Origin: an uncultured Candidatus Saccharibacteria bacterium
GTDB taxonomy: Bacteria; Patescibacteriota; Minisyncoccia; Minisyncoccales; MHMH01
Reading direction: 5' to 3'
Length of the DNA: 64,000 nt
Assembly: GCA_964482335.1 (NCBI GenBank)
Contig: CAYZXA010000002.1
Span: forward strand, 586-64,585
Below are positions 1-64,000 of the stretch, in pieces. Numbering within the stretch: the stretch's first letter is position 1; each line of letters opens with the position of its first letter. The translations under genes and the position numbers were made by a program. The notes beneath the pieces were generated by a model, which saw nothing but the letters and a program-made list of their open reading frames with translations, was not told the origin of the DNA and searched no databases.

Positions 1-1490
1 TCATCTAACCAGATTTCATAAGCTGCCATTGAATCTCCATTTGGATCAGAATAGGTCCAATAAAAAGTAGGGATGCTTTTCCCTTTAAAGGCGCAGTGAT
101 TCCACTCTTCACCCGCTGTATCTCCGCCTCCAGATCCTGAGCCTGGTCCTGACAAAGGATTTCCAGGCTTGTTAGGAGGTTGATTACAATCTGCGTCTGT
201 TGAACACTGGTTTGAAGGACAAGAAGCAGAGGCAGAGCAAGAACCCCAGGTACAATTGCTCTGACAGGTTTGGGAACCAGTATCAGTATTGGTATCAGTT
301 AGACATTGACTACCGCTACAATAAGTATATGAACAGCTATCCGAACAAGATAGAGTTGAGCCCGGGGAGCAGACTCCTTCACCAGTACAAGAGCCCCAGG
401 AACCCCAGGTACAATCTGATTGACAAGTGCTGGATTGAGTTCCGCAATCACCACAGTCTTGAGATTGAGTAGAGCCCGGAGAGCAGACTCCTTCATCAGT
501 ACAAGATTCCCAGGATACAGGCCAGGTACAACCTGATTGACAGGTTCTGGATTGGTTTCCGCAATTACCACAGTCTTGAGATTGAGTAGATCCTGGGGAA
601 CATACGCCAACACAGGAACCTCCACTACACCCACACTCACACGGATTGCAATTAGAGAGCTGAGTTCGAAATCGAGTTGGCTCACCAGAGACACATTCTC
701 CCCCAGAACAAGAATAACTATAGTATGCTTGACTCTGGCAAGTGCATTCATCGGTACCTGATATACTGCAACAATCATAAGAGGAATCAATATCATCCCA
801 GCCATCTGAAGGACATAAATCATCGCAAGTATCATCTACGACATTGGCACCATAAGTACAGGATCCGCCGCTACATATCTGATGATATCTTTGGCATTCA
901 TCAGTGTCACTGCAAGAATAAGTGTCAGGGCAATATTCCCAACTCCAGTCACACTCCCAACCTGAGTATCCACATTCAGCATGACCATCATAATAATACC
1001 AGTTCTCATCATCGCAACCCGAAGAAGTACAGGTCGGTTTTGCACTGTCTTCATCAACATACCAACAGTAGCTGACTTCGCCAGGAACCGTACAGTAATT
1101 AGTCCCTAAAGAGGAGACATTGTAGTAACAAGACGAGTCCGAGACACAAGTGGCTGGACAACCAACATTAGTATAACAAGTCAGTGTATCTAGACATTGG
1201 GCGTCTTCCTCTCCTTTTTCATCAGTAGCCAGACCGCAAATATCATAATCTCCACTTACGGAACATTCAAAATCGCAAGAACAAGAGCCAGATGAGCCAG
1301 ATGCTGAACAACTTGCATCACAGGGTGAAGCTACGCTACATTCAGCAAGATTCCCGTCATCATCTGAACAGTTTACCGTAATTGTAACTGTGTCGCCGAT
1401 TTCTATAAGAGTAGCCTGAACTGGCTGTGTTTGGATTAAGCCAATAAATAAAAATAGGCCGAAAAGAGAAATTATGGTTTTTTTATTCAT
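1..1490 (-). CDS. Cysteine-rich secreted repeat protein, paralog of 6201..8672 (partial; C-terminus lies beyond the left window edge)
   Basis: Absent from the ORF track because no stop lies inside the window. My hand translation of the minus strand from ATG 1490..1488 stays open for all 496 codons. It starts [26 protein letters not shown] (signal-peptide-like) and is very Cys-rich. It has two [30 protein letters not shown] repeats and ends ..[26 protein letters not shown], colinear with residues ~440-637 of the 823-aa paralog. Its ATG overlaps the rSAM stop (ATGAATAA). Confidence 0.85.
345..606 (-). repeat. In-frame tandem coding repeats of ~114-117 bp (2 full + 1 partial) inside the partial Cys-rich gene
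   Basis: Two consecutive 38-39 aa units ([14 protein letters not shown]...TC...CTW...W.SC) appear in the hand translation. The same unit occurs at 7092..7586. Boundaries are approximate. Confidence 0.7.
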
Positions 1491-2883
1491 TAACATGGGG
1501 CTGTTGCCTTGGTTGCCAACTTTGCAAAATTTGAACGTCTTCTTTGTTTAAAAATTTTTCAAAGAGATGTTTGAAAGCCTTTTTATGCCATTGACACTCA
1601 AAACTTATGGGCGGTCTAGGATAAAGGCTGTTACCTTGACCCCAATTGCAAACAAGGCAAGGGTTACAGTAAGCCATAAAGGGACAAGAACTGCAGATTG
1701 GGATAGTGTCGGGTGAAAGAGCTAATAAAGGTAAAATCTCAGCTCTTATTGTTTGGTAGTTGTCTTTAGCTACATGACCTAAATCTAAAATACCTATAAT
1801 TCTGGCTGCATCGCAAGCATTTATAGTGCCGTCACAATTATAAGAAAGAATACTCACACCTGCCCCACAAGGCCTCCGATGGCACATAGAGGGCCGGTTA
1901 GAAGACAAAATATTATTTATAAAATAGCCGGTATTTAGTTCTTTTATTTTTATTCCTTTCTTAGATAAAGAAATACAGTATTCAATCCCTTTCCTCCAAA
2001 ACTCAAAAAAAGATTCAGAATCCATTTCAATCTCGCTTTGATTAGCTAAAGCTCGGCCGGTTGGACGGAAGGGTTTAAATAAGACGCTATCTTGACCAAT
2101 CTTAACATACTCGTCAATAAGTGCTTCTGGGCCGAATTTTAATGAAAATTTGGTAATAACTGGCAAGGCATATATATGCACCTTAAAATCTGTTTTTAAT
2201 CTATTAATCCAATAAATAGTATTTTCATAACTCCCCCGGCCATCAATATAGGGTCTTTGCTTATCGTGAAGCTCTCTCGGTCCATCCAAAGAAGTGCAAG
2301 GAGATATTTTGTTCTCTGAAAGCTCCTTGGCTATCTTTTCATTCATCAAAGTTAAATTTGTTCCAAAAGAAAATCGAAGTTCTAAGTTTTTTTCTTTTGC
2401 TCTTTTTTTTGCTTCGCTATATAAAAACTTAACTAAGTCCCATCTTAGAAGAGTCTCTCCTCCTTCAATGACTATTTGATGACCTTTTACATTGGGCGTA
2501 GAGAATATAAAATCTAAAACTTTCTTTGCTGTCTCCTCGTTCATTTCTTCTTTTTTGGGCTTAGCGTCAGGATGACAATAAATACAATTCAAATTACATT
2601 TATTGGTAATAGATATGACATGATAGGTTGGATAAGTAAATAAGAACTTATTTTCTTGATACAAATCATAAGCTATTTTCCTTGTGCTTCTTTTGGTGAG
2701 GACAATGCCAGCTTTCTCTAATTTTTGGAATAACTCTGAATTCTCGTCAAAATTATTTGATTTAAATATTTGGTATTCCTCGTTAGGAAGAATAGCCCAA
2801 CCGCCATGCCTAGTAGTTATTAAAGTATTATTTGAATCAAGAGAATAAGGAAAATATTCGTTGAAAGTATGTAGAGTTGACAC
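1483..2883 (-). CDS. Radical SAM / SPASM-domain enzyme, probable peptide or protein maturase (HxsB/HxsC-like)
   Basis: 466-aa ORF with a GTG start. CNLNCIYC is the CX3CX2C radical SAM motif, and [10 protein letters not shown] is a GGE-like SAM-binding motif. The C-terminal Cys pattern [20 protein letters not shown] (C-x12-G-x4-C) ... [16 protein letters not shown] fits a SPASM auxiliary-cluster domain. About 95 aa precede the cluster motif. Confidence 0.85.
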
Positions 2884-2893
2884 GATTTACAGT

Positions 2894-3250
2894 TTAGTTT
2901 GATTTTTCTTTGGGACCTTTCTGGATTTGGGGCAAACCTAAAGCAGCTCTAATCATTGTATCTCTTACCCCAGCATGTTTTCTGCTTTCCACATCCTCAA
3001 CAGAAGAACAAATTAATTGCTTGTTGAATTCAAAAGCCAGTTTCTCTAAATCGCCTTCCGTCACCCCTTGATCGTCTAAAATAAAGGTAATAATTACTTT
3101 ATTTCCCTCTTCGCTGATAATAATATCTCTTTTCTCAATATAAAGGTAAGCAGCGTGTAAAATTGCTGGCATAGAAAAAAGCGATTTTGCAACATCAATT
3201 GAAACACTCTTATTAAAAATATCAATTTTAAAGTTGTATTTCTCTTTCAT
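2894..3250 (-). CDS. Small soluble partner protein of the rSAM enzyme, possibly HxsD-like
   Basis: 118 aa with no signal peptide or TM segment. It starts 1 nt after the stop of the repeat-protein gene and stops 10 nt before the rSAM start. Its size, position and the segment LFSMPAILHAAYLYIEKRDIII recall HxsD-family proteins. This family call is from memory only. Confidence 0.5.
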   Translation of the reverse strand: MKEKYNFKIDIFNKSVSIDVAKSLFSMPAILHAAYLYIEKRDIIISEEGNKVIITFILDDQGVTEGDLEKLAFEFNKQLICSSVEDVESRKHAGVRDTMIRAALGLPQIQKGPKEKSN

Positions 3251-3251
3251 T

Positions 3252-3620
3252 TTAACTTACTTCTACACTATCTACTGATGGTGGGGCATTGCTAGGCCAG
3301 TCACCAGACCAGTCACCAGACCAGTCACCAGACCAGTCACCAGACCAGTCATCAGACCAGTCACCAGACCAATCACCAGACCAGTCACCAGTCCAATCAC
3401 CGGTCCAATTACTAGGCCAATTCACCCAATTAACCCAATCGTTATACGTATCACCGCTCCACTCATCATTCGGCCAGACCCCCCCCTCGGTAATTTTAGG
3501 TATTAAACCACCAGCCAATATTCCTCCAATACCCAAAGCTAATCCTTGCAACTTCCCAATACCCCCTTTCTCTCCAGAAATGAGGCCAATTAATTTTCTT
3601 TTAATTTTTTTCTTTTTCAT
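3252..3620 (-). CDS. Trp/Asp-rich tandem-repeat protein with basic N-terminus and Gly-rich hydrophobic segment; candidate rSAM substrate and/or prepilin-like protein
   Basis: I moved the start to ATG 3620, which forms an ATGA overlap with the stop of 3617..4684; the track start 3626 is TTG. The 122-aa product has a MKKKKIKRK head followed by LQGLALGIGGILAGGLI. It then has 15 Trp within ~65 residues, including ten consecutive 4-aa units W(S/T)GD. Confidence 0.8.
   Translation of the reverse strand: MKKKKIKRKLIGLISGEKGGIGKLQGLALGIGGILAGGLIPKITEGGVWPNDEWSGDTYNDWVNWVNWPSNWTGDWTGDWSGDWSGDWSDDWSGDWSGDWSGDWSGDWPSNAPPSVDSVEVS
3297..3416. repeat. 12-bp tandem repeat, 10 units (plus-strand unit ccagtcaccaga), encoding the W-S-G-D units
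   Basis: Units start at 3297, 3309, 3321, 3333 and 3357 (exact) and at 3345, 3369, 3381, 3393 and 3405 (1-5 substitutions). Confidence 0.95.
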
Positions 3621-4684
3621 GACCAAAAAAGGTTAATGAATGAATCTTTTAAAAAATATGTTAGTAAAACTCCGAATAACAAAATTGGGGCAAGAGGTAT
3701 AGTTTTAGAGATTTTTATCTCATCAAATCCTAATTTATTTTTTTTATATAACGATTGAACTGCCCTTATGTCCGACATCTCCAGACCATCTGGATTATAA
3801 CCAATAATGGGTTTATGCTTACTCCTTTCTCTTAATAAACTAAGAAAGGTAAAAAAAATTATCGGTCTTTTAATATACTTTTCTTTTTCTTTAACGATCA
3901 TTTCGGCAGGAATCATGCCCGCCTTAAGATCTTTTATTCCTGTTATTTGAGTAAAAGCAGACCGGCCTAAATAAATTATAAAAAATAAGCAGAAAATTAG
4001 CAAGGAAAAAATTGAAAACCTAAGAAAAAAAGAAGGTGTAAAAAGTTGAAGGGGGAAGAAAACTATCGTAAAAAGAGTGACAGAAATAAAGAAAAAAACT
4101 AATCTTATTTTAAGCACTTCCTCAATAAACCAGAAAAAGATAAAAAGCAAAAGAAGCCAAATAAAATATTCTATTCTTATGCTCAAAACCTGAGAAATCA
4201 GCAGACTAATACAAGATATTGCCAAAACTACTAAAAGAAAATGAAGTATAAATCGGTGACTTAATAACTGGTTGAGAGTCTGCTTTTTTTCTTTTAAACT
4301 CGTTTTCAATATAATTTGAGGGGCTAAAATTAAAAATAAGGGAATGAAAGAATTGATAAAGATAGCGAAACCCGGGAAATAACTGATACTATGCGTATAA
4401 AATGTTATCGGGAATAATGCAACTAGGGCTATAAATAATTTAGCGTCAGCAGCTGACCAGAGACCAGCTAGCCAAATGATAATAGCTGCTAATATACCAA
4501 AAAAGATATTAATTGTAGAAGCTAAAGTTTGATCAACAAAGGTTTTAGTCAGAAAAACATTGATAAAAATTGCAGCCAAAATCAAAACTAAAATGCTGTA
4601 ATTTTTTATTTCACCTTTTCTTATATCATAATAAGAAATCCACCCTCCAACCAAAACTAGAGTTAAAAGAATCGGCTCAATCAT
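3617..4684 (-). CDS. Polytopic membrane protein with A24-family (prepilin/preflagellin peptidase-like) aspartyl protease motifs and a large insertion
   Basis: 355 aa and strongly hydrophobic. It has D20 in YYDIRKGEIKN and D80 in SAADAKLF. This spacing and context resemble the two catalytic Asp of FlaK/CpaA/TadV-type peptidases. The C-terminal IPLAPILLFG resembles the terminal PFGP motif. About 230 extra residues lie in between. Confidence 0.65.
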   Translation of the reverse strand: MIEPILLTLVLVGGWISYYDIRKGEIKNYSILVLILAAIFINVFLTKTFVDQTLASTINIFFGILAAIIIWLAGLWSAADAKLFIALVALFPITFYTHSISYFPGFAIFINSFIPLFLILAPQIILKTSLKEKKQTLNQLLSHRFILHFLLVVLAISCISLLISQVLSIRIEYFIWLLLLFIFFWFIEEVLKIRLVFFFISVTLFTIVFFPLQLFTPSFFLRFSIFSLLIFCLFFIIYLGRSAFTQITGIKDLKAGMIPAEMIVKEKEKYIKRPIIFFTFLSLLRERSKHKPIIGYNPDGLEMSDIRAVQSLYKKNKLGFDEIKISKTIPLAPILLFGVLLTYFLKDSFINLFWS

Positions 4685-4698
4685 TATCGCTTATTGTT

Positions 4699-5121
4699 TT
4701 AGGGAAGTATCCTTATTCTTATTCCTTCAAGTGAGCCGTTTGGATTTACCTTAGTAGAAATAATTACCATGTCACCAATCTTGATATCCTCAAGTTCAAT
4801 ATCTGTTAAACTGACCTCTCCGCCTACCCCTAGAATCGAACGAACAAAAGTTGCGTCTTCTCTCATAGGAATAACCAAACCAGTACTATCATTAGTTATG
4901 GTTACGGTTCTGTTATTGATTTGTTTCACATCTCCCCTAGCAGTAACAATCCACTGGAGAATCATGTTTGACTCATCAAGCTGGATAAAGCTAGAAATTA
5001 GTGGCCTTGTTTCTGTTTTTGTTGCTTCTTCAACTTTCTTACTAATTCCTGAAGTTAGAACTAAGTTGGTCAGAACTAAAATTCCAATAATGATTAATGA
5101 AACTAAAACTAACTTATTCAT
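4699..5121 (-). CDS. Membrane-anchored small beta-domain protein (DUF5666-like), paralog family member 1
   Basis: 140 aa with an N-terminal TM anchor. Its C-terminus ..ELEDIKIGDMVIISTKVNPNGSLEGIRIRILP is shared with 8707..9132, 9288..9698 and 9829..10719. Confidence 0.8.
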   Translation of the reverse strand: MNKLVLVSLIIIGILVLTNLVLTSGISKKVEEATKTETRPLISSFIQLDESNMILQWIVTARGDVKQINNRTVTITNDSTGLVIPMREDATFVRSILGVGGEVSLTDIELEDIKIGDMVIISTKVNPNGSLEGIRIRILP

Positions 5122-5161
5122 TTTTTTCTTTAATTAATGAAGAACGACCTTTTCAATTTTA

Positions 5162-5170
5162 ATTATAACA
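5162..5170 (-). promoter_or_regulatory. Extended -10 element (TGtTATAAT on the minus strand), candidate promoter of the rSAM operon
   Basis: The reverse complement of attataaca is TGTTATAAT, about 40 nt upstream of ATG 5121. There is no good -35 element. Confidence 0.4.
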
Positions 5171-5209
5171 CATGGAAGACAAGGAGCCACTTTATTTAGA
5201 AAGTGTCTC

Positions 5210-5345
5210 TTAGGGCTTCTTACCAACCCTTATTACCCTTACTTCAGCTTGATTGCTATTTATTACAACAGATATATAAGAAAGCCAATCGCCTACTTTT
5301 AAGTCTTCGAGCTTCTCCTCCCCGGTATAAATGTTTGCAAATTCT
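5210..5345 (-). pseudogene. Relic of the 3' end of a DUF5666-like paralog
   Basis: The minus-strand frame reads ..YVPEFANIYTGEEKLEDLKVGDWLSYISVVINSNQAEVRVIRVGKKP* with the stop at 5212..5210. It carries the family C-terminal motif (E/D)LK(V/I)GD. It has no start codon, and an in-frame TGA lies at 5404..5402. Confidence 0.6.
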
Positions 5346-5378
5346 GGGACATACAAGATTCTCTTTTCATCCCCATTT

Positions 5379-5464
5379 GGGAACCAGTATCGATATTGGT
5401 ATCAGTTAGACATTCTGCTCTGCTACAATAAGTATAAGAACAGTCCCGATACACAAGTGGCTGG
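5379..5464 (-). pseudogene. Relic fragment of a Cys-rich repeat-protein gene (internally deleted)
   Basis: The sequence is near-identical to 270..345 of the partial paralog and reads ..DCSYTYCSRAECLTDTNIDTGS. It is joined directly to an ~18-nt match (acacaagtggctgga) to 1143..1158, and there is no ORF context. Confidence 0.6.
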
Positions 5465-5507
5465 AATTAAAATAAAAAGCCATCCGAATGCCTATCAAGA
5501 TGGCTCT

Positions 5508-6053
5508 TTAATTTTGGTAAAAAGTCAAGTAGCTGAGACGCAAGGGATCACCTCTCGCATACTGAAGCCTCGCTCCTATACTGACAAACCCATTTATTTT
5601 TATCTCTTCAAACTTCCCCTCCTTTACTGAAACTCCTTTAGCAATGGAAATATCAACATTTTCTCCGATAAAAATAGATAATTTGTCGCTCTCTTTAGCC
5701 AAATCAAGAGTCCGACCATCAATATTCACAACCTTCGCCCGGAAGATAAAAATATAGGCAGTAGCAAAAGGGCTTCCCTCGTTTAAAATCTGTACCCCTT
5801 GATAAACCAGTTTAGAATTCTGCAACTGCTCTAAAGTAATATCGGCATTTACGCTATCGTAATATTCTTCTTCAACGTCAATCATCTGCGACTCGGGTGT
5901 AACTGGTTCCTGCTCTCCGTTATCAACTACTGGACCATTCTCGTCAATTACTTGGCCATTCTCACCATTACGATTATATAAACTGTATAAACCAAATCCG
6001 ATAGCACAAATCAATACCACTACCAAAGAACCAATTACAATCTTTTTTTTCAT
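5508..6053 (-). CDS. Membrane-anchored small beta-domain protein (DUF5666-like), divergent paralog
   Basis: 181 aa with an N-terminal TM anchor (IVIGSLVVVLICAIGFGLY). The C-terminal KFEEIKINGFVSIGA matches the family motif. Confidence 0.75.
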   Translation of the reverse strand: MKKKIVIGSLVVVLICAIGFGLYSLYNRNGENGQVIDENGPVVDNGEQEPVTPESQMIDVEEEYYDSVNADITLEQLQNSKLVYQGVQILNEGSPFATAYIFIFRAKVVNIDGRTLDLAKESDKLSIFIGENVDISIAKGVSVKEGKFEEIKINGFVSIGARLQYARGDPLRLSYLTFYQN

Positions 6054-6096
6054 TTCTCTCTCCTTTTTTTGTACTTAATGTACTATTCTTTATTTT

Positions 6097-6125
6097 AGTT
6101 TAGCATGTTTTTCCACTTTTGTCAA
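6097..6125 (-). promoter_or_regulatory. Sigma70-like promoter TTGACA-N17-TAAACT (minus strand), copy 1 of a duplicated cassette
   Basis: The -35 element is the reverse complement of 6120..6125 and the -10 is the reverse complement of 6097..6102. It lies ~45 nt upstream of ATG 6053. Confidence 0.55.
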
Positions 6126-6127
6126 GT

Positions 6128-6161
6128 CAAACAAAAACTCAGCTACTAGTTTGTGGCTGAG
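6128..6161 (-). terminator. Intrinsic terminator after the 823-aa gene, copy 1 of a duplicated cassette
   Basis: On the minus strand the hairpin CTCAGCCACAAACTAGTAGCTGAG is followed by TTTTTGTTTG. Confidence 0.6.
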
Positions 6162-6200
6162 CTGTAAATAGCTAAATTAAGTTTAGTTCCACTTTTTTTA

Positions 6201-8672
6201 TCAAAAGCCATCAAAAAAGTCAATAACAGCAGCAAAAATTTGCTTCAACCAAATAATTGGCGGTATTTCTTTATACTCTGGTAAAGGTAATTGAGCAGTA
6301 AGCTCTTGTTCGTCTGATTCACAAGAGTATGGCACTGCATCTGTCACTTTGAGCTTAATCTTGTTAGTTGAACTTAAGAACTTAATGTGTGGTTCTTCTG
6401 AAGTAGGACCTGTCTCATCAGCATATTGTTCCTCACCTTCGGTCACTGTCCAGAAATAGTTAACGTTCTCTTCTTCAGGATCAAAGACAACTACTTCTCC
6501 CTGGGTAGGACTCTCTGGCAGCCAGCTGAAGCCAGACCAGGGATAGGCATGCAAGGGAGTGGTAAAAGGATAAGCGTTTGACCATTCTGACCAATTACCT
6601 TGGTCATCTTTTACTTTTACTTTCCAATAATAGGTATTGTTCCAAGAAAGCTCTGTTAGCCAGTCTGAATTGTCATCATGAGATAAGGTTAAAACATAAG
6701 AGGTAGCACCAAGGTTAACTAAATGATTGAATTTTGGGTCAGCAAAACTAGCATCAACATCCACCCAGATTTCATAGCCAGCTTGAGGATCTGAATTTGG
6801 ATCAGAGTAGGTCCAGTTAAAAATAGGTATGCTTTTGTTTTTAAATGAGCAGTTGTTCCAATCTACTCCCTGACCACTGCCGTTGCCACCTCCTCCACCA
6901 CCTGTAGCTTCAGGTGTGTTAGGAGGTTGATTACAATCTGCACCTGTTGAACACTGGTTTGAAGGACAAGAAGCAGAGGCAGAGCAAGAATCCCAAGTAC
7001 AATCACTCTGGCAGGTTTGAGAACCAGTATCAGTAATGGTACCAACTAGACATTGACTACCGCTACAATAAGTATAGGAGCAACTGTCCGAACAAGATTG
7101 GATAGAATCTGGGGAACATGCTCCCTCACCAGTACAAGAACCCCAGGACACAGGCCAGGTACAATCTGATTGACAGGTTCTTGATTGAGTTCCGCAATTG
7201 CCACAGTCTTGAGATTGGATAGAATCTGGGGAACATGCTCCCTCACCAGTACAAGAACCCCAGGACACAGGCCAGGTACAATCTGATTGACAGGTTCTTG
7301 ATTGAGTTCCGCAATTGCCACAGTCTTGAGATTGAGTAGAATCCGGAGAACAAGCACCTTGGAGAATACAAGAACCCCAAGAATCCCAGGTACAATCTGA
7401 CTGACAGGTTCTGAATTGGGTTCCGCAATTGCCACAGCCTTGAGATTGGATAGAATCTGGGGAACAAGCACCTTGGAGAATACAAGAACCCCAAGAATCC
7501 CAAGTACAATCTGACTGACAGGTTCTGAATTGGGTTCCGCAATTGCCACAGTCTTGAGATTGGATAGAATCTGCAATACACGGTGCCCCACAGGCTACAC
7601 TACAGTTTTCAGTAGAATAATCACATTGACAGATATCAAAATTACAACTACCATTGTAATATTTTGTATATTCCACACATTTATCAGGACAATAATCAGT
7701 CGCTCCACCCTCACACTCTGCTCCACACCCTGTATGACAATATGACGGTCCCCAGCCCCAACAATTTGGCCAACTACAAGTACAGCTACAATACACCATA
7801 AAAGAGCCATCGCACCAAGTAGTGTCTGGTGGACAACCTCCAAGCCAACAGGTCTCGTCACAATAAGTACTGCAGTCGTACTGGCCTTCGCCCGAAGGCG
7901 GATCAGGACCAGAAATACATTCTCCATCAACACAAGTCCAGCCTTCTGGGCACGAAGTACCAATAGCCTCTCTTGACTCGTCTGGTTTTCCTTCATCTGT
8001 ACCACAATTATTTGAATCAGTACAAGTTCGAGTTTGGGTAAAGGACGTGCCGCAAGATTTAATAATAGGAGACGGCAACCAAGTAGTGCATGACCAAATA
8101 GGGTTACAGGCTGGGGCACAAGAACCTCCAGAGCAGTAACCTGAATCACATAAGCTTGTACAGCTGTCATCGTTGTAATAATACTGGGTTACATTGAGTT
8201 TACACCCCCCTCCACTATAACAAGTATACCAGCTATGATAGTAATAACCTTGGCAGGCGACTGAAGAACATATGTCGCTTGTCCAGTCGCTTGAACAGGA
8301 TTCAGAGTAGGCTGTGCATTGAGTCTCATAATAGCCATCAACTTCGCAGGATTCCCAATAGCCTTCAACTTCACAGGATTCCCAATGTTCATTGGTAAAA
8401 TAATAGCAGTCATCCCAATACCACTCATCAAGCCAGGCAAAATACACCCATTTACCACCATCGCATTGAAAGGGAACCCAGTTACATTCATCGTCAGTAT
8501 AGCCAGGAACCCAGTTACATTCATCGTCAGTATAGCCAGGAACCCAAACCTCTTCACATTCCTCCCAAGAGCAGGTAAGAGCCTGGGCCGATTGAGCAAA
8601 AATAAAAATCCCACCCACAACAATGAGACCTAAAAATAAACCTTTTAAATATAAAGAAAGAGAAATTCTCAC
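6201..8672 (-). CDS. Giant secreted Cys-rich repeat protein with C-terminal FN3-like and PKD-like domains
   Basis: 823 aa with a GTG start and a signal peptide ending ..FAQSAQA. By my hand count there are about 80 Cys in residues 31-580. It has four and a half 38-39 aa repeats [32 protein letters not shown]. The C-terminus carries YEIWVD...GNWSEWS (FN3-like WSxWS) followed by an Ig/PKD-like segment. Confidence 0.9.
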   Translation of the reverse strand: MRISLSLYLKGLFLGLIVVGGIFIFAQSAQALTCSWEECEEVWVPGYTDDECNWVPGYTDDECNWVPFQCDGGKWVYFAWLDEWYWDDCYYFTNEHWESCEVEGYWESCEVDGYYETQCTAYSESCSSDWTSDICSSVACQGYYYHSWYTCYSGGGCKLNVTQYYYNDDSCTSLCDSGYCSGGSCAPACNPIWSCTTWLPSPIIKSCGTSFTQTRTCTDSNNCGTDEGKPDESREAIGTSCPEGWTCVDGECISGPDPPSGEGQYDCSTYCDETCWLGGCPPDTTWCDGSFMVYCSCTCSWPNCWGWGPSYCHTGCGAECEGGATDYCPDKCVEYTKYYNGSCNFDICQCDYSTENCSVACGAPCIADSIQSQDCGNCGTQFRTCQSDCTWDSWGSCILQGACSPDSIQSQGCGNCGTQFRTCQSDCTWDSWGSCILQGACSPDSTQSQDCGNCGTQSRTCQSDCTWPVSWGSCTGEGACSPDSIQSQDCGNCGTQSRTCQSDCTWPVSWGSCTGEGACSPDSIQSCSDSCSYTYCSGSQCLVGTITDTGSQTCQSDCTWDSCSASASCPSNQCSTGADCNQPPNTPEATGGGGGGNGSGQGVDWNNCSFKNKSIPIFNWTYSDPNSDPQAGYEIWVDVDASFADPKFNHLVNLGATSYVLTLSHDDNSDWLTELSWNNTYYWKVKVKDDQGNWSEWSNAYPFTTPLHAYPWSGFSWLPESPTQGEVVVFDPEEENVNYFWTVTEGEEQYADETGPTSEEPHIKFLSSTNKIKLKVTDAVPYSCESDEQELTAQLPLPEYKEIPPIIWLKQIFAAVIDFFDGF
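7092..7586 (-). repeat. In-frame tandem 114-117 bp coding repeats (4 full + 1 partial)
   Basis: These are protein residues 363-527. Neighbouring units are nearly identical at the DNA level. Confidence 0.9.
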
Positions 8673-8706
8673 TTTAGTTTAAAAATATTTTAATATATCT
8701 TTAGCT

Positions 8707-9132
8707 TTAAGGCAAAACTACCATTTCTATTCCTTCCAGAGAGCCGTCTGCTTTTAATTCACAGACAATATTAACTCGGTCTCCAATCTTTATTTCTTCA
8801 AATTCTATTTCTTCTGTTTCTACTGCTTGAGAAGCTTCAGTTTCTCCTTCTGTTGACGATAGCCGATTAATCGTTATTTCTTCTTTAATTAAAACAGTGA
8901 AGGTGTCTTCTTGATTACTTAGGGTTAAGCTTTGACCAGATATTTTTGTTACGTCACCGAAGGCAAAAGCATTTAGTCTGGTGATTACTTTTGACTCTAT
9001 TAAATCAGCTAGAGGTCCCTCTGTTTTAGTTCCTGCAATTTCTTTTTGCCCAGAAAGAAAACCGTAACCATAGCCTAGTCCCAACAAGATTAAACCGCCA
9101 ATAATTAGGAAAATTAAATTATTTTTCTGCAT
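8707..9132 (-). CDS. Membrane-anchored small beta-domain protein (DUF5666-like), paralog
   Basis: 141 aa with a TM anchor. It has GDVTKISGQSLTLSN.. and ends EFEEIKIGDRVNIVCELKADGSLEGIEMVVLP. Confidence 0.8.
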   Translation of the reverse strand: MQKNNLIFLIIGGLILLGLGYGYGFLSGQKEIAGTKTEGPLADLIESKVITRLNAFAFGDVTKISGQSLTLSNQEDTFTVLIKEEITINRLSSTEGETEASQAVETEEIEFEEIKIGDRVNIVCELKADGSLEGIEMVVLP

Positions 9133-9287
9133 TTTAATTTAAATTGAAATTTATTTTTCCGACCTTTTAAGTTTTTGGGGCACCGTCCAATAAAAATATA
9201 ACAAGAATTACAAAAAAGATATTTTTAACAGCTTTCTTCGCTATAAAGTCTATAAAATAAATACAAAATTACTTCAATATCTTTCTA

Positions 9288-9698
9288 TTAAGGAAGAATG
9301 GATACCATCGTTCCTTCTAGCCCACCATCTGATTTTATTTCGATTGAAATACTAATTTTATTACCAACCATGATGTCCTCAAAATTTATTTCTTGAGTTT
9401 CGCCTCTTTTTGTTTCTTCGTTTAAAACAAAACGGTTAATTAAAGCGTCCTCTTTTATGGGAATTGACAAAATATCGTTCTCATAATTTAAGGTTAAGGT
9501 TCTATTTGAAATTTTCGTTACATCCCCCATGGCCAGAGCTCTTAAATTCTGGATCACTTTTGATTTTTTTACCATTATGAAATCTTCTTTGGTTTTGTTA
9601 GAAATCTGCTGCTGCTGAATTGATCCTAATATATATCCTCCTCCTAAACCTATTATCAAAGAAAGAATAATAGCAATAATTAAATTTTTTTTGAACAT
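9288..9698 (-). CDS. Membrane-anchored small beta-domain protein (DUF5666-like), paralog
   Basis: 136 aa with a TM anchor. It has GDVTKISNRTLTLNY.. and ends NFEDIMVGNKISISIEIKSDGGLEGTMVSILP. Confidence 0.8.
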   Translation of the reverse strand: MFKKNLIIAIILSLIIGLGGGYILGSIQQQQISNKTKEDFIMVKKSKVIQNLRALAMGDVTKISNRTLTLNYENDILSIPIKEDALINRFVLNEETKRGETQEINFEDIMVGNKISISIEIKSDGGLEGTMVSILP

Positions 9699-9828
9699 AG
9701 AATTTACTAAAAATTAATCTTATCTATCAACGACCTTGATTGCTTTATAATAGCACATTTAGATTAATAATAAAAAGGGCCTATCTCTTTTGAGTAGACC
9801 CCTTTAACTGACTTTTAAGTTTTGCTTG

Positions 9829-10719
9829 CTAATCGCGAGGGAAAATGTCTATTTCTGTGCCCTCAAGTCTTTTATCCTCTGTAAAACTAGCGATGATAGT
9901 AATGCTGTCTCCTGCTTGGACTTCTTCGAAGTTTACCTCGGTTCTGGAACCAGAAGAACGGACCAAAAGCCTTACGAGAGAATCTTCTCTTATAAAAATA
10001 TCTAATTTTTCACCATCTCTCAATAAACTTAATGTCCGACCATTAATTTCCTCAACCGTTCCGTTTAGTCCAGCAGTCCAAGATATTGATAATGTTGATC
10101 TCTCCGATTCTTCCAGTTTTTCCAGTTCTCGCTTGTCCCAGACTGTTATGATCGCTTCAGGTTCCATGTTATCATGCTCTTGCCACCTAGCATAAACTTC
10201 TACAACGTCACCAATTTGGAGATCTTCGAATTCTATTTCTCTATATTTGGAAGTAACTCTTCCCTCACCAATTTCAACCGGAACAGCCTTAGTGATTTTT
10301 GTAACTGTGCCTGCTATTAGTTCAAATTCCTCATCCCCTATTTTCTCCTTGTTAAAAGAGACCAGAGTCAAGGTATAATCTGAAATATCGGTAATGATTA
10401 AATTCTCAAAGTGTATTGTCCACATCCAGATTAATCCTGATTGAATAAAATTACTGGTATCTAGGAGTTGGCTTACATCAAGTTGATAAGGCTTCACTTC
10501 TGGCTCTTCTTCTCCTGCCTGATAAGCTCGGTAACCCTCAATATAACCGTTTTCCTTGCCTTCTTCATAGCCTACGGCCAAACCCTCATTATAGCCATCA
10601 TTATGACCTGCCTGAAACCCAACATCATACTGTTCAGCGCCTCTCTGGTATCCAAAATAGAAACCAGCACCTCCTGCAACAAAAACCAATACCACTAACA
10701 AAATTATAATCTTTCTCAT
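9829..10719 (-). CDS. Membrane-anchored protein with two tandem DUF5666-like beta-domains
   Basis: 296 aa with a TM anchor. The family C-terminal motif occurs twice (EFEDLQIGDVVEVYA.. and NFEEVQAGDSITIIASFTEDKRLEGTEIDIFP). Confidence 0.8.
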   Translation of the reverse strand: MRKIIILLVVLVFVAGGAGFYFGYQRGAEQYDVGFQAGHNDGYNEGLAVGYEEGKENGYIEGYRAYQAGEEEPEVKPYQLDVSQLLDTSNFIQSGLIWMWTIHFENLIITDISDYTLTLVSFNKEKIGDEEFELIAGTVTKITKAVPVEIGEGRVTSKYREIEFEDLQIGDVVEVYARWQEHDNMEPEAIITVWDKRELEKLEESERSTLSISWTAGLNGTVEEINGRTLSLLRDGEKLDIFIREDSLVRLLVRSSGSRTEVNFEEVQAGDSITIIASFTEDKRLEGTEIDIFPRD

Positions 10720-10762
10720 TTCTCTCTCCTTTTTTTGTACTTAATGTACTATTCTTTGTCTT

Positions 10763-10791
10763 AGTTTAGCATATTTTTCCACTTTTGTCAA
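10763..10791 (-). promoter_or_regulatory. Sigma70-like promoter TTGACA-N17-TAAACT, copy 2 of the duplicated cassette
   Basis: Same architecture as 6097..6125, upstream of ATG 10719. Confidence 0.55.
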
Positions 10792-10793
10792 GT

Positions 10794-10827
10794 CAAACAA
10801 AAACTCAGCTACTAGTTAGTGGCTGAG
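10794..10827 (-). terminator. Intrinsic terminator after clpP, copy 2 of the duplicated cassette
   Basis: On the minus strand the hairpin CTCAGCCACTAACTAGTAGCTGAG is followed by TTTTTGTTTG. Confidence 0.6.
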
Positions 10828-10853
10828 TTACGGATAAGCAAATCAGGCTTAAT

Positions 10854-11438
10854 TTACTCTTTGGCTTTAATTACCTTGTCAATAATGCCGTACTCTTTAG
10901 CTTCTTCAGCTGTAAGATAAAAATCACGGTCAGTGTCTTTGCTAATTTTTTCTAAAGACTGGCTAGTATGCTTGGCCAAAATCTTGTTCAATCTCTCTTT
11001 TATCTTAATAATCTGCTTGGCAGTAATTTCTATTTCAACTGCCTCTCCGCTCACCCCGCCGGCCACCTGGTGCAATAAAATCTGGGAGTTGGGCAAAGCA
11101 AACCTTTTCCCCTTCTCCCCTGCTGCCAACAACGTAGCCCCCATGGAAGCTGCAGATCCAACACAGACAGTAGAAATAGGACACTTAACATACTGCATGG
11201 TATCATAAATAGCCATGCCAGCTGTGACTGAACCGCCAGGCGTATTAATATACAACTGAATGTCTTTTTTCGGATCTTGGGAGGCTAAAAAGAGCATTTG
11301 AGCAATAATGGAATTTGCCACCACATCGCTTATCGGACCAGCCAAAAAAACAATCCTGTCCTTTAGGAGCCTTGAATAAATATCATAGGCTCTTTCGCCA
11401 TGTTGTGATTTTTCAATAACGGTAGGTATTAAGTTCAT
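10854..11438 (-). CDS. clpP: ATP-dependent Clp protease proteolytic subunit
   Basis: 194 aa with the ClpP-typical [18 protein letters not shown] and active-site region [13 protein letters not shown]. Confidence 0.95.
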
Positions 11439-12295
11439 AGGTTTTCTAATAATTGTAAGATTTTTTCATTCTTTAAGACGCTTTCACCATACTCTTTTAA
11501 TTGATTTTTATCAAGAGCAGAATTCATCTGAGAAATCTTCTGCATCTCTGCTTCAAGTTCTTTTTCATCCACTTTAACATCCTCTTTCCTTTCAATTTCT
11601 CTCAAAACCAAGGAGTTCTTGACTCTTTTTTTAGCTTCCTCCAAAAAAGAATCTAATAAGTCTTTCTCTGTCTTCTGTATTTTCTTTAAATATTCCTCAA
11701 AAGAAATATGGAGCATTTGAGGAACCTGCTGCTTAATGTTCTCCATCATTCTTTTTTGTTCGCTTTCTATCAAGACCTGGGGGGTATCTATTTGAGATTC
11801 TTCAGCTATTTTCTCTAAAATCTCGTTTCTCAGTCTTTCTTTTTCAACTCTTTCTTTCTCCTGCTTTAATCTGGCAATTTCTTCATCATTCACTTTCACC
11901 TCCCGTTTTTTCACCTGAGAGGCAATTTTTTTGTAGTCCGGCAGCTTGATCTCCGGTAAAATAGATATCTTTGCTTTAAACTCAAAAGAATTCCCTGGAG
12001 CTAATTTCAAAATCTCAATTTCTGGCTGGCCCAAAGGCTCTAAGTTTTGCTCTTTGATTGCTTTAATATAATTTTCCCTAATGCATTCTTGAGCTGCTGT
12101 CTGTAAAATCTTTTCCTGTCCTGTCTTTTTTTCAATTACTTCTTTTGGAGCTTTGCCCTTACGGAAACCTTCGACCTCAATATCTTGACCTAAATTCAAA
12201 ATAGCTTTTTCCATAAAGCTTTTAAATTCTTCGGCCGGAATCTCAATTTTTAATTCGAGTTGTGAGCTATTAAGTTTTTGAACAGTTGTTTTCAT
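11435..12295 (-). CDS. tig: Trigger factor, short form
   Basis: 286 aa with the ribosome-binding signature GFRKGKAP near the N-terminus and a helical C-terminal region. It appears to lack the central PPIase domain of canonical ~430-aa trigger factors. Confidence 0.8.
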
Positions 12296-12296
12296 A

Positions 12297-12325
12297 TTGA
12301 CTTTTAATGTAAATTATAATATAAT
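12297..12325 (+). promoter_or_regulatory. Sigma70-like promoter TTGACT-N17-TATAAT
   Basis: Read directly from the sequence. It is followed by the RBS AAGGAGGTG and ATG 12365. Confidence 0.6.
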
Positions 12326-12364
12326 CAAGAAGTTAAGTACTTTTACATTTTAAGGAGGTGATAA

Positions 12365-12910
12365 ATGAAAAGAATTTTCCTAGCTGGCTCCACAGTATTT
12401 TTAATGCTTGGACTTGTCTGGCTCATTTTTAAATTAGTGGTGATAGACTCGCTGACCTATGTTTTCCGACCTCTTATTCTGTTATTTGCGGGAGAAAATC
12501 TGGTTATCCCAATAACTATCGCTCTCACCCTTATATTGGTCTTCGCTGTTGGACTTTTTGCCTCTCGTATTAAATTTCAGAAAATTGTTAATAAGTATTT
12601 CGAAAGAATGCTTCCCGGGGGAAAACACGGGGTTTTAGTAGAGAAGTCCGACGGTGTTTATGATTTAGCAGTCGTCATCAAGAAAATAACACTTCTAAGA
12701 TTGATTGGGGGAGAGCAAACACTTTATCTCTTATTCTATCCGTCCATCCCTTTTGTTTGGACTAGCGGATTACCGATTGGTCTGGCCAGAGAAGATAAAT
12801 TAACTCCAATCTCAAGCTCCATATGGGAAATCTACACCACAATTGCCACTTATGGCAGAAATGCTCCAGCTGTATTAGAAGAAATAGAAAATAAGAAAGA
12901 CACCGAGTGA
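12365..12910 (+). CDS. Two-TM membrane protein, possibly DUF502-like
   Basis: 181 aa with a strong RBS and two N-terminal TM helices followed by a soluble domain. The family call is weak. Confidence 0.6.
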   Translation: MKRIFLAGSTVFLMLGLVWLIFKLVVIDSLTYVFRPLILLFAGENLVIPITIALTLILVFAVGLFASRIKFQKIVNKYFERMLPGGKHGVLVEKSDGVYDLAVVIKKITLLRLIGGEQTLYLLFYPSIPFVWTSGLPIGLAREDKLTPISSSIWEIYTTIATYGRNAPAVLEEIENKKDTE

Positions 12911-12923
12911 ATCTCGGTGTTTT

Positions 12924-14906
12924 TTATATTAAAAAACCAACAATTAAAAGAGCAACAATATTCAATACTTTTATCATCGGGTTAATGGCAGGACCTGCTG
13001 TATCTTTATATGGGTCCCCTACCGTATCTCCTGTCACTGCTGCCTGATGGGCTAAACTGCCCTTGCCTCCCAGATTGCCATCTTCAATATATTTCTTAGC
13101 ATTGTCCCAAGCAGCTCCTCCAGAAGTCATAGAAATAGCCACAAAAACACCAGTAATAATACTGCCGATTAAAAGTCCGCCAAGAGCTTCCGGACCCAAA
13201 ATAAAGCCAACTAAAATTGGTGCTAAAATTGGAATTAAACCTGGCACTATCATTTGTTTTAAAGCGGAACGTGTAACAATGTCAACGCATTTGCCATATT
13301 CTGGCTTAGCCTTGCCTTCCATCAAACCCTTGATTTCTCTAAATTGTCTTCTGACCTCTTTTACCACTTTGCCGGCAGTCTTTCCAACAGCTGTCATACA
13401 AAAAGAGGCAAAAAGATAAGGCAACAGTCCTCCCAAGAACAAACCGATTATTACTTTATAATTATCTAAAAGGAATAAAGCCTTGCCTCCTAAGCTTTGA
13501 ATCTCTTGAGTGTAGGCTGAAAACAAAACCAAAGCAACTAAAGCAGCTGAAGCTATGGCATAAGCTTTAGTGACTGCTTTTGTGGTATTGCCAACGGAAT
13601 CTAAAGAATCAGTTACTTCCCGAATGTTTTTTGGCAGACCCGACATTTCAGCAATACCAGAGGCATTATCAGTAATGGGTCCGTAAGAATCTAAAGCAAT
13701 AACCATCCCAGCCAGAGAAAGCATAGCTACAACACAAATAGCCAAGCCTTCTATGCCCGCTAACCAGAAACTTATTAGAATACCAAAACATACCAAAATA
13801 ACGGGTGCGGCAGTAGATTTCATGCCTACGGCTAAACCCTCAATAATATTGGTGGCATGACCGACTTGAGAAGCTTTGGCAATAGATTTGACTGGTTTAT
13901 GTTTTTTGGAAGTAAAATAATCAGTAACTAAAAACATTCCTCCAGCAACCCCAAGCCCCGTTAAGGCTGGCACATAAAGTTGCCAGAAAGAAAAATTTAA
14001 AGACGAAGCTGAATTTCTAATAATCCATAAAAAGCCGAAAGCAGATAAAAGAGCATCTGCCAAAATGCCTTTATAAAAAGCGGACATGATATTTTTCTTT
14101 TTGCCAAGCTTAACAAAAAAACTAGCCATAATAGAAGCTAAAATAGCTACAGCACCTAAATAAAGAGGCAAAGTGATAGCTATTGTTTGTCCAGGAAAAA
14201 GTATGGCCCCCAAAACCATAGCAGCCACCAATGTTACTACATATGTTTCAAAAAGGTCAGCTGCCATACCAGCACAATCGCCAACGTTATCTCCTACCTG
14301 GTCGGCAATCACGGCTGGATTTCGGGGATCATCTTCTGGAATACCTTTTTCAATCTTGCCAACCAAATCAGCTCCAACATCAGCTGCTTTAGTATAAATT
14401 CCACCACCCAATCTGCTAAAAATTGAAATCAAAGAAGCGCCAAAACCCAAAGCTATTAATGATTCCAGGTCGCCAGTTAAAATATAAAAGCCAGTTACAG
14501 CTAAAAGTCCAAGTCCCACTACCAAAAATCCAGTAACTGAGCCTCCTTGAAAGGCTAAATTTAAAGCAGGCTTCAAACCATTCTTAGCAGCTTCAGCTAC
14601 CTTAACATTGGTTTTAGTTGAAACCATCATGCCAATAAAACCAGCTAGACCTGAGAAAAGAGCACCGATTAAAAAGCCAAATCCGGCTTTAATACCAAGT
14701 AATATCCAAAGAATTAAAAATAAAAAAAGAGCGACCAGGCCAATGACCTTAAATTGTCTCTTTAAATAAGAAACGGCTCCTTCGCGGATATAATTGGAAA
14801 CAGCGACCATTTTGCCAGAGCCAGAAGAAGCTCGCTGGATTCTTTCAATTAAAAAACCAGCAAAAACTAAAGTAAAAATAGCAACAATAATAGGCAAGTA
14901 AGGCAT
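12924..14906 (-). CDS. hppA: Membrane-bound ion-translocating pyrophosphatase
   Basis: 660 aa and polytopic, with the [18 protein letters not shown] and DNAKKYIE signatures. Confidence 0.95.
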
Positions 14907-14958
14907 AGGTTTTTAATTTTGAGCAAAGCGAGAAATCAAGGTTCTGCTTCGCAGATTC

Positions 14959-16158
14959 TTATTTAGACTTTTTAGTTGATTTTTTCTTTTTTGGCTCTTT
15001 TTTCTTCTCTTTGGTTTTTTCTTTTTCTTTCTTTTCCTCTTTCTCTTCTTCAGCCTTCTCTGGAGGCCTTACGTCTATTTTCCAACCAGTTAACTTAGCA
15101 GCCAGTCTAACATTTTGACCACCTTTGCCAATGGCCAAAGAAAGCTGATCTTCAGGAGTAATAACCAAGGCCTTGTTTTTGGGCATAATCTTAACTTCTA
15201 AAACCTTAGCTGGAGATAAAGAATTGGCAATATATTTTTCTGGATCCTCCTGCCATTCAATAATATCAACTTTCTCTCCGCCAAGCTCATTAATCACAGC
15301 TGTTACCCTGGTGCCTCTTTGGCCAACCATAGAGCCTATAGGGTCTACTCCTTCAACAGTTGAGCTAACAGCAATCTTTGAGCGAGAACCAGCTTCTCTG
15401 GCCACAGATTTGATGACAACAGAACCTGCTGAAACTTCAGGCACTTCTATTTCAAAAAGCTTGGAAATTATCTTAGGATAAGCCCTGGAAAGAAAAACCA
15501 CTGGCCCTTTGGATGTTTCCTCTACTTTGATAATATAAACTTTAAGTCTTTGCCCAGGACGATAAAATTCACCAGGCACTTGTTCTTCTCTTGGTAAAAT
15601 ACCTAGGGTTTTGCCAATGTCTAGAAAAACTGTTCTACCCTCAACTCTCTGTACAATGCCAGAGATAATTCCACCTTCTTTTGACTTGTACTCTGAGAAA
15701 ATAACCTCTCTTTCAGCTTCTCTAATCCTTTGCAAAATAACTTGTTTGGCTGTTTGGGCAGCGATGCGGCCATAATCTTCTTGAACCTCTAAAGGTGTTT
15801 CTAAATCCTGGCCTGGTTTTATCTTTGGATTCTTTTTCTTAGCTTCCTCTGCCATGATGTGCTTTTCTGGATTAAAACGGATTTTCCTTTCTTCGGTTTC
15901 TTCTTTCTTTTCTTTTAACTTTTCTAGCTCTTCTTCAGAATAAATCATGTTTTGATCAACCACTTGTTTTACCTGCCAAAACTTAACTTGGCCAGTCTTA
16001 GGACTAAGTTTAGCCTTAATGATTTGACCTTTTTTACCGTAGTCTTTTTTATAGGCAGCAGCAATAGCCATCTCAATAGTTCCCATGACTTTCTCTGCTG
16101 GAATGCCTTTTTCTTCAGCAATTTGGTTTATGGCTGAGGTAAAGTTTTTTATATCCAT
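14959..16158 (-). CDS. nusA: Transcription termination/antitermination factor NusA with Lys/Glu-rich tail
   Basis: 399 aa with the NusA N-terminus (AINQIAEEKGIP..AIAAAYKK), S1 and KH regions, and a basic C-terminal tail. Confidence 0.9.
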   Translation of the reverse strand: MDIKNFTSAINQIAEEKGIPAEKVMGTIEMAIAAAYKKDYGKKGQIIKAKLSPKTGQVKFWQVKQVVDQNMIYSEEELEKLKEKKEETEERKIRFNPEKHIMAEEAKKKNPKIKPGQDLETPLEVQEDYGRIAAQTAKQVILQRIREAEREVIFSEYKSKEGGIISGIVQRVEGRTVFLDIGKTLGILPREEQVPGEFYRPGQRLKVYIIKVEETSKGPVVFLSRAYPKIISKLFEIEVPEVSAGSVVIKSVAREAGSRSKIAVSSTVEGVDPIGSMVGQRGTRVTAVINELGGEKVDIIEWQEDPEKYIANSLSPAKVLEVKIMPKNKALVITPEDQLSLAIGKGGQNVRLAAKLTGWKIDVRPPEKAEEEKEEKKEKEKTKEKKKEPKKKKSTKKSK

Positions 16159-16166
16159 AATTGATT

Positions 16167-16194
16167 AAATAAAATGTCCGTTTTCAAACGGACA
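16167..16194 (-). terminator. Intrinsic terminator-like hairpin in the nusA leader (possible attenuator)
   Basis: On the minus strand TGTCCGTTTGAAAACGGACA is followed by TTTTATTT, ending 8 nt before the nusA ATG. Confidence 0.5.
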
Positions 16195-16268
16195 GAATAT
16201 TCTTGTCATTCCTAAGATTAGCCTAACAAGCTAAGATTATTTGTCAAGGGGATAACTATATTCAAATC

Positions 16269-16297
16269 TTGACAAAACTTAGCAAGGGATGTACAAT
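16269..16297 (+). promoter_or_regulatory. Sigma70-like promoter TTGACA-N17-TACAAT driving the unknown sRNA
   Basis: The -35 element is at 16269..16274 and the -10 at 16292..16297. The -35 is one arm of a perfect 8-bp inverted repeat (TTGTCAAG 16241..16248 / CTTGACAA 16268..16275). Confidence 0.6.
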
Positions 16298-16303
16298 ATA
16301 ACA

Positions 16304-16424
16304 TATTAGACTAAATAGCCTTTAGCCACTTGGGAGTCTCGCCTCATTCCCTCCTTATTGAGGGCCCCGTACGGGGATAAAGGTCTTGTACCAAAAGACT
16401 CCCAGCTGGCTGGAGGTTTTTTAT
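16304..16424 (+). ncRNA. Unknown structured small RNA (~120 nt) with its own promoter and U-tract end
   Basis: A closing helix pairs GGGAGTCT (16332..16339) with AGACTCCC (16397..16404). Internal hairpins are CCTCA..TGAGG and CCCC-GTAC-GGGG. The T6 run is at 16417..16422. There is no credible ORF. I recognised no family, and the ends are approximate. Confidence 0.5.
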
Positions 16425-16460
16425 TTGCCTGCCCTAGATTAAATCTTGGTGAGATTATAA

Positions 16461-16534
16461 TGGACCCGGTGGGATTCGAACCCACGACCTCCGCAATGCG
16501 AATGCGGCGTTCTAGCCAATTGAACTACAGGCCC
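16461..16534 (-). tRNA. tRNA-Ala (anticodon CGC)
   Basis: I folded the cloverleaf by hand: acceptor GGGCCTG with G3:U70, anticodon loop TTCGCAT, T-loop GGTTCGAATCC. No CCA is encoded. Confidence 0.9.
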
Positions 16535-16827
16535 AAGACTTGTCTTATTCTCTCTACTTCTTTTTCTACTACCTCACCTTTGTATTCAGCAGAGTGAGCT
16601 GGTACTCCTTTGTAAATCGGCTTCTTCTGGTCAAGGTGAAGGTTGATAATTGTTTGATGTGAAACTTTATCGATTTTCACATAAGCATGAAGTTTAGGAT
16701 AACCTGACTTTGAAACGCCAATAATCCGAGAAAATGCTAGTTCCTCTTTGTCTTTTTTCTCAAAATGATAACCAGCTCGCCGCATTAAGTTGTAGATATT
16801 AACCTGAGATTCTAAAACAAGCTTCAT
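16525..16827 (-). CDS. Hypothetical protein
   Basis: 100-aa ORF with no recognisable motifs. Its 3' end overlaps the 5' end of tRNA-Ala by 10 nt. Confidence 0.5.
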   Translation of the reverse strand: MKLVLESQVNIYNLMRRAGYHFEKKDKEELAFSRIIGVSKSGYPKLHAYVKIDKVSHQTIINLHLDQKKPIYKGVPAHSAEYKGEVVEKEVERIRQVLGL

Positions 16828-16864
16828 GCTTTAATGTATTAAAGTTGGTTTTTAAATATCATAT

Positions 16865-18298
16865 TTAGGGAGTGACCCTAAAACGAATCATTACATCTCC
16901 AGTATTTACATTTCCTTCCATGTCTTTACACCGAACAAAAAACGTATAATATACGCCGTTCTCAAGACCTGTGACTGTAGCAGTGTGAATATCTCCTTCC
17001 TCGCGAGAAAATCTCTTTTTCATAGAGCTATAGGATACGCCCTGCTCAGTAGCATAACGGCAATATGCTGGCTCATCAGTCTTGATGCCAAGCTGAGTCT
17101 CAGTAGTACCATAATATAAGTCCCTATCTGGATAGAGAATAGTCCTGACAGGCGGTGTTACGTCTTCTGGTGCCTCTACTTGAAATGAAATAAGGAAATC
17201 ATCAGTATTTTTATTGCCATAATCATCAGCACATTTAATATAGTACGTATATTCTGTGTCTTCGCTCAAACCCGTCACTTCAGTGGAATGGAATGTGGAG
17301 TCAGTATTAGAGAAAATACGGTTCATTGAATCATGGCTCAATCCAGAAACCAGGCCATAGCGACAGATTGCTTTTTCATCGGTTTTTAAGCTGATAGTTG
17401 TCTTTTTTGTATAATATGGCAAATCTTCTGTTGGAAAGCCTGCAAAGCAATAAGGAGGATTATTGTCTTGGCTAGGAATACCGGGCGAAGAAGGAATATA
17501 AGCACCACCAACTCCAAAGCGAATCTTAGCATCATTTTCATTCTTATTGCCTTTTAAATCACGGCAGCGAACATAGTACTCATGGATCTTATTGTCTTGC
17601 AATCCCTTGACAGTAGCTGTGTGTAAGACTTTGTCTTTATTATAGGAAAATCTTGAGCTCATTGAGTCGTAGGTTTTGCCAGATTCAATTGAATAACGGC
17701 AATAACCGGGCTCATTGGTCCTTACACTGATTTGGGTTTCAGTCGTGCCAGCAGGTAAAGTGCCTGTAGGATAAAGATCATAGCGCATAGGCGGTGTCTC
17801 ATCTGCCCCTGAACTAGGAACACTGGGTGGATAATAAGAAGGGCCGGTGCCAGCAACAGTAAAAACAATCTTAGCGTCGCTCTCGTTCTTATTGCCTTGT
17901 AAATCGCGGCAGCGAACAGAATATTCATAGGTCTGGCCATTCTTTAACCCTTTTATTTGAGCACTATGAAAGGTCTTGTTCTCGTCATAGGAAAACCTTG
18001 AGCTCATTGAGTCGTAGGATTGGCCCGATTTGGTAGAATAGCGACAATAACCAGGTTCATTGGTATTTACGCTGATTTTAGTCTCAGTTGTGCCAGCAGG
18101 CAAAGTGCCTGAAGGAAAGAGGTCGCTGCGAACAGGCGCACCAGCCATTTCTTCTACAGCTTGTTCTCCGTCACCAGATTCTGACGGTTCAGTTTCATCA
18201 GACTTGCCTAAAAGATTAAAGCCCATTACAGCACCAACAATAATTAAAACTACCACTATGCCAAATAGGATTTGAGCTTGTCCTTTTTGCTTGTTCAT
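16865..18298 (-). CDS. Membrane-anchored surface protein with four ~100-aa Ig/FN3-like repeats
   Basis: 477 aa with an N-terminal TM anchor. The module LxPxGTLPAGTTET.ISV.TNEPGYCRYS...Y.SM..RFS....H.A.V.GL..........VRC.D..GN.N is repeated four times. Confidence 0.85.
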   Translation of the reverse strand: MNKQKGQAQILFGIVVVLIIVGAVMGFNLLGKSDETEPSESGDGEQAVEEMAGAPVRSDLFPSGTLPAGTTETKISVNTNEPGYCRYSTKSGQSYDSMSSRFSYDENKTFHSAQIKGLKNGQTYEYSVRCRDLQGNKNESDAKIVFTVAGTGPSYYPPSVPSSGADETPPMRYDLYPTGTLPAGTTETQISVRTNEPGYCRYSIESGKTYDSMSSRFSYNKDKVLHTATVKGLQDNKIHEYYVRCRDLKGNKNENDAKIRFGVGGAYIPSSPGIPSQDNNPPYCFAGFPTEDLPYYTKKTTISLKTDEKAICRYGLVSGLSHDSMNRIFSNTDSTFHSTEVTGLSEDTEYTYYIKCADDYGNKNTDDFLISFQVEAPEDVTPPVRTILYPDRDLYYGTTETQLGIKTDEPAYCRYATEQGVSYSSMKKRFSREEGDIHTATVTGLENGVYYTFFVRCKDMEGNVNTGDVMIRFRVTP

Positions 18299-18300
18299 AG

Positions 18301-18371
18301 TCGGGGTACTCAGATTTGAACTGAGACTAAATCCTCCCGAAGGACTCGTGCTGCCATTACACTATACCCCG
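18301..18371 (-). tRNA. tRNA-Pro (anticodon CGG)
   Basis: Hand-folded: acceptor CGGGGTA, anticodon loop TTCGGGA with G37, T-loop TTCAAAT. No CCA is encoded. Confidence 0.85.
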
Positions 18372-18389
18372 AGTTTTCATATGAAACTT

Positions 18390-19835
18390 TTATGTGACCC
18401 AATACTTCTGCTTGGTCATTTGGTCTTGCTTCATAACTATCTTTTCTCTTTCTTTGCGTGCTTTTTCAGCTAATTCTTTAAGCTTTTTATCATTTACCTT
18501 GTCCAATTTCTTGGTTTCCTTGCCTAAAAACTCTTTTTTGTTCTTTTTGGGATCATTTAAGACATAGCCTAGTAAAATGTCCAGAATATGTCCTATTTTA
18601 GGCCCTGGCTTAATGTCCAATTCTTTCATAATATCATTGCCTGTTATTTTAAGCGTTTTAACAGAAATCGGGTCTTGCGACACTTTCTCAATGACGTATT
18701 TCAAATGTCGCAATTTATAGGGTTCTGCCTTGGGCACTCCTGAGCCGATTCTGTCAGCCATTCTTACTTGTAATAGTTCTTCCATGTTTTCTGGCCCAAC
18801 TTGCCTAACTAGCCTTCTGACTGAAGATTCTGTTACTTCGTCTACATTATAGTAAAATAAATGATACCTGACTAATTTGACTATTTTCTCAATGTCTTTT
18901 TTAGGGAATCTTAAGAGATTAAGAATCTGACTTGTCATTTTAGCGCCAACTATCTCATGACCGTAAAATGTCGCATTCTCACCTTGACCTCTCTTTGTCT
19001 TGGGTTTGCCAATATCATGCAATAGGCTGGCTAGTCTAACATATTTATTGAACCCCTTTTCAGCTGCATATTTCAAAGAAAGCAGGCTGTGCTCATAGCA
19101 GTCGTAAATATGGTGCTTGTTCTGACTTACGCCATAGCCTTGCTCAAGTTCAGGAATAATATATTTCAACAGACCTAATTGCCTTAAAAGCTTAATGCCT
19201 TGCTCTGCTTTATCTGACATTATAATCTTCATTAGCTCATCCCTAATTCTTTCTTTAGAAATTGCTCTTAACAAAGCAGCATTTTTCTTAATAGCTCTGG
19301 CTGTTTCCGGTTCAATGGTGAAACTAAGAGTTGTAGCAAATCTTACTGCTCTCATCATCCTTAAAGCGTCTTCTGAAAACCTATCTTCTGGCTTGCCAAC
19401 TGCCCGAATAAGCTTGTCTTCCAGATCTTTTTGCCCTTGGAAAGGATCAATAATCTCTGCATTCATGGCAATAGCATTGACAGTAAAGTCTCTTCTGGCT
19501 AAATCTTCTTTGATAGTTTTGGCAAACTTAACTTCGTCGGGATGGCGCTTATCAGTATATTTTGCTTCAAGACGATAAGTAGTTATCTCAACTTCTTTGA
19601 GTTTTGGGTTTTTACTGCCTGTTTTAACAGTAACAGTTAAAAACTTATTCTCGTAAAAACTTTTAGGAAAGGTCTTCTGAATTTCCTTGGGCTTGGCATT
19701 TGTAGTAACATCCCAGTCTTCTGGCGTCATTCCTCTCAGAAAATCACGAACACAGCCCCCAACAATGTGTGCTTGGAATCCTTTATCCTTTAACTTATCA
19801 ATGACAGATTTTACCTCTTTTGGTATTTCCATCAA
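18390..19835 (-). CDS. cca: CCA-adding tRNA nucleotidyltransferase with HD domain
   Basis: 481 aa with GGCVRD..(x)..DWDV nucleotidyltransferase motifs and the HD-domain segment LLHDIGKP. Confidence 0.85.
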   Translation of the reverse strand: MMEIPKEVKSVIDKLKDKGFQAHIVGGCVRDFLRGMTPEDWDVTTNAKPKEIQKTFPKSFYENKFLTVTVKTGSKNPKLKEVEITTYRLEAKYTDKRHPDEVKFAKTIKEDLARRDFTVNAIAMNAEIIDPFQGQKDLEDKLIRAVGKPEDRFSEDALRMMRAVRFATTLSFTIEPETARAIKKNAALLRAISKERIRDELMKIIMSDKAEQGIKLLRQLGLLKYIIPELEQGYGVSQNKHHIYDCYEHSLLSLKYAAEKGFNKYVRLASLLHDIGKPKTKRGQGENATFYGHEIVGAKMTSQILNLLRFPKKDIEKIVKLVRYHLFYYNVDEVTESSVRRLVRQVGPENMEELLQVRMADRIGSGVPKAEPYKLRHLKYVIEKVSQDPISVKTLKITGNDIMKELDIKPGPKIGHILDILLGYVLNDPKKNKKEFLGKETKKLDKVNDKKLKELAEKARKEREKIVMKQDQMTKQKYWVT

Positions 19836-19854
19836 TTAAATAATACCTTAGAAT

Positions 19855-19882
19855 TTGATTTTTTTCAAATCTCTGGTATAAT
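19855..19882 (+). promoter_or_regulatory. Sigma70-like promoter TTGATT-N16-TATAAT upstream of tRNA-Arg
   Basis: The -10 element ends 9 nt before the first tRNA nucleotide. Confidence 0.5.
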
Positions 19883-19891
19883 TAAAAAGTT

Positions 19892-19963
19892 GCCCTTGTG
19901 GTGAAACGGATATCATGTCTGCCTTCGAAGCAGAGGTTCTAGGTTCGAATCCTAGCGAGGGCA
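19892..19963 (+). tRNA. tRNA-Arg (anticodon TCG)
   Basis: Hand-folded: acceptor GCCCTTG/CGAGGGC, anticodon stem TCTGC/GCAGA with loop CTTCGAA, T-loop GGTTCGAATCC. No CCA is encoded. Confidence 0.85.
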
Positions 19964-19974
19964 CAAAGTTTGCC

Positions 19975-20397
19975 ATGAAACACAGAAATGTTAAAATAAA
20001 ATTGATGAAAAAAATATTTTTGCTAAGCTTTTTACTTTTGTTTTTAAGTTTAAGCCAAGTACAAGCTGCAGGCCTTGTCCCTTGCGGGGAAGAAGGCAAT
20101 CCCTGTCAATTCTGTCATTTTTTTGTTTTAATTAACAACATCATTGAGTTTGTCATGTTTAAACTTGTTCCAGTAATTGCAGTTGTTATGTTAATCGTTG
20201 GTGGAATAATGTTCTTTTTTGCTGGAGCTAAACCTGATGTTTTAACTCGAGCAAAAGGAATTATTACTTCAGTTGTTATTGGCTTAGTCGTCATTTTCTG
20301 TGCTTGGCTCATTGTTAATACGGTCTTAACCAAAATCGGAATTGTTAAATCGCCCAGCCTTTTACAGTGGTATCAAATTGAATGTCCAATTCAATAA
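19975..20397 (+). CDS. VirB2/TrbC-like 'T4SS pilin' family protein
   Basis: The track ORF begins inside tRNA-Arg, so I trimmed it to ATG 19975 (an alternative ATG is at 20005). It has a signal peptide ..LSQVQAAG, the CPR-pilin-type LVPCG..NPCQFCH motif, and two TM helices. Confidence 0.75.
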   Translation: MKHRNVKIKLMKKIFLLSFLLLFLSLSQVQAAGLVPCGEEGNPCQFCHFFVLINNIIEFVMFKLVPVIAVVMLIVGGIMFFFAGAKPDVLTRAKGIITSVVIGLVVIFCAWLIVNTVLTKIGIVKSPSLLQWYQIECPIQ

Positions 20398-20401
20398 TCC
20401 T

Positions 20402-20474
20402 GCCCCTATAACTCAATTGGCAGAGTAGTTGCCTCTTAAGCAATTTGTTCCAGGTTCGAGTCCTGGTGGGGGCA
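20402..20474 (+). tRNA. tRNA-Lys (anticodon CTT)
   Basis: Hand-folded: acceptor GCCCCTA/TGGGGGC, anticodon loop CTCTTAA, T-loop GGTTCGAGTCC. No CCA is encoded. Confidence 0.9.
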
Positions 20475-20485
20475 CTGATAAAAAT

Positions 20486-20752
20486 ATGTTAACACCACAA
20501 CAAAAAACAAAAATAATCGAAAAATACAAGCGGCATGAAGGCGATACCGGGTCTGAAGAAGTCCAAGTGGCTTTGCTTTCAGAAGAAATAAAGCAACTGC
20601 TTTTACATTTGAAAAAGCACAAAAAAGACTTTCATTCTAAGAGAGGCCTTTTAAAAATGGTATCCAAAAGAAGGTCTCTTTTAAATTACTTAAAGGAAGA
20701 AAGTACCAGAAGATATAATAAGATTATTAAAGCAGTTGGTTTAAAAAAATAA
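20486..20752 (+). CDS. rpsO: 30S ribosomal protein S15
   Basis: I moved the start to ATG 20486 because the track start lies inside tRNA-Lys. The 88-aa product reads [35 protein letters not shown].. Confidence 0.95.
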
Positions 20753-20753
20753 T

Positions 20754-21257
20754 ATGATTGTCAAACATAAAGAACAAAGAGTGGCTGTCTTGATTGACGT
20801 GCAAAACATGTACCACTCAGCTAAAAACCTTTATAGCAAGAAGGTTAATTTCTCTGAGATTTTAAAGACAGCTGTTAGCGAAAGAAAGCTAATTAGAGCT
20901 TTTGCTTATGTTGTCAGAACAAAGACCGGGGAAGAAAAGCCTTTTTTTGAAGCTTTGAGCAAATTAGGCCTTGAAACAAGAGTCAGAGACCTTCAGGAGT
21001 TCTACGGCGGCATGAAAAAAGCTGACTGGGACGTTGGTATTACCATTGACGCTGTTAAAACTGCTCCAGGGGTTGATACTATTGTTTTGGTTTCTGGCGA
21101 TGGTGACTTTATCCAATTAGTTGAATATTTAAAAAATCAAGGTAAAAGAGTGGAAGTATTGGCCTTTGGCAAATCAACTTCTAGTCGGCTGAGGGAAATA
21201 GCCGATGAATTCATTGACCTGGGAAGTACTCCAGCTAAATTCTTATTAAAGAAATGA
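20754..21257 (+). CDS. NYN/LabA-like (DUF88) domain protein
   Basis: 167 aa with the VAVLIDVQNMYH and VSGDGDF motifs. Confidence 0.8.
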   Translation: MIVKHKEQRVAVLIDVQNMYHSAKNLYSKKVNFSEILKTAVSERKLIRAFAYVVRTKTGEEKPFFEALSKLGLETRVRDLQEFYGGMKKADWDVGITIDAVKTAPGVDTIVLVSGDGDFIQLVEYLKNQGKRVEVLAFGKSTSSRLREIADEFIDLGSTPAKFLLKK

Positions 21258-23356
21258 ATAAATTTAAATTAAACATTGGCAACAGAGACCTTACTGTTGA
21301 GGTCCACAACCTGGCCGAACAAGCTTCGGGCAGTTGTTTAGTTAGATACGGCGATACCGTGGTTTTGGCAACGGCTGTTATGTCAGACCAGGAAAGAGAA
21401 GGCATTGATTTCTTTCCTTTAACTGTGGAATACGAAGAAAGGTTTTATGCAGCTGGCAAAATTTTAGGTTCTAGATTTATGAGAAGAGAAGGCAGGCCAT
21501 CAGATGAGGCAATTTTAAGCGCTAGAGCTATTGATAGAACCATCCGACCAAGGTTCCCTAAAGGCTTTCGCAAAGAAGTTCAGGTAGTAATTACCTGCCT
21601 TTCTTGGGATGCTAGCAACGACCCTGATATTATTGGCTATCTAGGAGCTTCTTTGGCTTTATCTATTTCTAACATCCCCTGGTCAGGACCAATTGCTTCT
21701 TTGCGCATCGGCAGAATTGAAAATCAGTTTGTCTTAAATCCTGTGTACGAGGAAAGAGAAAAAGGTGACTTGGACCTGGTTTTAGCTGCTATTAATCAAA
21801 ATGGTAAATTATTAATCAATATGATTGAAATGGAAGGAGAGGAAATAGATGAAAAGGTAATTCTAGAGGCCTATAGCTTTGCTAAGCCTCACTTAGAAAA
21901 ACTGATTGATTTCCAGAAAGAAATTGCTAAAAAAATCGGCAAAGAAAAAGCTGCTATTGAAGAATCTGCTAAAGACCTGGAATTAGAAAGAGAAATCAAA
22001 GAATTCTTAAAAGATAAGCTAGATAAAGCGCTTTATCAAAAAAACAAAAGTAGCCGGCAGGATTCAACTGCAGAACTCAAAAAGGAACTTGCCTATTTTA
22101 TTGAAGGCAAATACCCTGCTATGGGCAGAACAAAGCAAGCCAAAGATTTTTTTGACGAAGAAATAAATAAATTGCTCCATGAAAACGTGCTTAAACACGA
22201 TAAAAGGCCAGACGCTAGAAAACTAGATGAGATAAGAAATCTTCAGATAGAGGCAGGTCTTTTGCCAAGAACCCATGGCTCAGGTCTTTTCATCAGAGGG
22301 CAAACCAAAGCTCTGTCTATTCTAACCTTAGGTACGCCAAGCGACGTCAGGCTATTGGAAGGAATGGAAATTAGAGGTAAAAAACGCTTCATGCACCATT
22401 ATAATTTCCCTCCCTATTGCTCAGGAGAAGTAAAGCCAATGAGAGGTCCTGGCAGAAGAGAAATAGGCCATGGCATGTTAGCAGAAAAAGCCTTGGTTCC
22501 TTTAGTGCCAAGTTTTGAAGACTTTCCCTATACTATGAGAATTGTTACTGAGATTCTCTCTTCTAACGGTTCGACTTCCATGGCTTCTGTTTCAGCAGCA
22601 GTCTTAGCTTTAATGGATGCTGGTGTGCCAATTAAAGCACCAGCTGCTGGCATTGCTATAGGGTTAATGGCAGATGAAAATGGAAACTATAAAATATTAA
22701 CTGATATTCAGGGGCCAGAGGATCATTACGGTGATATGGACTTTAAAGCAGCCGGTACTAAAAAAGGCATCACAGCTATTCAAATGGATGTCAAGTTCGA
22801 TGGCATTACTGAAGAGATTTTCAAAGAAGCTCTCAACTCAGCTAAAAAAGCAAGAATTCATATTTTAGACAAAATAGCTGAGGTTCTTGATAAACCAAGA
22901 AAAGAACTTTCTCGTTGGGCTCCCCGCATTTATACTTTACAGATAAAACCTGAGAAAATAAGAGAAGTCATAGGGCCGGGCGGCAAGATTATCCACGAAA
23001 TAATTGAAAAGTGTGAAGTCTCAATTGATATTGAAGACAGCGGTAGGGTTTTTGTCACAGCTGAAAAAGAAGAAGCTGCTCAAAAAGCTATTGCCTGGAT
23101 AAAAAACATTACCAGAGAAGTCAAGGTAGGGGAGATATTTCAGGGCAAAGTTAAAAGAATTTTAAACTTCGGAGCTTTTGTGGAAATCCTGCCGGGACAG
23201 GAAGGCCTGGTCCATATTTCCCAACTCAGCCATAAGAGGGTGGAAAAAGTTGAAGATGTAGTTAAGGTTGGAGATGTCGTGCCGGTCAAGGTGATAAAAA
23301 TTGACCAACAAGGTAGAATAGACTTGTCTATCAAGGAAACTAAAAACCTTAAGTAA
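21254..23356 (+). CDS. pnp: Polyribonucleotide nucleotidyltransferase (PNPase)
   Basis: 700 aa with two RNase PH-like halves, then a KH region (IREVIGPGGKII) and an S1 region (GKVKRILNFGAFVEI). Confidence 0.95.
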   Translation: MNKFKLNIGNRDLTVEVHNLAEQASGSCLVRYGDTVVLATAVMSDQEREGIDFFPLTVEYEERFYAAGKILGSRFMRREGRPSDEAILSARAIDRTIRPRFPKGFRKEVQVVITCLSWDASNDPDIIGYLGASLALSISNIPWSGPIASLRIGRIENQFVLNPVYEEREKGDLDLVLAAINQNGKLLINMIEMEGEEIDEKVILEAYSFAKPHLEKLIDFQKEIAKKIGKEKAAIEESAKDLELEREIKEFLKDKLDKALYQKNKSSRQDSTAELKKELAYFIEGKYPAMGRTKQAKDFFDEEINKLLHENVLKHDKRPDARKLDEIRNLQIEAGLLPRTHGSGLFIRGQTKALSILTLGTPSDVRLLEGMEIRGKKRFMHHYNFPPYCSGEVKPMRGPGRREIGHGMLAEKALVPLVPSFEDFPYTMRIVTEILSSNGSTSMASVSAAVLALMDAGVPIKAPAAGIAIGLMADENGNYKILTDIQGPEDHYGDMDFKAAGTKKGITAIQMDVKFDGITEEIFKEALNSAKKARIHILDKIAEVLDKPRKELSRWAPRIYTLQIKPEKIREVIGPGGKIIHEIIEKCEVSIDIEDSGRVFVTAEKEEAAQKAIAWIKNITREVKVGEIFQGKVKRILNFGAFVEILPGQEGLVHISQLSHKRVEKVEDVVKVGDVVPVKVIKIDQQGRIDLSIKETKNLK

Positions 23357-23357
23357 T

Positions 23358-24569
23358 ATGCCGGAAGAAAAAGATAAAAAATTGGAATACCTCCAGCGAG
23401 AGGAGGTTAAAACAATGGAGAAAGATGTTGCCAAGCTTCGTGAAGCAGGCGCTCAAAAAGAAAGACAAAGAGTGTCTGAATTAAAAACTACCCAGGAGGC
23501 TCAAAAAGAAAAAGAAAGGCAAGAAAAAGCCAGACAGGCAGCTCAAGACAGGGAAAAAGCAGAAAAAGAAGCTCAAAGAAAAACAGAAGAGTTAAAGGTG
23601 TTGAAAAAAGAGAAAGAGGAAAAAGCAGAAGTTACGGAAAAAGAAGGGGTTGAAAAAGAAGAAACCAGAGCTGAAGAGTTTAAAGAAGCTTTAAGGCAGA
23701 CTCAGAACAGAGAAGAAGAAGAAAGAAAAAGGTTTTTACAAAGAATTCAAGCCAAGGCCAAAGAAGAAGAGCCTTTAATACCCGTTAAGCCTCCTTTGCC
23801 ACCGCCTCCGGAAATACCTAAGAAAGAAACATCTGAAAAGAAAATTTCCAAGATCTCATTTAAAAGACCATCTTTTGCTCAAAAGCTCTGGATCAGAGTT
23901 CTTCTAACGCTTTTACTGGTGGCAGTAATAGCAGGCATAGCTACCTTTTGGTACTGGTATCTAGTTGTCAGAGAAGTTCCTTCCCATGTTCCACCTATTA
24001 CCAAAGAAGAAGTATTTATCCCCCCCGCTTTAATCTCAACTGAAAACATTCGAACCTTAGAAATTTCTAATTCAATTGAAATTCCCCTCTTACTTTCTCA
24101 AATTATCAAAGAAGATTTAGGAGAAAACCAATTTACTCGAATATTAATTAAAAATACTAAGGAGAATAAGATCTTGGGATTAAAAGAATTTTTTGAATCT
24201 TTCGCTGTTGTTTCTCCCCAAGGATTCTACGAGAAAACAGAAAATGATTTCACCTTGTTTATTTATTCTTCTCAAGGAGAAAATCGCTTAGGTTTTGTCA
24301 CAGAAACAAAAGAAGAGCTCCTATCTTTATTAAAAACATGGGAGACAACAATGGAGGCTGATCTTGAGAATCTCTTTGTTATCTTGGGTAAAACGGGCTT
24401 AGCTTCTGTTCCTGAATTTAAAGAAGCTGACTATGAAGATGGAGTTTTCCATTACCTTTCTTTCCCATCAGAGAATTTTGGCGTTTGTTGGGCTTTAGCT
24501 GATAATTACTTTATTCTCACCTCTTCTGGAGAAAGCATTTTGAGAATAATTGATAAGATAAATGAATAA
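23358..24569 (+). CDS. Hypothetical membrane protein with Lys/Glu-rich coiled-coil N-terminus
   Basis: 403 aa. A charged low-complexity region and a Pro-rich linker precede one TM helix (LWIRVLLTLLLVAVIAGIATFWYWYL) and a C-terminal domain. Confidence 0.7.
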   Translation: MPEEKDKKLEYLQREEVKTMEKDVAKLREAGAQKERQRVSELKTTQEAQKEKERQEKARQAAQDREKAEKEAQRKTEELKVLKKEKEEKAEVTEKEGVEKEETRAEEFKEALRQTQNREEEERKRFLQRIQAKAKEEEPLIPVKPPLPPPPEIPKKETSEKKISKISFKRPSFAQKLWIRVLLTLLLVAVIAGIATFWYWYLVVREVPSHVPPITKEEVFIPPALISTENIRTLEISNSIEIPLLLSQIIKEDLGENQFTRILIKNTKENKILGLKEFFESFAVVSPQGFYEKTENDFTLFIYSSQGENRLGFVTETKEELLSLLKTWETTMEADLENLFVILGKTGLASVPEFKEADYEDGVFHYLSFPSENFGVCWALADNYFILTSSGESILRIIDKINE

Positions 24570-24915
24570 AAAACTACTTCAAGAACTCAAAGAGAAGTTA
24601 GAAAAAGAAAAAGTTGCCATTATAAAGCAACTTAAAACTTTTGCTACGCAGGACCCGAAGCTGAAAGGGGATTGGGATTCCCGCTTTCCTGATTTTGACG
24701 GCAGCATGGAAGAAGCAGCCGATGAAGTTGAAGAATATACTTCTCGCTTGCCAGTTGAATTCAGTCTGGAAATTCAGTTAAGAGATATTAACTTAGCTTT
24801 GGACAAGATAAAACAAGGTAAATACGGCAAGTGTGAAAAATGCGGAAAAAAGATCGATGAGAAACGGTTGAAAGTTCATCCAGCTGCTAGAAACTGTATG
24901 AAGTGTCAGAAATAA
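24562..24915 (+). CDS. TraR/DksA-family C4 zinc-finger protein
   Basis: 117 aa with CEKCGKKI..(x)..CMKCQ at the C-terminus. Confidence 0.75.
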   Translation: MNKKLLQELKEKLEKEKVAIIKQLKTFATQDPKLKGDWDSRFPDFDGSMEEAADEVEEYTSRLPVEFSLEIQLRDINLALDKIKQGKYGKCEKCGKKIDEKRLKVHPAARNCMKCQK

Positions 24916-24923
24916 AATAAAAG

Positions 24924-24946
24924 AGCCGCCAAGGAGCGGTTTTTTG
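24924..24946. terminator. Weak bidirectional hairpin between convergent genes
   Basis: AGCCGC-caagga-GCGGTT is followed by a T5 run on the plus strand. The stem is short. Confidence 0.35.
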
Positions 24947-24947
24947 T

Positions 24948-25028
24948 TTAGAGATACCCGAATATCTCAGCTAAAACGTAAATAACTATTCCAATAAGTA
25001 TTGCCCAAACAAAGATAAATTCTGACAT
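24948..25028 (-). CDS. Candidate 26-aa hydrophobic micro-protein
   Basis: Reads MSEFIFVWAILIGIVIYVLAEIFGYL. Its ATG is 2 nt after the stop of the M23 peptidase gene, and its stop abuts the hairpin. It is too short for the ORF track, and there is no other support. Confidence 0.3.
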   Translation of the reverse strand: MSEFIFVWAILIGIVIYVLAEIFGYL

Positions 25029-25030
25029 CT

Positions 25031-26119
25031 TTATCTAAAAGGATTTATGGCGCCGCTCATTCCGAAGTGAACATGACAGCCGGTAGAAGAGCCTGCTCCC
25101 GGCGTTCCTGGTGCTCCGCCCATTAAAGCTATTATCTGACCTTGGGAAACATAATCTCCGGGATTTACCAAACTTGCTTGGATGTGTCCATACATTGTTA
25201 CTACGCCATTGGGATGCAAGATGGTTAAATGATTACCAGCTCCCCCAAAAGCCCATATGGACCTGGAACTTGTTAGTTTGACTTTAAGAACAGTGCCGGC
25301 AGCTGCTGCGAGAATCGGTTCGCCGCATTTGCCGTGTGAGAAATCAATGGCATTGTACCAGTGAAGACCCTGGGTAATGCGGCAAGGCGGAGAAATCGGG
25401 CAGATGAAATAGCTTGAAGCTATAGGAACGTAAGTTGGAGCATAAATTGCTGGAGGCGGCATAACACCGTCTGGCACAATTAAAACGTCACCGATGTAAA
25501 TATCATCCTCTGTCATTAAATCGTTAAAGGCAACAATTTTATCTACTTCTGTCTTGTAAGTCTTGGCAACCTGGCCTAAAGTATCACCACTTTTAACATG
25601 GTGGACAATTCCTGTGGTTGGCAAAACAATCAATTTTTGGCCAATCTGAATCACGGTATATTTGTTTAAGTCGTTGGCCCAGAGAATAGTGTCTAAAGAA
25701 ACATCAAACTTTTCAGCAATTGACCCAAGATTATCTCCTGGCTGCACAATATATTCAACAACTTCTTTCTGATCCCATTCGTAGTTAAAATTGCCCACTA
25801 AAGCTCCTAGAACCTGGGGAGTGACCATAATGGGAGGGGAAACAGCAGCTAAGCTGTTTTGCTGGATTAAACTTAAATCAGGCGATTCTATAATGCTGGC
25901 TCCTGGCACAACAAAAGGGCTCTCACTATCTTGAGAACCCTGGTTAAAGATAAAAATACTACTATTGCTAACAAAAGAAGGGGTAGTAAAAGAAACAACC
26001 CCAAATAAAACAACAGAAACTATGGTCAAATAAAGGAAAGGGTCTTTTTTAGAACCCTTGTATCTTTTCAGCCAAACTAAAATTTTGGAAGCATATCTTC
26101 TAAATAGCAATGTATCCAT
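25031..26119 (-). CDS. LysM-domain M23 family metallopeptidase
   Basis: 362 aa with an N-terminal TM helix and two LysM repeats (YIVQPGDNLGSIAEKF.., HHVKSGDTLGQVAKTY..). M23 motifs are HLTILHPNG..MYGH and GCHVHF. Confidence 0.85.
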   Translation of the reverse strand: MDTLLFRRYASKILVWLKRYKGSKKDPFLYLTIVSVVLFGVVSFTTPSFVSNSSIFIFNQGSQDSESPFVVPGASIIESPDLSLIQQNSLAAVSPPIMVTPQVLGALVGNFNYEWDQKEVVEYIVQPGDNLGSIAEKFDVSLDTILWANDLNKYTVIQIGQKLIVLPTTGIVHHVKSGDTLGQVAKTYKTEVDKIVAFNDLMTEDDIYIGDVLIVPDGVMPPPAIYAPTYVPIASSYFICPISPPCRITQGLHWYNAIDFSHGKCGEPILAAAAGTVLKVKLTSSRSIWAFGGAGNHLTILHPNGVVTMYGHIQASLVNPGDYVSQGQIIALMGGAPGTPGAGSSTGCHVHFGMSGAINPFR

Positions 26120-26208
26120 ATATTCTTGCTCCTATTTTTAGCATAACATTTAGCGCTTCACAGTCAAGCTGCTTATCCACACCTGTAAAATCGTGTTAAA
26201 ATACAAAA

Positions 26209-26991
26209 ATGCTCAAAAAGCAAGGCGTCCGTCCACTAAAAAGGCTAGGCCAAAACTTTCTAATCAATAAAGGGGTGCTCAAAATAATCATTGAAGCAGC
26301 CAGTCTCAGTCCAGAAGACACGGTTCTGGAAATTGGCCCAGGAACCGGTGTTTTAACTTTGGCCTTAGTTGAAAGAGTAAAAAAGGTTATTGCTGTTGAG
26401 AAAGACATAAGGATGATTAAGGTTTTAAAAGAAGCTTTGAAAAATTTTAAAAATGTAGAAATTATCCAAGGAGATATTCTAAAGGTGAACTTAAGAGTCA
26501 AAAACTATAAGGTTGTCGGTAACCTGCCTTTTTATTTAACTGCGCCTGTAATTCGCAAATTCCTTGAAATGAGAGAGGCTAAACCTCAATCAATGGTGCT
26601 AATAGTACAAAAAGAAGTGGCTCAGAGAATTTGTTCTAAACCCCCTCGCATGAATCTTTTAGCAGTCTCGGTTCAGTTTTATGCAGAATCTAAAATCATT
26701 TCTTATGTTTCTAAAAAATCTTTCTGGCCGCAGCCAGAAGTTGACGCAGCTGTTATTAAAATAACTCCTACTGCTCCTCCTATAGGGAAGAGAGATTTGT
26801 TCTTCAAGATCGTTAAAGCTGGATTTTCTCAACCCAGAAAACAATTAATCAATAATTTATCAAAAGGTCTAAAAATGAACAAAGAAGAGGTAAAAGCCTG
26901 GCTCAAAAAAAACAAAATCTCTCACATTCAAAGAGCAGAAACCCTAAAAATTGAAGATTGGTTAAAATTAACTAAAAGTTATAGTCCTTGA
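26209..26991 (+). CDS. rsmA: 16S rRNA (adenine1518/1519-N6)-dimethyltransferase
   Basis: 260 aa with the LGQNFL and EIGPGTGVLT motifs. Confidence 0.9.
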   Translation: MLKKQGVRPLKRLGQNFLINKGVLKIIIEAASLSPEDTVLEIGPGTGVLTLALVERVKKVIAVEKDIRMIKVLKEALKNFKNVEIIQGDILKVNLRVKNYKVVGNLPFYLTAPVIRKFLEMREAKPQSMVLIVQKEVAQRICSKPPRMNLLAVSVQFYAESKIISYVSKKSFWPQPEVDAAVIKITPTAPPIGKRDLFFKIVKAGFSQPRKQLINNLSKGLKMNKEEVKAWLKKNKISHIQRAETLKIEDWLKLTKSYSP

Positions 26992-27078
26992 CAGTTAATA
27001 AAAAATGTGACAAAATAAGAAAGCGTGGAGGCTAACTCTCCACAATTAAAAACAAAATAATGAAGGAGGCGAAAGAAA

Positions 27079-27894
27079 ATGAAGAAGTGCTTGATATTCT
27101 TATTGGCTTTAATAGTCATCTTGAATGGAACACTGATTGGTTGCTCCTGCGAAAATGGTGACGGAGAACCAAGTAGTGAAACAATGGGAACAATTGATGT
27201 GCCAGAAGGAGGAAAAATCAAAGTTGTCTCTAAGCTGCCGGCAGAATTAAAGCTTACTTTGGAAGAACTAGGAATAGATCAATACTTCCAGCTGGTTTTT
27301 GCTGGAAAAGTGAAAAATATATCTAGTTACAGTGTAAGTTTTGACAAAATCTCATTTATTCTGGACGGAGAAGAAATAGCCTACCGGCGTACTTGGTTTG
27401 ATGACCCTTCAAGGTCTGACTATAAACCTTTAGGGCCTGGTGAGGAATTGGAGTTCTATTTTGGTAAAATACTAGGCGTAGAGAAAACACAGAAAGCGAA
27501 ACTCCTGGAAGTGAAAGCTGTAAACTTCCAAATAATTGGAGGCTCAACAACGCCAACAAAACCAACACCATCGGAGCCAACAGAGCCAGAGATGACGACA
27601 GAAGAAGTGCTAATAAAGTGGTTTGATTTAATGAAAAAGGAGAAATTCTCAGAGGCCGAAAAGCTTCTTGCTCCAGATTATAAAAAGCATCTTGATTCTT
27701 ACGGCGGTCTAAAGAAAATGTGGCAAGAAAATCCCATGACAGAAATAAAAATATTGGGAACACAGTTTGAAACCAAAACAGCTATTGTTTATGTTATAAT
27801 TACGTTCGAAGACGATACTGTCTGGGACAATGATGCCAGGTTTCGCTTTGAAAAAATAGATAACGAATGGAAAATAGATGAAATCTCGCAATAG
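27079..27894 (+). CDS. Putative lipoprotein
   Basis: 271 aa with a signal peptide carrying the lipobox LIGC. I recognised no other family. Confidence 0.7.
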   Translation: MKKCLIFLLALIVILNGTLIGCSCENGDGEPSSETMGTIDVPEGGKIKVVSKLPAELKLTLEELGIDQYFQLVFAGKVKNISSYSVSFDKISFILDGEEIAYRRTWFDDPSRSDYKPLGPGEELEFYFGKILGVEKTQKAKLLEVKAVNFQIIGGSTTPTKPTPSEPTEPEMTTEEVLIKWFDLMKKEKFSEAEKLLAPDYKKHLDSYGGLKKMWQENPMTEIKILGTQFETKTAIVYVIITFEDDTVWDNDARFRFEKIDNEWKIDEISQ

Positions 27895-27903
27895 GATAAA
27901 TTA

Positions 27904-27932
27904 AAAAGAGGTCTTGGTAAAAGGCCTCTTTT
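27904..27932. terminator. Bidirectional intrinsic terminator between convergent genes
   Basis: Stem AAAGAGGTC / GGCCTCTTT with A/T runs on both sides. Confidence 0.6.
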
Positions 27933-27964
27933 ATAATTAAGCTGGATTTAAAACAATGTCAACA

Positions 27965-29032
27965 TTACTTAATTGGCAATACTCTTAATGAAGAAGCTGC
28001 GTCATTTCCAATGTAGTTATCTGCTGCTAGGTTCGGGTCATTTCGAAGAAAAACTTCGCAGTGATCTGTAAAGTTAGCACCCTCAAAAAGAACAGCCATG
28101 TAACCATCAACAACCTTGATTGAAGAAATTCTATCGTCAAGATCACAACGCCCCCACCCTCCTTCACAATTAATGAATCTATACTCTTTAAAATCTTTAT
28201 ATTCACCCACCGAGAACACTTGATATTGTTTTTCTTTGTCTCGCTCGTTGTATTCTTTATGCTTGTAAACAGTTGCTCCCTTTTTTCCATTTCCCTCTCT
28301 TTGTCTAAATATGGTTATAGAAGAAGCACCATCACCGCCTATTTCAGACCGACGAATGGTATGATTAAGCTGAGAATCACTTAAAACGACTTGACAATCG
28401 TCTTTGTAATCTTTGTCTTCGTGGAAAACTGCTCCGTACCTATCAGTTACCTCTCGGCATCGTGGTTCATCACAATCTTCCGGTTTACATTCTGCCTTAC
28501 ATTTTGTAGGATTTTTAAATTTTACATATAATGGCTTTTGGTTGTTTAACGCTCCTAAATCAGGGGTTGACTTAGTAAAAACCTGACAATCTTCCCTGGC
28601 CGCATCCTTACATAAATAAACTCCTGGTGTATCTTGAGCAACAAGGCCTGATTCTTTCAGTTGAGGACTAATAATAATTAATTGAGGATTAATTGTAGTT
28701 AATAGTAGCCAAGAACCTAAAATAACTACTAAACCAATCAGGCCAGAAAAAATCTGATTATTGGCATCGCCCATGGCTGTCGGATTGCCAGCTGAAGTTA
28801 AATAACGGACTCCGCCATAAACTATCACAACAAAAGCAATTAAACCAGCAATTCCAATACCAAAATTGAAAATATATTTAACATAGGTTGGCAAAAGAGG
28901 TGTTTCGGTAATAGCTGGCTCTTCGCCAATTTGCGGCAAAGGAACTTCTAATTCTCGAGCTAAAGCAAAATTAACCAAGATAAAAATGGCTAGAGCTATA
29001 AGAATAAATATTAAAAGTTTACCAAATCGCAT
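27965..29032 (-). CDS. VirB2-like pilin module fused to a Cys-containing beta/gamma-crystallin-like C-terminal domain
   Basis: 355 aa. The N-terminal ~125 aa (LPTYVKYIFNFGIGIAGLIAFVVIVYGGVRYLTSAGNP..LIGLVVILGSWLLLTTINPQL) parallel 29069..31090. The C-terminus (..ISSIKVVDGYMAVLFEGANFTDHCEVF..NDAASSLRVLP) looks like a Greek-key crystallin motif. Confidence 0.75.
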   Translation of the reverse strand: MRFGKLLIFILIALAIFILVNFALARELEVPLPQIGEEPAITETPLLPTYVKYIFNFGIGIAGLIAFVVIVYGGVRYLTSAGNPTAMGDANNQIFSGLIGLVVILGSWLLLTTINPQLIIISPQLKESGLVAQDTPGVYLCKDAAREDCQVFTKSTPDLGALNNQKPLYVKFKNPTKCKAECKPEDCDEPRCREVTDRYGAVFHEDKDYKDDCQVVLSDSQLNHTIRRSEIGGDGASSITIFRQREGNGKKGATVYKHKEYNERDKEKQYQVFSVGEYKDFKEYRFINCEGGWGRCDLDDRISSIKVVDGYMAVLFEGANFTDHCEVFLRNDPNLAADNYIGNDAASSLRVLPIK

Positions 29033-29068
29033 AGTTATAGATTGTTTAATTATACCACAACTCTTACT

Positions 29069-31090
29069 TTAAAACATCTCAGTTTGGCAGCATAAAAAGT
29101 TATCAAAGATATCTGGTTCTGCTTGGCTGGCGCCATAACATTCGGTTATCTCTTTTCCTTCTTCATTATAAAATGTGACTCCCCAGCCCTTATATTGTTT
29201 TAGCGTAGAGCAATCATAAAGCTCTCTCCAGAGAACTTTTTCTGTGCCTAGTTTTCTCTGAGTTTCCTCTGAATTGTAGCAAGGCCCTAATTGATTTTGG
29301 GCAACGTTTAAATTCTTGAAAATCTCTGATATTTTGAGTTCATCTCCAATTTCTTTTTCTTCAATGAGATTCTTAAGATTTGAGAAAGACATTTCTATTT
29401 CACTGTAATTGTTTTGAATTTGGCTGACAGCAATACCAATCGCCTCAGGATTGGGATGACCCAAACAAACACATGAACAGGAACTACAATACTCGTAAGA
29501 ACAGCTTGAATCACAACAGCCATATTCGCAATCTTCTTCGGCTGCATAAATAATGAGTGGTTTTAACATCCAAAACTCCCACCAACGCCCTCCGGGAGGA
29601 AACTGTTCCCAATCTTCCTCCTCTTCTTCGGGCGGCGGACAACACTCAATACACTGCCAATCACAACAGTCATTGGTTGTCACCATATCAGAAACGCAAT
29701 TATTACAACCACATTCTTCAGCTGATTCAACCAATCTTTCTATAGCTTCTATTTGTGCTAAGGCATTATTATTAATATTATCGAGTTCGACCAACATTTT
29801 TTTAGCTAACTCTTCGGCATTATCAACGGTTTCGCCAATCGCGATCTCGTCTCCGCAAATCATCTCTTCTGTGCTATCGGAGACCTCTAGCTCTACTTGC
29901 TCAAAGTCTTCTGTCCAGCTTATTTCTGGCAGACTTGGCTGAAATATTTCAGCACAATAAAAAGTAGCTAAATAGTAGGAGTTTTCCGAAGAAACATAAT
30001 CAAAAGGATATTCTGGCTCTACGCCTTTAATCTTTTGCTCCTTTTCTAGTGCTTCTCTATATTGCCAAAAATTATTATAACCTAATAAGATTTGATTATT
30101 CCCCTTAGTGTTTGATGAAAGGGAACATTCTTTTACCAGGCCTTCAGCTGATTCTAGATCTTCGTAAACTTGTCTAAAACCAATGACTTTTTCTTCTTCT
30201 TTTGCTTCTTCTGGAGATCCGTTAATCTCAACATCTAATTGTTCCTGCCAATATTTAGAACCCTTGCCGTCTTCTGCTTCTCCTATGGCCATTCTAAGCT
30301 CTTCTTTTTTTCTATTTATGGCTCGCCTTCCTGCTCCAGTACAAGGATCATTTTCTCCATAGGGTTCACCAACACACTGACAATTAGAAACACAATTTTG
30401 ATTTCCATAACAGCTGCCTATATCACAATCTCCATGATCACATAGAGAACATGAACAGGCATCAGTTAATGCTTCCAATTCTTCTGATAGTGTTTTTACT
30501 TCTTCAGATTTGTTTTTTAGTTTTTCTGAGACATCTTTAATCTTTTCCGTTCTCTCTTCGGAAAACAATTCTTCAACTAATCCACCAATTGAAATTTCAG
30601 TATAATACAGGATTTCTTTTTCTTTTGGTTCAGGCCGGATAAGCGGCTCTTCTGGCAAAATCACTCTTTCTGGAATACCTAAAAAAACCAACTGCGGGTT
30701 GATAGTGGTTAAAATTAAATAGGAACCGACCAAAACTGCCAAACCTAAAAAAGCAGCAAAGATCTGATCTCTAGCATCTCCCATCTTGGTTGGATTGCCG
30801 GCTGAAGTTAAATAGCGGAAACCGCCATAAACTAAAACAATAAAAACAATTAAACCAGCAATTCCTAAAGAAAAATTAAAAATATATTTTACATAAGTTG
30901 GTAGGCCAATACTGGTGTCTTCTGGTCTTACCCCGCCAACCTCAGGATATCCAACCTCTAGCTCTCTCTGGACAAACCCCCCTAAATTTTGTGAAACAAA
31001 ACTTGGACGAGCAAAGGTAAAATTGCTGAAAATCAGCATCAAAAAAACAAACAGAACGCAAACTAAAATAATCTTTCTCAACCATCTCAT
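29069..31090 (-). CDS. VirB2-like pilin module fused to a long coiled-coil / Cys-cluster extracellular region
   Basis: 673 aa. It has the same N-terminal two-TM pilin-like module, followed by dense Cys clusters (CSCSLCDHGDCDIGSCYGNQNCVSNCQC; CCDWQCIECC; CCDSSCSYEYCSSCSCVC). Confidence 0.75.
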   Translation of the reverse strand: MRWLRKIILVCVLFVFLMLIFSNFTFARPSFVSQNLGGFVQRELEVGYPEVGGVRPEDTSIGLPTYVKYIFNFSLGIAGLIVFIVLVYGGFRYLTSAGNPTKMGDARDQIFAAFLGLAVLVGSYLILTTINPQLVFLGIPERVILPEEPLIRPEPKEKEILYYTEISIGGLVEELFSEERTEKIKDVSEKLKNKSEEVKTLSEELEALTDACSCSLCDHGDCDIGSCYGNQNCVSNCQCVGEPYGENDPCTGAGRRAINRKKEELRMAIGEAEDGKGSKYWQEQLDVEINGSPEEAKEEEKVIGFRQVYEDLESAEGLVKECSLSSNTKGNNQILLGYNNFWQYREALEKEQKIKGVEPEYPFDYVSSENSYYLATFYCAEIFQPSLPEISWTEDFEQVELEVSDSTEEMICGDEIAIGETVDNAEELAKKMLVELDNINNNALAQIEAIERLVESAEECGCNNCVSDMVTTNDCCDWQCIECCPPPEEEEEDWEQFPPGGRWWEFWMLKPLIIYAAEEDCEYGCCDSSCSYEYCSSCSCVCLGHPNPEAIGIAVSQIQNNYSEIEMSFSNLKNLIEEKEIGDELKISEIFKNLNVAQNQLGPCYNSEETQRKLGTEKVLWRELYDCSTLKQYKGWGVTFYNEEGKEITECYGASQAEPDIFDNFLCCQTEMF

Positions 31091-31206
31091 TACTTAAATA
31101 ATAGCAAATTACACCCCTTCTTACCAAACTTTACCTGGCTTGTTTTTCTTTTGTTTCTTATTTGGTATACTATAGTAAGAACAATAATAAAGTTAGTTTG
31201 ATTTTA

Positions 31207-33012
31207 ATGAGAGTCAAAAGTACAATTATAATTAGCTTTTTGTCAGTTTTTGGTTTGGCTTTGCCTACTTTTTGTCTAGCTCAAGGAGGTGTAATCTTTG
31301 GTGCATTTTTAAGTGTCTTTGCTGTAATATACGGCCTAATTTTCAACATCTTGGGAACAATTACTGGTGCTTTCTTGGGCGCAGCGGTTGCGCTTTTTAA
31401 TTGGGTTTCTTCTGACACTTTTATTTCTCTCTCTTATACTAATGCCGGTCTTTCTCTAGGAGACCCGCACTTTAACCCCTTCATTGAAATTGGCTGGACT
31501 TTAACCAGGGATTTAACTAATATCTTTTTTGTCTTAGCTTTGGTGGTAATTGGTCTAGCTACTGCTCTAAGAATTAATGACTATCAAGCGAAAAAAGCCT
31601 TACCAGTTTTAATTATTATTGCTCTACTAATTAATTTTACCCCAGTAATCTTAGGTTTGATTGTTGATGCGGCAAACATTGTTATGAATTTCTTTGCCCA
31701 GGGTGGATTTTCTGGTGGCAATAATTTTGCTAATTATGCTACGAGACAGTGGGGCAACATGTCAACTTTATTTGGTTTGGGAGAGGCCTGGGATCCATTA
31801 GCTAAAGTTGGAGCTGCTGTAGGAAGTGGTTTTTTGGTTTTCTTTAACCTTATTGCTGCTCTTATTTATTTACTCTTTGCTCTCTTATTTGTTGTTCGCT
31901 ACGTTGCTATCTGGACTTTGACAATTTTATCTCCTTTTGCTTTTGCTTGTTATATTTTCCCAGCAACTAGAAAGATTTTTAGTATGTGGTGGCAGCAATT
32001 TATTCAATGGTCACTCGTTGGAGCAATCGCTGCTTTCTTTTTATATTTGGGAGATCATTTTATTAGAGCAGCAACTGATCCTAATAACCCAATTATGGCT
32101 GGTTCAATGTCAGAAATTGCTGATGCTCAAGGATTAGCTCCAATAATAAACCAAACTCTGCCTTATTTTATTGCTCTTGTCTTTTTATTTATCGGCCTGT
32201 TTGCTTCTTTAACCTTTGCCCCTAAGGGCGCTGACGCCATTATTAAAGGTGGCCAAAAGGGGATAAATAAGGCCAGCACAATAGCTGGTAAAAAATACTG
32301 GGCCGGAGCAAAGGGAGTTGCACGGATTCCAAAAGGGGTGGCGAGTGGCGCAAGTACATATGCAAAGACTCGATCTTTTAAAGCAGCGGCAGGAGCAACA
32401 TGGAAGGGCGTAGCGCATCCAAGTCCAGGAATATTGCAAAGAACGTGGAAAAGAGCCAAAGAACACATGCCAGCCGATGTAAAAGCCGCAGGTAGGGGCC
32501 TTCAAAAGGCTTCGAGAGAAGTGTGGGGAGCTGCTATTGGAAAAAAACCAAAAACGTGGAACTGCACAAAATGTGGTACTACTGATATACCAATTAGCCA
32601 AGCAATATGTCCTAATTGTGGTTCTAAACGTGGCACAAAAGAAACACCACCTTCGTCGCCTTCGCCGCCCTCACTACCTTCATCTCCTTTAAGACCATCG
32701 GGGACACCACCGCCTCCTGGTTATGTTGAAGGAGGCCCTGGTGGGATGGTATTACCATCAAGTCCAAGTCGAATAAGACCATCGACTCCGCCACGCCTAT
32801 CTCTTGCTGAATTAGAAAGGTCTTATGACGATACTAGAATTAAACTAGAAGGCGCTAGAAACGAACTTAAGGCTGGCATAAGAGGATTAAGAAGGGGTAG
32901 TCCCGAATATAAAGCAGTAAGAAAACAAAATGAAACCATAGTTAAACAACTCCAAAAACGACTTAAAAACTTAAATACTGATCTTAAAAAAGCAAGAAAA
33001 CTAGAATCTTAA
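31207..33012 (+). CDS. VirB6/TrbL-like polytopic membrane protein with C-terminal zinc ribbon and Pro-rich tail
   Basis: I trimmed the start to ATG 31207 (the track start is TTG 31162). It has ~8 TM helices, then CTKCG..(x)..CPNCG, then PPSSPSPPSLPSSPLRPSGTPPPPG. Confidence 0.6.
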   Translation: MRVKSTIIISFLSVFGLALPTFCLAQGGVIFGAFLSVFAVIYGLIFNILGTITGAFLGAAVALFNWVSSDTFISLSYTNAGLSLGDPHFNPFIEIGWTLTRDLTNIFFVLALVVIGLATALRINDYQAKKALPVLIIIALLINFTPVILGLIVDAANIVMNFFAQGGFSGGNNFANYATRQWGNMSTLFGLGEAWDPLAKVGAAVGSGFLVFFNLIAALIYLLFALLFVVRYVAIWTLTILSPFAFACYIFPATRKIFSMWWQQFIQWSLVGAIAAFFLYLGDHFIRAATDPNNPIMAGSMSEIADAQGLAPIINQTLPYFIALVFLFIGLFASLTFAPKGADAIIKGGQKGINKASTIAGKKYWAGAKGVARIPKGVASGASTYAKTRSFKAAAGATWKGVAHPSPGILQRTWKRAKEHMPADVKAAGRGLQKASREVWGAAIGKKPKTWNCTKCGTTDIPISQAICPNCGSKRGTKETPPSSPSPPSLPSSPLRPSGTPPPPGYVEGGPGGMVLPSSPSRIRPSTPPRLSLAELERSYDDTRIKLEGARNELKAGIRGLRRGSPEYKAVRKQNETIVKQLQKRLKNLNTDLKKARKLES

Positions 33013-33021
33013 AAAAGAAAA

Positions 33022-33053
33022 AAGGCAAGATCATTAATTAACCTTGCCTTTTC
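33022..33053 (+). terminator. Intrinsic terminator
   Basis: AAGGCAAG-13 nt-CTTGCCTT is followed by TT(C). Confidence 0.55.
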
Positions 33054-33086
33054 AGAAATAAACCGAGGAGCGAAGCAAATAAAGAG

Positions 33087-33314
33087 TTAGAAGTCGGGAG
33101 CTTCATGACTATCAGGGAGAACGCTCTTGTTCTCAGTATACCAGTCTTTAACATTCTTGCTCAGCGTCTCAACCTCTTCGGTCACTTCCTTCAGTCTTTC
33201 CTGCCCATTGCTCACTTTCTTCAAGAGATAAGCCCTTTCTCTCCTCTGACGGATAAGCTTCTGAAGGTTCCGGCCTTCTTTCTTAATTGCGCTATTGCTT
33301 GATAAGCCAAACAT
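33087..33314 (-). CDS. Hypothetical small coiled-coil protein
   Basis: I moved the start to ATG 33314 (MFGLSS..), which has the RBS GGGAGGT 5 nt upstream. 75 aa. Confidence 0.55.
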   Translation of the reverse strand: MFGLSSNSAIKKEGRNLQKLIRQRRERAYLLKKVSNGQERLKEVTEEVETLSKNVKDWYTENKSVLPDSHEAPDF

Positions 33315-33456
33315 TGTTACCTCCCACTTTTTTAAATTTTTGTTCATCCGATGTTTCAGCTTTCTCTATCTGCTTTCTGGCCAAGACTATATCTAACCCT
33401 TCATGTTCTCAGTCCTCCTTTTTACAATATTTTATATTATATACCCATTTTAAAAA

Positions 33457-33885
33457 ATGTCAAGACCTATGTCTAAAAAACGCATAAAAGCAGAGTTTTC
33501 TAAAAAAATACAAGAAATAATCCTCTCTGATAAAACAGCGGAGGACATCGGGAATATTTGCGGAAAGTGTGACATTGCTAATGAAGAGAAAATTGAAAAT
33601 ATTGCCTATCAGATAGGTATAGTCTTATTGGGTAGGTTGTCGCCCGAAAAATTAGCTAAAACACTAGAGAAAAAGGTGAAATTGAAATCAAAAATAGCTA
33701 AAAAAGTCTCTGAAGAAGTAAACAAGCTCATTTTTTCTCCGATAAAAGATGACTTAGCTAAACTTTATGAAAAAGAGGTCTTTGTAAAACCAGTAGTTAA
33801 ACCTGGTAATTCTGTACTTCCTCCACTAAAAGAAGAACCTAAGAGATCTCCAAGAAAAGACACTTATCGTGAACCAATAGAATAA
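33457..33885 (+). CDS. Hypothetical protein, first gene of the plus-strand T4SS-like operon
   Basis: 142 aa with no recognisable motif. It sits 2 nt upstream of the next gene. Confidence 0.6.
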   Translation: MSRPMSKKRIKAEFSKKIQEIILSDKTAEDIGNICGKCDIANEEKIENIAYQIGIVLLGRLSPEKLAKTLEKKVKLKSKIAKKVSEEVNKLIFSPIKDDLAKLYEKEVFVKPVVKPGNSVLPPLKEEPKRSPRKDTYREPIE

Positions 33886-33887
33886 TT

Positions 33888-34295
33888 ATGGATCAATTTA
33901 CTGTCCCTAAGTTTATCGAGCATGAGGCAAAAATAGTTGGGCCTTTTACCTTTAAGCAGTTTGTTTATATTGGGATTGCTGGAGCAATCTGTTTTGTTTT
34001 TTATTTCACGCTTCCTTTCTTTATTTTTATTTTAGCCAGTATCGTCGTAATGTTGGGTGGTTTTGCTTTGGCTTTTTTGAAAAGCGGGGGTAGGTCTCTA
34101 CCGATTCTCTTTAAAAACTTCCTCGGTTTTTCCATGTCTCCTAAAATCTACCTTTGGAAAAAGAAAGGAGGACTGCCTCCAAAAATCGCTGAAAAGTCTT
34201 CAACTGTTTCTAAAGAAGCCGAAGAGACCCCAACGCCCAAAGTTGTTGGTAAAAGCCGTTTAAAAAACCTCTCAACCGAAATTGAAACTAAATAA
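33888..34295 (+). CDS. PrgI-family (VirB3-like) membrane protein
   Basis: 135 aa. The N-terminus FTVPKFIEHEAKIVGPFTFKQFVYIGIAG.. followed by two TM helices is the PrgI pattern. Confidence 0.6.
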   Translation: MDQFTVPKFIEHEAKIVGPFTFKQFVYIGIAGAICFVFYFTLPFFIFILASIVVMLGGFALAFLKSGGRSLPILFKNFLGFSMSPKIYLWKKKGGLPPKIAEKSSTVSKEAEETPTPKVVGKSRLKNLSTEIETK

Positions 34296-34297
34296 CC

Positions 34298-34957
34298 ATG
34301 TCATTTACCTCTACTCAACAATTTTTAGAGATTAGCCAGATAAGAGAAGGAGTAATTATTCTAAAAAATAAGGCCATGAGAGCTGTTATGATGGTCTCTT
34401 CCTTAAATTTTGCTTTGAAATCCGATGAAGAACAGTCATCTATTATTTATCAGTTTCAAAGCTTCTTAAATTCTTTGGATTTCACATGCCAGATTATTAT
34501 CCAGTCTAGAAAACTCAATATCACCGGCTATTTAGACCAAATAAAAGAACTTGAGAACAAACAAACTAATGAACTCCTTAAGACGCAAACGGCTGAATAT
34601 CGACAATTCATTGAAGATATAATTGCTGGTGCCCCTCCTGCGGGAAAATACGGAGAAATTATGTCAAAGTCTTTTTACGTAATTATCCCTTTTACTCTCT
34701 TGGAAACTAAGAGAGCGTCTATTTTATCATTATTGAAGGCTCCTAAGATTTCTGCCCTGACCGAAGAAGAGTTCCAAAGATGTAAACAGCAATTGTGGCA
34801 AAGAATGGAATTTGTTGCCTTGGGATTAAGAAGGTGCGGATTACAAGCCGTACCCTTGACCACGCCAGAACTTATTGAACTTTTTTGGGGATTGCACCAT
34901 CCCAAACAAGCTGAAATCGGCTATTTTCCCGAGGTTCCACCAGAACTATCAAAATAA
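34298..34957 (+). CDS. T4SS-associated protein of unknown function
   Basis: 219 aa, 2-nt spacing to both neighbours. The N-terminal segment (ISQIREGVIILKNKAMRAVMMVSSLNFALKSDEEQ) resembles the extreme N-terminus of Gram-positive VirB4-type ATPases. This call is weak. Confidence 0.6.
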   Translation: MSFTSTQQFLEISQIREGVIILKNKAMRAVMMVSSLNFALKSDEEQSSIIYQFQSFLNSLDFTCQIIIQSRKLNITGYLDQIKELENKQTNELLKTQTAEYRQFIEDIIAGAPPAGKYGEIMSKSFYVIIPFTLLETKRASILSLLKAPKISALTEEEFQRCKQQLWQRMEFVALGLRRCGLQAVPLTTPELIELFWGLHHPKQAEIGYFPEVPPELSK

Positions 34958-34959
34958 TC

Positions 34960-36750
34960 ATGAAACTTAATCTTTTCAAAAAAAAGAAAAAAGAGCTTAT
35001 CCCAGAGAAAATTTTTGAAACTGAAGAAATGAGAGCAGTAGATATTATTGCTCCCTCTTCTATTAAGATAAAACCCTCTCATTTGAAATTGGGAGAAAGA
35101 CTAACTCAGTCTTATTTTATTTTCTCTTATCCTCGCTATCTAACCACTAGCTGGTTTTCTCCTATTATCAATCTTGATATTCCTATGGATATTTCCTTTT
35201 TTATCCATCCGATTGAAGCGGGGTTAATGTTAAAACAATTAAGAAAAAGGGTAACTGAAATCCAAGCGGAAATCATGGAAAGAGAGAGTAAGGGATTAAT
35301 TAGAGACCCGGCTTTAGAAACTGCCTACCGAGACATAGAAGAATTAAGAGATAAATTGCAAACAGCTCAAGAAAGAATGTTTAAATTGGGCCTTTATTTA
35401 ACAGTTTATGCTGATACGGAAAAGGAATTAAGAGATATTGAAACTACATTGAGGTCTATTCTTGAATCAAAGTTAATTTATATTAAACCAGCTCTTTATC
35501 AGCAAAAAGAAGGTTTTATCGCCACCTCTCCTTATTGCCTTGATAAGCTAGGGGTCCATGCCTCAATGAATACTGGCACCTTGTCCAGCGTCTTCCCTTT
35601 TGTTTCTTTTGACTTAAGCTCTAACGAAGGAATTTTGTATGGCATTAACCAACATAACAATTCCCTGGTTTTATTTGATAGATTTTCCTTAGAAAATGCT
35701 AACATGTGTATTTTTGCTCAATCAGGAGCTGGCAAAAGTTATGCTGTCAAGTTAGAGATCCTGCGTTCTCTTATGCTAGGGACAGATGTAATTATTGTTG
35801 ATCCTGAAAATGAGTATGAATCTTTATCAGATGCCGTTGGCGGTTCATACTTCAAAATATCTTTGGGCAGTCCTTCTCATGTTAATCCTTTTGATTTGCC
35901 AACACCCAGAGAAGACGAAAAGCCAGAAGACATTTTAAGGGGCAACATTATTAATTTAGTCGGGCTAATGAGGTTGATGCTGGGAGGATTAACCCCAGAG
36001 GAAGACGCTGTCATGGACAGAGCTCTAAGCGAAACCTACGCTGCCAAAGATATAACTCCTCAGTCTGACTTTTCAAAAATTACTCCTCCTTTAATGTCAG
36101 ATCTAGAAGCTGTTTTGGGCGGAATGGAAGGAGCTGAATCTCTATTAAAAAGAGTAAGGAAGTTTACTAAAGGAACTTACGCTAATTTCTTCAACCAGCA
36201 GTCCAACGTCAAAATGGATAACAATCTTATCACCTTTGGCATTAGAGACATGGAAGAAGGATTAAGGCCTATAGCTATGTATGTTATCATGAGATATATT
36301 TGGAATAAGATTCGCTCTGAGCTGAAAAAAAGGATTTTTGTGGTAGATGAAGCCTGGTGGTTGATGAAGTCAGAAGATGGTGCTTCTTTCCTTTTTGGTA
36401 TTACTAAAAGGGCCAGAAAATACTGGTTAGGAGTAACTACTATCACTCAAGATGTTGGTGACTTTATGAAATCAGAATATGGAAAACCAATTATTACCAA
36501 TTCTGCTTTGCAGTTTTTAATGAAACAAAGTCCGGCTACGGCCGATGTTTTGAAAAAAACATTTAATCTGACTGATTGGGAAAAAGAACTATTGTTAGGA
36601 ACTGCGGTAGGGGAAGGCATCTTCTTTGCTGGGCAGAAACACGTAGCTATTAAAGTTGTAGCTTCGCCTGCTGAGCACCAGCTTGTTACCACTGCTCCAG
36701 AAGAAGTAAAAAGAATAAAAGAAGCTAAAAAGAAATTAACTAAAGAATAA
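34960..36750 (+). CDS. VirB4/TrbE-like T4SS ATPase
   Basis: 596 aa with Walker A SGAGKSY and Walker B FVVDEAW, following a VirB4-type N-terminal domain. Confidence 0.8.
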   Translation: MKLNLFKKKKKELIPEKIFETEEMRAVDIIAPSSIKIKPSHLKLGERLTQSYFIFSYPRYLTTSWFSPIINLDIPMDISFFIHPIEAGLMLKQLRKRVTEIQAEIMERESKGLIRDPALETAYRDIEELRDKLQTAQERMFKLGLYLTVYADTEKELRDIETTLRSILESKLIYIKPALYQQKEGFIATSPYCLDKLGVHASMNTGTLSSVFPFVSFDLSSNEGILYGINQHNNSLVLFDRFSLENANMCIFAQSGAGKSYAVKLEILRSLMLGTDVIIVDPENEYESLSDAVGGSYFKISLGSPSHVNPFDLPTPREDEKPEDILRGNIINLVGLMRLMLGGLTPEEDAVMDRALSETYAAKDITPQSDFSKITPPLMSDLEAVLGGMEGAESLLKRVRKFTKGTYANFFNQQSNVKMDNNLITFGIRDMEEGLRPIAMYVIMRYIWNKIRSELKKRIFVVDEAWWLMKSEDGASFLFGITKRARKYWLGVTTITQDVGDFMKSEYGKPIITNSALQFLMKQSPATADVLKKTFNLTDWEKELLLGTAVGEGIFFAGQKHVAIKVVASPAEHQLVTTAPEEVKRIKEAKKKLTKE

Positions 36751-36751
36751 A

Positions 36752-37123
36752 ATGGCAGAAGAAATTCCAACTACTACAAAAACACCTCCAGTAAAACCTG
36801 CTACTCCTAAACTTATCCCAAAGCCTGCCGTTAAAAAGGGGAAAACTCTGGGAAAATGGTTCCAAAAAATTCCCAGGGAAATCCTTTTCTCACCAGGGGG
36901 AATAGTTTTAATTGTTTTTGCTCTTATTATGGAAATTCTTGATTGGATTCCTATACCGATAATAGATAATTTATGGGAATTACCATTAGAGCTAATTTTT
37001 ATTGTATTTTTGGCAATAATTGTCAAACTTCCTTTACAGAGCATGCTTATTCCGTTCATCATCGAACGCATTCCTATGGTAAATGATATTGTTCCAACTT
37101 GGTTCATCCGAATGTTTCTTTAG
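36752..37123 (+). CDS. Small membrane protein, last gene of the T4SS-like operon
   Basis: 123 aa with a Pro/Lys-rich N-terminus followed by 2-3 TM helices. Confidence 0.6.
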   Translation: MAEEIPTTTKTPPVKPATPKLIPKPAVKKGKTLGKWFQKIPREILFSPGGIVLIVFALIMEILDWIPIPIIDNLWELPLELIFIVFLAIIVKLPLQSMLIPFIIERIPMVNDIVPTWFIRMFL

Positions 37124-37144
37124 CCCCTATCTTAATCCAAAACA

Positions 37145-37168
37145 AAAACTACCCCTATGGGTAGTTTT
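37145..37168. terminator. Bidirectional intrinsic terminator
   Basis: AAAACTACCC-ctat-GGGTAGTTTT lies between convergent genes. Confidence 0.7.
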
Positions 37169-37184
37169 AAGTTATTCTCAAAAT

Positions 37185-37649
37185 TTAGGGATGGGCTCGG
37201 ATGACTATACAGCGTTCGGGCTCCTGGCCAGTACTTTCAGTAACAACATCTGCCCTTGAAGCCAGTTCCATGTGAACGATTCTTCTCTCATATGCTGGCA
37301 TTGAAGGAAGATATTTTTCTTTTTTATTTAAAGCTACTTCATCGGCCATTGTTTTGGCCATTTCTTTTAAATATTCTGTTTTTTTCTTTTTGTAATCGTT
37401 GACGTCAAGGTTAACATAAAAAAGACCTTCAGCGTTTATTTGTCTTTTTAGGACAATCTTCAAGAGATGCTGAATTTCGGCTAAGGTCTGGCCTCTTTCG
37501 CCAATCAAAATCTGAGGTTCTTCCATTGTCAAATTAATAGGAATGGTTGAGTCTTCAAAGCGGGCTACCTCAACCTCTATCTGTAAGCCAGTCATTTCAA
37601 AAAACTCCTGGGCTGCTTTTTTAATTTTCTCTTGGTTGATCTGAATCAT
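37185..37649 (-). CDS. jag: Jag/KhpB-like KH + R3H RNA-binding protein
   Basis: 154 aa with R3H-type ERRIVHMEL.. at the C-terminus. It sits in the conserved position downstream of yidC. Confidence 0.75.
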   Translation of the reverse strand: MIQINQEKIKKAAQEFFEMTGLQIEVEVARFEDSTIPINLTMEEPQILIGERGQTLAEIQHLLKIVLKRQINAEGLFYVNLDVNDYKKKKTEYLKEMAKTMADEVALNKKEKYLPSMPAYERRIVHMELASRADVVTESTGQEPERCIVIRAHP

Positions 37650-38355
37650 GCTTTTTAAGCATAATATATTGTTGACCGATTGTAAAGAGGGTGGTGGTCA
37701 GCCAATAAAGGGCGATGGCTGCGGGCAAGCGCCAGAGGATAAAAACAGTAAAAATAGGGAAAAAGTAAAGCATCTGTTTTTGCATCATCTGAGAAAAGCC
37801 AGGCGAACTTTTCTGGCTTGTTTTTTGTTTGGAAGAGACCATCTTTGTTTGAATGAATTGGAAAATACCAGTAATAATAGCCAAAGCTATGGAAGCTTCA
37901 GCTAAGTTAACAATGCCTAAAAACATCATATCAACCTGGCCAGGGTGGGGGACAAAACTATAAAGGAATCCCATTTGTTCTTCACCAAAGCCTCGCCAGA
38001 AAACCCGGAAAAGAGCAATTAAGATAGGTAGCTGAACAAGCAAGGGCAAGCAGCCAGAAAGAGGATTAATCTTCTCTTTCTTATAAAGCTCCATCATGGC
38101 CTTGCTTTGCTGTTCTTTGTCGTTCTTGAACTTGTCCTTGATCTCTTGCATTTTTGGCTGAAGCCCAGATAATGCTTTTTGAGAACGGATGCCTTGGGCG
38201 CCCAAAGGATAAAGGACAAACTTAATCAAAACTGTTAAAACAATAACAGCAATGCCAAAGTCATGGCCTGGCAAATATATATACAACAAAATCAAGGCAT
38301 TGAACAATGGCTGATATAGTACGACGTTAAAAGTGTTTATAAAAAAATCGAACAT
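37621..38355 (-). CDS. yidC: Membrane protein insertase YidC (short form)
   Basis: 244 aa with the conserved core ..MELYKKEKINPLSGCLPLLVQLPILIALF.. Confidence 0.9.
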   Translation of the reverse strand: MFDFFINTFNVVLYQPLFNALILLYIYLPGHDFGIAVIVLTVLIKFVLYPLGAQGIRSQKALSGLQPKMQEIKDKFKNDKEQQSKAMMELYKKEKINPLSGCLPLLVQLPILIALFRVFWRGFGEEQMGFLYSFVPHPGQVDMMFLGIVNLAEASIALAIITGIFQFIQTKMVSSKQKTSQKSSPGFSQMMQKQMLYFFPIFTVFILWRLPAAIALYWLTTTLFTIGQQYIMLKKHDSDQPREN

Positions 38356-38359
38356 ATTT

Positions 38360-38569
38360 TTAAGGTAAGTCTACTCCACCCGAACACCAAGGGTGGCACT
38401 TAAACAGTCTTTTAATCCCTTTAAAACAGCCTTGGAATACTCCATCTTTTTTAATGGCTAAAAGAGTGTATTCTGAACAAGAAGGGTAAAAACGGCAGTG
38501 TTGGCCCAAATACGGCGAAATAAAAATCTGATAAAATCTGATTGGTTTGAGAATAAAATATCTAATCAT
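38360..38569 (-). CDS. yidD: Membrane protein insertion efficiency factor YidD
   Basis: 69 aa with ..CRFYPSCSEY.. . Confidence 0.9.
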   Translation of the reverse strand: MIRYFILKPIRFYQIFISPYLGQHCRFYPSCSEYTLLAIKKDGVFQGCFKGIKRLFKCHPWCSGGVDLP

Positions 38570-38904
38570 AGCAATTTAGCTTTTTTAAAAAGTTTATTGA
38601 CGATTGCTTCTATTTCCCAAAACTCTTTAGTTTCTAATCCTGGTACAGCTGTTAAAACAATATCATAGCCTTTTTTTATTTTAGACAATCTGCTTTTAAC
38701 TAATTCTCTCAGTCTTCTTTTAATCTTATTTCTTAAGACAGCCTTTTTGGAAACCTTTAAGCTGACAACAAAAGCAAACCTGCTTGCGTTTAAGTTGTTT
38801 TTAACGAACTTAAGAAATAAAAAAGCCTCTTTCACCCCTTTCCCTCGTTTAAAAACCCACTCAATATCTTTTTGTTTTTTAAGACGGTTTACCTTAGACA
38901 GCAT
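38566..38904 (-). CDS. rnpA: RNase P protein component
   Basis: The start is probably ATG 38904, 1 nt after the rpmH stop (the track start is TTG 38916). The protein is basic and sits in the conserved rpmH-rnpA context. Confidence 0.85.
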   Translation of the reverse strand: MLSKVNRLKKQKDIEWVFKRGKGVKEAFLFLKFVKNNLNASRFAFVVSLKVSKKAVLRNKIKRRLRELVKSRLSKIKKGYDIVLTAVPGLETKEFWEIEAIVNKLFKKAKLL

Positions 38905-38905
38905 G

Positions 38906-39040
38906 TTAAACAGCAAGTCGCCATCTTTCTTTTTTTCTTCTACGAGCCAATACTTTCCGACCTCCCTTTTTTCTTTTTCTAATTCTAAACCCGTGGGTCT
39001 TTTTTCTTTTCCTTTTTTTGGGTTGGTAGGTAACGCTCAT
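38906..39040 (-). CDS. rpmH: 50S ribosomal protein L34
   Basis: Too short for the ORF track. My hand translation gives [44 protein letters not shown]. Confidence 0.9.
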
Positions 39041-39118
39041 GTCAATATATTAACACTTTGTCCCCAACTTATCAACATAAGGTTTGCTTTTGTGATAATT
39101 TTGCTTTTATTTGACATG

Positions 39119-39127
39119 TGATATAAT
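39119..39127 (+). promoter_or_regulatory. Extended -10 promoter element TGaTATAAT upstream of dnaA
   Basis: Read directly from the sequence, ~54 nt upstream of ATG 39181. Confidence 0.45.
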
Positions 39128-39180
39128 AGCTCCAGGATTATAAGAACCTCGCCAAGGGCGAGAACCTTGAAGTTAAAACT

Positions 39181-40539
39181 ATGAATAAGGATGAGTTATG
39201 GCAAGCCTTGCTTGCCCAAATCCAGTTTAATATTTCCAAGGCCAACTTTGCCACCTGGTTTAAGAACACCGGAGTCTTCTCTAAAAAAGAAGGAGAAATA
39301 ATTATTTCTGTTCCTAATAATTTCTCCAAAGAATGGCTAGAAAACAAATACAATAAACTGATCTTTAAGATTCTCCGTAATTTAGACGAGGAAATCAAAG
39401 AGGTAAAGTATTCTGTGAGCAAACCAGGATTAAAAACTAAAGGATCTTCGGCTTCTTTCGTTGGTGCTTTGGTAGAGACGCCCCAGCTTGAATTTCAGGA
39501 ATTTAAGATTAACAAAGAAACTAATTTAAATCCCCGCTATACTTTTGAAAACTTTATTGTTGGTCCATTCAACGAACTTCCCCAGGCAGCTGCTTGGGCA
39601 ATTTCTCAAAACCCTGGTTCTGTTTACAATCCTTTATTTATTTACGGCGGTGTGGGGCTGGGCAAAACCCATCTTCTCCAGGCAATCGGCAACGAGGTTA
39701 TCAAAAAGGTTCCTCAAAAAAGAATAAAATATGTCTCTTCTGAGAAATTCACCTCTGGCATAATCAGTTCGATTAGAAATCATGACGTTGAGAAATTCAA
39801 GTCTCTATATAAGGATATTGATGTCTTAATGATTGACGATATCCAGTTTTTGTCGGGCAAAGAGAAAACTCAAGAAGAGTTTTTCCATGTCTTTAATGAT
39901 CTATATGAAAAGAATAAGCAAATAGTTCTTTCTTCTGACCGTCCGCCAAAAGCAATCTCAGCATTAGAAGAGAGGCTGAGATCTCGTTTTGAGGGCGGCA
40001 TGATAGCTGATATCGGCCTGCCTGACCTTGAAACAAGGCTAGCTATTTTAAAGGCTAAGTCCCAAGAAAAAAAGGTAAATTTCTCTAACGAGATATTAGA
40101 ATACATTGCTTCCAATATCCAGATAAACATTAGAGAGCTGGAAGGAGCTTTAAACAGGTTGGCAGCCTATCAAAAATTAAACAATAAACCTCCTAATTTA
40201 GAGGTGGCCAAAACCCTTTTAAAGAACATTATCTTCTCCCCCAAGAAAGTGGCTAATCCTGACAAAATAATAAAGGCCGTGGCTTTTTTCTACGACTTAA
40301 AGGAAAAAGATATTCTGGCTACTTCCAGAAAAAAAGAGATTGTTAAACCCCGTCAGATAGCCATGTATTTTTTGAGACAAGAGCTAAAAAGTTCTTTCCC
40401 TTTTATCGGTAGAAAGTTTGGCGGCAAAGACCACACTACGGCCATTCACGCCTATAATAAGATTGTGAAAGAGTTGGGGACAAGCGATAGTTTGACAGAG
40501 GAAATCAGCTTAATAAAAGAACAAATTTATCGCCTCTAG
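39181..40539 (+). CDS. dnaA: Chromosomal replication initiator DnaA
   Basis: 452 aa with Walker A GGVGLGKTHL and the C-terminal DNA-binding signature ..DHTTAIHAYNKI.. Confidence 0.95.
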   Translation: MNKDELWQALLAQIQFNISKANFATWFKNTGVFSKKEGEIIISVPNNFSKEWLENKYNKLIFKILRNLDEEIKEVKYSVSKPGLKTKGSSASFVGALVETPQLEFQEFKINKETNLNPRYTFENFIVGPFNELPQAAAWAISQNPGSVYNPLFIYGGVGLGKTHLLQAIGNEVIKKVPQKRIKYVSSEKFTSGIISSIRNHDVEKFKSLYKDIDVLMIDDIQFLSGKEKTQEEFFHVFNDLYEKNKQIVLSSDRPPKAISALEERLRSRFEGGMIADIGLPDLETRLAILKAKSQEKKVNFSNEILEYIASNIQINIRELEGALNRLAAYQKLNNKPPNLEVAKTLLKNIIFSPKKVANPDKIIKAVAFFYDLKEKDILATSRKKEIVKPRQIAMYFLRQELKSSFPFIGRKFGGKDHTTAIHAYNKIVKELGTSDSLTEEISLIKEQIYRL

Positions 40540-40628
40540 TTTTAAACACTTAATATTAGACATTCGTCAACAGTCTTTCCCCAAAGAAATTAATATAAAA
40601 AATTATTATTAATCACACCATAACAACT

Positions 40629-41768
40629 ATGAAAGTAATAATATTAAAAGAAAACTTAAATAATGGATTGAACATTGTTAGTAGAGTGGCTGGAAAAAAC
40701 TTGACCTTGCCTATTTTAAATAACATCTTATTAACAACTGAAGGAAATTTTTTAAGCATTTCTTCGACTGACTTAGAATTAGGTATCAAATACTGGTCTT
40801 TAGGAAAAATAGAGAGACAAGGCGGTCTAACTGTGCCAGCGAAGATTCTGTCCAGTTTTGTCAATCTCCTGCCAGAAGAAAAGATTGCTTTAGAGGTAAA
40901 AAGTCAAGTTTTATATATTGACTGTGGAAATAATAAAACACAAATTAAAGGGTTAGACGCTCAAGAATACCCGATTATTCCTAAAATTGAAGACGATAAA
41001 CCCATCGAATTAAACACTCTGCCTTTCTGTGAAGGGATAGCTCAAGTAGTTGATTTTACAGCCCCCAACCAGACCCGGCCCGAACTGTCTGGTATCTATT
41101 TGAGATTCCAAAGAGATAGGGCGCTATTGGTAGCCACAGACAGTTTTAGATTAGCTGAAAAAACCCTTTATTTCGAACAAAAAATAGACAGAGAAGAATC
41201 ATTTATTCTTCCTCAAAAAGCAGCCAGAGAGTTAGTTAACATCTTTTCTGAGAGAAAAGGCAAGCTGAAACTTTATTTTTCTCCTAATCAGATATTATTT
41301 GAATATCCAATGTCAGAAACTACTCACCCTCAAATTCAAGTTGTCTCCCGCTTGATCGAAGGAGATTATCCGGACTACCAGAGCATTATTCCCCAGAAGC
41401 ACGATGTCCAGCTTTCCCTGTCTAAGAACGAATTTTTGAACCAAGTTAAGGCAGCCAGTATCTTCAGCGGCAAGTCTAATGAAGTTAAAATAAAAGTTAA
41501 TATTAAAAAACAAGAGATTGAGATGCTCAGCCAAAGCCCAGAGCTTGGCGAAAACAGAAGTGTTCTGGCAGGTAAGGTCACGGATACTTCAGGCAAGGTC
41601 AAAGAGATAGAAACAACGTTTAACTATCGATTCTTAGTTGATGGATTATTAAATATAAAAAGCTCAAAAGTTCTTTTCGAGCTCAACGGGGAAGAGGGTC
41701 CAGCAGTTTTACGACCAGAAGGTGACACCAATTATTTGTACGTTGTTATGCCCATTAAGGCTACTTAG
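40629..41768 (+). CDS. dnaN: DNA polymerase III beta sliding clamp
   Basis: 379 aa immediately downstream of dnaA, with a typical N-terminus MKVIILKENLNNGLNIVSRV. Confidence 0.9.
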   Translation: MKVIILKENLNNGLNIVSRVAGKNLTLPILNNILLTTEGNFLSISSTDLELGIKYWSLGKIERQGGLTVPAKILSSFVNLLPEEKIALEVKSQVLYIDCGNNKTQIKGLDAQEYPIIPKIEDDKPIELNTLPFCEGIAQVVDFTAPNQTRPELSGIYLRFQRDRALLVATDSFRLAEKTLYFEQKIDREESFILPQKAARELVNIFSERKGKLKLYFSPNQILFEYPMSETTHPQIQVVSRLIEGDYPDYQSIIPQKHDVQLSLSKNEFLNQVKAASIFSGKSNEVKIKVNIKKQEIEMLSQSPELGENRSVLAGKVTDTSGKVKEIETTFNYRFLVDGLLNIKSSKVLFELNGEEGPAVLRPEGDTNYLYVVMPIKAT

Positions 41769-43914
41769 CCCCATCTAGCCATTTTTTAATTCCAGCTTCC
41801 CAGTTTTGGTACTGAGAAATATCTTCAGGGTTCTCAGGAGCTTCCTTCTGGGGATTATTTTTATCTACATAGTATAAGATTGAATGCGGGTTTTCCAAGT
41901 CAGTCTCTCCGTTTAAAATAGGCTTATCGGTTTCTATTGGTTTAGGTTCTTGGAAGTCTTGGCTGGGGTATTTTTCTAAAGCTTTTTTCATAAATTGGTT
42001 CCACATAGGGCCCGCTAAAACAACGCCTGGCTTTTCGTCGGCTGATGTGTTATTGTTGTTGCCCGCCCAAACACCAGCAACGACTGAAGGAGTGTAGCCA
42101 ATTGTCCATGCATCTTTATATTTCTGGGTAGTCCCAGTCTTAGCAGCTACCTGGTAGCCAGGAATGTATAAAGGAGACCAAAGGCCGAACATAGGAGACC
42201 TGGCTTCGTTATCAGACAAAATATCGTTGACTATATCGCAAACCTGCGCTTCTAAAACTCTTTTTTGAGTTTTTTTATTCTCTTCAAGAACATTGCCTTC
42301 GGCGTCTTCTATCCTCAAAATAGCAACTGGCGGAACCTTTAAGCCTCTGGCAGCAAAAACTCCATAGGCTGAAACTAAATCTAAAAGTTTTACTTCGCCG
42401 CCTCCCAAAACCAAACTTAAGCCATACCAGGAAAGATCCTTATCTAAGGTTGTGATGCCTAAGGTTTGGGCTAGGGCGATCGTCTCTTTTACCCCAGCCA
42501 AATAAAGCACTTTGACCGAAGGAAGATTAATCGATTGAGCTAAGGCTTGTCTAAGGCTAACTGGGCCTCTGAACCCTTCGTCATAATTGCCTGGGTGATA
42601 GCAATCCATGCCATATTCATCCTTTTCTTCTTGGGCGGTTGAAGTGCAGTTAGGGTTAAATTCAGTTTTAACGTCCCATAAAACAGTTTCAGGGGTAAAT
42701 CCTTTTTTAAACGCCTGGGCATAGGCAAAGGGCTTGAAAGCTGAACCTGGTTGGCGTTCTCCAAGAGTAGCTATGTTGAATTTAGGGTCAAAAAGACAGC
42801 CCTCCTCTGATTCTAAACATCCTTCAGGCTGGGAAGTTGTGGCATGCCAATTAGCTGAACCAACCATTGCTAATATTTCTCCAGTCCCAGGGTCAAGAGC
42901 GACAAGAGAGGCATTGTGCGATTCGTATCCTTTGTTGTTTTTTACTCCTTGTTCAATTATCTGTTCAGCAGCAGCCTGAAGTTCCCAATCAAGCGTAGTG
43001 TAAACATTCAGGCCCTTTTCTTCCAGAAAGTAGTCTGTATATTTTTCTTCCAAGTACTTTTTAACGTAAAGCACAAAATGAGGGGCTTGGATAGGGTGAC
43101 GAATTTCAGCAAATTCAATGGTTTTTAACTTGGCTTCTTCGCCCTGAGCTTGGCTAATGTAATTGATTTTGACCATTTTGTCTAGAATATTATTCTTTTT
43201 CTGTAGGAGATCGTCTTTATAAGAGCCATAGGGAGAGAGACGGCTTGGTGATTGGATGAGAGAGGCCAAAAGCGCTGCTTCTTCCAAAGAGACTTCCGAA
43301 GCTTTTTTGCTAAAAAAGGTTTGGCTGGCTGCCTCTATCCCATAAGCGTTAGACCCGAAAGGAACTTGGTTAAGATAAAATTCTAAGATTTCATCTTTTG
43401 AGTAACGTCTTTCTAGTTCCAAAGTCAGAATGATTTCCTTGGTTTTTCTTTTTAACGTCTTCTCTAGGGTTAAGAAGCTTGAACGAATAAGCTGTTGAGA
43501 GATAGTTGAGCCTCCGTAAATTGGCCTGCCTATCTTAATGTTGTTCAGTATCGAACGGAAAATACCCCGCAGATCCAGACCGAAATGAGAATAAAAATTA
43601 GCGTCTTCGGTCAAGATAACCGCTTGGATCAAATGGGGCGAGACCTCGTCAAGCGAGATAACGGTTCTTTTTTCTTCTTCGTAAATCTGGTACAAAAGCA
43701 CTTTGCCTTCTCGATCATAGATTTTAGTCGGCAAAACAAAAGGCCTTTCGGTAAAGACCTCGGGCCTGGGCAGGTCTTTAGCGTAGTAAATAAAAAGGAA
43801 AGAGCAAAAGGCGATAAAAAACAAAAAACAGCCACCCAGAATTTTAAGGGCCAGGCCGAGTCTTTTGCCTTTGTTTTTTTGGTAAACTCTACGATAAAAT
43901 CTTCGTTGAGCCAT
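41761..43914 (-). CDS. Class A penicillin-binding protein (glycosyltransferase + transpeptidase)
   Basis: 717 aa with GT51 motifs EDANFYSHFG and GGSTISQQ, and transpeptidase motifs SAFKPF and KTGT. Confidence 0.9.
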   Translation of the reverse strand: MAQRRFYRRVYQKNKGKRLGLALKILGGCFLFFIAFCSFLFIYYAKDLPRPEVFTERPFVLPTKIYDREGKVLLYQIYEEEKRTVISLDEVSPHLIQAVILTEDANFYSHFGLDLRGIFRSILNNIKIGRPIYGGSTISQQLIRSSFLTLEKTLKRKTKEIILTLELERRYSKDEILEFYLNQVPFGSNAYGIEAASQTFFSKKASEVSLEEAALLASLIQSPSRLSPYGSYKDDLLQKKNNILDKMVKINYISQAQGEEAKLKTIEFAEIRHPIQAPHFVLYVKKYLEEKYTDYFLEEKGLNVYTTLDWELQAAAEQIIEQGVKNNKGYESHNASLVALDPGTGEILAMVGSANWHATTSQPEGCLESEEGCLFDPKFNIATLGERQPGSAFKPFAYAQAFKKGFTPETVLWDVKTEFNPNCTSTAQEEKDEYGMDCYHPGNYDEGFRGPVSLRQALAQSINLPSVKVLYLAGVKETIALAQTLGITTLDKDLSWYGLSLVLGGGEVKLLDLVSAYGVFAARGLKVPPVAILRIEDAEGNVLEENKKTQKRVLEAQVCDIVNDILSDNEARSPMFGLWSPLYIPGYQVAAKTGTTQKYKDAWTIGYTPSVVAGVWAGNNNNTSADEKPGVVLAGPMWNQFMKKALEKYPSQDFQEPKPIETDKPILNGETDLENPHSILYYVDKNNPQKEAPENPEDISQYQNWEAGIKKWLDGAK

Positions 43915-43971
43915 GTCAATTAGAAATTATAGCATCTCTTTTTGTTTTCTCCAAATTATGATAAATTAAAG

Positions 43972-45141
43972 ATGATGATAAAGTCAGAACAAAAAATTAA
44001 AGAAGCTCTCACTAGAGGAGTAAAGCAGGTTTTACCTAGTAAAGAAGGTTTGGCCAAGTTAATGAGGAAGCGGAAAATAAGGGTTTACCACGGTATTGAT
44101 CCTACCAGCAAGAGACTGCATATCGGTCACGCTATTTCCCTCCGTAAGCTTCAGGAGTTTGCTGATTTAGGTCATGAAGCAATCTTAGTGGTTGGTACTG
44201 GCACGGTTTTGACCGGAGACCCTTCTTTGAGAGAAAAAGCCAGAACTCACATTTCTGAAAGAGAAATAAAAGAGAATATTAAAACCTGGAGAGAGCAAGC
44301 AGGTAAGATTTTAGACTTTTCGAAAATAAAGATTAAATATAATGGGAACTGGCTTTTAAAACTAAAACTGAAAGAGATAGCTGACATTGCTTCCCATATT
44401 TCAGCTATAAAGCTTTTTCAAAGGGAGATGTTCCAGAGAAGAATTAAAAACGGAGAGACTGTTTGGGTCCATGAAACCTTTTATCCTTTGCTTCAGGGCT
44501 ATGATTCAGTAGCTTTAGACGTTGACCTTGAAATTGGCGGTACCGACCAAGTCTTTAACATGCTTATTGGCAGAGAATTACAACAGAAGATGCGCAAAAG
44601 AGAGAAGTTTGTTATGACCTTGCCGATGATATTAGGGATTGATGGCAAGCCAATGAGCAAGACTTCCGGTAACTGTATCTGGATAAGCGATTCAGCTGAT
44701 CAGATGTTTGGCAAGGTTATGTCAATCCCTGACACGCTTGTCGCAGATTATTTAAGGCTGATAACCCGCGTCCCCTTAACAGAAATCAAAGAACTCTCTC
44801 CCAGAAACGCTAAAGCAAGATTGGCTTGGGAAATTGTTTCTGTCTTCCACAGTAAGAAAGCAGCTGAAAGCGCGGAAAAAGAGTTTAACAAGGTTTTTAA
44901 ACAAAAGAAACTGCCCTCCAAAATTCCTGCAGCCTCTATTAGACAGAAAGAACTTAACATTCTTGATTTATTAACTAAAACAAAATTAGCCCCATCACGA
45001 TCTGAGGCTAAACGTTTGATTGTCCAGGGAGGAGTAAAAATATCAGGACAAGTTCAAAAGAGCTGGCAAAAGAAAGTAGATATTAAAAAAGGAATGGTTG
45101 TCCAGGTGGGCAAAAGGAAGTTTATTAAAATAAGGACCTGA
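43972..45141 (+). CDS. tyrS: Tyrosyl-tRNA synthetase
   Basis: I trimmed the start to ATG 43972. It has the HIGH-type RLHIGH and KMSKT motifs and a C-terminal S4-like domain. Confidence 0.85.
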   Translation: MMIKSEQKIKEALTRGVKQVLPSKEGLAKLMRKRKIRVYHGIDPTSKRLHIGHAISLRKLQEFADLGHEAILVVGTGTVLTGDPSLREKARTHISEREIKENIKTWREQAGKILDFSKIKIKYNGNWLLKLKLKEIADIASHISAIKLFQREMFQRRIKNGETVWVHETFYPLLQGYDSVALDVDLEIGGTDQVFNMLIGRELQQKMRKREKFVMTLPMILGIDGKPMSKTSGNCIWISDSADQMFGKVMSIPDTLVADYLRLITRVPLTEIKELSPRNAKARLAWEIVSVFHSKKAAESAEKEFNKVFKQKKLPSKIPAASIRQKELNILDLLTKTKLAPSRSEAKRLIVQGGVKISGQVQKSWQKKVDIKKGMVVQVGKRKFIKIRT

Positions 45142-45192
45142 TTTCATCAGAACCTTAATTTGCTAAATAAATTAATTTAACCTTAGCAAACT

Positions 45193-45220
45193 AAAAATCC
45201 CCATCGTACCGGGGATTTTT
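45193..45220. terminator. Bidirectional intrinsic terminator
   Basis: AAAAATCCCC-8 nt-GGGGATTTTT lies between convergent genes. Confidence 0.8.
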
Positions 45221-45226
45221 AGTTTG

Positions 45227-45433
45227 TTACTCAGTTTTCTCTTCGTCTTCAGCTCCCTCTTTTGGAGTCTCGGTTCCTTCTTCTGGAGTCTCGGTTCCTT
45301 CTTTTGGAGTCTCAGCTCCTTCTTCAGGAGTGTCTTCTTGAGAGACAAAACCAGTAGGAGTTTCGGTTTCAGGAGTTTCAGGAGTGTCTCCTTCTGGAGT
45401 AGGCTCCTGAGCGATTAATTTGTCGTAAACCAT
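45227..45433 (-). CDS. Small acidic low-complexity protein with TPE(E/K)G repeats
   Basis: 68 aa, with the stop 6 nt from the terminator. I take the plus-strand ORF 45224..45418 to be its shadow. The RBS is weak. Confidence 0.5.
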   Translation of the reverse strand: MVYDKLIAQEPTPEGDTPETPETETPTGFVSQEDTPEEGAETPKEGTETPEEGTETPKEGAEDEEKTE

Positions 45434-45488
45434 ATTTGACTTCGTTTAATTTCTAATTCAGTTTTCTCGACCTTTGCTTGGCCCTCTT

Positions 45489-45513
45489 TAAAAAAGAACC
45501 AAGTTTTGGTTCT
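45489..45513 (-). terminator. Intrinsic terminator downstream of ruvC
   Basis: On the minus strand AGAACCAA-aac-TTGGTTCT is followed by TTTTTT. Confidence 0.6.
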
Positions 45514-45546
45514 ACATAAGACATTATAGCAGTTTAAAAGGCTTTG

Positions 45547-46038
45547 TCAAGCCTTTCTGGTGAAAACGTAGGTCAAGGCGATAGCTAAGGCATCAGCTGC
45601 GTCATCGGGTTTAGGTATCGCTTTTAGCCTAAATAGTGATTTGATCTTCTTTTGGACTTGGATTTTTTCAGCTTTGCCAGAGCCAGTTACTACCATTTTA
45701 ATTTGCAAGGGGCTGAATTCACAAACTGGAATCCCTTTTTTAGCAGCCGTTAATAGAATTACTCCCTTGGCCTGGCTAACCGGCATGGCTGTTTTTAAAT
45801 TTTTGAAGAAAAAGACATTCTCAACAGCCAGAACTTTGGGCTGGTGCTTCGTAATTAATTTGCCAAGCTTGTTGTTTATTATTTTTAATCGTTCAGCTGG
45901 AGCTAAAGTAGAGCTGGTTTTGATTACGCCATAATCCAGGCATTTAAAATTGTTCCGTGTTTTACGTTTTAGGTTTTTGGCTCTTATTATGCCATAGCCA
46001 GTTGTGGCTGTGCCTGGGTCGATGCCTATAATTATCAT
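45547..46038 (-). CDS. ruvC: Holliday junction resolvase RuvC
   Basis: 163 aa starting MIIIGIDPGTATTGYGII, with the C-terminal DAADALAIAL. Confidence 0.9.
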   Translation of the reverse strand: MIIIGIDPGTATTGYGIIRAKNLKRKTRNNFKCLDYGVIKTSSTLAPAERLKIINNKLGKLITKHQPKVLAVENVFFFKNLKTAMPVSQAKGVILLTAAKKGIPVCEFSPLQIKMVVTGSGKAEKIQVQKKIKSLFRLKAIPKPDDAADALAIALTYVFTRKA

Positions 46039-46039
46039 A

Positions 46040-46600
46040 TTATTCCTTTAAGTTAGAGTATATTTCCTGGACTGCTTCGTTTTCGTCCAAAGCTTCAAAT
46101 AGTTTTTGGCACGCTTCTTTGTCTTTGCCTGATGTTTCAACCCCTTGCTTAGGCACCCACTCCAAAGAGCCGGGTTCTTCTTTTTTTACCTTTCTCTCAA
46201 ACATCCATTGCACTCCACCTTCAGCTACCAGCTTGCCATTATTTTGGTTTAAGATTTGCTTGATTTCTCCTAAGGCCCTGTTTCTGTTGTCAGTAATCCC
46301 TTCGATGATAATGGCTACTCCGCCTGGCCCAAAAGCTTCGAAAACAACATTTTCTAGCCTAGCTCCCTCTAGTTCACCGACGCCTTTTTTAATGGCCCTA
46401 TCGACATTTTCCTTGGGCATGTTAAATTCCTTGGCTTTTTCAATTGCTGTTCTCAAGCTCGGGTTGGTATTGGGGTCTCCTCCTTTTTCTCTGGCAGTAA
46501 CTGAAATCTGCCGAGAAAGCTTTGAGAAGACATTTCCCCGCTTAGCATCAGCTGTCTGCTTTTGGTATTTGATTGAATGCCAATGACTGTGGCCACTCAT
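46040..46600 (-). CDS. YebC/PmpR-family protein (short form)
   Basis: 186 aa starting MSGHSHWHSIKYQK..AKRG..F.KL. It is shorter than the usual ~240 aa. Confidence 0.85.
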   Translation of the reverse strand: MSGHSHWHSIKYQKQTADAKRGNVFSKLSRQISVTAREKGGDPNTNPSLRTAIEKAKEFNMPKENVDRAIKKGVGELEGARLENVVFEAFGPGGVAIIIEGITDNRNRALGEIKQILNQNNGKLVAEGGVQWMFERKVKKEEPGSLEWVPKQGVETSGKDKEACQKLFEALDENEAVQEIYSNLKE

Positions 46601-47295
46601 GTTTCTTTATTATAACCTACTTTTAACTTCTTTTTAAGTAATAGAATTATTATCCCCGAAAAAATGGCTAGACCCAAAGCGATTAGTAAAACAGGAAGAG
46701 AACCTGATGCCTCAGTGATTTGATCTTCAATGTCTGCCAGATACCTGGTTTTATCGGATTGGGCAGGGGAGTCTGTTTGAGATTGGACTTCAATCACAGT
46801 GCTGTTTTGAGACTTTGGCGTACCTTCAGGCTCTTGGCTTGTTTGCCACGAGTTAATATCTTTTCTCTCCATTGTTTGTTTAGTTGAGTTATCCCCAGCC
46901 AACCAGCCATCCTGGCAAAGAGCAGAGTCAATTACTTTTCCAGAACTATCATGGAGCTCCAAGGGCTCACATTTATTATTTAAAGCACCTGTATATATTT
47001 GGTCAGCAGAAATATCTGGAACTGAATTATCATCCGTCCTCTCTAATAGATAAAAGCCATTAACTTTTATTGCTCCTGTTAAGGCGACTCCTTTCAAGGT
47101 CCAACCCTCGAGACTTATTGAGGAATCAGTCTTGTTATACAATTCAATCCATTCGTCGTTATGAGAAACCTTTGTTCCCATCCAGGCAACTTCATTAATG
47201 AGGACGTCTGATAGATTGGCAGCGAAAACAAAATTGGCTGATAAAATTCCAGCCAAAATAAGAAAGACCATCGTAGGACTTGACAATATTTTCAT
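46597..47295 (-). CDS. Lamin-tail-domain (LTD) surface protein with C-terminal TM anchor
   Basis: 232 aa with a signal peptide, VLINEVAWMG..DEWIELYN.., and the C-terminal hydrophobic segment LPVLLIALGLAIFSGIIILLL. Confidence 0.75.
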   Translation of the reverse strand: MKILSSPTMVFLILAGILSANFVFAANLSDVLINEVAWMGTKVSHNDEWIELYNKTDSSISLEGWTLKGVALTGAIKVNGFYLLERTDDNSVPDISADQIYTGALNNKCEPLELHDSSGKVIDSALCQDGWLAGDNSTKQTMERKDINSWQTSQEPEGTPKSQNSTVIEVQSQTDSPAQSDKTRYLADIEDQITEASGSLPVLLIALGLAIFSGIIILLLKKKLKVGYNKET

Positions 47296-47308
47296 AATAG
47301 AGTATAAT
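47280..47308 (+). promoter_or_regulatory. Perfect consensus sigma70 promoter TTGACA-N17-TATAAT
   Basis: The -35 element is at 47280..47285 and the -10 at 47303..47308. It overlaps the start codon of the divergent LTD gene. Confidence 0.65.
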
Positions 47309-47314
47309 AGAGTG

Positions 47315-47451
47315 TTAAAAGCAGTCCAGGACCTGGGGGTAAGGAATTTCTTTTAGTTGGCTAGTCTGGCGAGAGCGAGACTATTCCACGAAGGAATTCT
47401 AAACTTTATGTTCCTAAGCTAGAGTACCCCCAGCTCCTGGGCTATTTTTTT
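47315..47451 (+). ncRNA. Unknown structured small RNA (~135 nt)
   Basis: A closing helix pairs CCAGGACCTGGGGGTA (47326..47341) with TACCCCCAGCTCCTGG (47425..47440). Inner hairpins are GGAAT..TAGTCT-loop-AGACTA..ATTCC and AGGAA..TTCCT. A T7 run at 47445..47451 overlaps the stop of the convergent pilB-like gene. I recognised no family, and the ends are approximate. Confidence 0.5.
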
Positions 47452-48691
47452 ATCCGGTTACTCTTTTTACTTCTTCCAAAGTAGTCAGACCTTCCAAGAC
47501 CTTCATCAACCCGTCTTGCCTTAAAGGCACCATGCCTTTCTTTATGGCCATTTTCCTTAAAGCAGCAATAGAAGGAGAGGTTAAGACGAACCTTTCTATT
47601 TCTTCGTCCATTAAAAACGCTTCAAAAATGCCTATTCTGCCTTTGTAGCCAGTAAAGTTGCAGTATTTGCATCCTTTTGTTTGCGGTATCTTTATATCCT
47701 TGGGGAGTTTTTTTACTTCCTTTTTTATTGTCTTTATTTCCTGAGCGTTTGGTTTTCTCAGTTTGCTGCATTTTTGGCAAACCTTTCTGACTAACCTTTG
47801 GGCCACAGCCAAATTAACGGCTGGGCCAATATTCGAGGGTTTAGCGCCTAAACTTATTAGTCTGGCTACAGTTCCAGCAGCGTCATTAGTATGTAAGGTT
47901 GTTAGAACTAGGTGGCCGGTTAAAGCAGCCTGCAAAGCAGTTTTAACAGTTTCTAAGTCCCTTACTTCCCCAACCAAGATTACGTCAGGGTCCTGCCTCA
48001 TGACTGATTTTAAGCCTGAAGCAAAATCATATCCTTTCTTAACTTGGGTTTGAGAGACACCTTCTAAATGGTATTCTATCGGGTCTTCAATTGTAATGAT
48101 TTTGATTTCCGGCCTTTGAATCTTTTTTAAGAAAGCATACAGGGTAGTTGTTTTACCAGAGCCGGTTGGTCCAGTAACAATAATCATACCATTTGGTTTT
48201 TTTATTTCTTTTTTAAATATAGCCAACAAGTCCTTTCTTGGTCCTAAGGCTTCCAATTCAACCAAGGTTTTGGGATTTAAGATTCTTAAGACAATTGATT
48301 CTCCTTTTTCAGCTGGCAAGGTAGAAACCCTTATTTCGACTGGTAGGTTGCTGGGCGATAGAATAGAAAACCGGCCATCTTGAGGTCGGTTTGTTATATT
48401 CAGCTTAAGGCCAGCCAGCAATTTAATTCGAGAGAGCAGAGCTTCATACGGTTTTCTGTCGATTGTCACGACATCCTGCAAGATGCCGTCAACTCTTATC
48501 CTTGTTTTAGCTTCTTTTATCCCTGGTTCGAGATGAAGGTCTGAAGCTTCAAGCGAGATAGCTCCTCCTAAAATAGCTGCCAACAACTCAGTTGTCTTTT
48601 TGTTCAAAGACTTCTTAATTTTCTCTTTAAGTTCGGCAATGTTGTTCACCGTAAGAGGAGAAATTTTGATTTCGCCAGTAATCTTCTCCAT
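47450..48691 (-). CDS. GspE/PilB-family secretion/pilus assembly ATPase (short form)
   Basis: 413 aa with Walker A GPTGSGKTT, Walker B ILVGEVRD, His box TGHLVLTTLHTN, and C-terminal CQKC..CKYC. Confidence 0.85.
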   Translation of the reverse strand: MEKITGEIKISPLTVNNIAELKEKIKKSLNKKTTELLAAILGGAISLEASDLHLEPGIKEAKTRIRVDGILQDVVTIDRKPYEALLSRIKLLAGLKLNITNRPQDGRFSILSPSNLPVEIRVSTLPAEKGESIVLRILNPKTLVELEALGPRKDLLAIFKKEIKKPNGMIIVTGPTGSGKTTTLYAFLKKIQRPEIKIITIEDPIEYHLEGVSQTQVKKGYDFASGLKSVMRQDPDVILVGEVRDLETVKTALQAALTGHLVLTTLHTNDAAGTVARLISLGAKPSNIGPAVNLAVAQRLVRKVCQKCSKLRKPNAQEIKTIKKEVKKLPKDIKIPQTKGCKYCNFTGYKGRIGIFEAFLMDEEIERFVLTSPSIAALRKMAIKKGMVPLRQDGLMKVLEGLTTLEEVKRVTG

Positions 48692-48700
48692 ACTTCTATT

Positions 48701-49801
48701 CTACAGGATTTTTAATATTTTTTCTCTAGCTAAGGTTAAATCAACTTCTTTGATAGAAAAGAGAGCTATCTCTCCCTTGGAAACGCCTTCACAGTTTTGC
48801 AGAACTTTTTCAATAGAATCTTTGTCAGGAGAGTAGAAAACTCCTTTGATCAAGGAGGGAGAAGCGTGGCTTTCCCAGAGAACCAATAGATTAGGAAGAT
48901 AGCGGAAATTAAATTTTAGCTCCTCAACAACAAAGCTCAGGTCTCGGGGCTGAGCATTACAATTTTGGAAATCTTTTTCAGTTAGAGAAGCACAATAGAG
49001 CTCTTTTGTCTTGTCAAAATTCAATTTTTCTAGAATTCTGCCCAAGATCTTTATTTGAGGAATACTTTTCTGTTTATAGAGATTCTGGATTATTTTTTGA
49101 TGGTCAGCTCCTTTCTCAATCAAGAGGGCCGAAGTCTCAAAGGTTTTCGGTTGAGTTTTCGGGCTTCTGAAGTTCTGTGAAGCATGGACGATGCCGGCTA
49201 AAAGACAGGTGGCAATGTTTCCATTTATTAGTTCTTCGTTAACATCCATCAACTTAATTAAATTGGCTGAGATTTCCGCTAAAGAACTCTTTATCTCTAT
49301 CAAGTTGATTTCACCGAAGTTCTCATTTGAAAGCTGGTTGTCAATGTTTAAAATTGGTATTTTGTAGAAAGTCTGTAGATTTTGTTTGGAAAAACTGCTT
49401 AAATCTTCTAAGGAGTTAGCTCCCAAGGTGATTAAAAGGTCAGGGTTTTGGTTGAAAGATGAAAAAGAAACATCTTGAGCGCTAATTTTACCTTTATTAA
49501 GAGCAAGATAAATCTTTAGACCTTTTTCACTCTTTTCATAGCGTATTTCTGAAATCTCTTTGTCTGAGCCATTGACTGAGATGACAAAATCTCCAGAGGA
49601 AGAAGGATTTAAGCTGGTTAAGAACTGAAATCTTTCCGGAATTTTTTCTATAAGAAGGTTTACATTTTTCCCTAAATTTTTTAAAGTGAAAAAGAGGGCC
49701 AGAGCGCTGCCCAGAGTGTCTCCTTGTATTTCTTGAGGCGTGGCAATTAAAATGCTTTGAGATTTCTCTATCAAGCTTTTGGCCTGATTTAATATATCCA
49801 T
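48701..49801 (-). CDS. DHH/NrnA-like protein with degenerate catalytic motifs
   Basis: 366 aa. GDTLGSALAL and LLAGIVHASQNF align with NrnA motif I and the GI.TDTG.F motif, but the Asp/His residues are replaced. Confidence 0.5.
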   Translation of the reverse strand: MDILNQAKSLIEKSQSILIATPQEIQGDTLGSALALFFTLKNLGKNVNLLIEKIPERFQFLTSLNPSSSGDFVISVNGSDKEISEIRYEKSEKGLKIYLALNKGKISAQDVSFSSFNQNPDLLITLGANSLEDLSSFSKQNLQTFYKIPILNIDNQLSNENFGEINLIEIKSSLAEISANLIKLMDVNEELINGNIATCLLAGIVHASQNFRSPKTQPKTFETSALLIEKGADHQKIIQNLYKQKSIPQIKILGRILEKLNFDKTKELYCASLTEKDFQNCNAQPRDLSFVVEELKFNFRYLPNLLVLWESHASPSLIKGVFYSPDKDSIEKVLQNCEGVSKGEIALFSIKEVDLTLAREKILKIL

Positions 49802-49817
49802 ATCTATCTACTTTAGC

Positions 49818-50243
49818 ATGAAGTTTGAATTTTTTACAAGTACTCCATTCCAAACAAAGAAAGCTGGCAAGCTTTTGGCAGAAGAGATTTTAAAAAGCAA
49901 GCCGGGCAAGAAGGCTTTTGTTGTTGGTTTAGTCGGTGATTTGGGAGGAGGCAAGACTACTTTCTTACAGGGCTTCAGCCGGGGCTTGGGAATAAAGGGA
50001 AGAGTTTTGAGTCCTACTTTTATTATTATGAGAAGGTTTAACAACTTTTATCATATTGACTGTTACCGCATCAAAAAACCTCAAGAGCTAATAGACTTAG
50101 GATTGAAAAAGATTATGGCTAATCCCAAAAACATTGTGGCTGTTGAATGGGCAGATAGGGTTTGTCAGATCATGCCTCCAAAAACCGTCTGGGTTAACTT
50201 TGAATTTATCAATGAAAAAAAGAGGAAAATTGTGATAAAATAG
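49818..50243 (+). CDS. tsaE: tRNA t6A37 biosynthesis ATPase TsaE
   Basis: 141 aa with the P-loop GDLGGGKTTF. Confidence 0.85.
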   Translation: MKFEFFTSTPFQTKKAGKLLAEEILKSKPGKKAFVVGLVGDLGGGKTTFLQGFSRGLGIKGRVLSPTFIIMRRFNNFYHIDCYRIKKPQELIDLGLKKIMANPKNIVAVEWADRVCQIMPPKTVWVNFEFINEKKRKIVIK

Positions 50244-50247
50244 ATAT

Positions 50248-51126
50248 ATGGCAGATAAAAAGCGTTTAATTGTCATTGACAGCAATTCCATAATCCATCG
50301 GGCTTTCCATGCTCTTCCCCCTTTAACCACCAAGAAAGGAGAAGTGGTTGGCGCTGTCTACGGGTTTTTATTGGTTTTATTTAAGGCTATTAAAGAATTC
50401 CAGCCTGATTTTGTGGCAGCTACCTTTGATGTGCCAGGCCCCACTTTCCGGCACGAAAAATATAAAGAATACAAAGCTAAAAGGCCTAAAGCGCCAGAAG
50501 AGCTTTACCAGCAGATTTCCAAGGTCAAAGAAGTTTTAAAAAGCTTTGATGTTAAGATTTTCGAAAAACAAGGATTTGAAGCAGATGACATTATTGGCAC
50601 GATTGCCAAGTTGGCTCCCAAAAAGCAAGTTATACCTGAGATAGAGACAATTATCTTAAGCGGTGATTCAGATACCTTACAATTAATTGATACTCACACT
50701 AAAACCTATGCTCTGAGAAAAGGAGTTAAGGATACTGTTCTTTACGATAAAAAAATGGTTGAGGAAAGATACCAGGGCTTAACGCCAAAGCAACTTATTG
50801 ACTTTAAAGCGCTTAAAGGCGACCCGACAGACAATATTCCTGGAGTGCCCGGAATTGGAGAAAAAACAGCCACAGGGCTGATTAAAGAGTTCGGCACTTT
50901 AGAAAACCTTTATCAAAACTTAGATGATGTTAAATCTAAAACAAGAGAAATCTTGATTCAGAATAAAGAACAAGCCTTTTTCAGCAGGGATTTAGTTGAG
51001 ATTAATAAGTCAGTGCCCTTAGATTTTAATTTAAGAGAATGTCATTGGGGAGATTACGATAAAGAGAAAGCAACCCAAGTCTTAAAGAATTTTGATTTTT
51101 ATAGTCTAATTTCTCGTTTACCTTAA
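50248..51126 (+). CDS. 5'-3' exonuclease (Pol I N-terminal / FEN-like)
   Basis: 292 aa with LIVIDSNSIIHRAFHA, SGDSDTLQL and the H3TH segment DNIPGVPGIGEKTA. Confidence 0.9.
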   Translation: MADKKRLIVIDSNSIIHRAFHALPPLTTKKGEVVGAVYGFLLVLFKAIKEFQPDFVAATFDVPGPTFRHEKYKEYKAKRPKAPEELYQQISKVKEVLKSFDVKIFEKQGFEADDIIGTIAKLAPKKQVIPEIETIILSGDSDTLQLIDTHTKTYALRKGVKDTVLYDKKMVEERYQGLTPKQLIDFKALKGDPTDNIPGVPGIGEKTATGLIKEFGTLENLYQNLDDVKSKTREILIQNKEQAFFSRDLVEINKSVPLDFNLRECHWGDYDKEKATQVLKNFDFYSLISRLP

Positions 51127-51127
51127 T

Positions 51128-51856
51128 ATGCCCGAGTTGCCAGAAGTAGAAACAATTAGGCGTCAGTTGATCCAGGAGATTGTTGGCAAGAAATTAAATG
51201 GCAAGAAGATTGTTAGGGTTCGCAGAAGAGCTAAGATTTTAATCATTGATTTTAGTGATAGTTCCAGCTTACTTTTTCATCTTAAGCTAACTGGCCAGCT
51301 GATTTTTAATGGGAAACGCACGAAACATACCCGCAAGGTTTTTAAGTTCAGTGATGGTTCGCAATTAGTATTTAATGATGTTCGTAAGCTTGGCTGGTGG
51401 AAAAAAGTAAAAGACACAAAGAAAATAGAAAAACAATTCGGGCCAGAAGCTTTGGGAATAGACTTCGAAACCTTTAAAACTCTTTTAAAGAAAAGGCCTA
51501 AGTCAAAGATTAAACCCTTGTTGATGGACCAGAAATTCATTGCTGGCATTGGTAATATTTATTCAAATGAGATTCTATTTGGTGCTAAAGTACACCCATT
51601 ATGTTTAGCTAAGACACTGACCAGCAAAGAGATCCAAAGTATTTTTCAAAACATTAAGAAGATTCTCAAAGCAGCTATTAGACACCAAGGCTCCTCATTT
51701 GAATATTATCTTGACGCTTATGGACAAAAAGGCGACTATGTTAAATATCATAAGGTTTATCATCAAGACAAGTGTCCTGTCTGTCGTACAGACATTAAGA
51801 GAATTAAAATTGGAGGCAGATCAGCTTATTTCTGCCCCAAGTGCCAAAAATTATGA
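51128..51856 (+). CDS. mutM: Formamidopyrimidine/Nei-family DNA glycosylase
   Basis: 242 aa starting MPELPEVE, with the C-terminal zinc finger CPVC..CPKC. Confidence 0.85.
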   Translation: MPELPEVETIRRQLIQEIVGKKLNGKKIVRVRRRAKILIIDFSDSSSLLFHLKLTGQLIFNGKRTKHTRKVFKFSDGSQLVFNDVRKLGWWKKVKDTKKIEKQFGPEALGIDFETFKTLLKKRPKSKIKPLLMDQKFIAGIGNIYSNEILFGAKVHPLCLAKTLTSKEIQSIFQNIKKILKAAIRHQGSSFEYYLDAYGQKGDYVKYHKVYHQDKCPVCRTDIKRIKIGGRSAYFCPKCQKL

Positions 51857-52776
51857 TTATTTTTCTTTATGGACAAGATACATTTAGGTCTAAAGAGAAG
51901 CTAAATGAAATTGTTGAACATTATAGAGAAGCTCACAAGAGCGGGCTGAGCTTGAAGCACTTTGAAGGCAAAAATTTACAGTTTGAGGATTTAAAGAATG
52001 AGCTTCAAATAGTTTCAATGTTTAAAGAAAAAAAGCTTTTAGTTTTAAGCAATGTCTTTTCTAATAAAGAGTTTAAAGAAGAGCTTCTTAAAAACTCTGA
52101 AAAGATTGTTAAGTCAGACGAAGTCATTTTATTTTACGAAGATAAGGGAATTGCTAGCAACGACTCTTTATTCAAATTTCTTAAGAAACAAGCCAAATGC
52201 CAGGAGTTTGAGCCATTAGTGGGCCAGAAACTAAAAAACTGGCTGAGAAAAGAATTTGAGAAATACAAAGCAAGAATTGACCCGCAAGCCTTAGACAGGT
52301 TGGTAGTTTTTGTTGGCGATGACCTTTGGCAGCTTTCCAACGAGGTTAGAAAATTAGCCAGTTTTAAAAAAGACAGCGAGATTAAAGTAAAAGATGTTGA
52401 GCTTTTAGTTAAAGCAAAGATAGAAACAGATATTTTCAAAACAATTGACGCTTTAGCGCGTAAGGATAAAAAACAAGCTTTAGATTTGCTGCATAAGCAT
52501 CTTGAGAAAGGGGACAGTCCTCTTTATCTCTTTTCAATGATAAACTTTCAATTCAGAAATATCTTAACCGTCAAAGATTTAATAGAGAAAAAAAAGCCTT
52601 TGGCTCGTTCAGGGCTCCATCCTTACGTTGTCAGAAAAAGCTCACAGCACGCTCAAAGATTCGATTTGCAAGATTTAAAAAAAATCTACCGCAAGGTTTT
52701 TGAGGTAGACTACAATATCAAGACTGGCAAAATAGATTCTCAAACAGCTTTGGATTTACTGATTGCTGAGATTTAG
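51853..52776 (+). CDS. holA: DNA polymerase III delta subunit
   Basis: I set the start at ATG 51853, which forms an ATGA overlap with the mutM stop. The size (~307 aa) and N-terminus MIIFLYGQDTF..K fit a delta subunit. Confidence 0.6.
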   Translation: MIIFLYGQDTFRSKEKLNEIVEHYREAHKSGLSLKHFEGKNLQFEDLKNELQIVSMFKEKKLLVLSNVFSNKEFKEELLKNSEKIVKSDEVILFYEDKGIASNDSLFKFLKKQAKCQEFEPLVGQKLKNWLRKEFEKYKARIDPQALDRLVVFVGDDLWQLSNEVRKLASFKKDSEIKVKDVELLVKAKIETDIFKTIDALARKDKKQALDLLHKHLEKGDSPLYLFSMINFQFRNILTVKDLIEKKKPLARSGLHPYVVRKSSQHAQRFDLQDLKKIYRKVFEVDYNIKTGKIDSQTALDLLIAEI

Positions 52777-53033
52777 GCTTTGCTAATCAGCTTTGTTATT
52801 CTTGATTTCTTGCGGCTGGCCGCATTCTTTTTGATAACATTAACCTTGGCTGCCTTGTCCAGAACCTTATATATTTGAGGCAAAAGCGCTTTAGCCTCTT
52901 TTATTTTCTTTTGGATAACTAAAGCTCTTGCCTTTTTAATAAGGCTTTTTATTTTGTTCTCATAGCCAAGATTTCTTGATTGGCGCTTGAAGCTCTGTCG
53001 TAAAGCTTTTTTAGCCGCTTTCTTTATTGGCAT
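52773..53033 (-). CDS. rpsT: 30S ribosomal protein S20
   Basis: I trimmed the start to ATG 53033. The product starts MPIKKAAKKALRQSFKRQSRN.. Confidence 0.9.
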   Translation of the reverse strand: MPIKKAAKKALRQSFKRQSRNLGYENKIKSLIKKARALVIQKKIKEAKALLPQIYKVLDKAAKVNVIKKNAASRKKSRITKLISKA

Positions 53034-53148
53034 AATTAAATAATAGTAGCATAAATAAAAATTTTGTAAACACAATTGAAAAGAGTTGCGTTTTAAGAGT
53101 AAATAAGATAAGATGAAATGACATTAGTTCATTTAAAAGGAGTTGAAT

Positions 53149-54687
53149 ATGGAAAGAAAGATTAATACAGATAAATGGTCTTTAATTCGGTTCATTATTC
53201 CAGCTTTTCCAGAAGTTAACATTTTTTCCCGACAAGCTAAGAAAACTACTGCTCTGGGTCCAATCATGGTAGCCACTGCAGCAAGCAAAGCTTGGAGATG
53301 GCACGTTGAGGTGATTGACGAGAATAACTACAGAGATGGTCCGAGGGATAGTCAAGGGCTACCAGATCATGAGATGTTGCAGGAGAGAAGTCCAGCAGAC
53401 GTGGTCGGATTTTACTGCGGGCTTACTAGTACTATTGAACGCGTTTGGCAATTAGCTGAATTTTATCATGAAAAAGCTCAAACTATTGCTGGCGGCTGGC
53501 ATGCTCATTATTGTCCAGAAGAAACATTGAGGCATAATATTGATGTGGTGGTTCATGGTGATGGAGAAATTGTTATCCAAAAAATTCTGACTGCTTTTGA
53601 GCAAGAAGAAGGGCCTGGGAATATTCCCGGCATTTCTTTCTTAGACAAGGGAGAGGTTAAAACTAATCCTCCAAACATCTTTGAGATCCCAGATTTAAAT
53701 GCTTTGCCTTATCCAGATTTTGGTTTGCTTAAATATGCTAAAGTGAGTATTTATCCAGTTGGTCGGACTAGAGGTTGTAGGATGAATTGCGAATTCTGCA
53801 GCATTAAAGGAAAGCCTCGTTGGAGTACGGGTGAGCATCTTTTTAAGACGGTCGAGTGGCTAGTTGCAACAAGAAGTGCCCGTTATTTCTTTATTGTTGA
53901 TGATCGTTTGGAGGAAGACATTGTTGGCACAGTTGATTTCTTTAGAAGAGTTGCCGAAAGATATGGTAATCGCCTTGCTTTTACCGTTCAAACAAGACTG
54001 GAAGCCGCCAAGAACACAGAATTATTGAGAATTATGAAGAGAGCCGGCGTTAGAGTTGTTTGTATCGGCTACGAATCTGTCATTGAAGCTGAACTTCGGG
54101 CTATGAATAAAGGATATTTATCAATAGCTCAAATGCTTGAATGGACGAAAATTTGGCGTCAGCTTTTCCGGATACATGCAATGTTTATCTTTGGCTATCC
54201 ATTGAAAGACAGAGGGATCTCAATTAGCCCTAAAGAGATGCTCAAAGCTTTTAGAATCTTTCTTGGTAAGGCTCGTCCTGACACTACCCAAATATTACAC
54301 CCAATCCCTTTGGTGGGAACAGATTTACGCAAGAGGTTAGAAGAAGAGGGTAGAATCTATCCTCAGGAATTAGTACCTTGGAGCAAATACGATGGAAGCT
54401 TTGTTTGTTTCCAGCCAGATAACATGACTCCTCGGGAATTCCAAGAAGCCTCTATGAAGCTTATGGGCAGGTTTTACAGTCTACTCCTAAGCCTTATTAA
54501 TATTCCATTGAGAACGATTGCTTTTCCAATAGATTACCTCTTTAGGGGATGGGAGTCTTGGCATCGTGGTTGGTGGAGAAACATTGTGAGGTTCGGCGGA
54601 CATTTTCTTATTCGAAAATGGAGGAAGAGACAGGACGTTAAGCTGTTTATAGAAAAATTAGAGAAATATCAATCGCAAGGCAAGTGA
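53149..54687 (+). CDS. B12-binding-domain radical SAM protein (class B-like), function unknown
   Basis: I set the start at ATG 53149, with RBS AAAGGAG upstream. It has an N-terminal Rossmann-like B12-binding region, and CRMNCEFC is the CX3CX2C motif. Confidence 0.75.
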   Translation: MERKINTDKWSLIRFIIPAFPEVNIFSRQAKKTTALGPIMVATAASKAWRWHVEVIDENNYRDGPRDSQGLPDHEMLQERSPADVVGFYCGLTSTIERVWQLAEFYHEKAQTIAGGWHAHYCPEETLRHNIDVVVHGDGEIVIQKILTAFEQEEGPGNIPGISFLDKGEVKTNPPNIFEIPDLNALPYPDFGLLKYAKVSIYPVGRTRGCRMNCEFCSIKGKPRWSTGEHLFKTVEWLVATRSARYFFIVDDRLEEDIVGTVDFFRRVAERYGNRLAFTVQTRLEAAKNTELLRIMKRAGVRVVCIGYESVIEAELRAMNKGYLSIAQMLEWTKIWRQLFRIHAMFIFGYPLKDRGISISPKEMLKAFRIFLGKARPDTTQILHPIPLVGTDLRKRLEEEGRIYPQELVPWSKYDGSFVCFQPDNMTPREFQEASMKLMGRFYSLLLSLINIPLRTIAFPIDYLFRGWESWHRGWWRNIVRFGGHFLIRKWRKRQDVKLFIEKLEKYQSQGK

Positions 54688-54691
54688 GAAA

Positions 54692-56581
54692 TTACTTGCC
54701 TTTTTTTATTTTTTTAATCAAGTCTCGGATTTCAGCTGCTCTTTCAAAGTTCAGGTTTTTAGCAGCCACTTTCATTTCTTTTTCAAGAAGCTTCTTGTCT
54801 TGGATGGCCCAGAACTCAATACCAACTTCCTTTTCTTTTGGAGCAAAAGGCCATTCCCTTATTTCTTTACTGATGGCCTTAGGTGTTATCTTATGCTTTT
54901 TGTTATATTTCTCCTGGATGTTTCTGCGGCGCAAAACCTCTTTGATCGCTTTTTCCATTGAGAGAGTTTTTTTATCAGCATACATAATAACATGGCCTTG
55001 CAAGTGCCGGGCTGCTCTGCCCATGGTTTGGATTAAGGTTGTTTCATTTCTCAAGAAACCTTCTTTATCAGCATCTAAGATAGCTATTAAACTAACCTCT
55101 GGCAAATCTAAACCTTCTCTTAAAAGGTTGATGCCAACGATAACGTCATATTTGCCTTCTCTTAAATCCTGGAGAATCTTCGGTCTTTCTAAGGTTTTGA
55201 TTTCTGAATGGAGATAATGAGTTTTGATGCCTGCTTCTCTGAGATAATCAGTCAGAGCTTCAGACAGTCTCTTAGTTAAAGTAATGACTAAACTTCTTTG
55301 GTTCTTTTTAATTCTTTTTTTAATCTCTTCTATCAAGTCTTTGACCTGGTTTTTAGTTGGTTTTATTTCAATAGAAGGTTCTAAGAGGCCGGTTGGTCTA
55401 ATAACTTGTTCAACAATATGTTCTTTGACTTTTTGTTTTTCATAAGGTCCCGGAGTAGCTGAAGCATAGATAGTTTGATTGACTCTTTCTTCAAACTCTT
55501 TAAAGTTTAAAGGCCTGTTGTCTAAAGCAGAAGGCAGGCGGAAGCCGTATTCAATCAAAACTTCTTTTCTTGACTTGTCAGTGTTGTACATGGCATGCAA
55601 TTGGGGCAGGGTCATATGCGATTCATCAATAATTGTCAGGAAATCTTTTGGAAAATAATTAAGCAGAACAAAAGGCGGTTCTTTTGGCTTTCTGAACTCC
55701 AAATGCCTTGAATAGTTCTCAATCCCGTGACAAAAGCCCGTTTCTTTCATCAGCTCTAAATCATAGTTTGTCCTTTTCTCTAACTTTTGAGCCTCTATTA
55801 ATTTCTTTTCTCCTTTTAATATTTTTAATTGTTCTTGCAGCTCAAGTTTTATATTCTCTAAGGCAATCTCCAATTTATCCTGAGGAGTTACCCAGAAGTG
55901 AGCTGGAAATATTCTGCATTCAGGCTTAACTATTTTGTCATTAGACAATTCAATAGTTATCACCTTTTTGCCAGTGACCAAATAAACTTCGATAATATCG
56001 CCCCTGACCCTAAAAGTGCCTGGTCGGAAATTAATGTCATTCCTTTGGTATTGCAAAGAAGTTAAACGAGCAATTAAGTCCCTTCTTTTTATCTTTTGTC
56101 CGGGCTTCAATTGTAAGGCAACTTCTTGGTAGGTTTCTGGTGAACCAATATTGTAAATGCATGAAACAGAAGCAACAACAATAACGTCTTTCCTTGTTAA
56201 CAAGTCCTGGGTGGCGGCATGCCTTAGTCTGTCAATTTCTTCATTAATCTTGGCATCTTTTTCAATATAGGTATCAGTTTGGGGGATATAGGCTTCTGGC
56301 TGGTAGTAATCATAATAGGAAACAAAGTAATGGACAGCATTATTTGGGAAGAACTCTTTGAATTCTTGGTACAATTGAGCAGCCAAAGTTTTGTTGTGGG
56401 AGATGACTAAAACCGGCTTGTTTGCTTTTTCAATTATTTTGGCTATGCTAAAGGTTTTTCCGCTTCCCGTTACACCCAAAAGTACCTGGTTTTTAACACC
56501 AGCTTCAAGGTTTTTAAATAATTGTTCAATAGCCTGAGGCTGATCACCTGTTGGCTTGAATTTAGAGACAAGCTTGAACAT
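54692..56581 (-). CDS. uvrB: Excinuclease ABC subunit B
   Basis: 629 aa with GVTGSGKTF, helicase motifs, and the C-terminal UVR domain (FERAAEIRD). Confidence 0.95.
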
Positions 56582-56643
56582 AACTTCTTAATTTTATGTT
56601 AAATTTCTTCTTTTTTCAAGGATAGGTTAAGATAAGATAAGGT

Positions 56644-57852
56644 ATGAAGAAATTAATTAAAAAATTTATCCCTCCATTTTTGCTCGGTTGGTATCACCTA
56701 AGCTTGGCTTTTTTGGGCGCTGTTTTATATCGCTTTCCTTCAAGAAAACTGAAGGTCATTGGTGTAACCGGCACTAATGGAAAAACAACAGTTGTTAACT
56801 TAACAACAAAGATTTTAGAGGAAGCTGGCTATAAACTGGCTTCTTTATCTTCTATCAAGTTCAAAATAGCTGATAAAGAAAGACCCAATACCTTGAAAAT
56901 GACCATGCCAGGACGCTTTAAGCTCCAGAGGTTTTTAAGAGAAGCTCTGAGCAATAACTGTCAGTATGTAGTTTTAGAAGTAACCTCAGAAGGTATTAAA
57001 CAACACCGTCATCGATTTATTAGTTTTAATACAGCTATTTTTACTAACTTAACGCCAGAACATATTGAAGCTCATAAAGGATTTGAAAACTATAAGAAAG
57101 CCAAAGGAAAACTTTTTCAAACAACCAGAGAGATTCATGTTATTAATCTTGACGATGAGAACGCTAAATACTTTTTACAGTTTCCAGCAAAGAAGAAATA
57201 TACCTATGGCTTAAACCAGGGAGATATTAATACCAAGAATACGCAGTTTAAACTTTTTTTAATTGGTGATTTTAATAAATATAATGCTTTAGCAGCAATT
57301 TGCCTTGGCTTGTCTCAAGGGATTGATTTGGAGGTTTGCCAAAGAGCTTTAGAAAAAGTTAAAGGAATTCCCGGCAGAATGGAACAGGTCATTTCTCAGC
57401 CCTTTAAGGTTTTTGTTGATTATGCTTTTACGCCTAATGCTCTAGATAAGGTTTATCAAACTTTAAAACCAAGAGATGCTAATATGATATGTGTTTTAGG
57501 ATCTTGCGGTGGAGGCAGAGACAGGTGGAAAAGACCGATCCTAGGCGAGATAGCTGCCAAATACTGCAATGAAATAATTATTACCAACGAAGACCCGTAC
57601 GACGAAGACCCAATGAAGATTATTAGAGAAGTAGCCAAAGGAACAAAAGGTAAGGCAGAAACAATATTAGACAGACGAGAAGCAATTAAAAGAGCCTTGA
57701 AACTAGCTAAGCCTGCTGATACAGTAATAACCACTGGCAAGGGCTCGGAATCCTGGATATGCTTGGCTCACGGTAAAAAGATTCCTTGGAGTGAAGTAGA
57801 GGTTATTCATGAAGAAATCAAAAAACTCAACATAGTTAATATAGTTCTTTAA
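56644..57852 (+). CDS. Mur ligase family protein, MurE-like but lacking the N-terminal domain
   Basis: 402 aa with GVTGTNGKTT, GDFNKYNALAA, PGRME, VDYAFTPNAL, GGGRDRWKRP and TNEDP. Confidence 0.75.
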   Translation: MKKLIKKFIPPFLLGWYHLSLAFLGAVLYRFPSRKLKVIGVTGTNGKTTVVNLTTKILEEAGYKLASLSSIKFKIADKERPNTLKMTMPGRFKLQRFLREALSNNCQYVVLEVTSEGIKQHRHRFISFNTAIFTNLTPEHIEAHKGFENYKKAKGKLFQTTREIHVINLDDENAKYFLQFPAKKKYTYGLNQGDINTKNTQFKLFLIGDFNKYNALAAICLGLSQGIDLEVCQRALEKVKGIPGRMEQVISQPFKVFVDYAFTPNALDKVYQTLKPRDANMICVLGSCGGGRDRWKRPILGEIAAKYCNEIIITNEDPYDEDPMKIIREVAKGTKGKAETILDRREAIKRALKLAKPADTVITTGKGSESWICLAHGKKIPWSEVEVIHEEIKKLNIVNIVL

Positions 57853-57883
57853 TAAAGTCCAAAAAGGGAGGAGGTAGAAAGAA

Positions 57884-58246
57884 ATGAGAGATAAAAAAAA
57901 TCAAAAACTAGCAGAAAGAGATTTTAACTCTTTTATTAATGACCTAAAGATAGGTGGATTAGAGTTTGAGATTATTGAGGAAAATGAGATTAAGAAGAAT
58001 TGTCTAAAAGGTCTTTATAACAGAGCAAAAGAGGTTCTTTTCCAAGTTAATCCCGAAGAACTTTTATTATTTGTATTCAGAGATAAAAAAACGCAAGCTT
58101 GTTGGTCCTCGGAAGACTATTCAGGGAGCGTCATAATCAATATGGCTTATAATCTTGAAATTAGCGAGCTTAAAAAGGCAAGAGGGGAAGCCAGGGAGAA
58201 AGTCCGGCAGGAGCTCGATTTAGTAATAGTCGAACCAGAAACTTAG
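57884..58246 (+). CDS. Hypothetical protein
   Basis: 120 aa with a strong RBS (GGGAGGAGG). I recognised no family. Confidence 0.65.
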   Translation: MRDKKNQKLAERDFNSFINDLKIGGLEFEIIEENEIKKNCLKGLYNRAKEVLFQVNPEELLLFVFRDKKTQACWSSEDYSGSVIINMAYNLEISELKKARGEAREKVRQELDLVIVEPET

Positions 58247-58320
58247 CAAGATGAGGTTGTCAAAGATGACCTCATTTTTATTTGAAATTATCTTAAAAAT
58301 TAAATAGAATATAGATACTT

Positions 58321-59763
58321 ATGAAGAAGTCTGATTTCAAAAAAATATCAGATTGGCTTTGGGAGATTCCCAAGGGTTTTAGAGAAGACATGCGAGTGCC
58401 AGCTCGTGTTTATGCTTCAGAGAAAATGTTAGAAAACATCTTTCAAGACAGAAGTATCCCACAGCTGATTAATGGTACAACTCTACCTGGTATAGTTAGA
58501 CACGGTATTGCCATGCCCGATTGTCATGAGGGGTACTCTGTACCCATTGGTTTTGTTGGCGCCATCAGGACTTCTGACGGCGTTATTTCACCTGGTGCTT
58601 GCGGTTTTGATATTAACTGCGGTATGAGATTATTAAAATCAGAGCTGACTAAAAAAGACATTAAACCTCATTTAGAGAATTTAGCTACAGAAATACAAAA
58701 ACAAGTTCCTTCGGGCCTGGGCCAAGGCAGGCAGGTTAAGTTAAGCATTGGAGAGGTTGATAAAATCTTAAAAGGTGGAGCCCAAAGACTTGTTGAGCAA
58801 GGCTATGGTCAGAAAGAAGATATTGAGAATTGTGAAGCTCAGGGCAGATTAGATTGGGCTGACAGCTCTGTAGTTTCTTTGCGCGCTAAGGATCGGGGCA
58901 GAGATCAGGTGGGGACTCTCGGGAGTGGAAATCATTTTATCGAACTTCAAAAAGTAGAGGAGATTTTTGATGAAACAGTGGCTAAGAATTTCGGACTCTT
59001 CAGAAACCAGGTTGTCATTATGATTCATACTGGTTCAAGAGGTCTTGGCCATCAAGTCTGTACTGATTATTTAAGAACAATGATTCCAGCCATGCAAAGA
59101 TACAACATTAAAGTACCTGATCGAGAGTTTGCCTGTGTGCCATTTAAATCTTCAGAAGGTCAGCAATATTTTAAAGCTATGGGCGCAGCTGCTAACTATG
59201 CTTGGGCTAACCGACAGATGATCGCTCATTTTGTCAGAAAGGCCTGGCAGCAAGTATTGGGCGAGAAAGCTTCACCTTTAATCCCTTTATACGATGTAGC
59301 TCACAATATTATTAAAAAGGAGAAATATGTTATTGAAGGTAAAGAAACCGAATTAGCTGTTCACCGTAAAGGAGCCACCAGAGCCTTTCCGCCAGGGCAT
59401 AATAAAATTCCAGCAAAATACCAAAAAACAGGTCAGCCGGTTTTAATTCCAGGTTCTATGGGTACTGCTTCCTATGTCTTGGTAGGACAGAAACAAGGCG
59501 AAGAAGCTTTTTATTCAACAAACCATGGAGCAGGTAGAACCATGTCTCGCAGAGAGGCTACCAGGCGCATCTCTGGACAGGAAGTCATAAAAAGGTTAGA
59601 ACAAAAAGGAATCATCATTAAATGCTGGAGCCAGAGAGGTATTGCCGAAGAAGCACCCATGGCTTATAAAAATGTTGATGATGTGGTAGAGGTGGTTGAG
59701 AAAGCTGGCCTATCAAAGAAAGTTGCCAGAGTAGTGCCTTTAGCCGTCATAAAAGGTGAATAA
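58321..59763 (+). CDS. rtcB: RNA 3'-phosphate ligase RtcB
   Basis: 480 aa with MPDCHEGY, GSGNHF, IPGSMGTASY and NHGAGR. Confidence 0.95.
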   Translation: MKKSDFKKISDWLWEIPKGFREDMRVPARVYASEKMLENIFQDRSIPQLINGTTLPGIVRHGIAMPDCHEGYSVPIGFVGAIRTSDGVISPGACGFDINCGMRLLKSELTKKDIKPHLENLATEIQKQVPSGLGQGRQVKLSIGEVDKILKGGAQRLVEQGYGQKEDIENCEAQGRLDWADSSVVSLRAKDRGRDQVGTLGSGNHFIELQKVEEIFDETVAKNFGLFRNQVVIMIHTGSRGLGHQVCTDYLRTMIPAMQRYNIKVPDREFACVPFKSSEGQQYFKAMGAAANYAWANRQMIAHFVRKAWQQVLGEKASPLIPLYDVAHNIIKKEKYVIEGKETELAVHRKGATRAFPPGHNKIPAKYQKTGQPVLIPGSMGTASYVLVGQKQGEEAFYSTNHGAGRTMSRREATRRISGQEVIKRLEQKGIIIKCWSQRGIAEEAPMAYKNVDDVVEVVEKAGLSKKVARVVPLAVIKGE

Positions 59764-59975
59764 ATTTATATGAGTAGAATATTTTATTGGTCTTATGAAA
59801 AAGAAAAGACTTCCCAAGAGCCTGAGGAAATTTATTCGTAAAGAAAAAGCCCGGATTCGCCGGGAAGTTTTAGACATAAAGGAACAAGAAGAAAAGATTA
59901 GAGAACTTTATCAGAAACTTAATTTGATTAAGTCCTAAATAGTCGCTTAGAGCGGCCATTGTTTCTTAAAAAACC

Positions 59976-60003
59976 TTGACCTTAAAATTATTTCTGCTAT
60001 AAT
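59976..60003 (+). promoter_or_regulatory. Sigma70-like promoter TTGACC-N16-TATAAT placed for a leaderless transcript
   Basis: The -10 element ends 7 nt before ATG 60011, and there is no RBS between them. Confidence 0.5.
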
Positions 60004-60010
60004 TTTTTGT

Positions 60011-60961
60011 ATGACTATTCAAGAAATATACAATTTAACAATCGATAAAGGAATTGAGGCTGATTTTCGGGGAAGAGAGGGAGTAGAGAAAGTCTTAAAA
60101 AGAAGGAAAGAAAAGTTTGAGAAACTGTCAGAAAAAGAAAAACAGGAGTTTGACAAAGAAGCCTTTGAGAATCCTTATCTGGACTCAAGGATTTTAAATA
60201 TTGCTCAAGATAAAGAAGTAAAAAAGGTTTTGGTCGGAATTGATATTGAACCTGCTGAGATTATTTTAGCAAAAGAAATTGGCAATATTGATTTAATTAT
60301 CGCTCATCATCCTTTGGGTAAAGGATTGGCTAATTTGCACGAAGTCATGGAGCTTCAGTGCGACGTTCTTAATCAGTATGGAGTGCCAATCAATATTGCT
60401 GAGGGATTGATGAAAGAAAGGATTGAGGAAGTGGCCAGAGGGGTAAACAACCTAAATCACCAAAGGACGATTGATGCAGCCAGAATACTTGGCTTTAATT
60501 TAATAAACAGCCATACTCCTTGTGATAACTTAGCTGCTAAATTTTTAAAGGAAAAAGTTGAGCAAGAAAAGCCAGAAAGAATTGAGGACTTGCTCGACTT
60601 GTTAAAAGAAATTCCAGAATATAGGAAGGCAATTGAATTTGGTGCTGGTCCTAAAATCTTTGTTGGAGAGGAGGAGAATCGCTGTGGTAAAATCGCCATA
60701 ACAGAGATTACCGGCGGGACAGAAGGTTCGCCAAAGCTTTATGAAAAAATGGCTCAAGCTGGCATTGGTACGATAATTGGCATGCACATTTCTGAAGAGC
60801 ATAAAAAAGAAGCAGAAGCCGCCAACCTTAATGTAGTTATTGCCGGACACATGTCTTCCGATTCTTTGGGCATAAATTTATTTTTAGACGAATTAGAGAA
60901 ACAAGGAATAGAAATTATTCCTTGTTCTGGCTTTATCAGAATCTCTCGGATAGAAAAATAG
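60011..60961 (+). CDS. NIF3-family (YbgI-like) metal-binding protein
   Basis: 316 aa with DLIIAHHPL and a C-terminal H..S.D pattern (GHMSSDS). Confidence 0.6.
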   Translation: MTIQEIYNLTIDKGIEADFRGREGVEKVLKRRKEKFEKLSEKEKQEFDKEAFENPYLDSRILNIAQDKEVKKVLVGIDIEPAEIILAKEIGNIDLIIAHHPLGKGLANLHEVMELQCDVLNQYGVPINIAEGLMKERIEEVARGVNNLNHQRTIDAARILGFNLINSHTPCDNLAAKFLKEKVEQEKPERIEDLLDLLKEIPEYRKAIEFGAGPKIFVGEEENRCGKIAITEITGGTEGSPKLYEKMAQAGIGTIIGMHISEEHKKEAEAANLNVVIAGHMSSDSLGINLFLDELEKQGIEIIPCSGFIRISRIEK

Positions 60962-60982
60962 GTTCGAGTCTACGACCCGCAG
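60961..60982 (+). other. tRNA 3'-half-like fragment (T-loop plus acceptor 3' strand)
   Basis: GGTTCGAGTC-TACG-ACCCGCAG lacks a matching 5' half, and the upstream bases cannot form the T-stem. Confidence 0.3.
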
Positions 60983-60996
60983 CAAATCAAGTTCAA

Positions 60997-61021
60997 AAAG
61001 TCGCCAAGAAGGCGATTTTTT
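60997..61021 (+). terminator. Intrinsic terminator
   Basis: AAAGTCGCC-aagaa-GGCGATTTTTT. Confidence 0.7.
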
Positions 61022-61035
61022 GGTAAAATAAAGGA

Positions 61036-62172
61036 ATGAAAACAGGTGTAGCTACAGTTCCTCTAGATTATGGCAAATGTCCCCGCTGGCTGTTCGAAAG
61101 AATGGAAAGGCTGGGTCGGGGAATAGCCATAGCTATTGTTGAAGAGTTTGGACCCGAAGAATTTTTAAAGAGAATATCTGATCCTGCTTGGTTTCAGTCT
61201 TTAGGATGTGTTATGGGTTTTGACTGGAATAGTTCAGGGTTGACTGTTGTTGCCTTAGGGGCTTTAAAAGCAGGGCTTTTTGATATTCAAGACCAACTGG
61301 GTATTTATGTTTGCGGTGGCAAGAAAACTTCAAGGGAAACGCCGAAAGAGATTGAAGCTTATGGTATATCGCGGCAGTTTTCCTTTGCTCCTGATTTGAT
61401 TTACGCTTCAAAGATGGCCGCTAAAACCGATTCAGCTTTAATCCAGGACAATTACCAAATTTATCAGCACAACTTCTTATTTACCAAATCTGGCACTTGG
61501 GCTGTTATACAGCAGGGTATGAACACAGATAATCAGACAGCTCGTAGATATCATTGGTTGTCTTCGGGTCTTCAGGATTTTGTTGAAGAGCCTCATTCTG
61601 GCATTGTTTCTGACAAGAGAGTAAAACCTCTTAACTTAACGGCTAAAGAGAGCAATCAAAACAGGCATATCAGTTTGAAACAGGTTTTGGACGAGCCAAA
61701 GACTTTTATTACTAACCTGTCTATGGTGCAGCGCCAGCCCAAACAATTAACTTTGCTTGAGTTGCGCAATAAGGAGTTCTCTTGGCATCCGGTAGTTCAA
61801 GAAAAGTTTGATTTAAAGAGACTGCAGAAAACCATCTTTTTTGCTAAAGATAGAGATCCTCAAAGCTTTGAGCAGCTTCTCTCTTTAAAGAACGTTGGTC
61901 CCAGGACTATTAGGGCTTTATCTTTGGTTTCAGAGATAATTTATGGCGCCAAGCCTTCTTATGAAGATCCAGCCAGATATTCTTTTTCAGTCGGTGGTAA
62001 AGATGGGACCCCATATTTTATAGAGAAAAAGACATACGATGAGTTATTAGGGGTTATGGAGAAGGGTATTAATAAAAGCAAAGTAAGTATTAAAGAAAAA
62101 TTAGAAGCACAAAGACGACTTACAAATCATGCCACATTTAACTTCTCAACAAAAAGCAAAAAAATTAAATAA
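61036..62172 (+). CDS. DUF763-family protein
   Basis: 378 aa. The N-terminus LDYGKCPRWLFERMERLGRGIA matches my recollection of the DUF763 signature (GK.P.WLF.RM). Confidence 0.55.
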   Translation: MKTGVATVPLDYGKCPRWLFERMERLGRGIAIAIVEEFGPEEFLKRISDPAWFQSLGCVMGFDWNSSGLTVVALGALKAGLFDIQDQLGIYVCGGKKTSRETPKEIEAYGISRQFSFAPDLIYASKMAAKTDSALIQDNYQIYQHNFLFTKSGTWAVIQQGMNTDNQTARRYHWLSSGLQDFVEEPHSGIVSDKRVKPLNLTAKESNQNRHISLKQVLDEPKTFITNLSMVQRQPKQLTLLELRNKEFSWHPVVQEKFDLKRLQKTIFFAKDRDPQSFEQLLSLKNVGPRTIRALSLVSEIIYGAKPSYEDPARYSFSVGGKDGTPYFIEKKTYDELLGVMEKGINKSKVSIKEKLEAQRRLTNHATFNFSTKSKKIK

Positions 62173-63373
62173 AATCTTAAGTTACGTTCGTTTAAGCCAT
62201 CACCGATATAAAAAATATCCCACTTTAGAATTTATTGAAAAGAAATTTCATACAAACCTCAGAACTTACAATCTTAATATTCGAAAACTTTATAAATTAG
62301 CTAATGTTCTGTACAAAAGAGACCCGAATCCCTTTTTAAGATATGAAAAAGAGAAGAAATTGGCAGATATAACCAAGAAATTATTTACCCAATCAGGTTA
62401 TAAAATAAAAAACATTTCCATCGGCCCATCTAAACCAAGAGGAGCAGATATTATAGTTGAAGATAAACGGAAAAGACTAATCCCGGTAGAAATTAAAGCA
62501 TATCAAAAATTTGGAAAACTTGGGTCTGCTAAGTACTCACCTTATATAAGAGATGAGATTCTCCAATTGAAGAGATACATCAAACATCTCCATGCGCCAT
62601 ATGGCTATTTAATAACAAGCACAGATCAAAAAGTATTTAGAAGCACCCCTCCGAATATCAAAATTCTTTTTGGGAAAGATTTAGAAAAATTTCTTTCTCA
62701 CTTTAATATGTATAAAGAATTAAGAGACTTAAATTGGATAAGGAATTCCTCGATTTCTTATGGAAAAGAAGAATTATACAAGAAGATTCGGAATAAAATC
62801 TTAAAGTTAGTTAAGAAAGAAGTGAAAAAAGGAAGGTATGTATCTAACGATAAGGTTGTTCAGAAATTTAAAGTACATGTTGAAAGTTATTTTCCGGGAG
62901 GAATGACAGAAATTTACCAAAAATTAAACACAAACCTTGATTTATTTTCAAATTCACGTATGGGAGGAAATGTAAACAAAAAATCTTTTAAAGCAAAAGT
63001 AGTCCATTTTATTAAAGATGAAGTCGGGAATAATAGATATCCAACATACAAAGCCATTCAGAAACAATTCCACTTTTTACCCACATTGTTTTTCCTAGGA
63101 GGAATCAGAGAAATGTATAAAATGGCAGGAATAAAATATTATAGAAAATTTGCTACAAAAACTCCAAAAGAAAGAGAATCAATAAGACAAAAGGTCATTC
63201 AATATGCTATTCAAAAACTAAAGAATGACTTTTATCCTGGATATAGAGATGTAGAATCTAAATTCCATATTAATTTTCAATATTATTTTAAAAATCCCGA
63301 AGAATTATATCAGAAAGCTGGATATAACGGCTCAGTAAAAAAAACATGGAAAAATTCTGGGAGAAAGATTTAA
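62129..63373 (+). CDS. PD-(D/E)XK nuclease-like core flanked by four homing-endonuclease-associated-repeat-like modules
   Basis: 414 aa. GADIIVEDKRKRLIPVEIKAYQK fits a D..(E/V)-x-K core. A ~25-aa module ending ...(L/I/M)Y(K/Q)(K/L/M)A(G/N) is repeated four times. It overlaps the preceding gene by 44 nt, so the start is uncertain. Confidence 0.55.
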   Translation: MPHLTSQQKAKKLNKILSYVRLSHHRYKKYPTLEFIEKKFHTNLRTYNLNIRKLYKLANVLYKRDPNPFLRYEKEKKLADITKKLFTQSGYKIKNISIGPSKPRGADIIVEDKRKRLIPVEIKAYQKFGKLGSAKYSPYIRDEILQLKRYIKHLHAPYGYLITSTDQKVFRSTPPNIKILFGKDLEKFLSHFNMYKELRDLNWIRNSSISYGKEELYKKIRNKILKLVKKEVKKGRYVSNDKVVQKFKVHVESYFPGGMTEIYQKLNTNLDLFSNSRMGGNVNKKSFKAKVVHFIKDEVGNNRYPTYKAIQKQFHFLPTLFFLGGIREMYKMAGIKYYRKFATKTPKERESIRQKVIQYAIQKLKNDFYPGYRDVESKFHINFQYYFKNPEELYQKAGYNGSVKKTWKNSGRKI

Positions 63374-63492
63374 AAATAGTATGAAACGATATTCTTCAAG
63401 ACGAGCTAAAAAGGGAAAAACTGCTTACCGCACCCCAAGTCCTATTAAATATAAGTTAGTTTTAAAGAGTAAAGCTTTTAAGAAAAGCAAAA

Positions 63493-64000
63493 CTAAACCT
63501 TCTTGACCATATAGGTATTTTCTAGTTTGTATCCTAGCTTGCGGTAATAACCTCTTACACCGATACCGGAAATAGCACTAATTTTATTTAAGCCAAATTC
63601 TTTTTTGGCTATTTTTTCTGCCTCTTTGATTAACTTTTTACCAAGCCCTTTGTGCTGCGGTGAAATAGTCGAGCTTAAGCCTCGACCAAGGGGAAGTTGC
63701 TGGCCATAGGTGTGAACTTCTCTGATAATGGCAATATTCTGTGAAGTAATACGGAGACGGAGTAGACTGTATAGCTTTTTTCTTTCTTTATCTTCAAACG
63801 TTAAAAATATCTCTTTGCCCTGAGAAGCATGATAGTTTTGCCGGAAAAGAAATAGTTTGTCTTTTGGATTGTAATTTTCTCTTACTTCTCGGCACCTGAT
63901 GCATTTACACTGGCAATTTAGCATTTGACGGAGATTAGAGATTTTAGCAGGTCCTGTGACAATACTTTGAGAAGGAATGTCTCTGCTGATTCTTTGAATT
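63493..64000 (-). CDS. Elp3-type radical SAM/GNAT enzyme, C-terminal part (partial; N-terminus beyond the right window edge)
   Basis: The frame stays open upstream of the track's Met to position 64000 (..RISRDIPSQSIVTGPAKISNLRQML..). The GNAT region IIREVHTYG..QHKGLGKKL is typical of Elp3. Confidence 0.8.
   Translation of the reverse strand, partial: IQRISRDIPSQSIVTGPAKISNLRQMLNCQCKCIRCREVRENYNPKDKLFLFRQNYHASQGKEIFLTFEDKERKKLYSLLRLRITSQNIAIIREVHTYGQQLPLGRGLSSTISPQHKGLGKKLIKEAEKIAKKEFGLNKISAISGIGVRGYYRKLGYKLENTYMVKKV

Follow-up and report, generated by a model that had tools for sequence, protein, structure and literature searches.

Candidate Phyla Radiation (CPR) bacteria have tiny genomes with few recognisable regulators, and to our knowledge essentially nothing is known about riboregulation in these organisms. 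A segment upstream of nusA in a 64,000-nucleotide stretch of DNA (here named the window) raised the question of whether it encodes an independent small RNA (sRNA) and how such an RNA might act. A preliminary description had proposed a novel, lineage-specific sRNA with its own promoter and, speculatively, a Y-RNA-like role. In this work, we analysed the locus together with its homologues and found that the region is very probably a genuine functional noncoding RNA gene.

Homologues of the NusA protein encoded in the window point to a Candidatus Nealsonbacteria-like member of the Paceibacteria (CPR) as the host. At gathering thresholds, Rfam recognised four tRNAs and no rRNA in the whole window. 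The sRNA gene lies between the divergent nusA gene and a convergent gene for tRNA-Ala(CGC) (Table 1). A 100-amino-acid hypothetical open reading frame (ORF; 16525-16827, minus strand) overlaps the 5' end of the tRNA-Ala gene by 11 nt (16525-16535). The overlap recurs in locus L012 (ORF, 96-395; tRNA, 389-460), and the arrangement in both sequences suggests that the ORF and the tRNA may be co-transcribed. Farther away, cumulative GC skew and gene orientation flip near 19.9 kb (about 19850-19900), with genes mostly on the minus strand before this point and mostly on the plus strand after it. The dnaA-dnaN genes are found at 39181-41768, 20 kb from the switch, and the replication origin may not be adjacent to dnaA.

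TABLE 1 Coordinates of the sRNA gene, its predicted structural elements and its neighbours in the window
Feature	Position	Strand	Remarks
nusA	14959-16158	-	399 amino acids; invariant divergent neighbour of the sRNA
nusA 5'-leader hairpin	16175-16194	-	UGUCCGUUUGAAAACGGACA, then UUUUAUUU; terminator-like; belongs to nusA, not to the sRNA
nusA -35 box	16242-16247	-	TTGACA; other half of the inverted repeat; divergent promoter
sRNA promoter	16269-16297	+	-35 TTGACA, 16269-16274; 17-nt spacer; -10 TACAAT, 16292-16297
Predicted sRNA transcript	16304-16422	+	About 119 nt; 5' end inferred from the -10 box, 3' end in T6
Closing stem, 5' arm	16317-16339	+	C16329 unpaired
Hairpin 1	16341-16364	+	Stem GCCUCA (16341-16346) with UGAGGG (16359-16364); 12-nt loop UUCCCUCCUUAU (16347-16358)
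Hairpin 2	16365-16376	+	CCCC-GUAC-GGGG; base CCC/GGG invariant; length and sequence of the upper stem and loop variable
Junction AUAAA, hairpin 3 (GGU-CUUGU-ACC), junction AAA	16377-16395	+	Conserved
Closing stem, 3' arm	16396-16418	+	C16406 unpaired; with T6 (16417-16422) forms the intrinsic terminator
tRNA-Ala(CGC)	16460-16535	-	Convergent, downstream of the sRNA; this flank varies among homologues

Back-to-back promoters of the sRNA gene and nusA

The promoter TTGACA-N17-TACAAT that the preliminary description had placed upstream of the sRNA is present at 16269-16297. It matches TTGACA-N17-TATAAT at 11 of 12 positions, and its -10 box is preceded by TG, which resembles an extended -10 element. 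Three sites with at most one mismatch to this consensus occur in the 64-kb window, including the sRNA promoter itself (chance expectation, 0.7). Homologues with available flank carry cTTGACAAa-N16-17-TATAAT upstream of the RNA at a fixed distance.

The inverted repeat described earlier was likewise found, as TTGTCAAG (16241-16248) and CTTGACAA (16268-16275) separated by 19 nt. Each half is a -35 box, and the two boxes belong to the divergent promoters of nusA and the sRNA. The idea that the repeat serves as a shared operator gained no support. The gap between the two back-to-back -35 boxes ranges from about 5 to 19 nt across homologues, which argues against a fixed dimer operator, and the nusA-side TTGACA is kept upstream of nusA whether or not a relative has the sRNA. 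In relatives that lack the sRNA, this box is followed by a plausible -10 box and the nusA leader. One such relative, L004, shows the same back-to-back layout: about 60-150 nt upstream of nusA, the strand opposite to it carries TGTCAATCTTGACAAA-N17-TATTAT, which in this case seems to serve a protein-coding gene preceded by a strong Shine-Dalgarno sequence (SD; AAAGGAGGAG).

The nusA leader contains a hairpin of its own. In the window and in loci L001 to L080, it takes the form (G)UCCG-loop-CGGAC plus a U-tract and is located between the conserved TTGACA -35 box and the nusA start codon, at 10-150 nt from the latter. A crude core pattern (CCG, 4-12 nt, CGG) matches 56 of 79 Paceibacteria nusA loci, and the hairpin has no match in Rfam. 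From its sequence, it looks like a terminator or attenuator, and it may be a site of NusA autoregulation. Furthermore, locus L018 contains tandem units of about 60-70 nt (…AAGCTTCCGAAGGAAGCG…GAAAAGAGCGCAAAGCGCTCTTTGAGTAAC…) in several copies about 100-450 nt upstream of nusA.

Predicted fold and termination of the sRNA

The plus strand of the sRNA region folds with -52.6 kcal/mol (z = -5.6), and none of 200 shuffled sequences was as stable, whereas the fold of the minus strand is weaker (-46.0 kcal/mol, z = -3.5). In the predicted structure, a closing stem of 22 bp with a single C/C mismatch (C16329/C16406) is capped by three hairpins on a four-way junction, of which hairpin 3 has 3 bp and a 5-nt YUURU loop. 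The closing helix had been noticed before, and its two arms, GGGAGTCT (16332-16339) and AGACTCCC (16397-16404), were found as proposed, as was the T6 run (16417-16422). The helix exists, but its length had been underestimated by far, since it comprises 22 pairs joining 16317-16339 with 16396-16418. Also, three internal hairpins are present where two had been counted.

The segment had been taken to be free of ORFs, but two mechanically called ORFs overlap it, at 16358-16597 (plus strand) and 16306-16485 (minus strand). Both run through the tRNA-Ala gene. Coding potential was rejected: homologues differ in hairpin 2 by indels of 1-5 nt, which are not multiples of three, so that the homologues share no reading frame, and the substitutions compensate for each other in the RNA.

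Termination follows one of two arrangements. Either the T-run directly follows the closing stem, or, in L001, L085, L087, L089, L090, and L093, this T-run is missing and a separate GC-rich canonical terminator hairpin with a T-run is found within about 10 nt. A T-run or a separate terminator hairpin follows the RNA in 18 of 20 distinct full-length aligned copies, the exceptions being L081 and L092. With its own promoter and terminator, the sRNA is an independent transcription unit by sequence criteria. In L081 and L092, a 3' extension has the conserved flanks uuucccagaguccau ... ggauugugggaagga around a variable hairpin (L092, 3870-4070; L081, 1511-1711), and an ORF of 116 amino acids with a strong SD (AAAGGAGGA) is encoded on the same strand about 200 nt downstream of the sRNA.

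Distribution in related bacteria

We found 23 further copies of the sRNA, 6 via synteny with nusA and 17 via a context-free pattern scan of metagenomes. For the synteny search, 80 GTDB species-representative nusA loci fetched through NusA were searched with nhmmer and with a covariance model based on the first three copies, and the sRNA was detected upstream of nusA in 3 of the 80. It was also present in three of four contigs fetched through close NusA proteins; the fourth contig ends 81 nt upstream of nusA. The metagenome scan used the conserved core CCTCCTTA-N4-RGGCCC-N3-16-GGGATAA irrespective of context and returned 17 loci, all with a full copy (85-132 bits) or an end-truncated copy (75 bits). 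Every copy with enough flank is oriented divergently from nusA, with 150-290 nt between the nusA start and the beginning of the sRNA stem. On the other side, the neighbour varies and is a tRNA gene, a PIN-domain gene, or hypothetical genes.

The covariance models R1 and R2 detected no copy in the remaining 77 GTDB Paceibacteria nusA loci (NusA identity of ≤79%), so the family is either narrow or, in those 77 genomes, sited elsewhere or diverged. A scan of viral contigs with the core pattern also gave no copy. The known diversity amounts to about seven sequence subgroups and 22 distinct sequences, and the family appears to be confined to a genus- or family-level clade of Nealsonbacteria-like (CPR) bacteria.

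Support for the fold and for the plus strand

In the model-based alignment, 96.3% of the cells are paired, compared with 29-59% when the partners are slid by 1-3 columns. Changes on both sides were found in 12 of 34 pairs, namely, 8 of the 22 pairs of the closing stem (96.4% of its cells are paired), 3 in hairpin 1, and 1 in hairpin 3, where the third pair changes from G-C to U-A. No shuffle reached the observed covariation score. An independent alignment with MAFFT, analysed with RNAalifold, recovered the closing stem, hairpin 2, and hairpin 3 with nine covarying pairs. The check suggested in the preliminary description, covariation among homologous intergenic regions, thus turned out in favour of the RNA, with conserved helices and compensatory changes in 12 pairs. 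The C16329/C16406 mismatch is not conserved and is replaced by an A-U pair in L089, L090, and L093.

Three pairings are possible for hairpin 1. Compensatory changes (U-A to C-G in eight sequences, and others) are confined to CCUCA:UGAGG, a pairing that leaves UUCCCUCCUUAU as a 12-nt loop. An alternative pairing, CCCUC:GAGGG, would bury CCUCC; it shows zero covariation and is disfavoured, although it could form as a transient conformer. The third candidate, a 4-bp pairing given by RNAalifold on the independent alignment, shows zero covariation as well.

The covariance model scores the plus strand at 125 bits and the minus strand at 32 bits, and the closing stem contains G-U pairs that can form on the plus strand only. 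Together, these observations identify the plus strand as the functional one.

Sequence conservation was assessed on seven copies that had been found without the loop as a search key. Pairwise identity was 0.92 for the hairpin 1 loop and 0.90 for junction 2/3 (AUAAY), 0.58-0.78 for the stems, and 0.27 for both the hairpin 2 loop and the 5' flank. The junctions GAUAAY and CCAAAAG are conserved alongside the entire 12-nt loop. A candidate pseudoknot can be read from the sequence, with CCUUAU of the loop pairing with AUAA(N)GG of the junction; both sides are invariant.

The sRNA matches no Rfam family

At the gathering thresholds of Rfam 15, no family, RNase P and RsaE included, was assigned to the sRNA. 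The Rfam check proposed earlier was run on the window and seven homologous loci, and no family reached its threshold at the RNA. The reported failure to match signal recognition particle RNA, 6S RNA, 5S rRNA, or tmRNA held up to E values of ≤10, and Y RNA was not matched either. In permissive searches (E ≤ 10 and E ≤ 5), the sole recurrent match was a plant microRNA-precursor model, a generic long hairpin, with 22-33 bits against a threshold of 100, and Phe_leader gave a single weak match over one copy (27 bits versus 55). ARAGORN found no tRNA-like gene at the sRNA. 6S RNA, of about 180 nt, imitates an open promoter by means of a large bubble in the centre of a long duplex. This candidate was rejected, since the sRNA has about 119 nt, no central bubble, and no match to RF00013.

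In the literature on sRNAs of CPR bacteria and Patescibacteria, we found nothing comparable. Given the missing Rfam match and the lack of a counterpart in this literature, the sRNA represents a previously undescribed RNA family. The initial proposal of a novel, lineage-specific, independent sRNA was therefore corroborated by the promoter, structure, and terminator conserved in 23 further copies, the compensatory changes, the absence of an Rfam match, and the narrow clade.

The conserved loop resembles the 16S rRNA tail in a genome with few SDs

The best-conserved element of the sRNA is the 12-nt loop of hairpin 1, AUU(C/A)CCUCCUUA, which occurs as AUUCCCUCCUUA in the window and as AUUACCUCCUUA in L081 and L083. 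The 3' tail of 16S rRNA, which carries the anti-SD, reads GAUCACCUCCUUA in E. coli. Compared with the universal tail AUCACCUCCUUA, which is a textbook sequence and not that of the host itself, the loop agrees at 11 of 12 positions (AUUACCUCCUUA) or 10 of 12 (AUUCCCUCCUUA). The 16S 3' end was sought in the fetched loci for this comparison and was present in none of them. The C variant of the loop contains a UCCC motif. Overall, the C-rich loop is complementary to GGAGG and is predicted to be unpaired on top of a stem with three covarying pairs.

Based on crude gene calls, an SD-like motif is absent before 49 of 62 genes. When any start within the first 40 codons is allowed, at most 13 of 59 genes have an SD (background, 0.077 per 13-nt window). 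The window contains one perfect 12-nt SD, TAAGGAGGTGAT (12351-12362), which, as read from the sequence, could pair with the loop at 11 of 12 positions. The proteins behind strong SDs are mostly small and lack a Pfam domain, and four of the best five SD-led proteins have N-terminal signal-peptide, lipoprotein-like, or transmembrane segments. The strongest-SD ORFs without Pfam domains are located at 5508-6053, 9829-10719, 12365-12910, and 27079-27894. The first two of these, both on the minus strand, have identical 25-nt upstream regions with ttaagtacaaaaaaaggagagagaa before the ATG (6054-6081 and 10720-10747) and encode N-terminally hydrophobic proteins. They may be paralogues that share a duplicated expression signal. 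Another SD-led gene lies at 57884-58246.

Targets were predicted with RNAduplex, using the loop against 59 initiation regions. The top matches were SD-led genes with -10 to -13.8 kcal/mol, and composition-matched shuffled loops performed equally well on these purine-rich regions. Seven targets were obtained at ≤-10 kcal/mol, compared with a shuffle mean of 5.7, and 37% of the shuffles reached the observed number. No consistent interaction between the sRNA and the nusA leader was found in 12 genomes.

Proposed function and alternative explanations

The sRNA most plausibly falls into a known functional kind, the riboregulators that display a C-rich or anti-SD sequence in a loop. Our analysis tentatively favours a trans-acting anti-SD sRNA whose loop pairs with the SDs of target mRNAs. 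The RNA is probably made from the near-consensus sigma-70-type promoter and terminated at its own closing stem and U-run. The 22-bp stem of the predicted fold locks the 5' and 3' regions together; it would guard the sRNA against exonucleases and double as the terminator. The loop of hairpin 1 would then base-pair in trans with GGAGG-type SDs and compete with the 30S subunit, leading to less translation, and possibly less stability, of the minority of mRNAs that carry an SD. Several observations speak against such pairing. Target prediction does not discriminate, as shuffled loops are equally good. Conservation extends over the whole loop and the junctions and not just CCUCC, which could equally reflect protein binding or tertiary structure. 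The C/A variant of the loop has no visible match in the window's best SD, in which GGAGGU faces C, and an exact copy of the anti-SD in the loop would hardly discriminate between targets. The strength of the promoter suggests an abundant, constitutive RNA, a pattern seen more often in housekeeping or sponge RNAs than in condition-specific riboregulators. Finally, L081 and L092 combine the missing terminator with a strong SD on the downstream ORF of the same strand.

The main rival to anti-SD pairing, because of a promoter of consensus strength, a loop conserved throughout with its flanks, and the conserved junction nucleotides, is a mimic of the 16S tail that acts as a protein decoy. An abundant, nuclease-resistant RNA would titrate a factor that recognises the tail. 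Candidate factors are ribosomal proteins, 30S maturation factors, trimming RNases, and ribonuclease toxins that cleave the anti-SD. We consider this rather unlikely. The agreement of 10 to 11 of 12 loop positions with the textbook 16S tail fits it, the closing stem sequesters the sequences beside both ends as in stable ribonucleoprotein RNAs, and the rarity of SDs in the genome leaves few clients for an RNA-target role. Yet no candidate partner protein is linked to the locus, whose neighbours besides nusA vary, the GAUCA of the 16S tail is copied inexactly (AUU, not AUC), and we know of no RNA mimic of the 16S tail that has been described. Unlike the genuine tail, which is a free 3' end, the copy is enclosed in the loop of a hairpin within a 120-nt RNA that lies outside any rRNA operon. 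It is quite unlikely that the sRNA, in a host that has largely abandoned SD-led initiation, is an abundant decoy dedicated to mimicking the tail and captures either all remaining SD-bearing mRNAs as a class or a tail-recognising protein or toxin.

The constant position next to nusA could also mean that what matters is the divergent promoter, which would modulate nusA via competition for RNA polymerase or supercoiling and yield the RNA as a stable by-product. The sRNA is always divergent from nusA with closely spaced -35 boxes and a variable other flank, and the back-to-back promoter recurs in L004, where it serves a protein-coding gene. The sampled clade is shallow, however, which makes conserved synteny alone weak evidence, and neither the 22-bp stem nor the four-way junction nor the RNA's own terminator would be retained in a by-product. 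Since the compensatory changes in four helices and the invariant loop clearly point to selection on the RNA fold itself, a purely cis-acting role at the nusA promoter is very unlikely. A 5' leader or riboswitch-like element of a downstream gene is suggested by L081 and L092, where the extra hairpin domain and the SD-led ORF take the place of a terminator. As a general explanation it is highly improbable, because a terminator directly follows the RNA in the other 18 distinct copies and the next gene is convergent (tRNA) or unrelated, with no conserved downstream gene; outside the L081/L092 subgroup, a leader role is unlikely.

The earlier speculation about a Y-RNA-like role, taken here as that of an RNA working with Ro60/RtcB in RNA repair or quality control, fared worst and is scarcely credible. 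It drew on the closing helix formed by the two ends and on the RtcB gene in the window; a long stem of this kind with a multi-hairpin module on top is indeed a layout shared with Y RNAs and YrlA. That gene lies at 58321-59763, 42 kb from the sRNA, and the conserved linkage is to nusA rather than to rsr or rtcB. Neither a Y_RNA nor a YrlA model matched the sRNA in the window or the seven homologous loci, and no TROVE/Ro60 domain was found by Pfam among 38 ORFs of the window (all those of about 300 amino acids or more). The sRNA also lacks a tRNA-like domain with a T-arm, hairpin 3 having a stem of 3 bp and a loop of 5 nt, and a conserved Ro-binding bulge, since the stem mismatch becomes a Watson-Crick pair in some copies.

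Comparison with known anti-SD riboregulators

In Staphylococcus aureus, unpaired UCCC or C-rich motifs of RsaE and RNAIII bind SDs and block the formation of initiation complexes (PMC2790875). Like RsaE/RoxS and hairpins 7, 13, and 14 of RNAIII, the RNA described here is predicted to display a conserved unpaired C-rich motif (UUCCCUCC) in an SD-complementary hairpin loop, and it shares with them a length of about 100-120 nt and a stand-alone gene with a promoter and an intrinsic terminator. For the staphylococcal RNAs, masking of the ribosome-binding site was demonstrated (PMC2790875), and this would be the corresponding step here. The RNAs share no sequence or covariance-model similarity, and the sRNA differs in its 22-bp closing stem, its four-way junction, a single C-rich loop instead of several, and the extension of this loop to a near copy of the 16S tail. 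The hosts differ as well, a CPR bacterium with few SDs as opposed to Firmicutes with strong SDs almost everywhere.

Streptococcal csRNAs also carry unpaired anti-SD sequences that were proposed or shown to block translation initiation regions (PMC3091779). They resemble the sRNA as small RNAs with an (here predicted) unpaired anti-SD sequence. In the CiaR-dependent csRNAs, the anti-SD is located in a linear region between two stem-loops together with an anti-AUG, whereas it lies in a hairpin loop in the sRNA, where the distance between CCUCC and the CAU 5' of the loop is too short for CAU to serve as an anti-start codon with the usual spacing of SD and AUG. Furthermore, csRNAs are multicopy and controlled by CiaR, whereas the sRNA is present in a single copy per locus behind a consensus housekeeping-type promoter.

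Implications for CPR bacteria

The narrow range of the family, at the genus or family level, limits its general importance. Within this range, the sRNA is a clean candidate for a CPR riboregulator, with a promoter, a terminator, a covariation-supported fold, and a functional-looking loop, and it offers a testable idea: anti-SD pairing in a genome that has kept SDs before no more than a handful of its genes. Should the RNA instead be a decoy that soaks up SD-bearing mRNAs, it would be a global switch between SD-led and SD-less translation. If trans-acting anti-SD pairing is true, the SD-led envelope proteins would be the regulated set, and the loop-displayed C-rich seed strategy of Firmicutes would have arisen independently in the CPR.

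Follow-up and report, generated by a model that had tools for sequence, protein, structure and literature searches.

The analysed stretch of 64,000 nucleotides (the window) is part of a Candidatus Nealsonbacteria (Paceibacteria) chromosome and carries at positions 27965-37123 genes for VirB2-like pilins, VirB6, PrgI/VirB3, TrsD, and VirB4, flanked by ksgA on one side and by jag-yidC-yidD-rnpA-dnaA-dnaN on the other. The base composition of the locus is that of its flanks. Coordinates and strands of all nine ORFs listed in the first-pass annotation were confirmed, as were the short spacers within the plus-strand operon, which amount to 2, 2, 2, and 1 nt (33885/33888, 34295/34298, 34957/34960, and 36750/36752). 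Searches of the nine ORFs against Pfam and NCBIfam, supplemented by PDB profile comparisons, support the original classification as the inner-membrane core of a type IV secretion system (T4SS) plus pilins. The description of this set as minimal is only partly apt: the outer parts are absent, as expected for a monoderm, but with TrsD, a 142-aa protein, a patchily distributed 123-aa protein, and a third pilin more conserved parts are present than were listed. The identity of TrsD, the third pilin near 20 kb, the setting beside the replication origin, and the lack of a counterpart for a small minus-strand ORF had been missed.

The VirB4 ATPase gene (34960..36750, plus strand) encodes the middle and C-terminal ATPase domains, recognised by profiles and by the two motifs noted before, Walker A SGAGKSY (aa 255-261, nt 35722-35742) and Walker B FVVDEAW (aa 460-466, nt 36337-36357). 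Its best curated match is the CD1110-family VirB4 of NCBIfam (359.6 bits, cut-off 325), the best solved relative is 4AG5 (E 5e-38), and identity to VirB4 of 80 Patescibacteria species ranges from 58 to 85%. Profile, structure-database, and identity comparisons thus all characterise it as a VirB4 of the MPF-FATA type. The 219-aa protein encoded directly upstream (34298..34957, plus strand), previously treated as a separate unnamed part, matches the NCBIfam models VirB4_plasma at positions 103-233 (1.2e-9), CD1110 at positions 4-104, and TrsD (0.005), and its precomputed annotation is PF26593 (TraC-like). TrsD belongs to a family of 1,780 representative clusters and is a separate ORF in all 79 related loci in which it occurs (79/79); a single natural fusion of 797 aa (P0356) is collinear with TrsD plus VirB4. 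Judged from these matches, the 219-aa protein represents the N-terminal domain of VirB4 in detached form.

The PrgI/VirB3-like protein with two transmembrane segments (33888..34295, plus strand) was called correctly, as PF12666 scores 37 bits against a gathering threshold (GA) of 27, and its gene lies beside the TrsD-VirB4 pair in 76 of 80 loci. Support for the VirB6/TrbL-like call (31162..33012, plus strand) is weak when this sequence is taken alone (TrbL, E 0.007) and solid at the family level, where 11 of 43 members match Pfam TrbL (best 1.7e-7) and the sole PDB match of the family profile is TrwI/VirB6 of R388 (7O3V_F, E 7.7e-7). The encoded polytopic membrane protein is extended by a hydrophilic, species-specific C-terminal tail (about aa 396-616) with a zinc ribbon (matches at about aa 462-490), a Pro-rich stretch, and a coiled coil; the transmembrane domain is kept in 49 loci, whereas the tail is not. 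The gene-caller start of virB6 is a downstream ATG, giving 601 aa.

The first gene of the operon (33457..33885, plus strand) encodes a soluble 142-aa protein with a helical bundle, a disordered linker, and an invariant C-terminal D-x-Y-R-E-P-I-E peptide. All 88 homologues stem from the Parcubacteria group, none of the 88 contains a Pfam domain, and in about 45-50 loci the gene is situated directly upstream of prgI. The AF2 model (pLDDT 72) matched nothing in the PDB by fold, nor did the protein by sequence. On the distribution of its homologues, it is a conserved component restricted to Parcubacteria, and it is not named in the published descriptions of related systems (PMC12102498, PMC10633639). 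The last gene (36752..37123, plus strand) encodes a 123-aa membrane protein with two hydrophobic, predicted transmembrane segments and without a family match in Pfam or NCBIfam. Homologues with 40-67% identity directly 3' of virB4 in 7 of 80 loci indicate a real gene of patchy distribution.

Between virB6 and the operon a small gene is located on the minus strand, listed as 33087..33347 (86 aa) but probably comprising 33087-33314 (75 aa). It is equipped with a perfect TTGACA-16-TATAAT promoter (33463->33436), a Shine-Dalgarno sequence (GGGAGG) before the ATG at 33314, and, between its end and the end of virB6, an intrinsic terminator hairpin on the minus strand with a 15-bp stem and T-run (33019..33053). 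Its product is charged and helical. No homologue was detected in the 80 related loci, and antisense ORFs of relatives at the same position are unrelated, so the gene is an orphan and does not belong to the conserved parts of the T4SS. The short intergenic stretch that separates the pilin unit from virB6 (31091..31161, reaching 31206 with the gene-caller ATG) contains promoter-like matches on both strands (31075-31102, plus; 31127-31098, minus) and presumably harbours divergent promoters. A bidirectional terminator hairpin (37145..37168) closes both the plus-strand operon and the convergent jag gene.

Both minus-strand genes had been annotated as VirB2-like pilin fusions, which is borne out by PF18895 scores of 32.0 bits for the first (27965..29032, 355 aa; GA 26.6) and 24.6 bits, just under GA, for the second (29069..31090, 673 aa), whose N-terminal pilin module is 50% identical to that of the first over about 130 aa. 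Fusion 1 is composed of a signal peptide, a VirB2-like helical hairpin, a conserved TTINPQL junction, and two predicted beta-gamma-crystallin domains; in the AF2 model (pLDDT 77) helices 49-79 and 84-114 are followed by beta domains. Foldseek relates the modelled ectodomain to two-domain gamma-crystallins and to microbial single domains (probability 1.0, target TM ~0.64), consistent with a double Greek-key fold. The single-sequence Pfam score for crystallin is 17.5, under the GA of 25, but several of the more than 200 homologues contain PF00030, PF08964, or PF03995. Microbial crystallins bind Ca2+ through the motif N/D-N/D-x-x-S/T-S; fusion 1 carries DDRISS (299) and NDAASS (343), of which only the last Ser is conserved across the family. 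The 530-aa ectodomain of fusion 2 is unrelated to that of fusion 1, contains 33-34 Cys and coiled-coil segments, has only weak homologues in relatives, and gave no match in Pfam or PDB sequence searches.

The two fusions are not the full set. A stand-alone VirB2/TrbC-like pilin (PF18895 40.7 bits, GA 26.6; TrbC 27.0 bits) is encoded on the plus strand at 19975..20397, between genes for tRNA-Arg (19892-19964) and tRNA-Lys (20402-20475). Because tRNA-Arg overlaps the 5' end of the listed ORF (19915-20397, 160 aa), translation probably begins at M21 (19975) or M31 (20005). In relatives the protein corresponds to the pilin domain at the C-terminus of proteins of 740-850 aa that are encoded between ksgA and virB6. 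A signal peptide and a two-helix hydrophobic hairpin, as in the VirB2/TrbC family (PF18895/PF04956), are thus present, but the cluster pilins with their large ectodomains are not the small mature proteins typical of that family. Across 64 related loci, 98 pilin-domain ORFs were found; pilin-domain genes of the clade mostly encode large fusions (median 435 aa, up to 1,394 aa) in which the hairpin is N-terminal, C-terminal, or internal, and ectodomains diverge faster than the pilin core (33% vs 59% identity). These large, fast-evolving ectodomains are possibly a new detail, undiscussed in the literature found.

Four independent assemblies show exactly this layout, and its core is kept in 80 species-level genomes (PrgI in 76, TrsD in 79, VirB4 in 80), which is far more than chance would produce. 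VirB6 was found in 49 loci, compared with 48 having at least 9 kb of upstream sequence, and thus in practically every locus whose upstream part is long enough. The pilin genes and jag-yidC-rnpA-dnaA-dnaN adjoin the locus in relatives as well. VirB4 identity tracks that of DnaA, DnaN, and YidC (rho 0.87, 0.89, and 0.82, respectively), from which we conclude that the locus is passed on by vertical descent and does not constitute a mobile element.

This bears on two alternatives. A functionless, decaying remnant of an ancient integrated element could account for the many missing canonical components and for a VirB4 split over two ORFs. Yet the split is maintained as two intact ORFs wherever TrsD was found, all core genes are intact with 1-2 nt coupling and undamaged Walker motifs, VirB4 is well conserved across the 80 species, and the homologues in S. 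epibionticum are essential (PMC10633639); the conservation data effectively refute decay, which we regard as extremely improbable. An ordinary conjugative or mobilising T4SS, with coupling protein (T4CP), relaxase, and oriT encoded elsewhere in the genome, would agree with the conjugative family CD1110 as best curated VirB4 match and with the frequent separation of t4cp genes from virB4, T4CP homologues being located far from virB4 in many Patescibacteria (PMC12102498); moreover, our view of the genome spans 64 kb. Within these 64 kb, however, ORF inspection, Pfam, and a Walker-A scan revealed no T4CP (VirD4), relaxase, or VirB11, as the first-pass annotation had stated for all three, and the only P-loop ORFs that proved genuine encode VirB4, DnaA, an ATPase of the PilB/GspE type, and UvrB. 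Neither an integrase in the window nor element borders at the locus were seen, and synteny is fixed beside dnaA in 80 species. Furthermore, only 109 relaxases were found among 3,035 Patescibacteria genomes (PMC12102498), and in S. epibionticum the T4CP homologue is non-essential while the T4SS is essential (PMC10633639). Conjugation is therefore a poor candidate, although a better one than decay, and its earlier dismissal agrees with the published surveys and the Saccharibacterium Tn-seq data (PMC12102498, PMC10633639) as well as with vertical inheritance beside dnaA.

By its gene content, the locus is a typical copy of the known relaxase-less T4SS of Patescibacteria (CPR) and not a new type of system. 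This T4SS was already published in 2023-2025 (Quinonero-Coronel et al. 2025, PMC12102498; S. epibionticum SEML1_0006-0019, Wang et al. 2023, PMC10633639). Common to both are multiple VirB2-like pilins, VirB6, PrgI/VirB3, TrsD beside an MPF-FATA-type VirB4, and no relaxase or T4CP nearby; the published Paceibacteria context (ksgA, rnpA, rpmH region, dnaA, dnaN) is the same here. Ultra-small CPR bacteria nearly all possess a relaxase-less T4SS beside the replication origin, and this gene set and position are reported for ~2,400 genomes (PMC12102498). In this clade, VirB2-like pilin genes near virB4 often form divergent paralogue arrays, represented here by two adjacent paralogues and the stand-alone gene. 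Differences are not fundamental but local, namely the pilin unit, which is inverted relative to most relatives, the orphan minus-strand gene, the large ectodomains of the pilins, and the 142-aa protein.

The MPF-FATA plasmid systems (pGO1/pSK41 Trs, pIP501 Tra, pCF10 Prg) share the TrsD and TrsE(VirB4) gene pair, PrgI/TrsC (VirB3), the VirB6-like PrgH, and, as 4AG5 is of the Gram-positive type, the kind of VirB4; they have no outer-membrane components either, whose lack is expected for a monoderm system of this type. Unlike the locus described here, they are mobile, possess T4CP, relaxase, oriT, VirB8-like and VirB1-like components, and surface adhesins, and lack a VirB2 pilin; here pilins are present, and no VirB8-like or VirB1-like component was identified in the window. 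Similarity to the Mycoplasma ICE T4SS (Mbov_0395 pilin-like, Mbov_0397 VirB4), a minimal system of wall-less or monoderm cells with a pilin-like protein, extends to NCBIfam matches of the pilin domain and both VirB4 pieces (33, 36, and 271 bits, all under the equivalog cut-offs of 40 and 590), but that system resides on a mobile ICE, together with a DDE transposase and a coupling protein of the TraG type. The DNA-import systems ComB of H. pylori and Ced of archaea likewise combine a reduced VirB2/VirB3/VirB4/VirB6-like set with the absence of coupling protein and relaxase, although ComB also needs VirB7-10 homologues. VirB4 itself does not belong to the CedB/ComB4 family, as CedB scores 54.8 bits (cut-off 700) and conjugative VirB4 models score far higher.

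Taken together, we consider it rather probable that the locus encodes a chromosomal, vertically inherited Patescibacteria-type T4SS derived from the MPF-FATA (Gram-positive-like) lineage that acts at the host interface and not in conjugation. The most likely role suggested by the genes is that of a host-contact filament or channel, in line with the contact-dependent transfer or attachment device proposed earlier. Epibiotic growth of S. epibionticum requires the T4SS and pilin genes but not comEC (PMC10633639; PMC12857230), and one cultured member of the Minisyncoccota reportedly forms tubular parasite-to-host structures, possibly T4SS pili, and acquires host RNA (bioRxiv 10.64898/2026.06.21.733656). 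By homology, the two-piece VirB4 (TrsD N-domain and ATPase body) is held on the membrane by VirB3/PrgI and works with the channel protein VirB6. This motor would pull VirB2-family proteins, once their signal peptides are removed, out of the membrane and build them into a filament or contact structure on the cell surface, with the conserved hairpins as filament core and the ectodomains, i.e., the crystallin-like pair and the Cys-rich domain, facing outward to bind the host envelope. Because coupling protein and relaxase are absent, such a structure would serve for holding on to the host cell and tapping it. With respect to direction, the analogy in gene content with ComB and Ced tentatively favours uptake of host macromolecules; effector export, the main alternative direction, seems less probable again.

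As a system dedicated to protein export, the T4SS would inject effectors into the host like the T4CP-less systems Ptl and Brucella VirB, or like the Streptococcus suis 89K system. Such precedents (PMC12857230; PMC12102498), the delivery proposed for Saccharibacteria (PMC11665869; PMC10633639), and, more speculatively, the 142-aa protein as substrate or chaperone with its invariant C-terminal peptide speak for this option; comparison of related loci revealed no conserved candidate effector genes, and the diderm T4CP-less exporters use a periplasmic route with no obvious monoderm equivalent, which renders it unlikely. Slightly less unlikely is pure adhesion or surface display, in which VirB4, VirB3, and VirB6 have no task beyond the insertion or polymerisation of adhesins anchored by pilins, and no substrate passes through the machine. 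The predominance of large pilin fusions with variable, rapidly diverging ectodomains, the crystallin-like pair, whose fold is characteristic of binding or structural proteins outside the cell, and the lack of a substrate-recruiting T4CP fit well, but VirB6, a channel component in characterised systems, is conserved, type IV pili and other adhesins already attach Patescibacteria (PMC10633639), and tubular connections with shrinkage of the host cytoplasm suggest transfer of material (bioRxiv 10.64898/2026.06.21.733656).

Returning to the host-contact filament, it is tempting to speculate that Paceibacteria T4SS pilins are mostly modular, joining a VirB2 hairpin to diversifying ectodomains, and, if they polymerise, form a decorated pilus with swappable host-recognition domains, the 142-aa protein being a possible adaptor in place of the coupling protein. 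We propose this only tentatively; if true, no VirB2 pilus of this architecture has been described before, and host range would be among the traits that it might determine. Flagellin-type filaments offer an analogy, not homology, in combining a conserved polymerising helical module with a fast-evolving surface domain; polymerisation of the pilin fusions is putative. A domain of 25-60 kDa per subunit may conflict sterically with a helical pilus of the VirB2 type, and the fusions might instead act as minor or tip subunits, or simply be surface proteins anchored in the membrane. The cytoplasmic 142-aa protein might, speculatively, dock on the ATPase complex as a lineage-specific accessory.

A protein with two LysM domains and an M23 peptidoglycan endopeptidase domain (Pfam LysM, Peptidase_M23) is encoded on the minus strand at 25031..26119. 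Its best NCBIfam matches are cell-division types (DipM/ActS), but with its gene situated beside ksgA in 10 of 80 related loci it is a possible candidate for a helper that opens the cell wall, analogous to VirB1.

All nine ORFs proposed in the first-pass annotation for the T4SS-like locus (27965-37123) were confirmed. Two pilin fusion genes of 355 aa (27965-29032) and 673 aa (29069-31090) are located on the minus strand, divergent from virB6 on the plus strand (31162-33012; 616 aa, or 601 aa with the ATG at 31207 chosen by the gene caller). A small ORF of 86 aa on the minus strand (33087-33347) separates virB6 from a plus-strand operon of five genes with gaps of 2, 2, 2, and 1 nt, encoding a 142-aa protein (33457-33885), PrgI/VirB3 (33888-34295), TrsD with 219 aa (34298-34957), VirB4 with 596 aa (34960-36750), and a two-TM protein of 123 aa (36752-37123). 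Gene order and orientation are the same in four independent metagenome assemblies. The locus is flanked by ksgA (26209-26991) and by jag-yidC-yidD-rnpA-dnaA-dnaN (37185-41768), i.e., it occupies the replication-origin region.

This system has already been described by Quinonero-Coronel et al. 2025 (PMC12102498), who found VirB4 in 2,417 of 3,035 Patescibacteria genomes, forming a clade nested in MPF-FATA. TrsD, PrgI/VirB3, VirB6, and VirB2-like pilins, the latter often in arrays, are encoded in its vicinity, hardly any relaxases occur, linkage of T4CP homologues is rare, and in Paceibacteria the locus is situated near dnaA, dnaN, rnpA, ksgA, and rpmH (PMC12102498). The locus is the same system and a member of this well-documented kind; it adds no new kind of system, and it represents a clean, compact Paceibacteria example whose operon organisation is well defined by promoters, terminators, and tight gene coupling and whose VirB4 is clearly split.

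The calls of a PrgI/VirB3-like protein and a VirB4-like ATPase were both borne out by curated models, with 37 bits against a Pfam gathering score of 27 for the former and 359.6 bits against a cut-off of 325 for the NCBIfam CD1110-family VirB4 model, of which the 596-aa protein spans positions 169-734. Walker A (SGAGKSY) and Walker B (FVVDEAW) are indeed located at aa 255-261 and 460-466 of this protein. Among solved structures, 4AG5 (Thermoanaerobacter VirB4, Gram-positive type) is the nearest with E 5e-38, and TrwK of R388 follows with E 9e-9. The 219-aa ORF had been recognised but left unnamed; its profile matches identify it as TrsD, the N-terminal domain of VirB4 in detached form. It covers positions 103-233 in the Mycoplasma VirB4 model (1.2e-9) and positions 4-104 in the CD1110 model, and it matches the TrsD model itself weakly. 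A PDB sequence search with TrsD gave no matches. A frameshift or assembly artefact behind the 219-aa/596-aa split was ruled out, since each of the 79 related loci with both genes encodes TrsD and VirB4 in separate ORFs and the split is identical in the four assemblies. Almost all of the 1,780 representative clusters of the TrsD family consist of stand-alone proteins with a length of about 200-250 aa.

A natural 797-aa protein of a relative, P0356, is collinear with both pieces, its residues 7-212 being 41% identical to the 219-aa protein and its residues 232-796 being 55% identical to VirB4, and it aligns end-to-end with the VirB4_CagE model. Either a true re-fusion or read-through in a single assembly could account for this protein.

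In case of VirB6, the single sequence gave only a weak TrbL match (E 0.007) and the call was thus tested at the family level, where it held: 11 out of 43 relatives match Pfam TrbL (best 1.7e-7), and the single PDB match of the family profile is TrwI, the VirB6 of R388 (E 7.7e-7). The protein is an "extended" VirB6 whose hydrophilic tail is variable, and its relatives range from 519 to 1,446 aa.

Candidatus Nealsonbacteria MAGs encode VirB4 proteins with 85% identity to that of the window, and identities are 58-85% over the best 80 species-level genomes, all of which are Parcubacteria/Paceibacteria-type Patescibacteria. Among the 80 related loci, VirB4, TrsD, and PrgI were observed in 80, 79, and 76, respectively; jag/yidC occurs in 62 loci, compared to 61 loci with at least 5 kb of downstream sequence, and VirB6 in 49, compared to 48 with at least 9 kb upstream. 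Identity of VirB4 to the window protein correlates with that of DnaA, DnaN, and YidC (Spearman 0.87, 0.89, and 0.82, respectively), and no integrase is encoded in the window. Given the origin-region synteny, these correlations, and the absence of an integrase, the system belongs to the chromosome and is inherited vertically, rather than being an integrated conjugative element.

The only genuine P-loop proteins in the window are VirB4, DnaA, UvrB, and one T2SSE-family ATPase (47450-48691, minus strand). The latter was considered as a missed VirB11 and rejected, as it scores 432/424 bits with the GspE/PilB models versus 59 bits with VirB11. This orphan GspE/PilB-type ATPase of 413 aa lacks the long N-terminal domain and has no pilus or T2SS genes alongside, its neighbours encoding a lamin-tail-domain protein (46597-47295) and a DHH phosphoesterase. 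A LysM-M23 hydrolase, considered as a possible VirB1 analogue, has its best matches among cell-division endopeptidases and is linked in only 10 of 80 loci. Next to the pilin unit, a 271-aa lipoprotein is encoded on the plus strand (27079-27894), for which neither a Pfam match, nor a PDB match, nor a homologue in the 80 loci was found; by eye, its C-terminal 100 aa may resemble an NTF2/SnoaL-like domain, the fold of VirB8.

The two VirB2-like pilin fusions were supported by T4SS_pilin PF18895 (gathering score 26.6), which the 355-aa protein exceeds with 32.0 bits and the 673-aa protein narrowly misses with 24.6 bits, and by a shared N-terminal region: both are 50% identical across the first 121-137 residues and unrelated beyond. 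The AF2 model of the 355-aa protein (pLDDT 77) comprises a signal/TM helix and a VirB2-like hairpin (helices 49-79 and 84-114), followed by a nearly invariant TTINPQL junction and an ectodomain predicted to consist of two beta-gamma-crystallin domains (Foldseek probability 1.0, target TM about 0.64). Homologues of this protein bear PF00030, PF08964, or PF03995. Conservation is much higher in the pilin core than in the ectodomain, with mean pairwise identities of 59% and 33%, respectively. The 673-aa protein carries a different ectodomain with 33 cysteines, for which a PDB sequence search detected no relatives of known structure.

Searching the virB4 loci with an iterated pilin-domain HMM yielded 98 pilin-domain ORFs in 64 loci, with a median length of 435 aa; 79 of them reach 200 aa or more, and 38 reach 500 aa or more. 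Extensions are C-terminal in 46 cases, N-terminal in 11, and present at both ends in 20, and short classical pilins account for only 21 of the 98. No mention of pilin fusions of this kind was found in the relevant papers examined, and their large ectodomains are possibly a new detail. Large variable surface domains on pilins are candidate host-recognition modules.

The count of two pilins has to be extended by a third, stand-alone VirB2/TrbC-like pilin near 20 kb (PF18895, 40.7 bits), which had been missed. Its gene is sandwiched between tRNA-Arg (19892-19964) and tRNA-Lys (20402-20475) and probably starts at 19975 or 20005, because the listed ORF start (19915) falls inside tRNA-Arg. In relatives, its counterpart forms the C-terminus of proteins of 740-850 aa encoded between ksgA and virB6. 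In most relatives the pilin genes are located on the virB4 strand, downstream of virB4 or upstream of virB6, whereas here they are divergent from virB6; this orientation is the one local peculiarity.

The first gene of the operon was correctly identified, but its designation as hypothetical overlooked a conserved component: in about 45-50 loci, the gene for the 142-aa protein immediately precedes prgI. All of the 88 homologues found in the database belong to Parcubacteria-group genomes, and none contains a Pfam domain. The AF2 model (pLDDT 72) shows a helical bundle (residues 8-109) and a disordered linker, the C-terminus being an invariant D-x-Y-R-E-P-I-E peptide; neither profile nor Foldseek searches gave a significant PDB match. 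This cytoplasmic protein is a candidate adaptor or substrate, and together with the pilin fusions it could provide handles for guiding experiments. In one assembly out of the four from this organism (locus L081, 3517-3932), the gene is called as two pieces of 85 + 48 aa, which suggests a strain-level frameshift or an assembly error.

The small membrane protein ending the operon is a real but patchy gene product, present in 7 of 80 loci and always encoded just after virB4. For the 86-aa minus-strand ORF no homologue exists in any of the 80 related loci, and where some relatives have an antisense ORF at the same position, it shows no relationship to the 86-aa ORF and mostly none to those of other relatives. 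As an orphan it was rejected as a part of the system. Nevertheless, it looks like a real lineage-specific gene with a perfect TTGACA-16-TATAAT promoter (12/12 sigma-70 consensus), a GGGAGG Shine-Dalgarno sequence ahead of an ATG at 33314 (75-aa form), and a 15-bp terminator hairpin. Its promoter (gene region 33087-33463, minus strand) overlaps the start of the 142-aa gene on the opposite strand; therefore, its transcription could interfere with or be coupled to operon initiation.

Homology shows a VirB4 ATPase divided over two polypeptides, together with VirB3, VirB6, and VirB2-family proteins bearing signal peptides. The ATPase complex, docked to VirB6 via VirB3, would extract pilin-family proteins from the membrane, and these would be assembled into a surface filament or contact structure whose variable ectodomains point outward and engage the host. 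The non-conjugative, contact-dependent interpretation put forward earlier corresponds to the published consensus; it is partly supported and still an inference. For the epibiotic lifestyle of this very large bacterial radiation, only a few machines are known to be indispensable, and the patescibacterial T4SS is one of them. Tn-seq in S. epibionticum showed that epibiotic growth requires both the T4SS and its pilin array (Wang et al. 2023, PMC10633639), and a T4SS review (PMC12857230) citing this work gives the competence gene comEC as dispensable there.

Regarding the direction of transport, DNA export is unlikely because neither a T4CP nor a relaxase is present in the 64-kb window. A 2024 perspective called the role "completely unknown" and mentioned effector delivery or nucleotide uptake (PMC11665869), and the 2025 T4SS review speculates on the pilus as a conduit (PMC12857230). 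With VirB2/3/4/6 only, the set of components is most similar to those of the import systems ComB and Ced; hence uptake of host macromolecules, tentative as it is, would be favoured over effector export, which appears rather improbable, and over pure adhesion, to which we give slightly less credence still. In a 2026 preprint on a cultured member of the Minisyncoccota, tubular parasite-to-host structures, possibly T4SS pili, and acquisition of host RNA were reported (bioRxiv 10.64898/2026.06.21.733656). A 2026 preprint connects PNPase with VirB4, regarding both as anciently acquired in this phylum for feeding on host RNA. In the window, a PNPase gene (21254-23356, plus strand) is located about 4.6 kb from the pilin genes; with the 10-kb flanks used for linkage to the T4SS, PNPase was reached in only 2 loci.

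A block of genes for secreted or surface proteins occupies 1-10719 on the minus strand. A radical-SAM enzyme gene (1483-2883) adjoins a gene for a 124-aa peptide with (S)GDW repeats (3252-3626), a pair with a RiPP-like look, and an archaeal-type A24 prepilin-like peptidase is encoded at 3617-4684. Five paralogous small secreted proteins (4699-5121, 5508-6053, 8707-9132, 9288-9698, and 9829-10719) share 27-39% identity, none of them with a Pfam match. The block further contains a gene for an 823-aa Cys-rich repeat protein (6201-8672), of which a second, partial copy with 72% identity is located at the window edge (3-677).

Follow-up and report, generated by a model that had tools for sequence, protein, structure and literature searches.

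An antisense sRNA situated in an intra-operonic spacer has been described in Streptomyces (scr4677; PMC3896431), and programmed RNA polymerase collisions have been reported at stem-loops between convergent genes (10.1101/2022.10.23.513370). The RNA gene analysed here, located in a 64-kb stretch of DNA from an uncultured member of the Patescibacteria (the whole stretch is referred to as the window), shows likeness to both. Similarly to scr4677 and to GadY of E. coli (gadX–gadW), it has its own promoter and lies on the opposite strand of a spacer between co-directional genes, near the start of the downstream gene, a location characteristic of antisense sRNAs of this type, so that the RNA is fully complementary to any read-through mRNA. 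It differs from them in possessing a three-way junction supported by covariation, in its invariant loop nucleotides and in its conservation throughout a deep lineage; moreover, overlap with the 3' end of pilB is missing in some lineages. It has no sequence or structural similarity to GadY, and no Rfam match. With bidirectional terminators and collision sites it shares a GC-rich stem with T-rich and somewhat A-rich flanks, a position exactly between converging units, and a stem-loop in the nascent RNA at the collision point. However, a conserved and covarying structure of ~95 nt lies within its stem, the RNA alone makes up one of the converging units, selection acts on one strand (G.U:A.C = 368:50), and roughly one locus in three lacks the U-run.

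SRP (4.5S) and 6S RNAs resemble the RNA in size class, consensus promoter, single-copy stand-alone gene, lineage-wide conservation, and a long closing helix between the two ends of the molecule, but the SRP domain IV loops and GNRA motif, the 6S central bubble and any Rfam match are missing from it. The pRNA of phage phi29 is a three-way-junction RNA of ~120 nt working with a ring ATPase. Its likeness to the RNA is an analogy only, comprising the length of ~120 nt, the three-way junction, a gene beside that of a hexameric translocating ATPase and a possible functional link, with no sequence or structural homology and no phage context (0 matches in viral contigs). Candidate-phyla-radiation (CPR) bacteria have tiny genomes and are almost all uncultured, and to our knowledge very few non-coding RNAs beyond the universal ones have been described in them. 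The searchable literature on small or structured RNAs of Patescibacteria, CPR and Parcubacteria, and on pilB, contains no description of this RNA.

The locus is an sRNA gene with its own conserved consensus promoter of the sigma-70 type, encoded on the + strand, with a product folding into a three-way junction, no ORF and no Rfam family. It probably represents a previously undescribed family of stand-alone structured sRNA genes of ~125–135 nt in Parcubacteria/Paceibacteria-type Patescibacteria, the role proposed below included.

Genomic context

The RNA gene is flanked by a gene for a GspE/PilB-type secretion ATPase and by a lamin-tail-domain (LTD) gene (Table 1). The ATPase matches the NCBIfam GspE and PilB models below their cut-offs, and an exact-protein look-up of the window PilB found none on record. 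The first ATG of the LTD ORF (47295) lies under the sRNA promoter, and a second in-frame ATG is found at 47272, 8 nt outside the -35 hexamer.

Table 1. Features of the sRNA locus and its neighbours in the window (counts of loci are among the matches listed)
Feature	Position	Strand	Remarks
GspE/PilB-type secretion ATPase gene	47450..48691	-	Pfam T2SSE 4e-111; convergent with sRNA
LTD (lamin-tail-domain) gene	46597..47295	-	Pfam LTD 2.7e-10; back-to-back with sRNA promoter
-35 hexamer TTGACA	47280..47285	+	unique exact promoter match in window; 75/79 loci
-10 hexamer TATAAT	47303..47308	+	17-nt spacer in 73/75 loci; promoter alignment
predicted sRNA transcript, ~135 nt	47315..47451	+	5' end placed from -10 spacing, 3' end from U-run
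P1 5' arm	47323..47340	+	junction-proximal CUGGGGG sequence-conserved; 18/18 P1 pairs compensatory (78-sequence alignment); top mutual-information column pairs here
P1 3' arm (CCCCCAG...)	47426..47443	+	alignment and covariation
P2, long irregular hairpin	47343..47400	+	~58-nt arm
P3, short hairpin, variable sequence	47403..47425	+	~23-nt arm; individual folds of homologues
U7 run after P1	47445..47451	+	likely intrinsic-termination tract; 2-nt overlap with pilB-like stop codon 47450-47452

In the homologous loci the back-to-back neighbour of the RNA gene is ruvB, an LTD gene or a comEA-like gene, and, with one exception, all model-confirmed loci with sufficient flanking sequence have pilB as the convergent neighbour. 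The linkage to pilB is kept where yebC, ruvC, tsaE or other neighbours have been rearranged (L049, L057, L070, L084, L118, L122, L140). A linkage so close to absolute is seen more typically in elements that act in cis or on a particular gene than in general housekeeping RNAs. Locus L012 is devoid of the RNA and its pilB directly abuts ruvB, which suggests an ancestral pilB–ruvB operon split by the RNA gene. In three further loci (L086, L093, L125) the RNA, provided with its own strong terminator, is located 0.5–0.9 kb from pilB, with another ORF in between in L093; thus, overlap of the RNA with the 3' end of pilB is not universal. Downstream of the RNA in L062, on the same strand, lies khpA–trmD. 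A link to KhpA/TrmD, prompted by L062 and L093, was rejected as a general feature, neither khpA nor trmD being present in the window.

Promoter

The original prediction placed on the + strand, over the start codon of the LTD gene, a promoter agreeing with the consensus at 12 of 12 positions and expected to be rare by chance, and both points were borne out. TTGACA-N17-TATAAT has a single exact match in the window, overlapping the first ATG of the LTD gene, as compared with an average of 0.02 matches in shuffled sequences (2 of 100 shuffles contained one). When the spacer is widened to 16–18 nt, three 12/12 promoters are found in the window, at 47280 (+), 45550 (-) and 33463 (-), the latter two driving small protein genes; consensus promoters are therefore used by this organism. 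Among the matches listed, TTGACA is kept in 75 of 79 homologous loci and the spacer is 17 nt long in 73 of 75, with the -10 hexamer varying between TATAAT, TACAAT, TAAAAT and TAGAAT. The spacer also contains a conserved ATAAT (47294–47298), which on the opposite strand reads as a -10-like xATTAT and may be a -10 element shared by both directions. The RNA gene was also searched for a conserved ruvB or LTD promoter on the minus strand, and only weak, non-conserved candidates (TGGACT-16-TATACT) were found.

Structure of the RNA

The 130 nt downstream of the promoter fold on the + strand with an energy of -60.9 kcal/mol (z = -6.7), equalled by none of 200 shuffles; the opposite strand of the element folds with -49.2 kcal/mol. 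The covariance model of the family, R1, scores the window copy at 117 bits (47318–47446, +) and its minus strand at 27.8 bits, and recognizes one copy within the 64-kb window. The GC-rich closing helix P1 comprises 18 bp, including one C.C mismatch and one U.G pair, and forms a three-way junction with P2 and P3, with ~3 nt on the 5' side of the junction. The closing helix foreseen in the original prediction, 16 bp with one mismatch, thus forms the core of P1, and the two inner hairpins, the three-way junction and the T7 run sharing 2 nt with the pilB-like stop codon were likewise recovered.

P2 begins with a lower helix (47343–47352 paired with 47391–47400) opening with a near-invariant G.U followed by G-C. 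Above it, an asymmetric internal loop carries a conserved UAG on its 5' side and UC on its 3' side, and is followed by an upper helix (47359–47370 paired with 47375–47387) in which the GG/CC pairs are invariant and a G.G (or G.U) mismatch is conserved. The apical loop is GAGA (47371–47374) in the window copy, and GAGA, UUAG, UCCG, UUUU, UAUG or others among the homologues. Folded individually, 77 of 78 homologues form a hairpin with a stem of 4 bp or more in the P3 segment, though their sequences differ; stems read by eye include ACUU/AAGU, UUUAG/CUAAA and UUAGC/GCUAA. A divergent subgroup has an additional hairpin, P4, giving a four-way junction. The length of the RNA among the homologues is 119–143 nt, and ~155 nt with P4.

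Homologues and covariation

Family members were defined by a match to R1, the invariant positions GG...UGG...C...CCUC...UUCU...CUU and an upstream TTGACA-N17-TAnnnT promoter; the window copy has P1, P2, P3, the invariant positions and the upstream promoter. The RNA occupies the same position in 23 of 25 testable pilB genome loci of Patescibacteria, and an RNA-only pattern scan of metagenomes added at least 76 model-confirmed loci. Altogether, at least about 100 related loci of uncultured Parcubacteria have homologues that share both promoter and fold; L045, L072, L075 and L092 are from the Hainich sites. Pattern matches outside the pilB context were considered as copies in new contexts and rejected, since they fail the model and are chance pattern matches (L112, L115, L121, L123, L124, L126, L127, L129, L144, L146; also L036, L046, L048, L060, L069, L096, L105). 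A phage or mobile origin was rejected as well, with 0 matches in viral contigs and a single copy in the window.

The structure statistics refer to 78 distinct sequences, the promoter counts to 79 loci and the T-run counts to 80 loci, all among the matches listed. In the 78-sequence alignment (A3), 95.1% of pair cells are paired, as against 43–59% in slid controls, and compensatory changes occur in 32 of 39 pairs, values that none of 500 shuffles reaches. A3 was fitted to the model, which inflates the pair counts somewhat, and the same conclusions follow from an alignment of 18 sequences made by MAFFT only (A1). Pairing amounts to 96% in helix 2, with compensatory changes in 7 of 10 pairs, and to 95.5% in helix 3 (7 of 11); the pair G36.U114 is G.U in 76 of the 78 sequences. 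The 13 column pairs of highest mutual information are all model pairs. Conservation is highest in the ~95 nt inside P1, which covary too, and the invariant, non-covarying positions are concentrated in P2 and at the junction. No non-helical pair exceeded the helix pairs in a mutual-information scan for pseudoknot or tertiary covariation. A pseudoknot between AGUU of the P2 internal loop and AACU of J2/3, noticed by eye, was rejected, not being kept in L003, L006, L007 and L019.

The alignment contains 368 G.U cells versus 50 A.C cells, and 95.1% of cells are paired when it is read on the + strand versus 84.5% on the other; the G.U excess places the RNA on the + strand of the window. The independently transcribed, structured RNA that had been proposed is thus supported by homologues with the same promoter and fold, by covariation and by the G.U asymmetry; the compensatory changes and the structural conservation looked for in related genomes and MAGs are both present.

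Possible termination between pilB and its neighbours

The U7 run following P1 is likely an intrinsic-termination tract, and a scan indicated a terminator-like site at 47429–47441, followed by the T-run. Among the matches listed, a T-run follows P1 in 54 of 80 homologous loci, and the 10 nt behind P1 contain, on average, 6.0 T on the RNA strand. For the opposite strand, the 8 nt preceding P1 contain a mean of 3.9 A, and at least 5 A are present in only 23 of 77 loci. The "loop" of P1 amounts to ~95 nt versus the 3–10 nt usual for terminators, and several lineages have a separate hairpin terminator downstream of the RNA. P1 with its CUGGGGG/CCCCCAG is retained in lineages that lack the U-run or have such a downstream terminator, so P1 is more than a terminator stem. 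The anatomy is compatible with two suggestions of the original prediction: the element may act as a bidirectional terminator for pilB, on which the evidence is mixed, and the RNA may interfere with transcription of the LTD gene.

Relation to known RNA families and coding potential

At gathering thresholds, Rfam found only tRNAs in the window, all of them elsewhere. A search of the window copy and two divergent homologues with 4227 Rfam models at E<=10 returned no family match, only lncRNA and miRNA models at chance level, in accordance with the proposal that the RNA lies outside known families. ARAGORN detected 0 tRNA or tmRNA genes in positions 47000–47700 and, with the Rfam tRNA matches located elsewhere, a tRNA or tmRNA identity was rejected. 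A known Rfam riboswitch or cis-regulatory leader is contradicted by the same lack of a match and by the orientation of the downstream pilB, convergent in all flanked loci but one.

Domain IV (helix 8) of SRP RNA has a conserved GNRA tetraloop on a short helix, followed by symmetric (AGG/AGCA) and asymmetric loops. In the RNA described here the P2 apical loop is not conserved, 2 bp below it there is a single G.G or G.U mismatch, and neither a symmetric AGG/AGCA loop nor an AGCA strand is present. The small SRP RNA (4.5S; RF00169) was therefore rejected, also for want of a covariance-model match at E<=10 in the three members. 6S RNA is a rod-like hairpin of ~150–200 nt, opened in its centre by a large bubble that involves both strands; 6S RNA (RF00013) was rejected in view of the three- or four-way junction, the length of 119–143 nt (~155 nt with P4) and the lack of an Rfam match. 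5S rRNA (RF00001) has a three-way junction bearing helix II–III and IV–V arms and loop C/E sequences, and was rejected on the basis of no match at E<=10, an 18-bp P1, arms of ~58 and ~23 nt and unrelated conserved sequences. A small protein gene was also rejected: the 78 homologues have longest internal ORFs of 0–36 aa, which are not conserved, in agreement with the ORF-free segment of ~135 nt proposed originally, and the indels are not multiples of three.

Proposed role and alternative explanations

The quality and conservation of the promoter lead us to infer that the sRNA is highly expressed or even among the most abundant transcripts. The mature RNA would be abundant, stable, trans-acting and protein-binding, with its invariant, non-covarying nucleotides as the recognition surface: the G.U/G-C step with which P2 begins, the internal loop with UAG/UC, the adjacent GG/CC pairs (part of an anti-Shine–Dalgarno-like CUCCUC) and the UGG/C(G/U)R mismatch. 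P1 would serve as a nuclease-protective clamp and, where the U-run follows, also as a terminator. The gene would at the same time be a punctuation element keeping pilB transcription out of the downstream ruvB/LTD–yebC–ruvC genes, which is probable because its strong promoter, only ~130 bp away, points straight at the end of pilB. Taken alone, this mechanism, a trans-acting protein-binding RNA combined with transcriptional punctuation, is tentative, its chance of being correct falling somewhat short of even.

A primary function in cis is a serious, although somewhat unlikely, alternative. The RNA would then work within the operon as an antisense RNA and as a device of transcriptional interference: it matches the pilB 3' UTR and the pilB–ruvB/LTD spacer with perfect complementarity, its strong convergent promoter would cause collisions with polymerases leaving pilB, and antisense pairing would direct processing or decay. 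Expression of pilB, of the recombination and DNA-uptake genes downstream, or of both would thereby be tuned, and the fold would serve mainly stability. The near-absolute linkage to pilB, maintained despite rearranged neighbours, fits this explanation at least as well, and further points in its favour are the U-run overlapping the pilB stop codon, the promoter overlapping the start region of the divergent gene, and the junction of pilB with ruvB in the RNA-less L012; scr4677 (PMC3896431) and polymerase collisions at stem-loops (10.1101/2022.10.23.513370) provide precedents. Antisense action alone, however, needs no three-way junction, invariant loop nucleotides or near-invariant G.U pair, and further points against a role in cis are the loci in which the RNA, with its own strong terminator, lies 0.5–0.9 kb from pilB (L086, L093, L125, with an intervening ORF in L093) or is followed by khpA–trmD on the same strand (L062). 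It is very improbable that the element is nothing more than a large hairpin that separates pilB from the operon after it, as a bidirectional terminator or insulator, with the + transcript a functionless by-product. The GC-rich P1, the somewhat A-rich 5' flank and T-rich 3' flank, the position exactly at the end of pilB, and the terminator-like site with its T-run would agree with such a hairpin, but not the dedicated consensus promoter kept in 75 of 79 loci among the matches listed, nor the G.U excess (368 vs 50), which reflects selection on the + strand RNA only, nor the conservation and covariation of the ~95 nt within P1; the U-run, besides, is absent in about a third of the loci, and some lineages have a separate canonical terminator.

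Stand-alone, massively expressed riboswitch RNAs are known, such as the c-di-GMP "merRNA" of Bdellovibrio, as are riboswitches controlling antisense RNAs, such as the Listeria B12 riboswitch controlling AspocR. These precedents, together with an aptamer-like architecture (three-way junction, long P1, conserved junction and internal-loop nucleotides, a U-run in many loci), speak for a ligand-sensing, riboswitch-like RNA, either a stand-alone "sponge" or a regulated terminator of antisense read-through into pilB. This reading is nonetheless highly unlikely: no Rfam riboswitch class was found at E<=10 in three members, L062 is the exception in having a same-strand gene after the RNA, the 18-bp GC-rich P1 would form with or without ligand and no anti-terminator pairing is evident, and the mutual-information scan gave no signal of a pseudoknot or tertiary covariation. 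Least credible, and already largely refuted, is a highly divergent housekeeping RNA (SRP/4.5S, 6S or 5S) missed by the Rfam models. Its size of 120–135 nt, consensus promoter and broad conservation in a reduced-genome lineage would suit such an RNA; against it stand the lack of a match at E<=10 between three divergent members and any of the 4227 Rfam models, a variable P2 apical loop with no symmetric AGG/AGCA loop (hence no SRP domain IV motif), a three- or four-way junction with ~3 nt on its 5' side instead of a 6S rod with a two-sided central bubble, and arm lengths and conserved sequences unlike those of 5S rRNA.

A more specific role is also conceivable, in which the hexameric ATPase of GspE/PilB type, or the surrounding DNA-uptake and recombination gene set (comEA-like, LTD, ruvB, yebC, ruvC and DHH/NrnA-like genes), would have the RNA as its dedicated partner. 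The three-way-junction RNA would regulate or scaffold the pilus/secretion motor in a CPR-specific ribonucleoprotein. Such a partnership would explain why the RNA and pilB have stayed linked through deep divergence and local rearrangement; we consider it quite unlikely and know of no use of RNA by PilB/GspE ATPases.

With at least about 100 instances, the RNA family is widespread and its covariation support is on a par with that of well-supported Rfam families; the seed alignment and covariance model could serve in the annotation of Parcubacteria MAGs. These episymbionts are thought to depend on the pilus/competence machinery for host contact and nucleotide scavenging, and the strict linkage to pilB ties the RNA to this type IV pilus/competence machinery. 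Should the RNA gene act only as transcriptional punctuation, it would still be a clear case of an sRNA gene placed head-on inside a conserved operon.

Architecture and transcription of the RNA gene

Between the minus-strand genes for a GspE/PilB-type secretion ATPase (pilB) and a lamin-tail-domain (LTD) protein lies a plus-strand gene for a structured RNA of ca. 130 nucleotides, which very probably represents a real, new family of structured sRNAs. On the minus strand of the window the gene order is DHH/NrnA-like, GspE/PilB ATPase, the RNA gene (on the opposite strand), LTD, yebC and ruvC, with tsaE located upstream of this series and divergent from it. The anatomy of the locus (see the table) bears out the original prediction. 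The promoter, thought to match the consensus at 12 of 12 positions and to be rare by chance, is the only exact TTGACA-N17-TATAAT site in 64 kb (mean in shuffled sequences, 0.02), and it does lie across the first ATG of the LTD gene; the proposed three-way junction of a closing helix (P1) and two inner hairpins (P2 and P3) is present, as is the overlap of the T7 run with the pilB-like stop. The fold of 47315–47451 has an energy of -60.9 kcal/mol (z = -6.7); that of the opposite strand, -49.2 kcal/mol.

Features of the RNA locus in the window and invariant elements of the RNA
Feature	Position	Strand	Remarks
-35 hexamer TTGACA	47280-47285	+	from sequence
-10 hexamer TATAAT	47303-47308	+	from sequence; 17-nt spacer from -35
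P1	47323-47340 with 47426-47443	+	18 bp, one C.C mismatch
P2	47343-47400	+	second arm of three-way junction
P3	47403-47425	+	third arm of three-way junction
T7 run	47445-47451	+	overlaps stop codon of T2SSE/GspE/PilB-type ATPase gene
T2SSE/GspE/PilB-type ATPase gene	47450-48691	-	stop codon within T7 run
LTD gene	46597-47295	-	first ATG (47295) inside sRNA promoter
G.U/G-C step			P2 base; invariant, non-covarying
UAG and UC			P2 internal loop; invariant, non-covarying
GG/CC pairs within CUCCUC			beside P2 internal loop; invariant, non-covarying
UGG/C(G/U)R mismatch			invariant, non-covarying

Among related genome and metagenome loci (designated by L numbers), TTGACA is found no more than 60 nt upstream of the RNA in 75 of 79, in 73 of them with a 17-nt spacer and a -10 hexamer of the form TAnnnT. 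P1 is followed by a T-run in 54 of 80 loci, and in other lineages by a separate canonical hairpin terminator (e.g., L010, L011, L013, L061, L086, and L093), so P1 belongs to the conserved RNA itself and is more than a terminator stem. Judging from these signals, the RNA gene is a transcription unit of its own and is presumably expressed.

Structure and identity of the RNA

The structure is supported by covariation. RNAalifold applied to an unbiased MAFFT alignment of 18 sequences recovered P1 and both halves of P2, a long irregular hairpin; 93.8% of pair cells were standard versus 39–60% with partners slid by 1–3 columns, and 27 pairs showed compensatory changes, the observed values being reached by none of 500 shuffles. 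With 78 distinct sequences, 95.1% of cells were paired (43–59% when slid) and compensatory changes occurred in 32 of 39 pairs, every one of the 18 in P1 among them; the top 13 places of a model-blind mutual-information scan were all occupied by model pairs; the scan revealed no pseudoknot. In 77 of the 78 sequences the P3 segment, too variable for alignment, folds into a hairpin with a stem of 4 bp or more, the stems differing in sequence. A divergent subgroup (L037, L049, L057, L070, and L084) has a further hairpin, P4, inserted after P3 and ahead of the 3′ arm of P1, giving a four-way junction of ca. 155 nt (e.g., L070 3926–4084), in which matches to R1, the covariance model of the family built here, are cut off short. 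The RNA is encoded on the plus strand: G.U cells outnumber A.C cells (368 vs. 50), the opposite strand would be paired in just 84.5% of cells, R1 scores the window copy at 117 bits on the plus and 28 bits on the minus strand, and a G.U pair closes the P2 base in 76 of 78 sequences. The segment was expected to be ORF-free, and the longest internal ORF spans 0–36 aa across homologues, none being conserved.

The family was also predicted to be unknown, and Rfam indeed gave no match at E≤10 for three divergent members; ARAGORN made no gene call for the RNA, and the literature searched holds no description of such a family. SRP RNA was rejected owing to the missing domain IV motif (the apical loop is variable and the AGCA strand absent), 6S RNA because the fold differs from a rod with a central bubble, and 5S rRNA because neither arms nor sequences fit. 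The RNA is assigned to a new family that belongs to a category already known, the stand-alone structured sRNAs of bacteria; no new category is claimed.

Distribution and genetic context

Relatives of pilB occur in Patescibacteria MAGs labelled Parcubacteria, Nealsonbacteria, Gribaldobacteria, and Paceibacterota. With the window element as query, nhmmer found a match immediately past the end of pilB, on the strand opposite to it, in 19 of 28 pilB loci, and with R1 the count rose to 23 among the 25 loci from Patescibacteria that have enough flank (three of the 23, L005, L016, and L020, lie outside the training set), so that, together with the compensatory changes, the comparison proposed for related MAGs shows the RNA to be kept. 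It is absent from the other two of the 25, L012 and L017, and from the non-Patescibacteria pilB loci among those compared. In L012, a Nealsonbacteria MAG, ruvB adjoins pilB with no spacer and no RNA gene (5290–5330), as expected if an ancestral pilB–ruvB operon had been split elsewhere by the RNA gene.

A 48-nt degenerate pattern derived solely from the RNA matched at least 119 stretches of metagenome contigs and none in viral contigs. R1 matched 72 of the first 80 stretches and confirmed 4 further ones; among the matches listed, 25 more share the gene context, by context alone, and those lacking pilB context fail R1. In the R1-confirmed metagenome loci keeping at least ca. 300 nt past the RNA 3′ end, the next gene is convergent pilB in every case but L062 among the matches listed, its stop codon usually 0–40 nt from the RNA end. 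The family is well supported and has a wide distribution within a lineage that has received little study. At its 5′ side the RNA gene stands back-to-back with ruvB, an LTD gene or a comEA-like gene, after which come yebC and ruvC, and the RuvB–RNA–PilB order is kept despite moved tsaE, yebC, and ruvC in L049, L057, L070, L084, L118, L122, and L140. Full-length PilB is encoded 0.5–0.9 kb from the RNA in L086, L093, and L125; the L086/L093 lineage provides the RNA with a strong terminator of its own. L093 has a beta-CASP RNase gene upstream of the RNA, a 132-aa ORF without a Pfam match (7018–7416, plus strand) between the RNA and pilB, and rpsP–khpA past pilB. L062 (1–1509), the one such locus among the matches listed, carries khpA–trmD after the RNA on the same strand, and reflects either a rearranged locus or chimerism of the assembly; over the ca. 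45 nt compared past the RNA it shares its sequence with L068, which then runs into pilB.

The predicted product of the back-to-back gene, whatever its identity (LTD, comEA-like, or, in L004, ruvB), starts with M-x-x-L-S-S/T-P in the window (47272–47295, minus strand) and in L002, L004, L006, L007, L019, L022, and L027. These residues are encoded by the reverse complement of the spacer and -35 hexamer of the sRNA promoter (TTG TCA, coding for L S). Either this is a real N-terminus constrained by the promoter, or translation actually begins at the following ATG (position 47272 of the window); a constrained N-terminus would perhaps belong to a leaderless mRNA whose -10 element is bidirectional and shared.

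Possible function

The conserved consensus promoter, strand-specific structural selection and invariant, non-covarying nucleotides mark a stand-alone structured sRNA gene. The invariant positions may form a surface recognized by a protein or, with lower likelihood, by a ligand or RNA, and P1 would clamp the RNA ends, and possibly terminate transcription where a U-run follows. A trans-acting RNP is the favoured, though tentative, primary function. CUCCUC resembles an anti-Shine–Dalgarno sequence, and ribosome-binding sites in the source genome are of the GGAGG type, but half of CUCCUC is paired, so Shine–Dalgarno targeting is only a possibility. Cis-antisense action or interference is a somewhat less likely primary role. 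The tie of the RNA to pilB makes a concrete, testable hypothesis. A strong promoter ca. 130 bp away, directed at the pilB end, should stop read-through to ruvB/LTD, resembling collision-dependent bidirectional termination in E. coli (10.1101/2022.10.23.513370), and any pilB read-through mRNA would be a perfect antisense target of the RNA, as likened to scr4677 (PMC3896431). Small shares of probability fall to the remaining functions.

Other consensus promoters in the window

When 16–18-nt spacers are allowed, the window holds three perfect promoters, at 47280 (plus), 45550 (minus), and 33463 (minus); since the latter two precede small protein-coding ORFs, consensus promoters are a real feature of the source genome and not noise. 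The 12/12 TTGACA-N16-TG-TATAAT motif at 45550 to 45523 lies across the ruvC stop codon. A hairpin resembling a terminator, with a T6 run (45513–45495), comes after it at a distance of no more than ca. 10 nt; then come a very acidic 68-aa ORF with a Thr-Pro-Glu repeat (45433–45227, minus strand) and a strong, bidirectional-looking terminator (45184–45229). The region (45150–45560, minus strand) may be the first sRNA of the original prediction, but has the look of a gene for a small protein preceded by an attenuator-like leader, and shows weak conservation in six related loci (L002, L032, L019, L053, L077, and L051). The 12/12 TTGACA-N16-TATAAT motif at 33463 to 33436 overlaps a plus-strand gene start at 33457. 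Rfam gave no match in 33020–33463 (minus strand), where this promoter drives a pair of small ORFs whose ribosome-binding sites are of the GGAGG type; the unit ends at a hairpin terminator near 33030.
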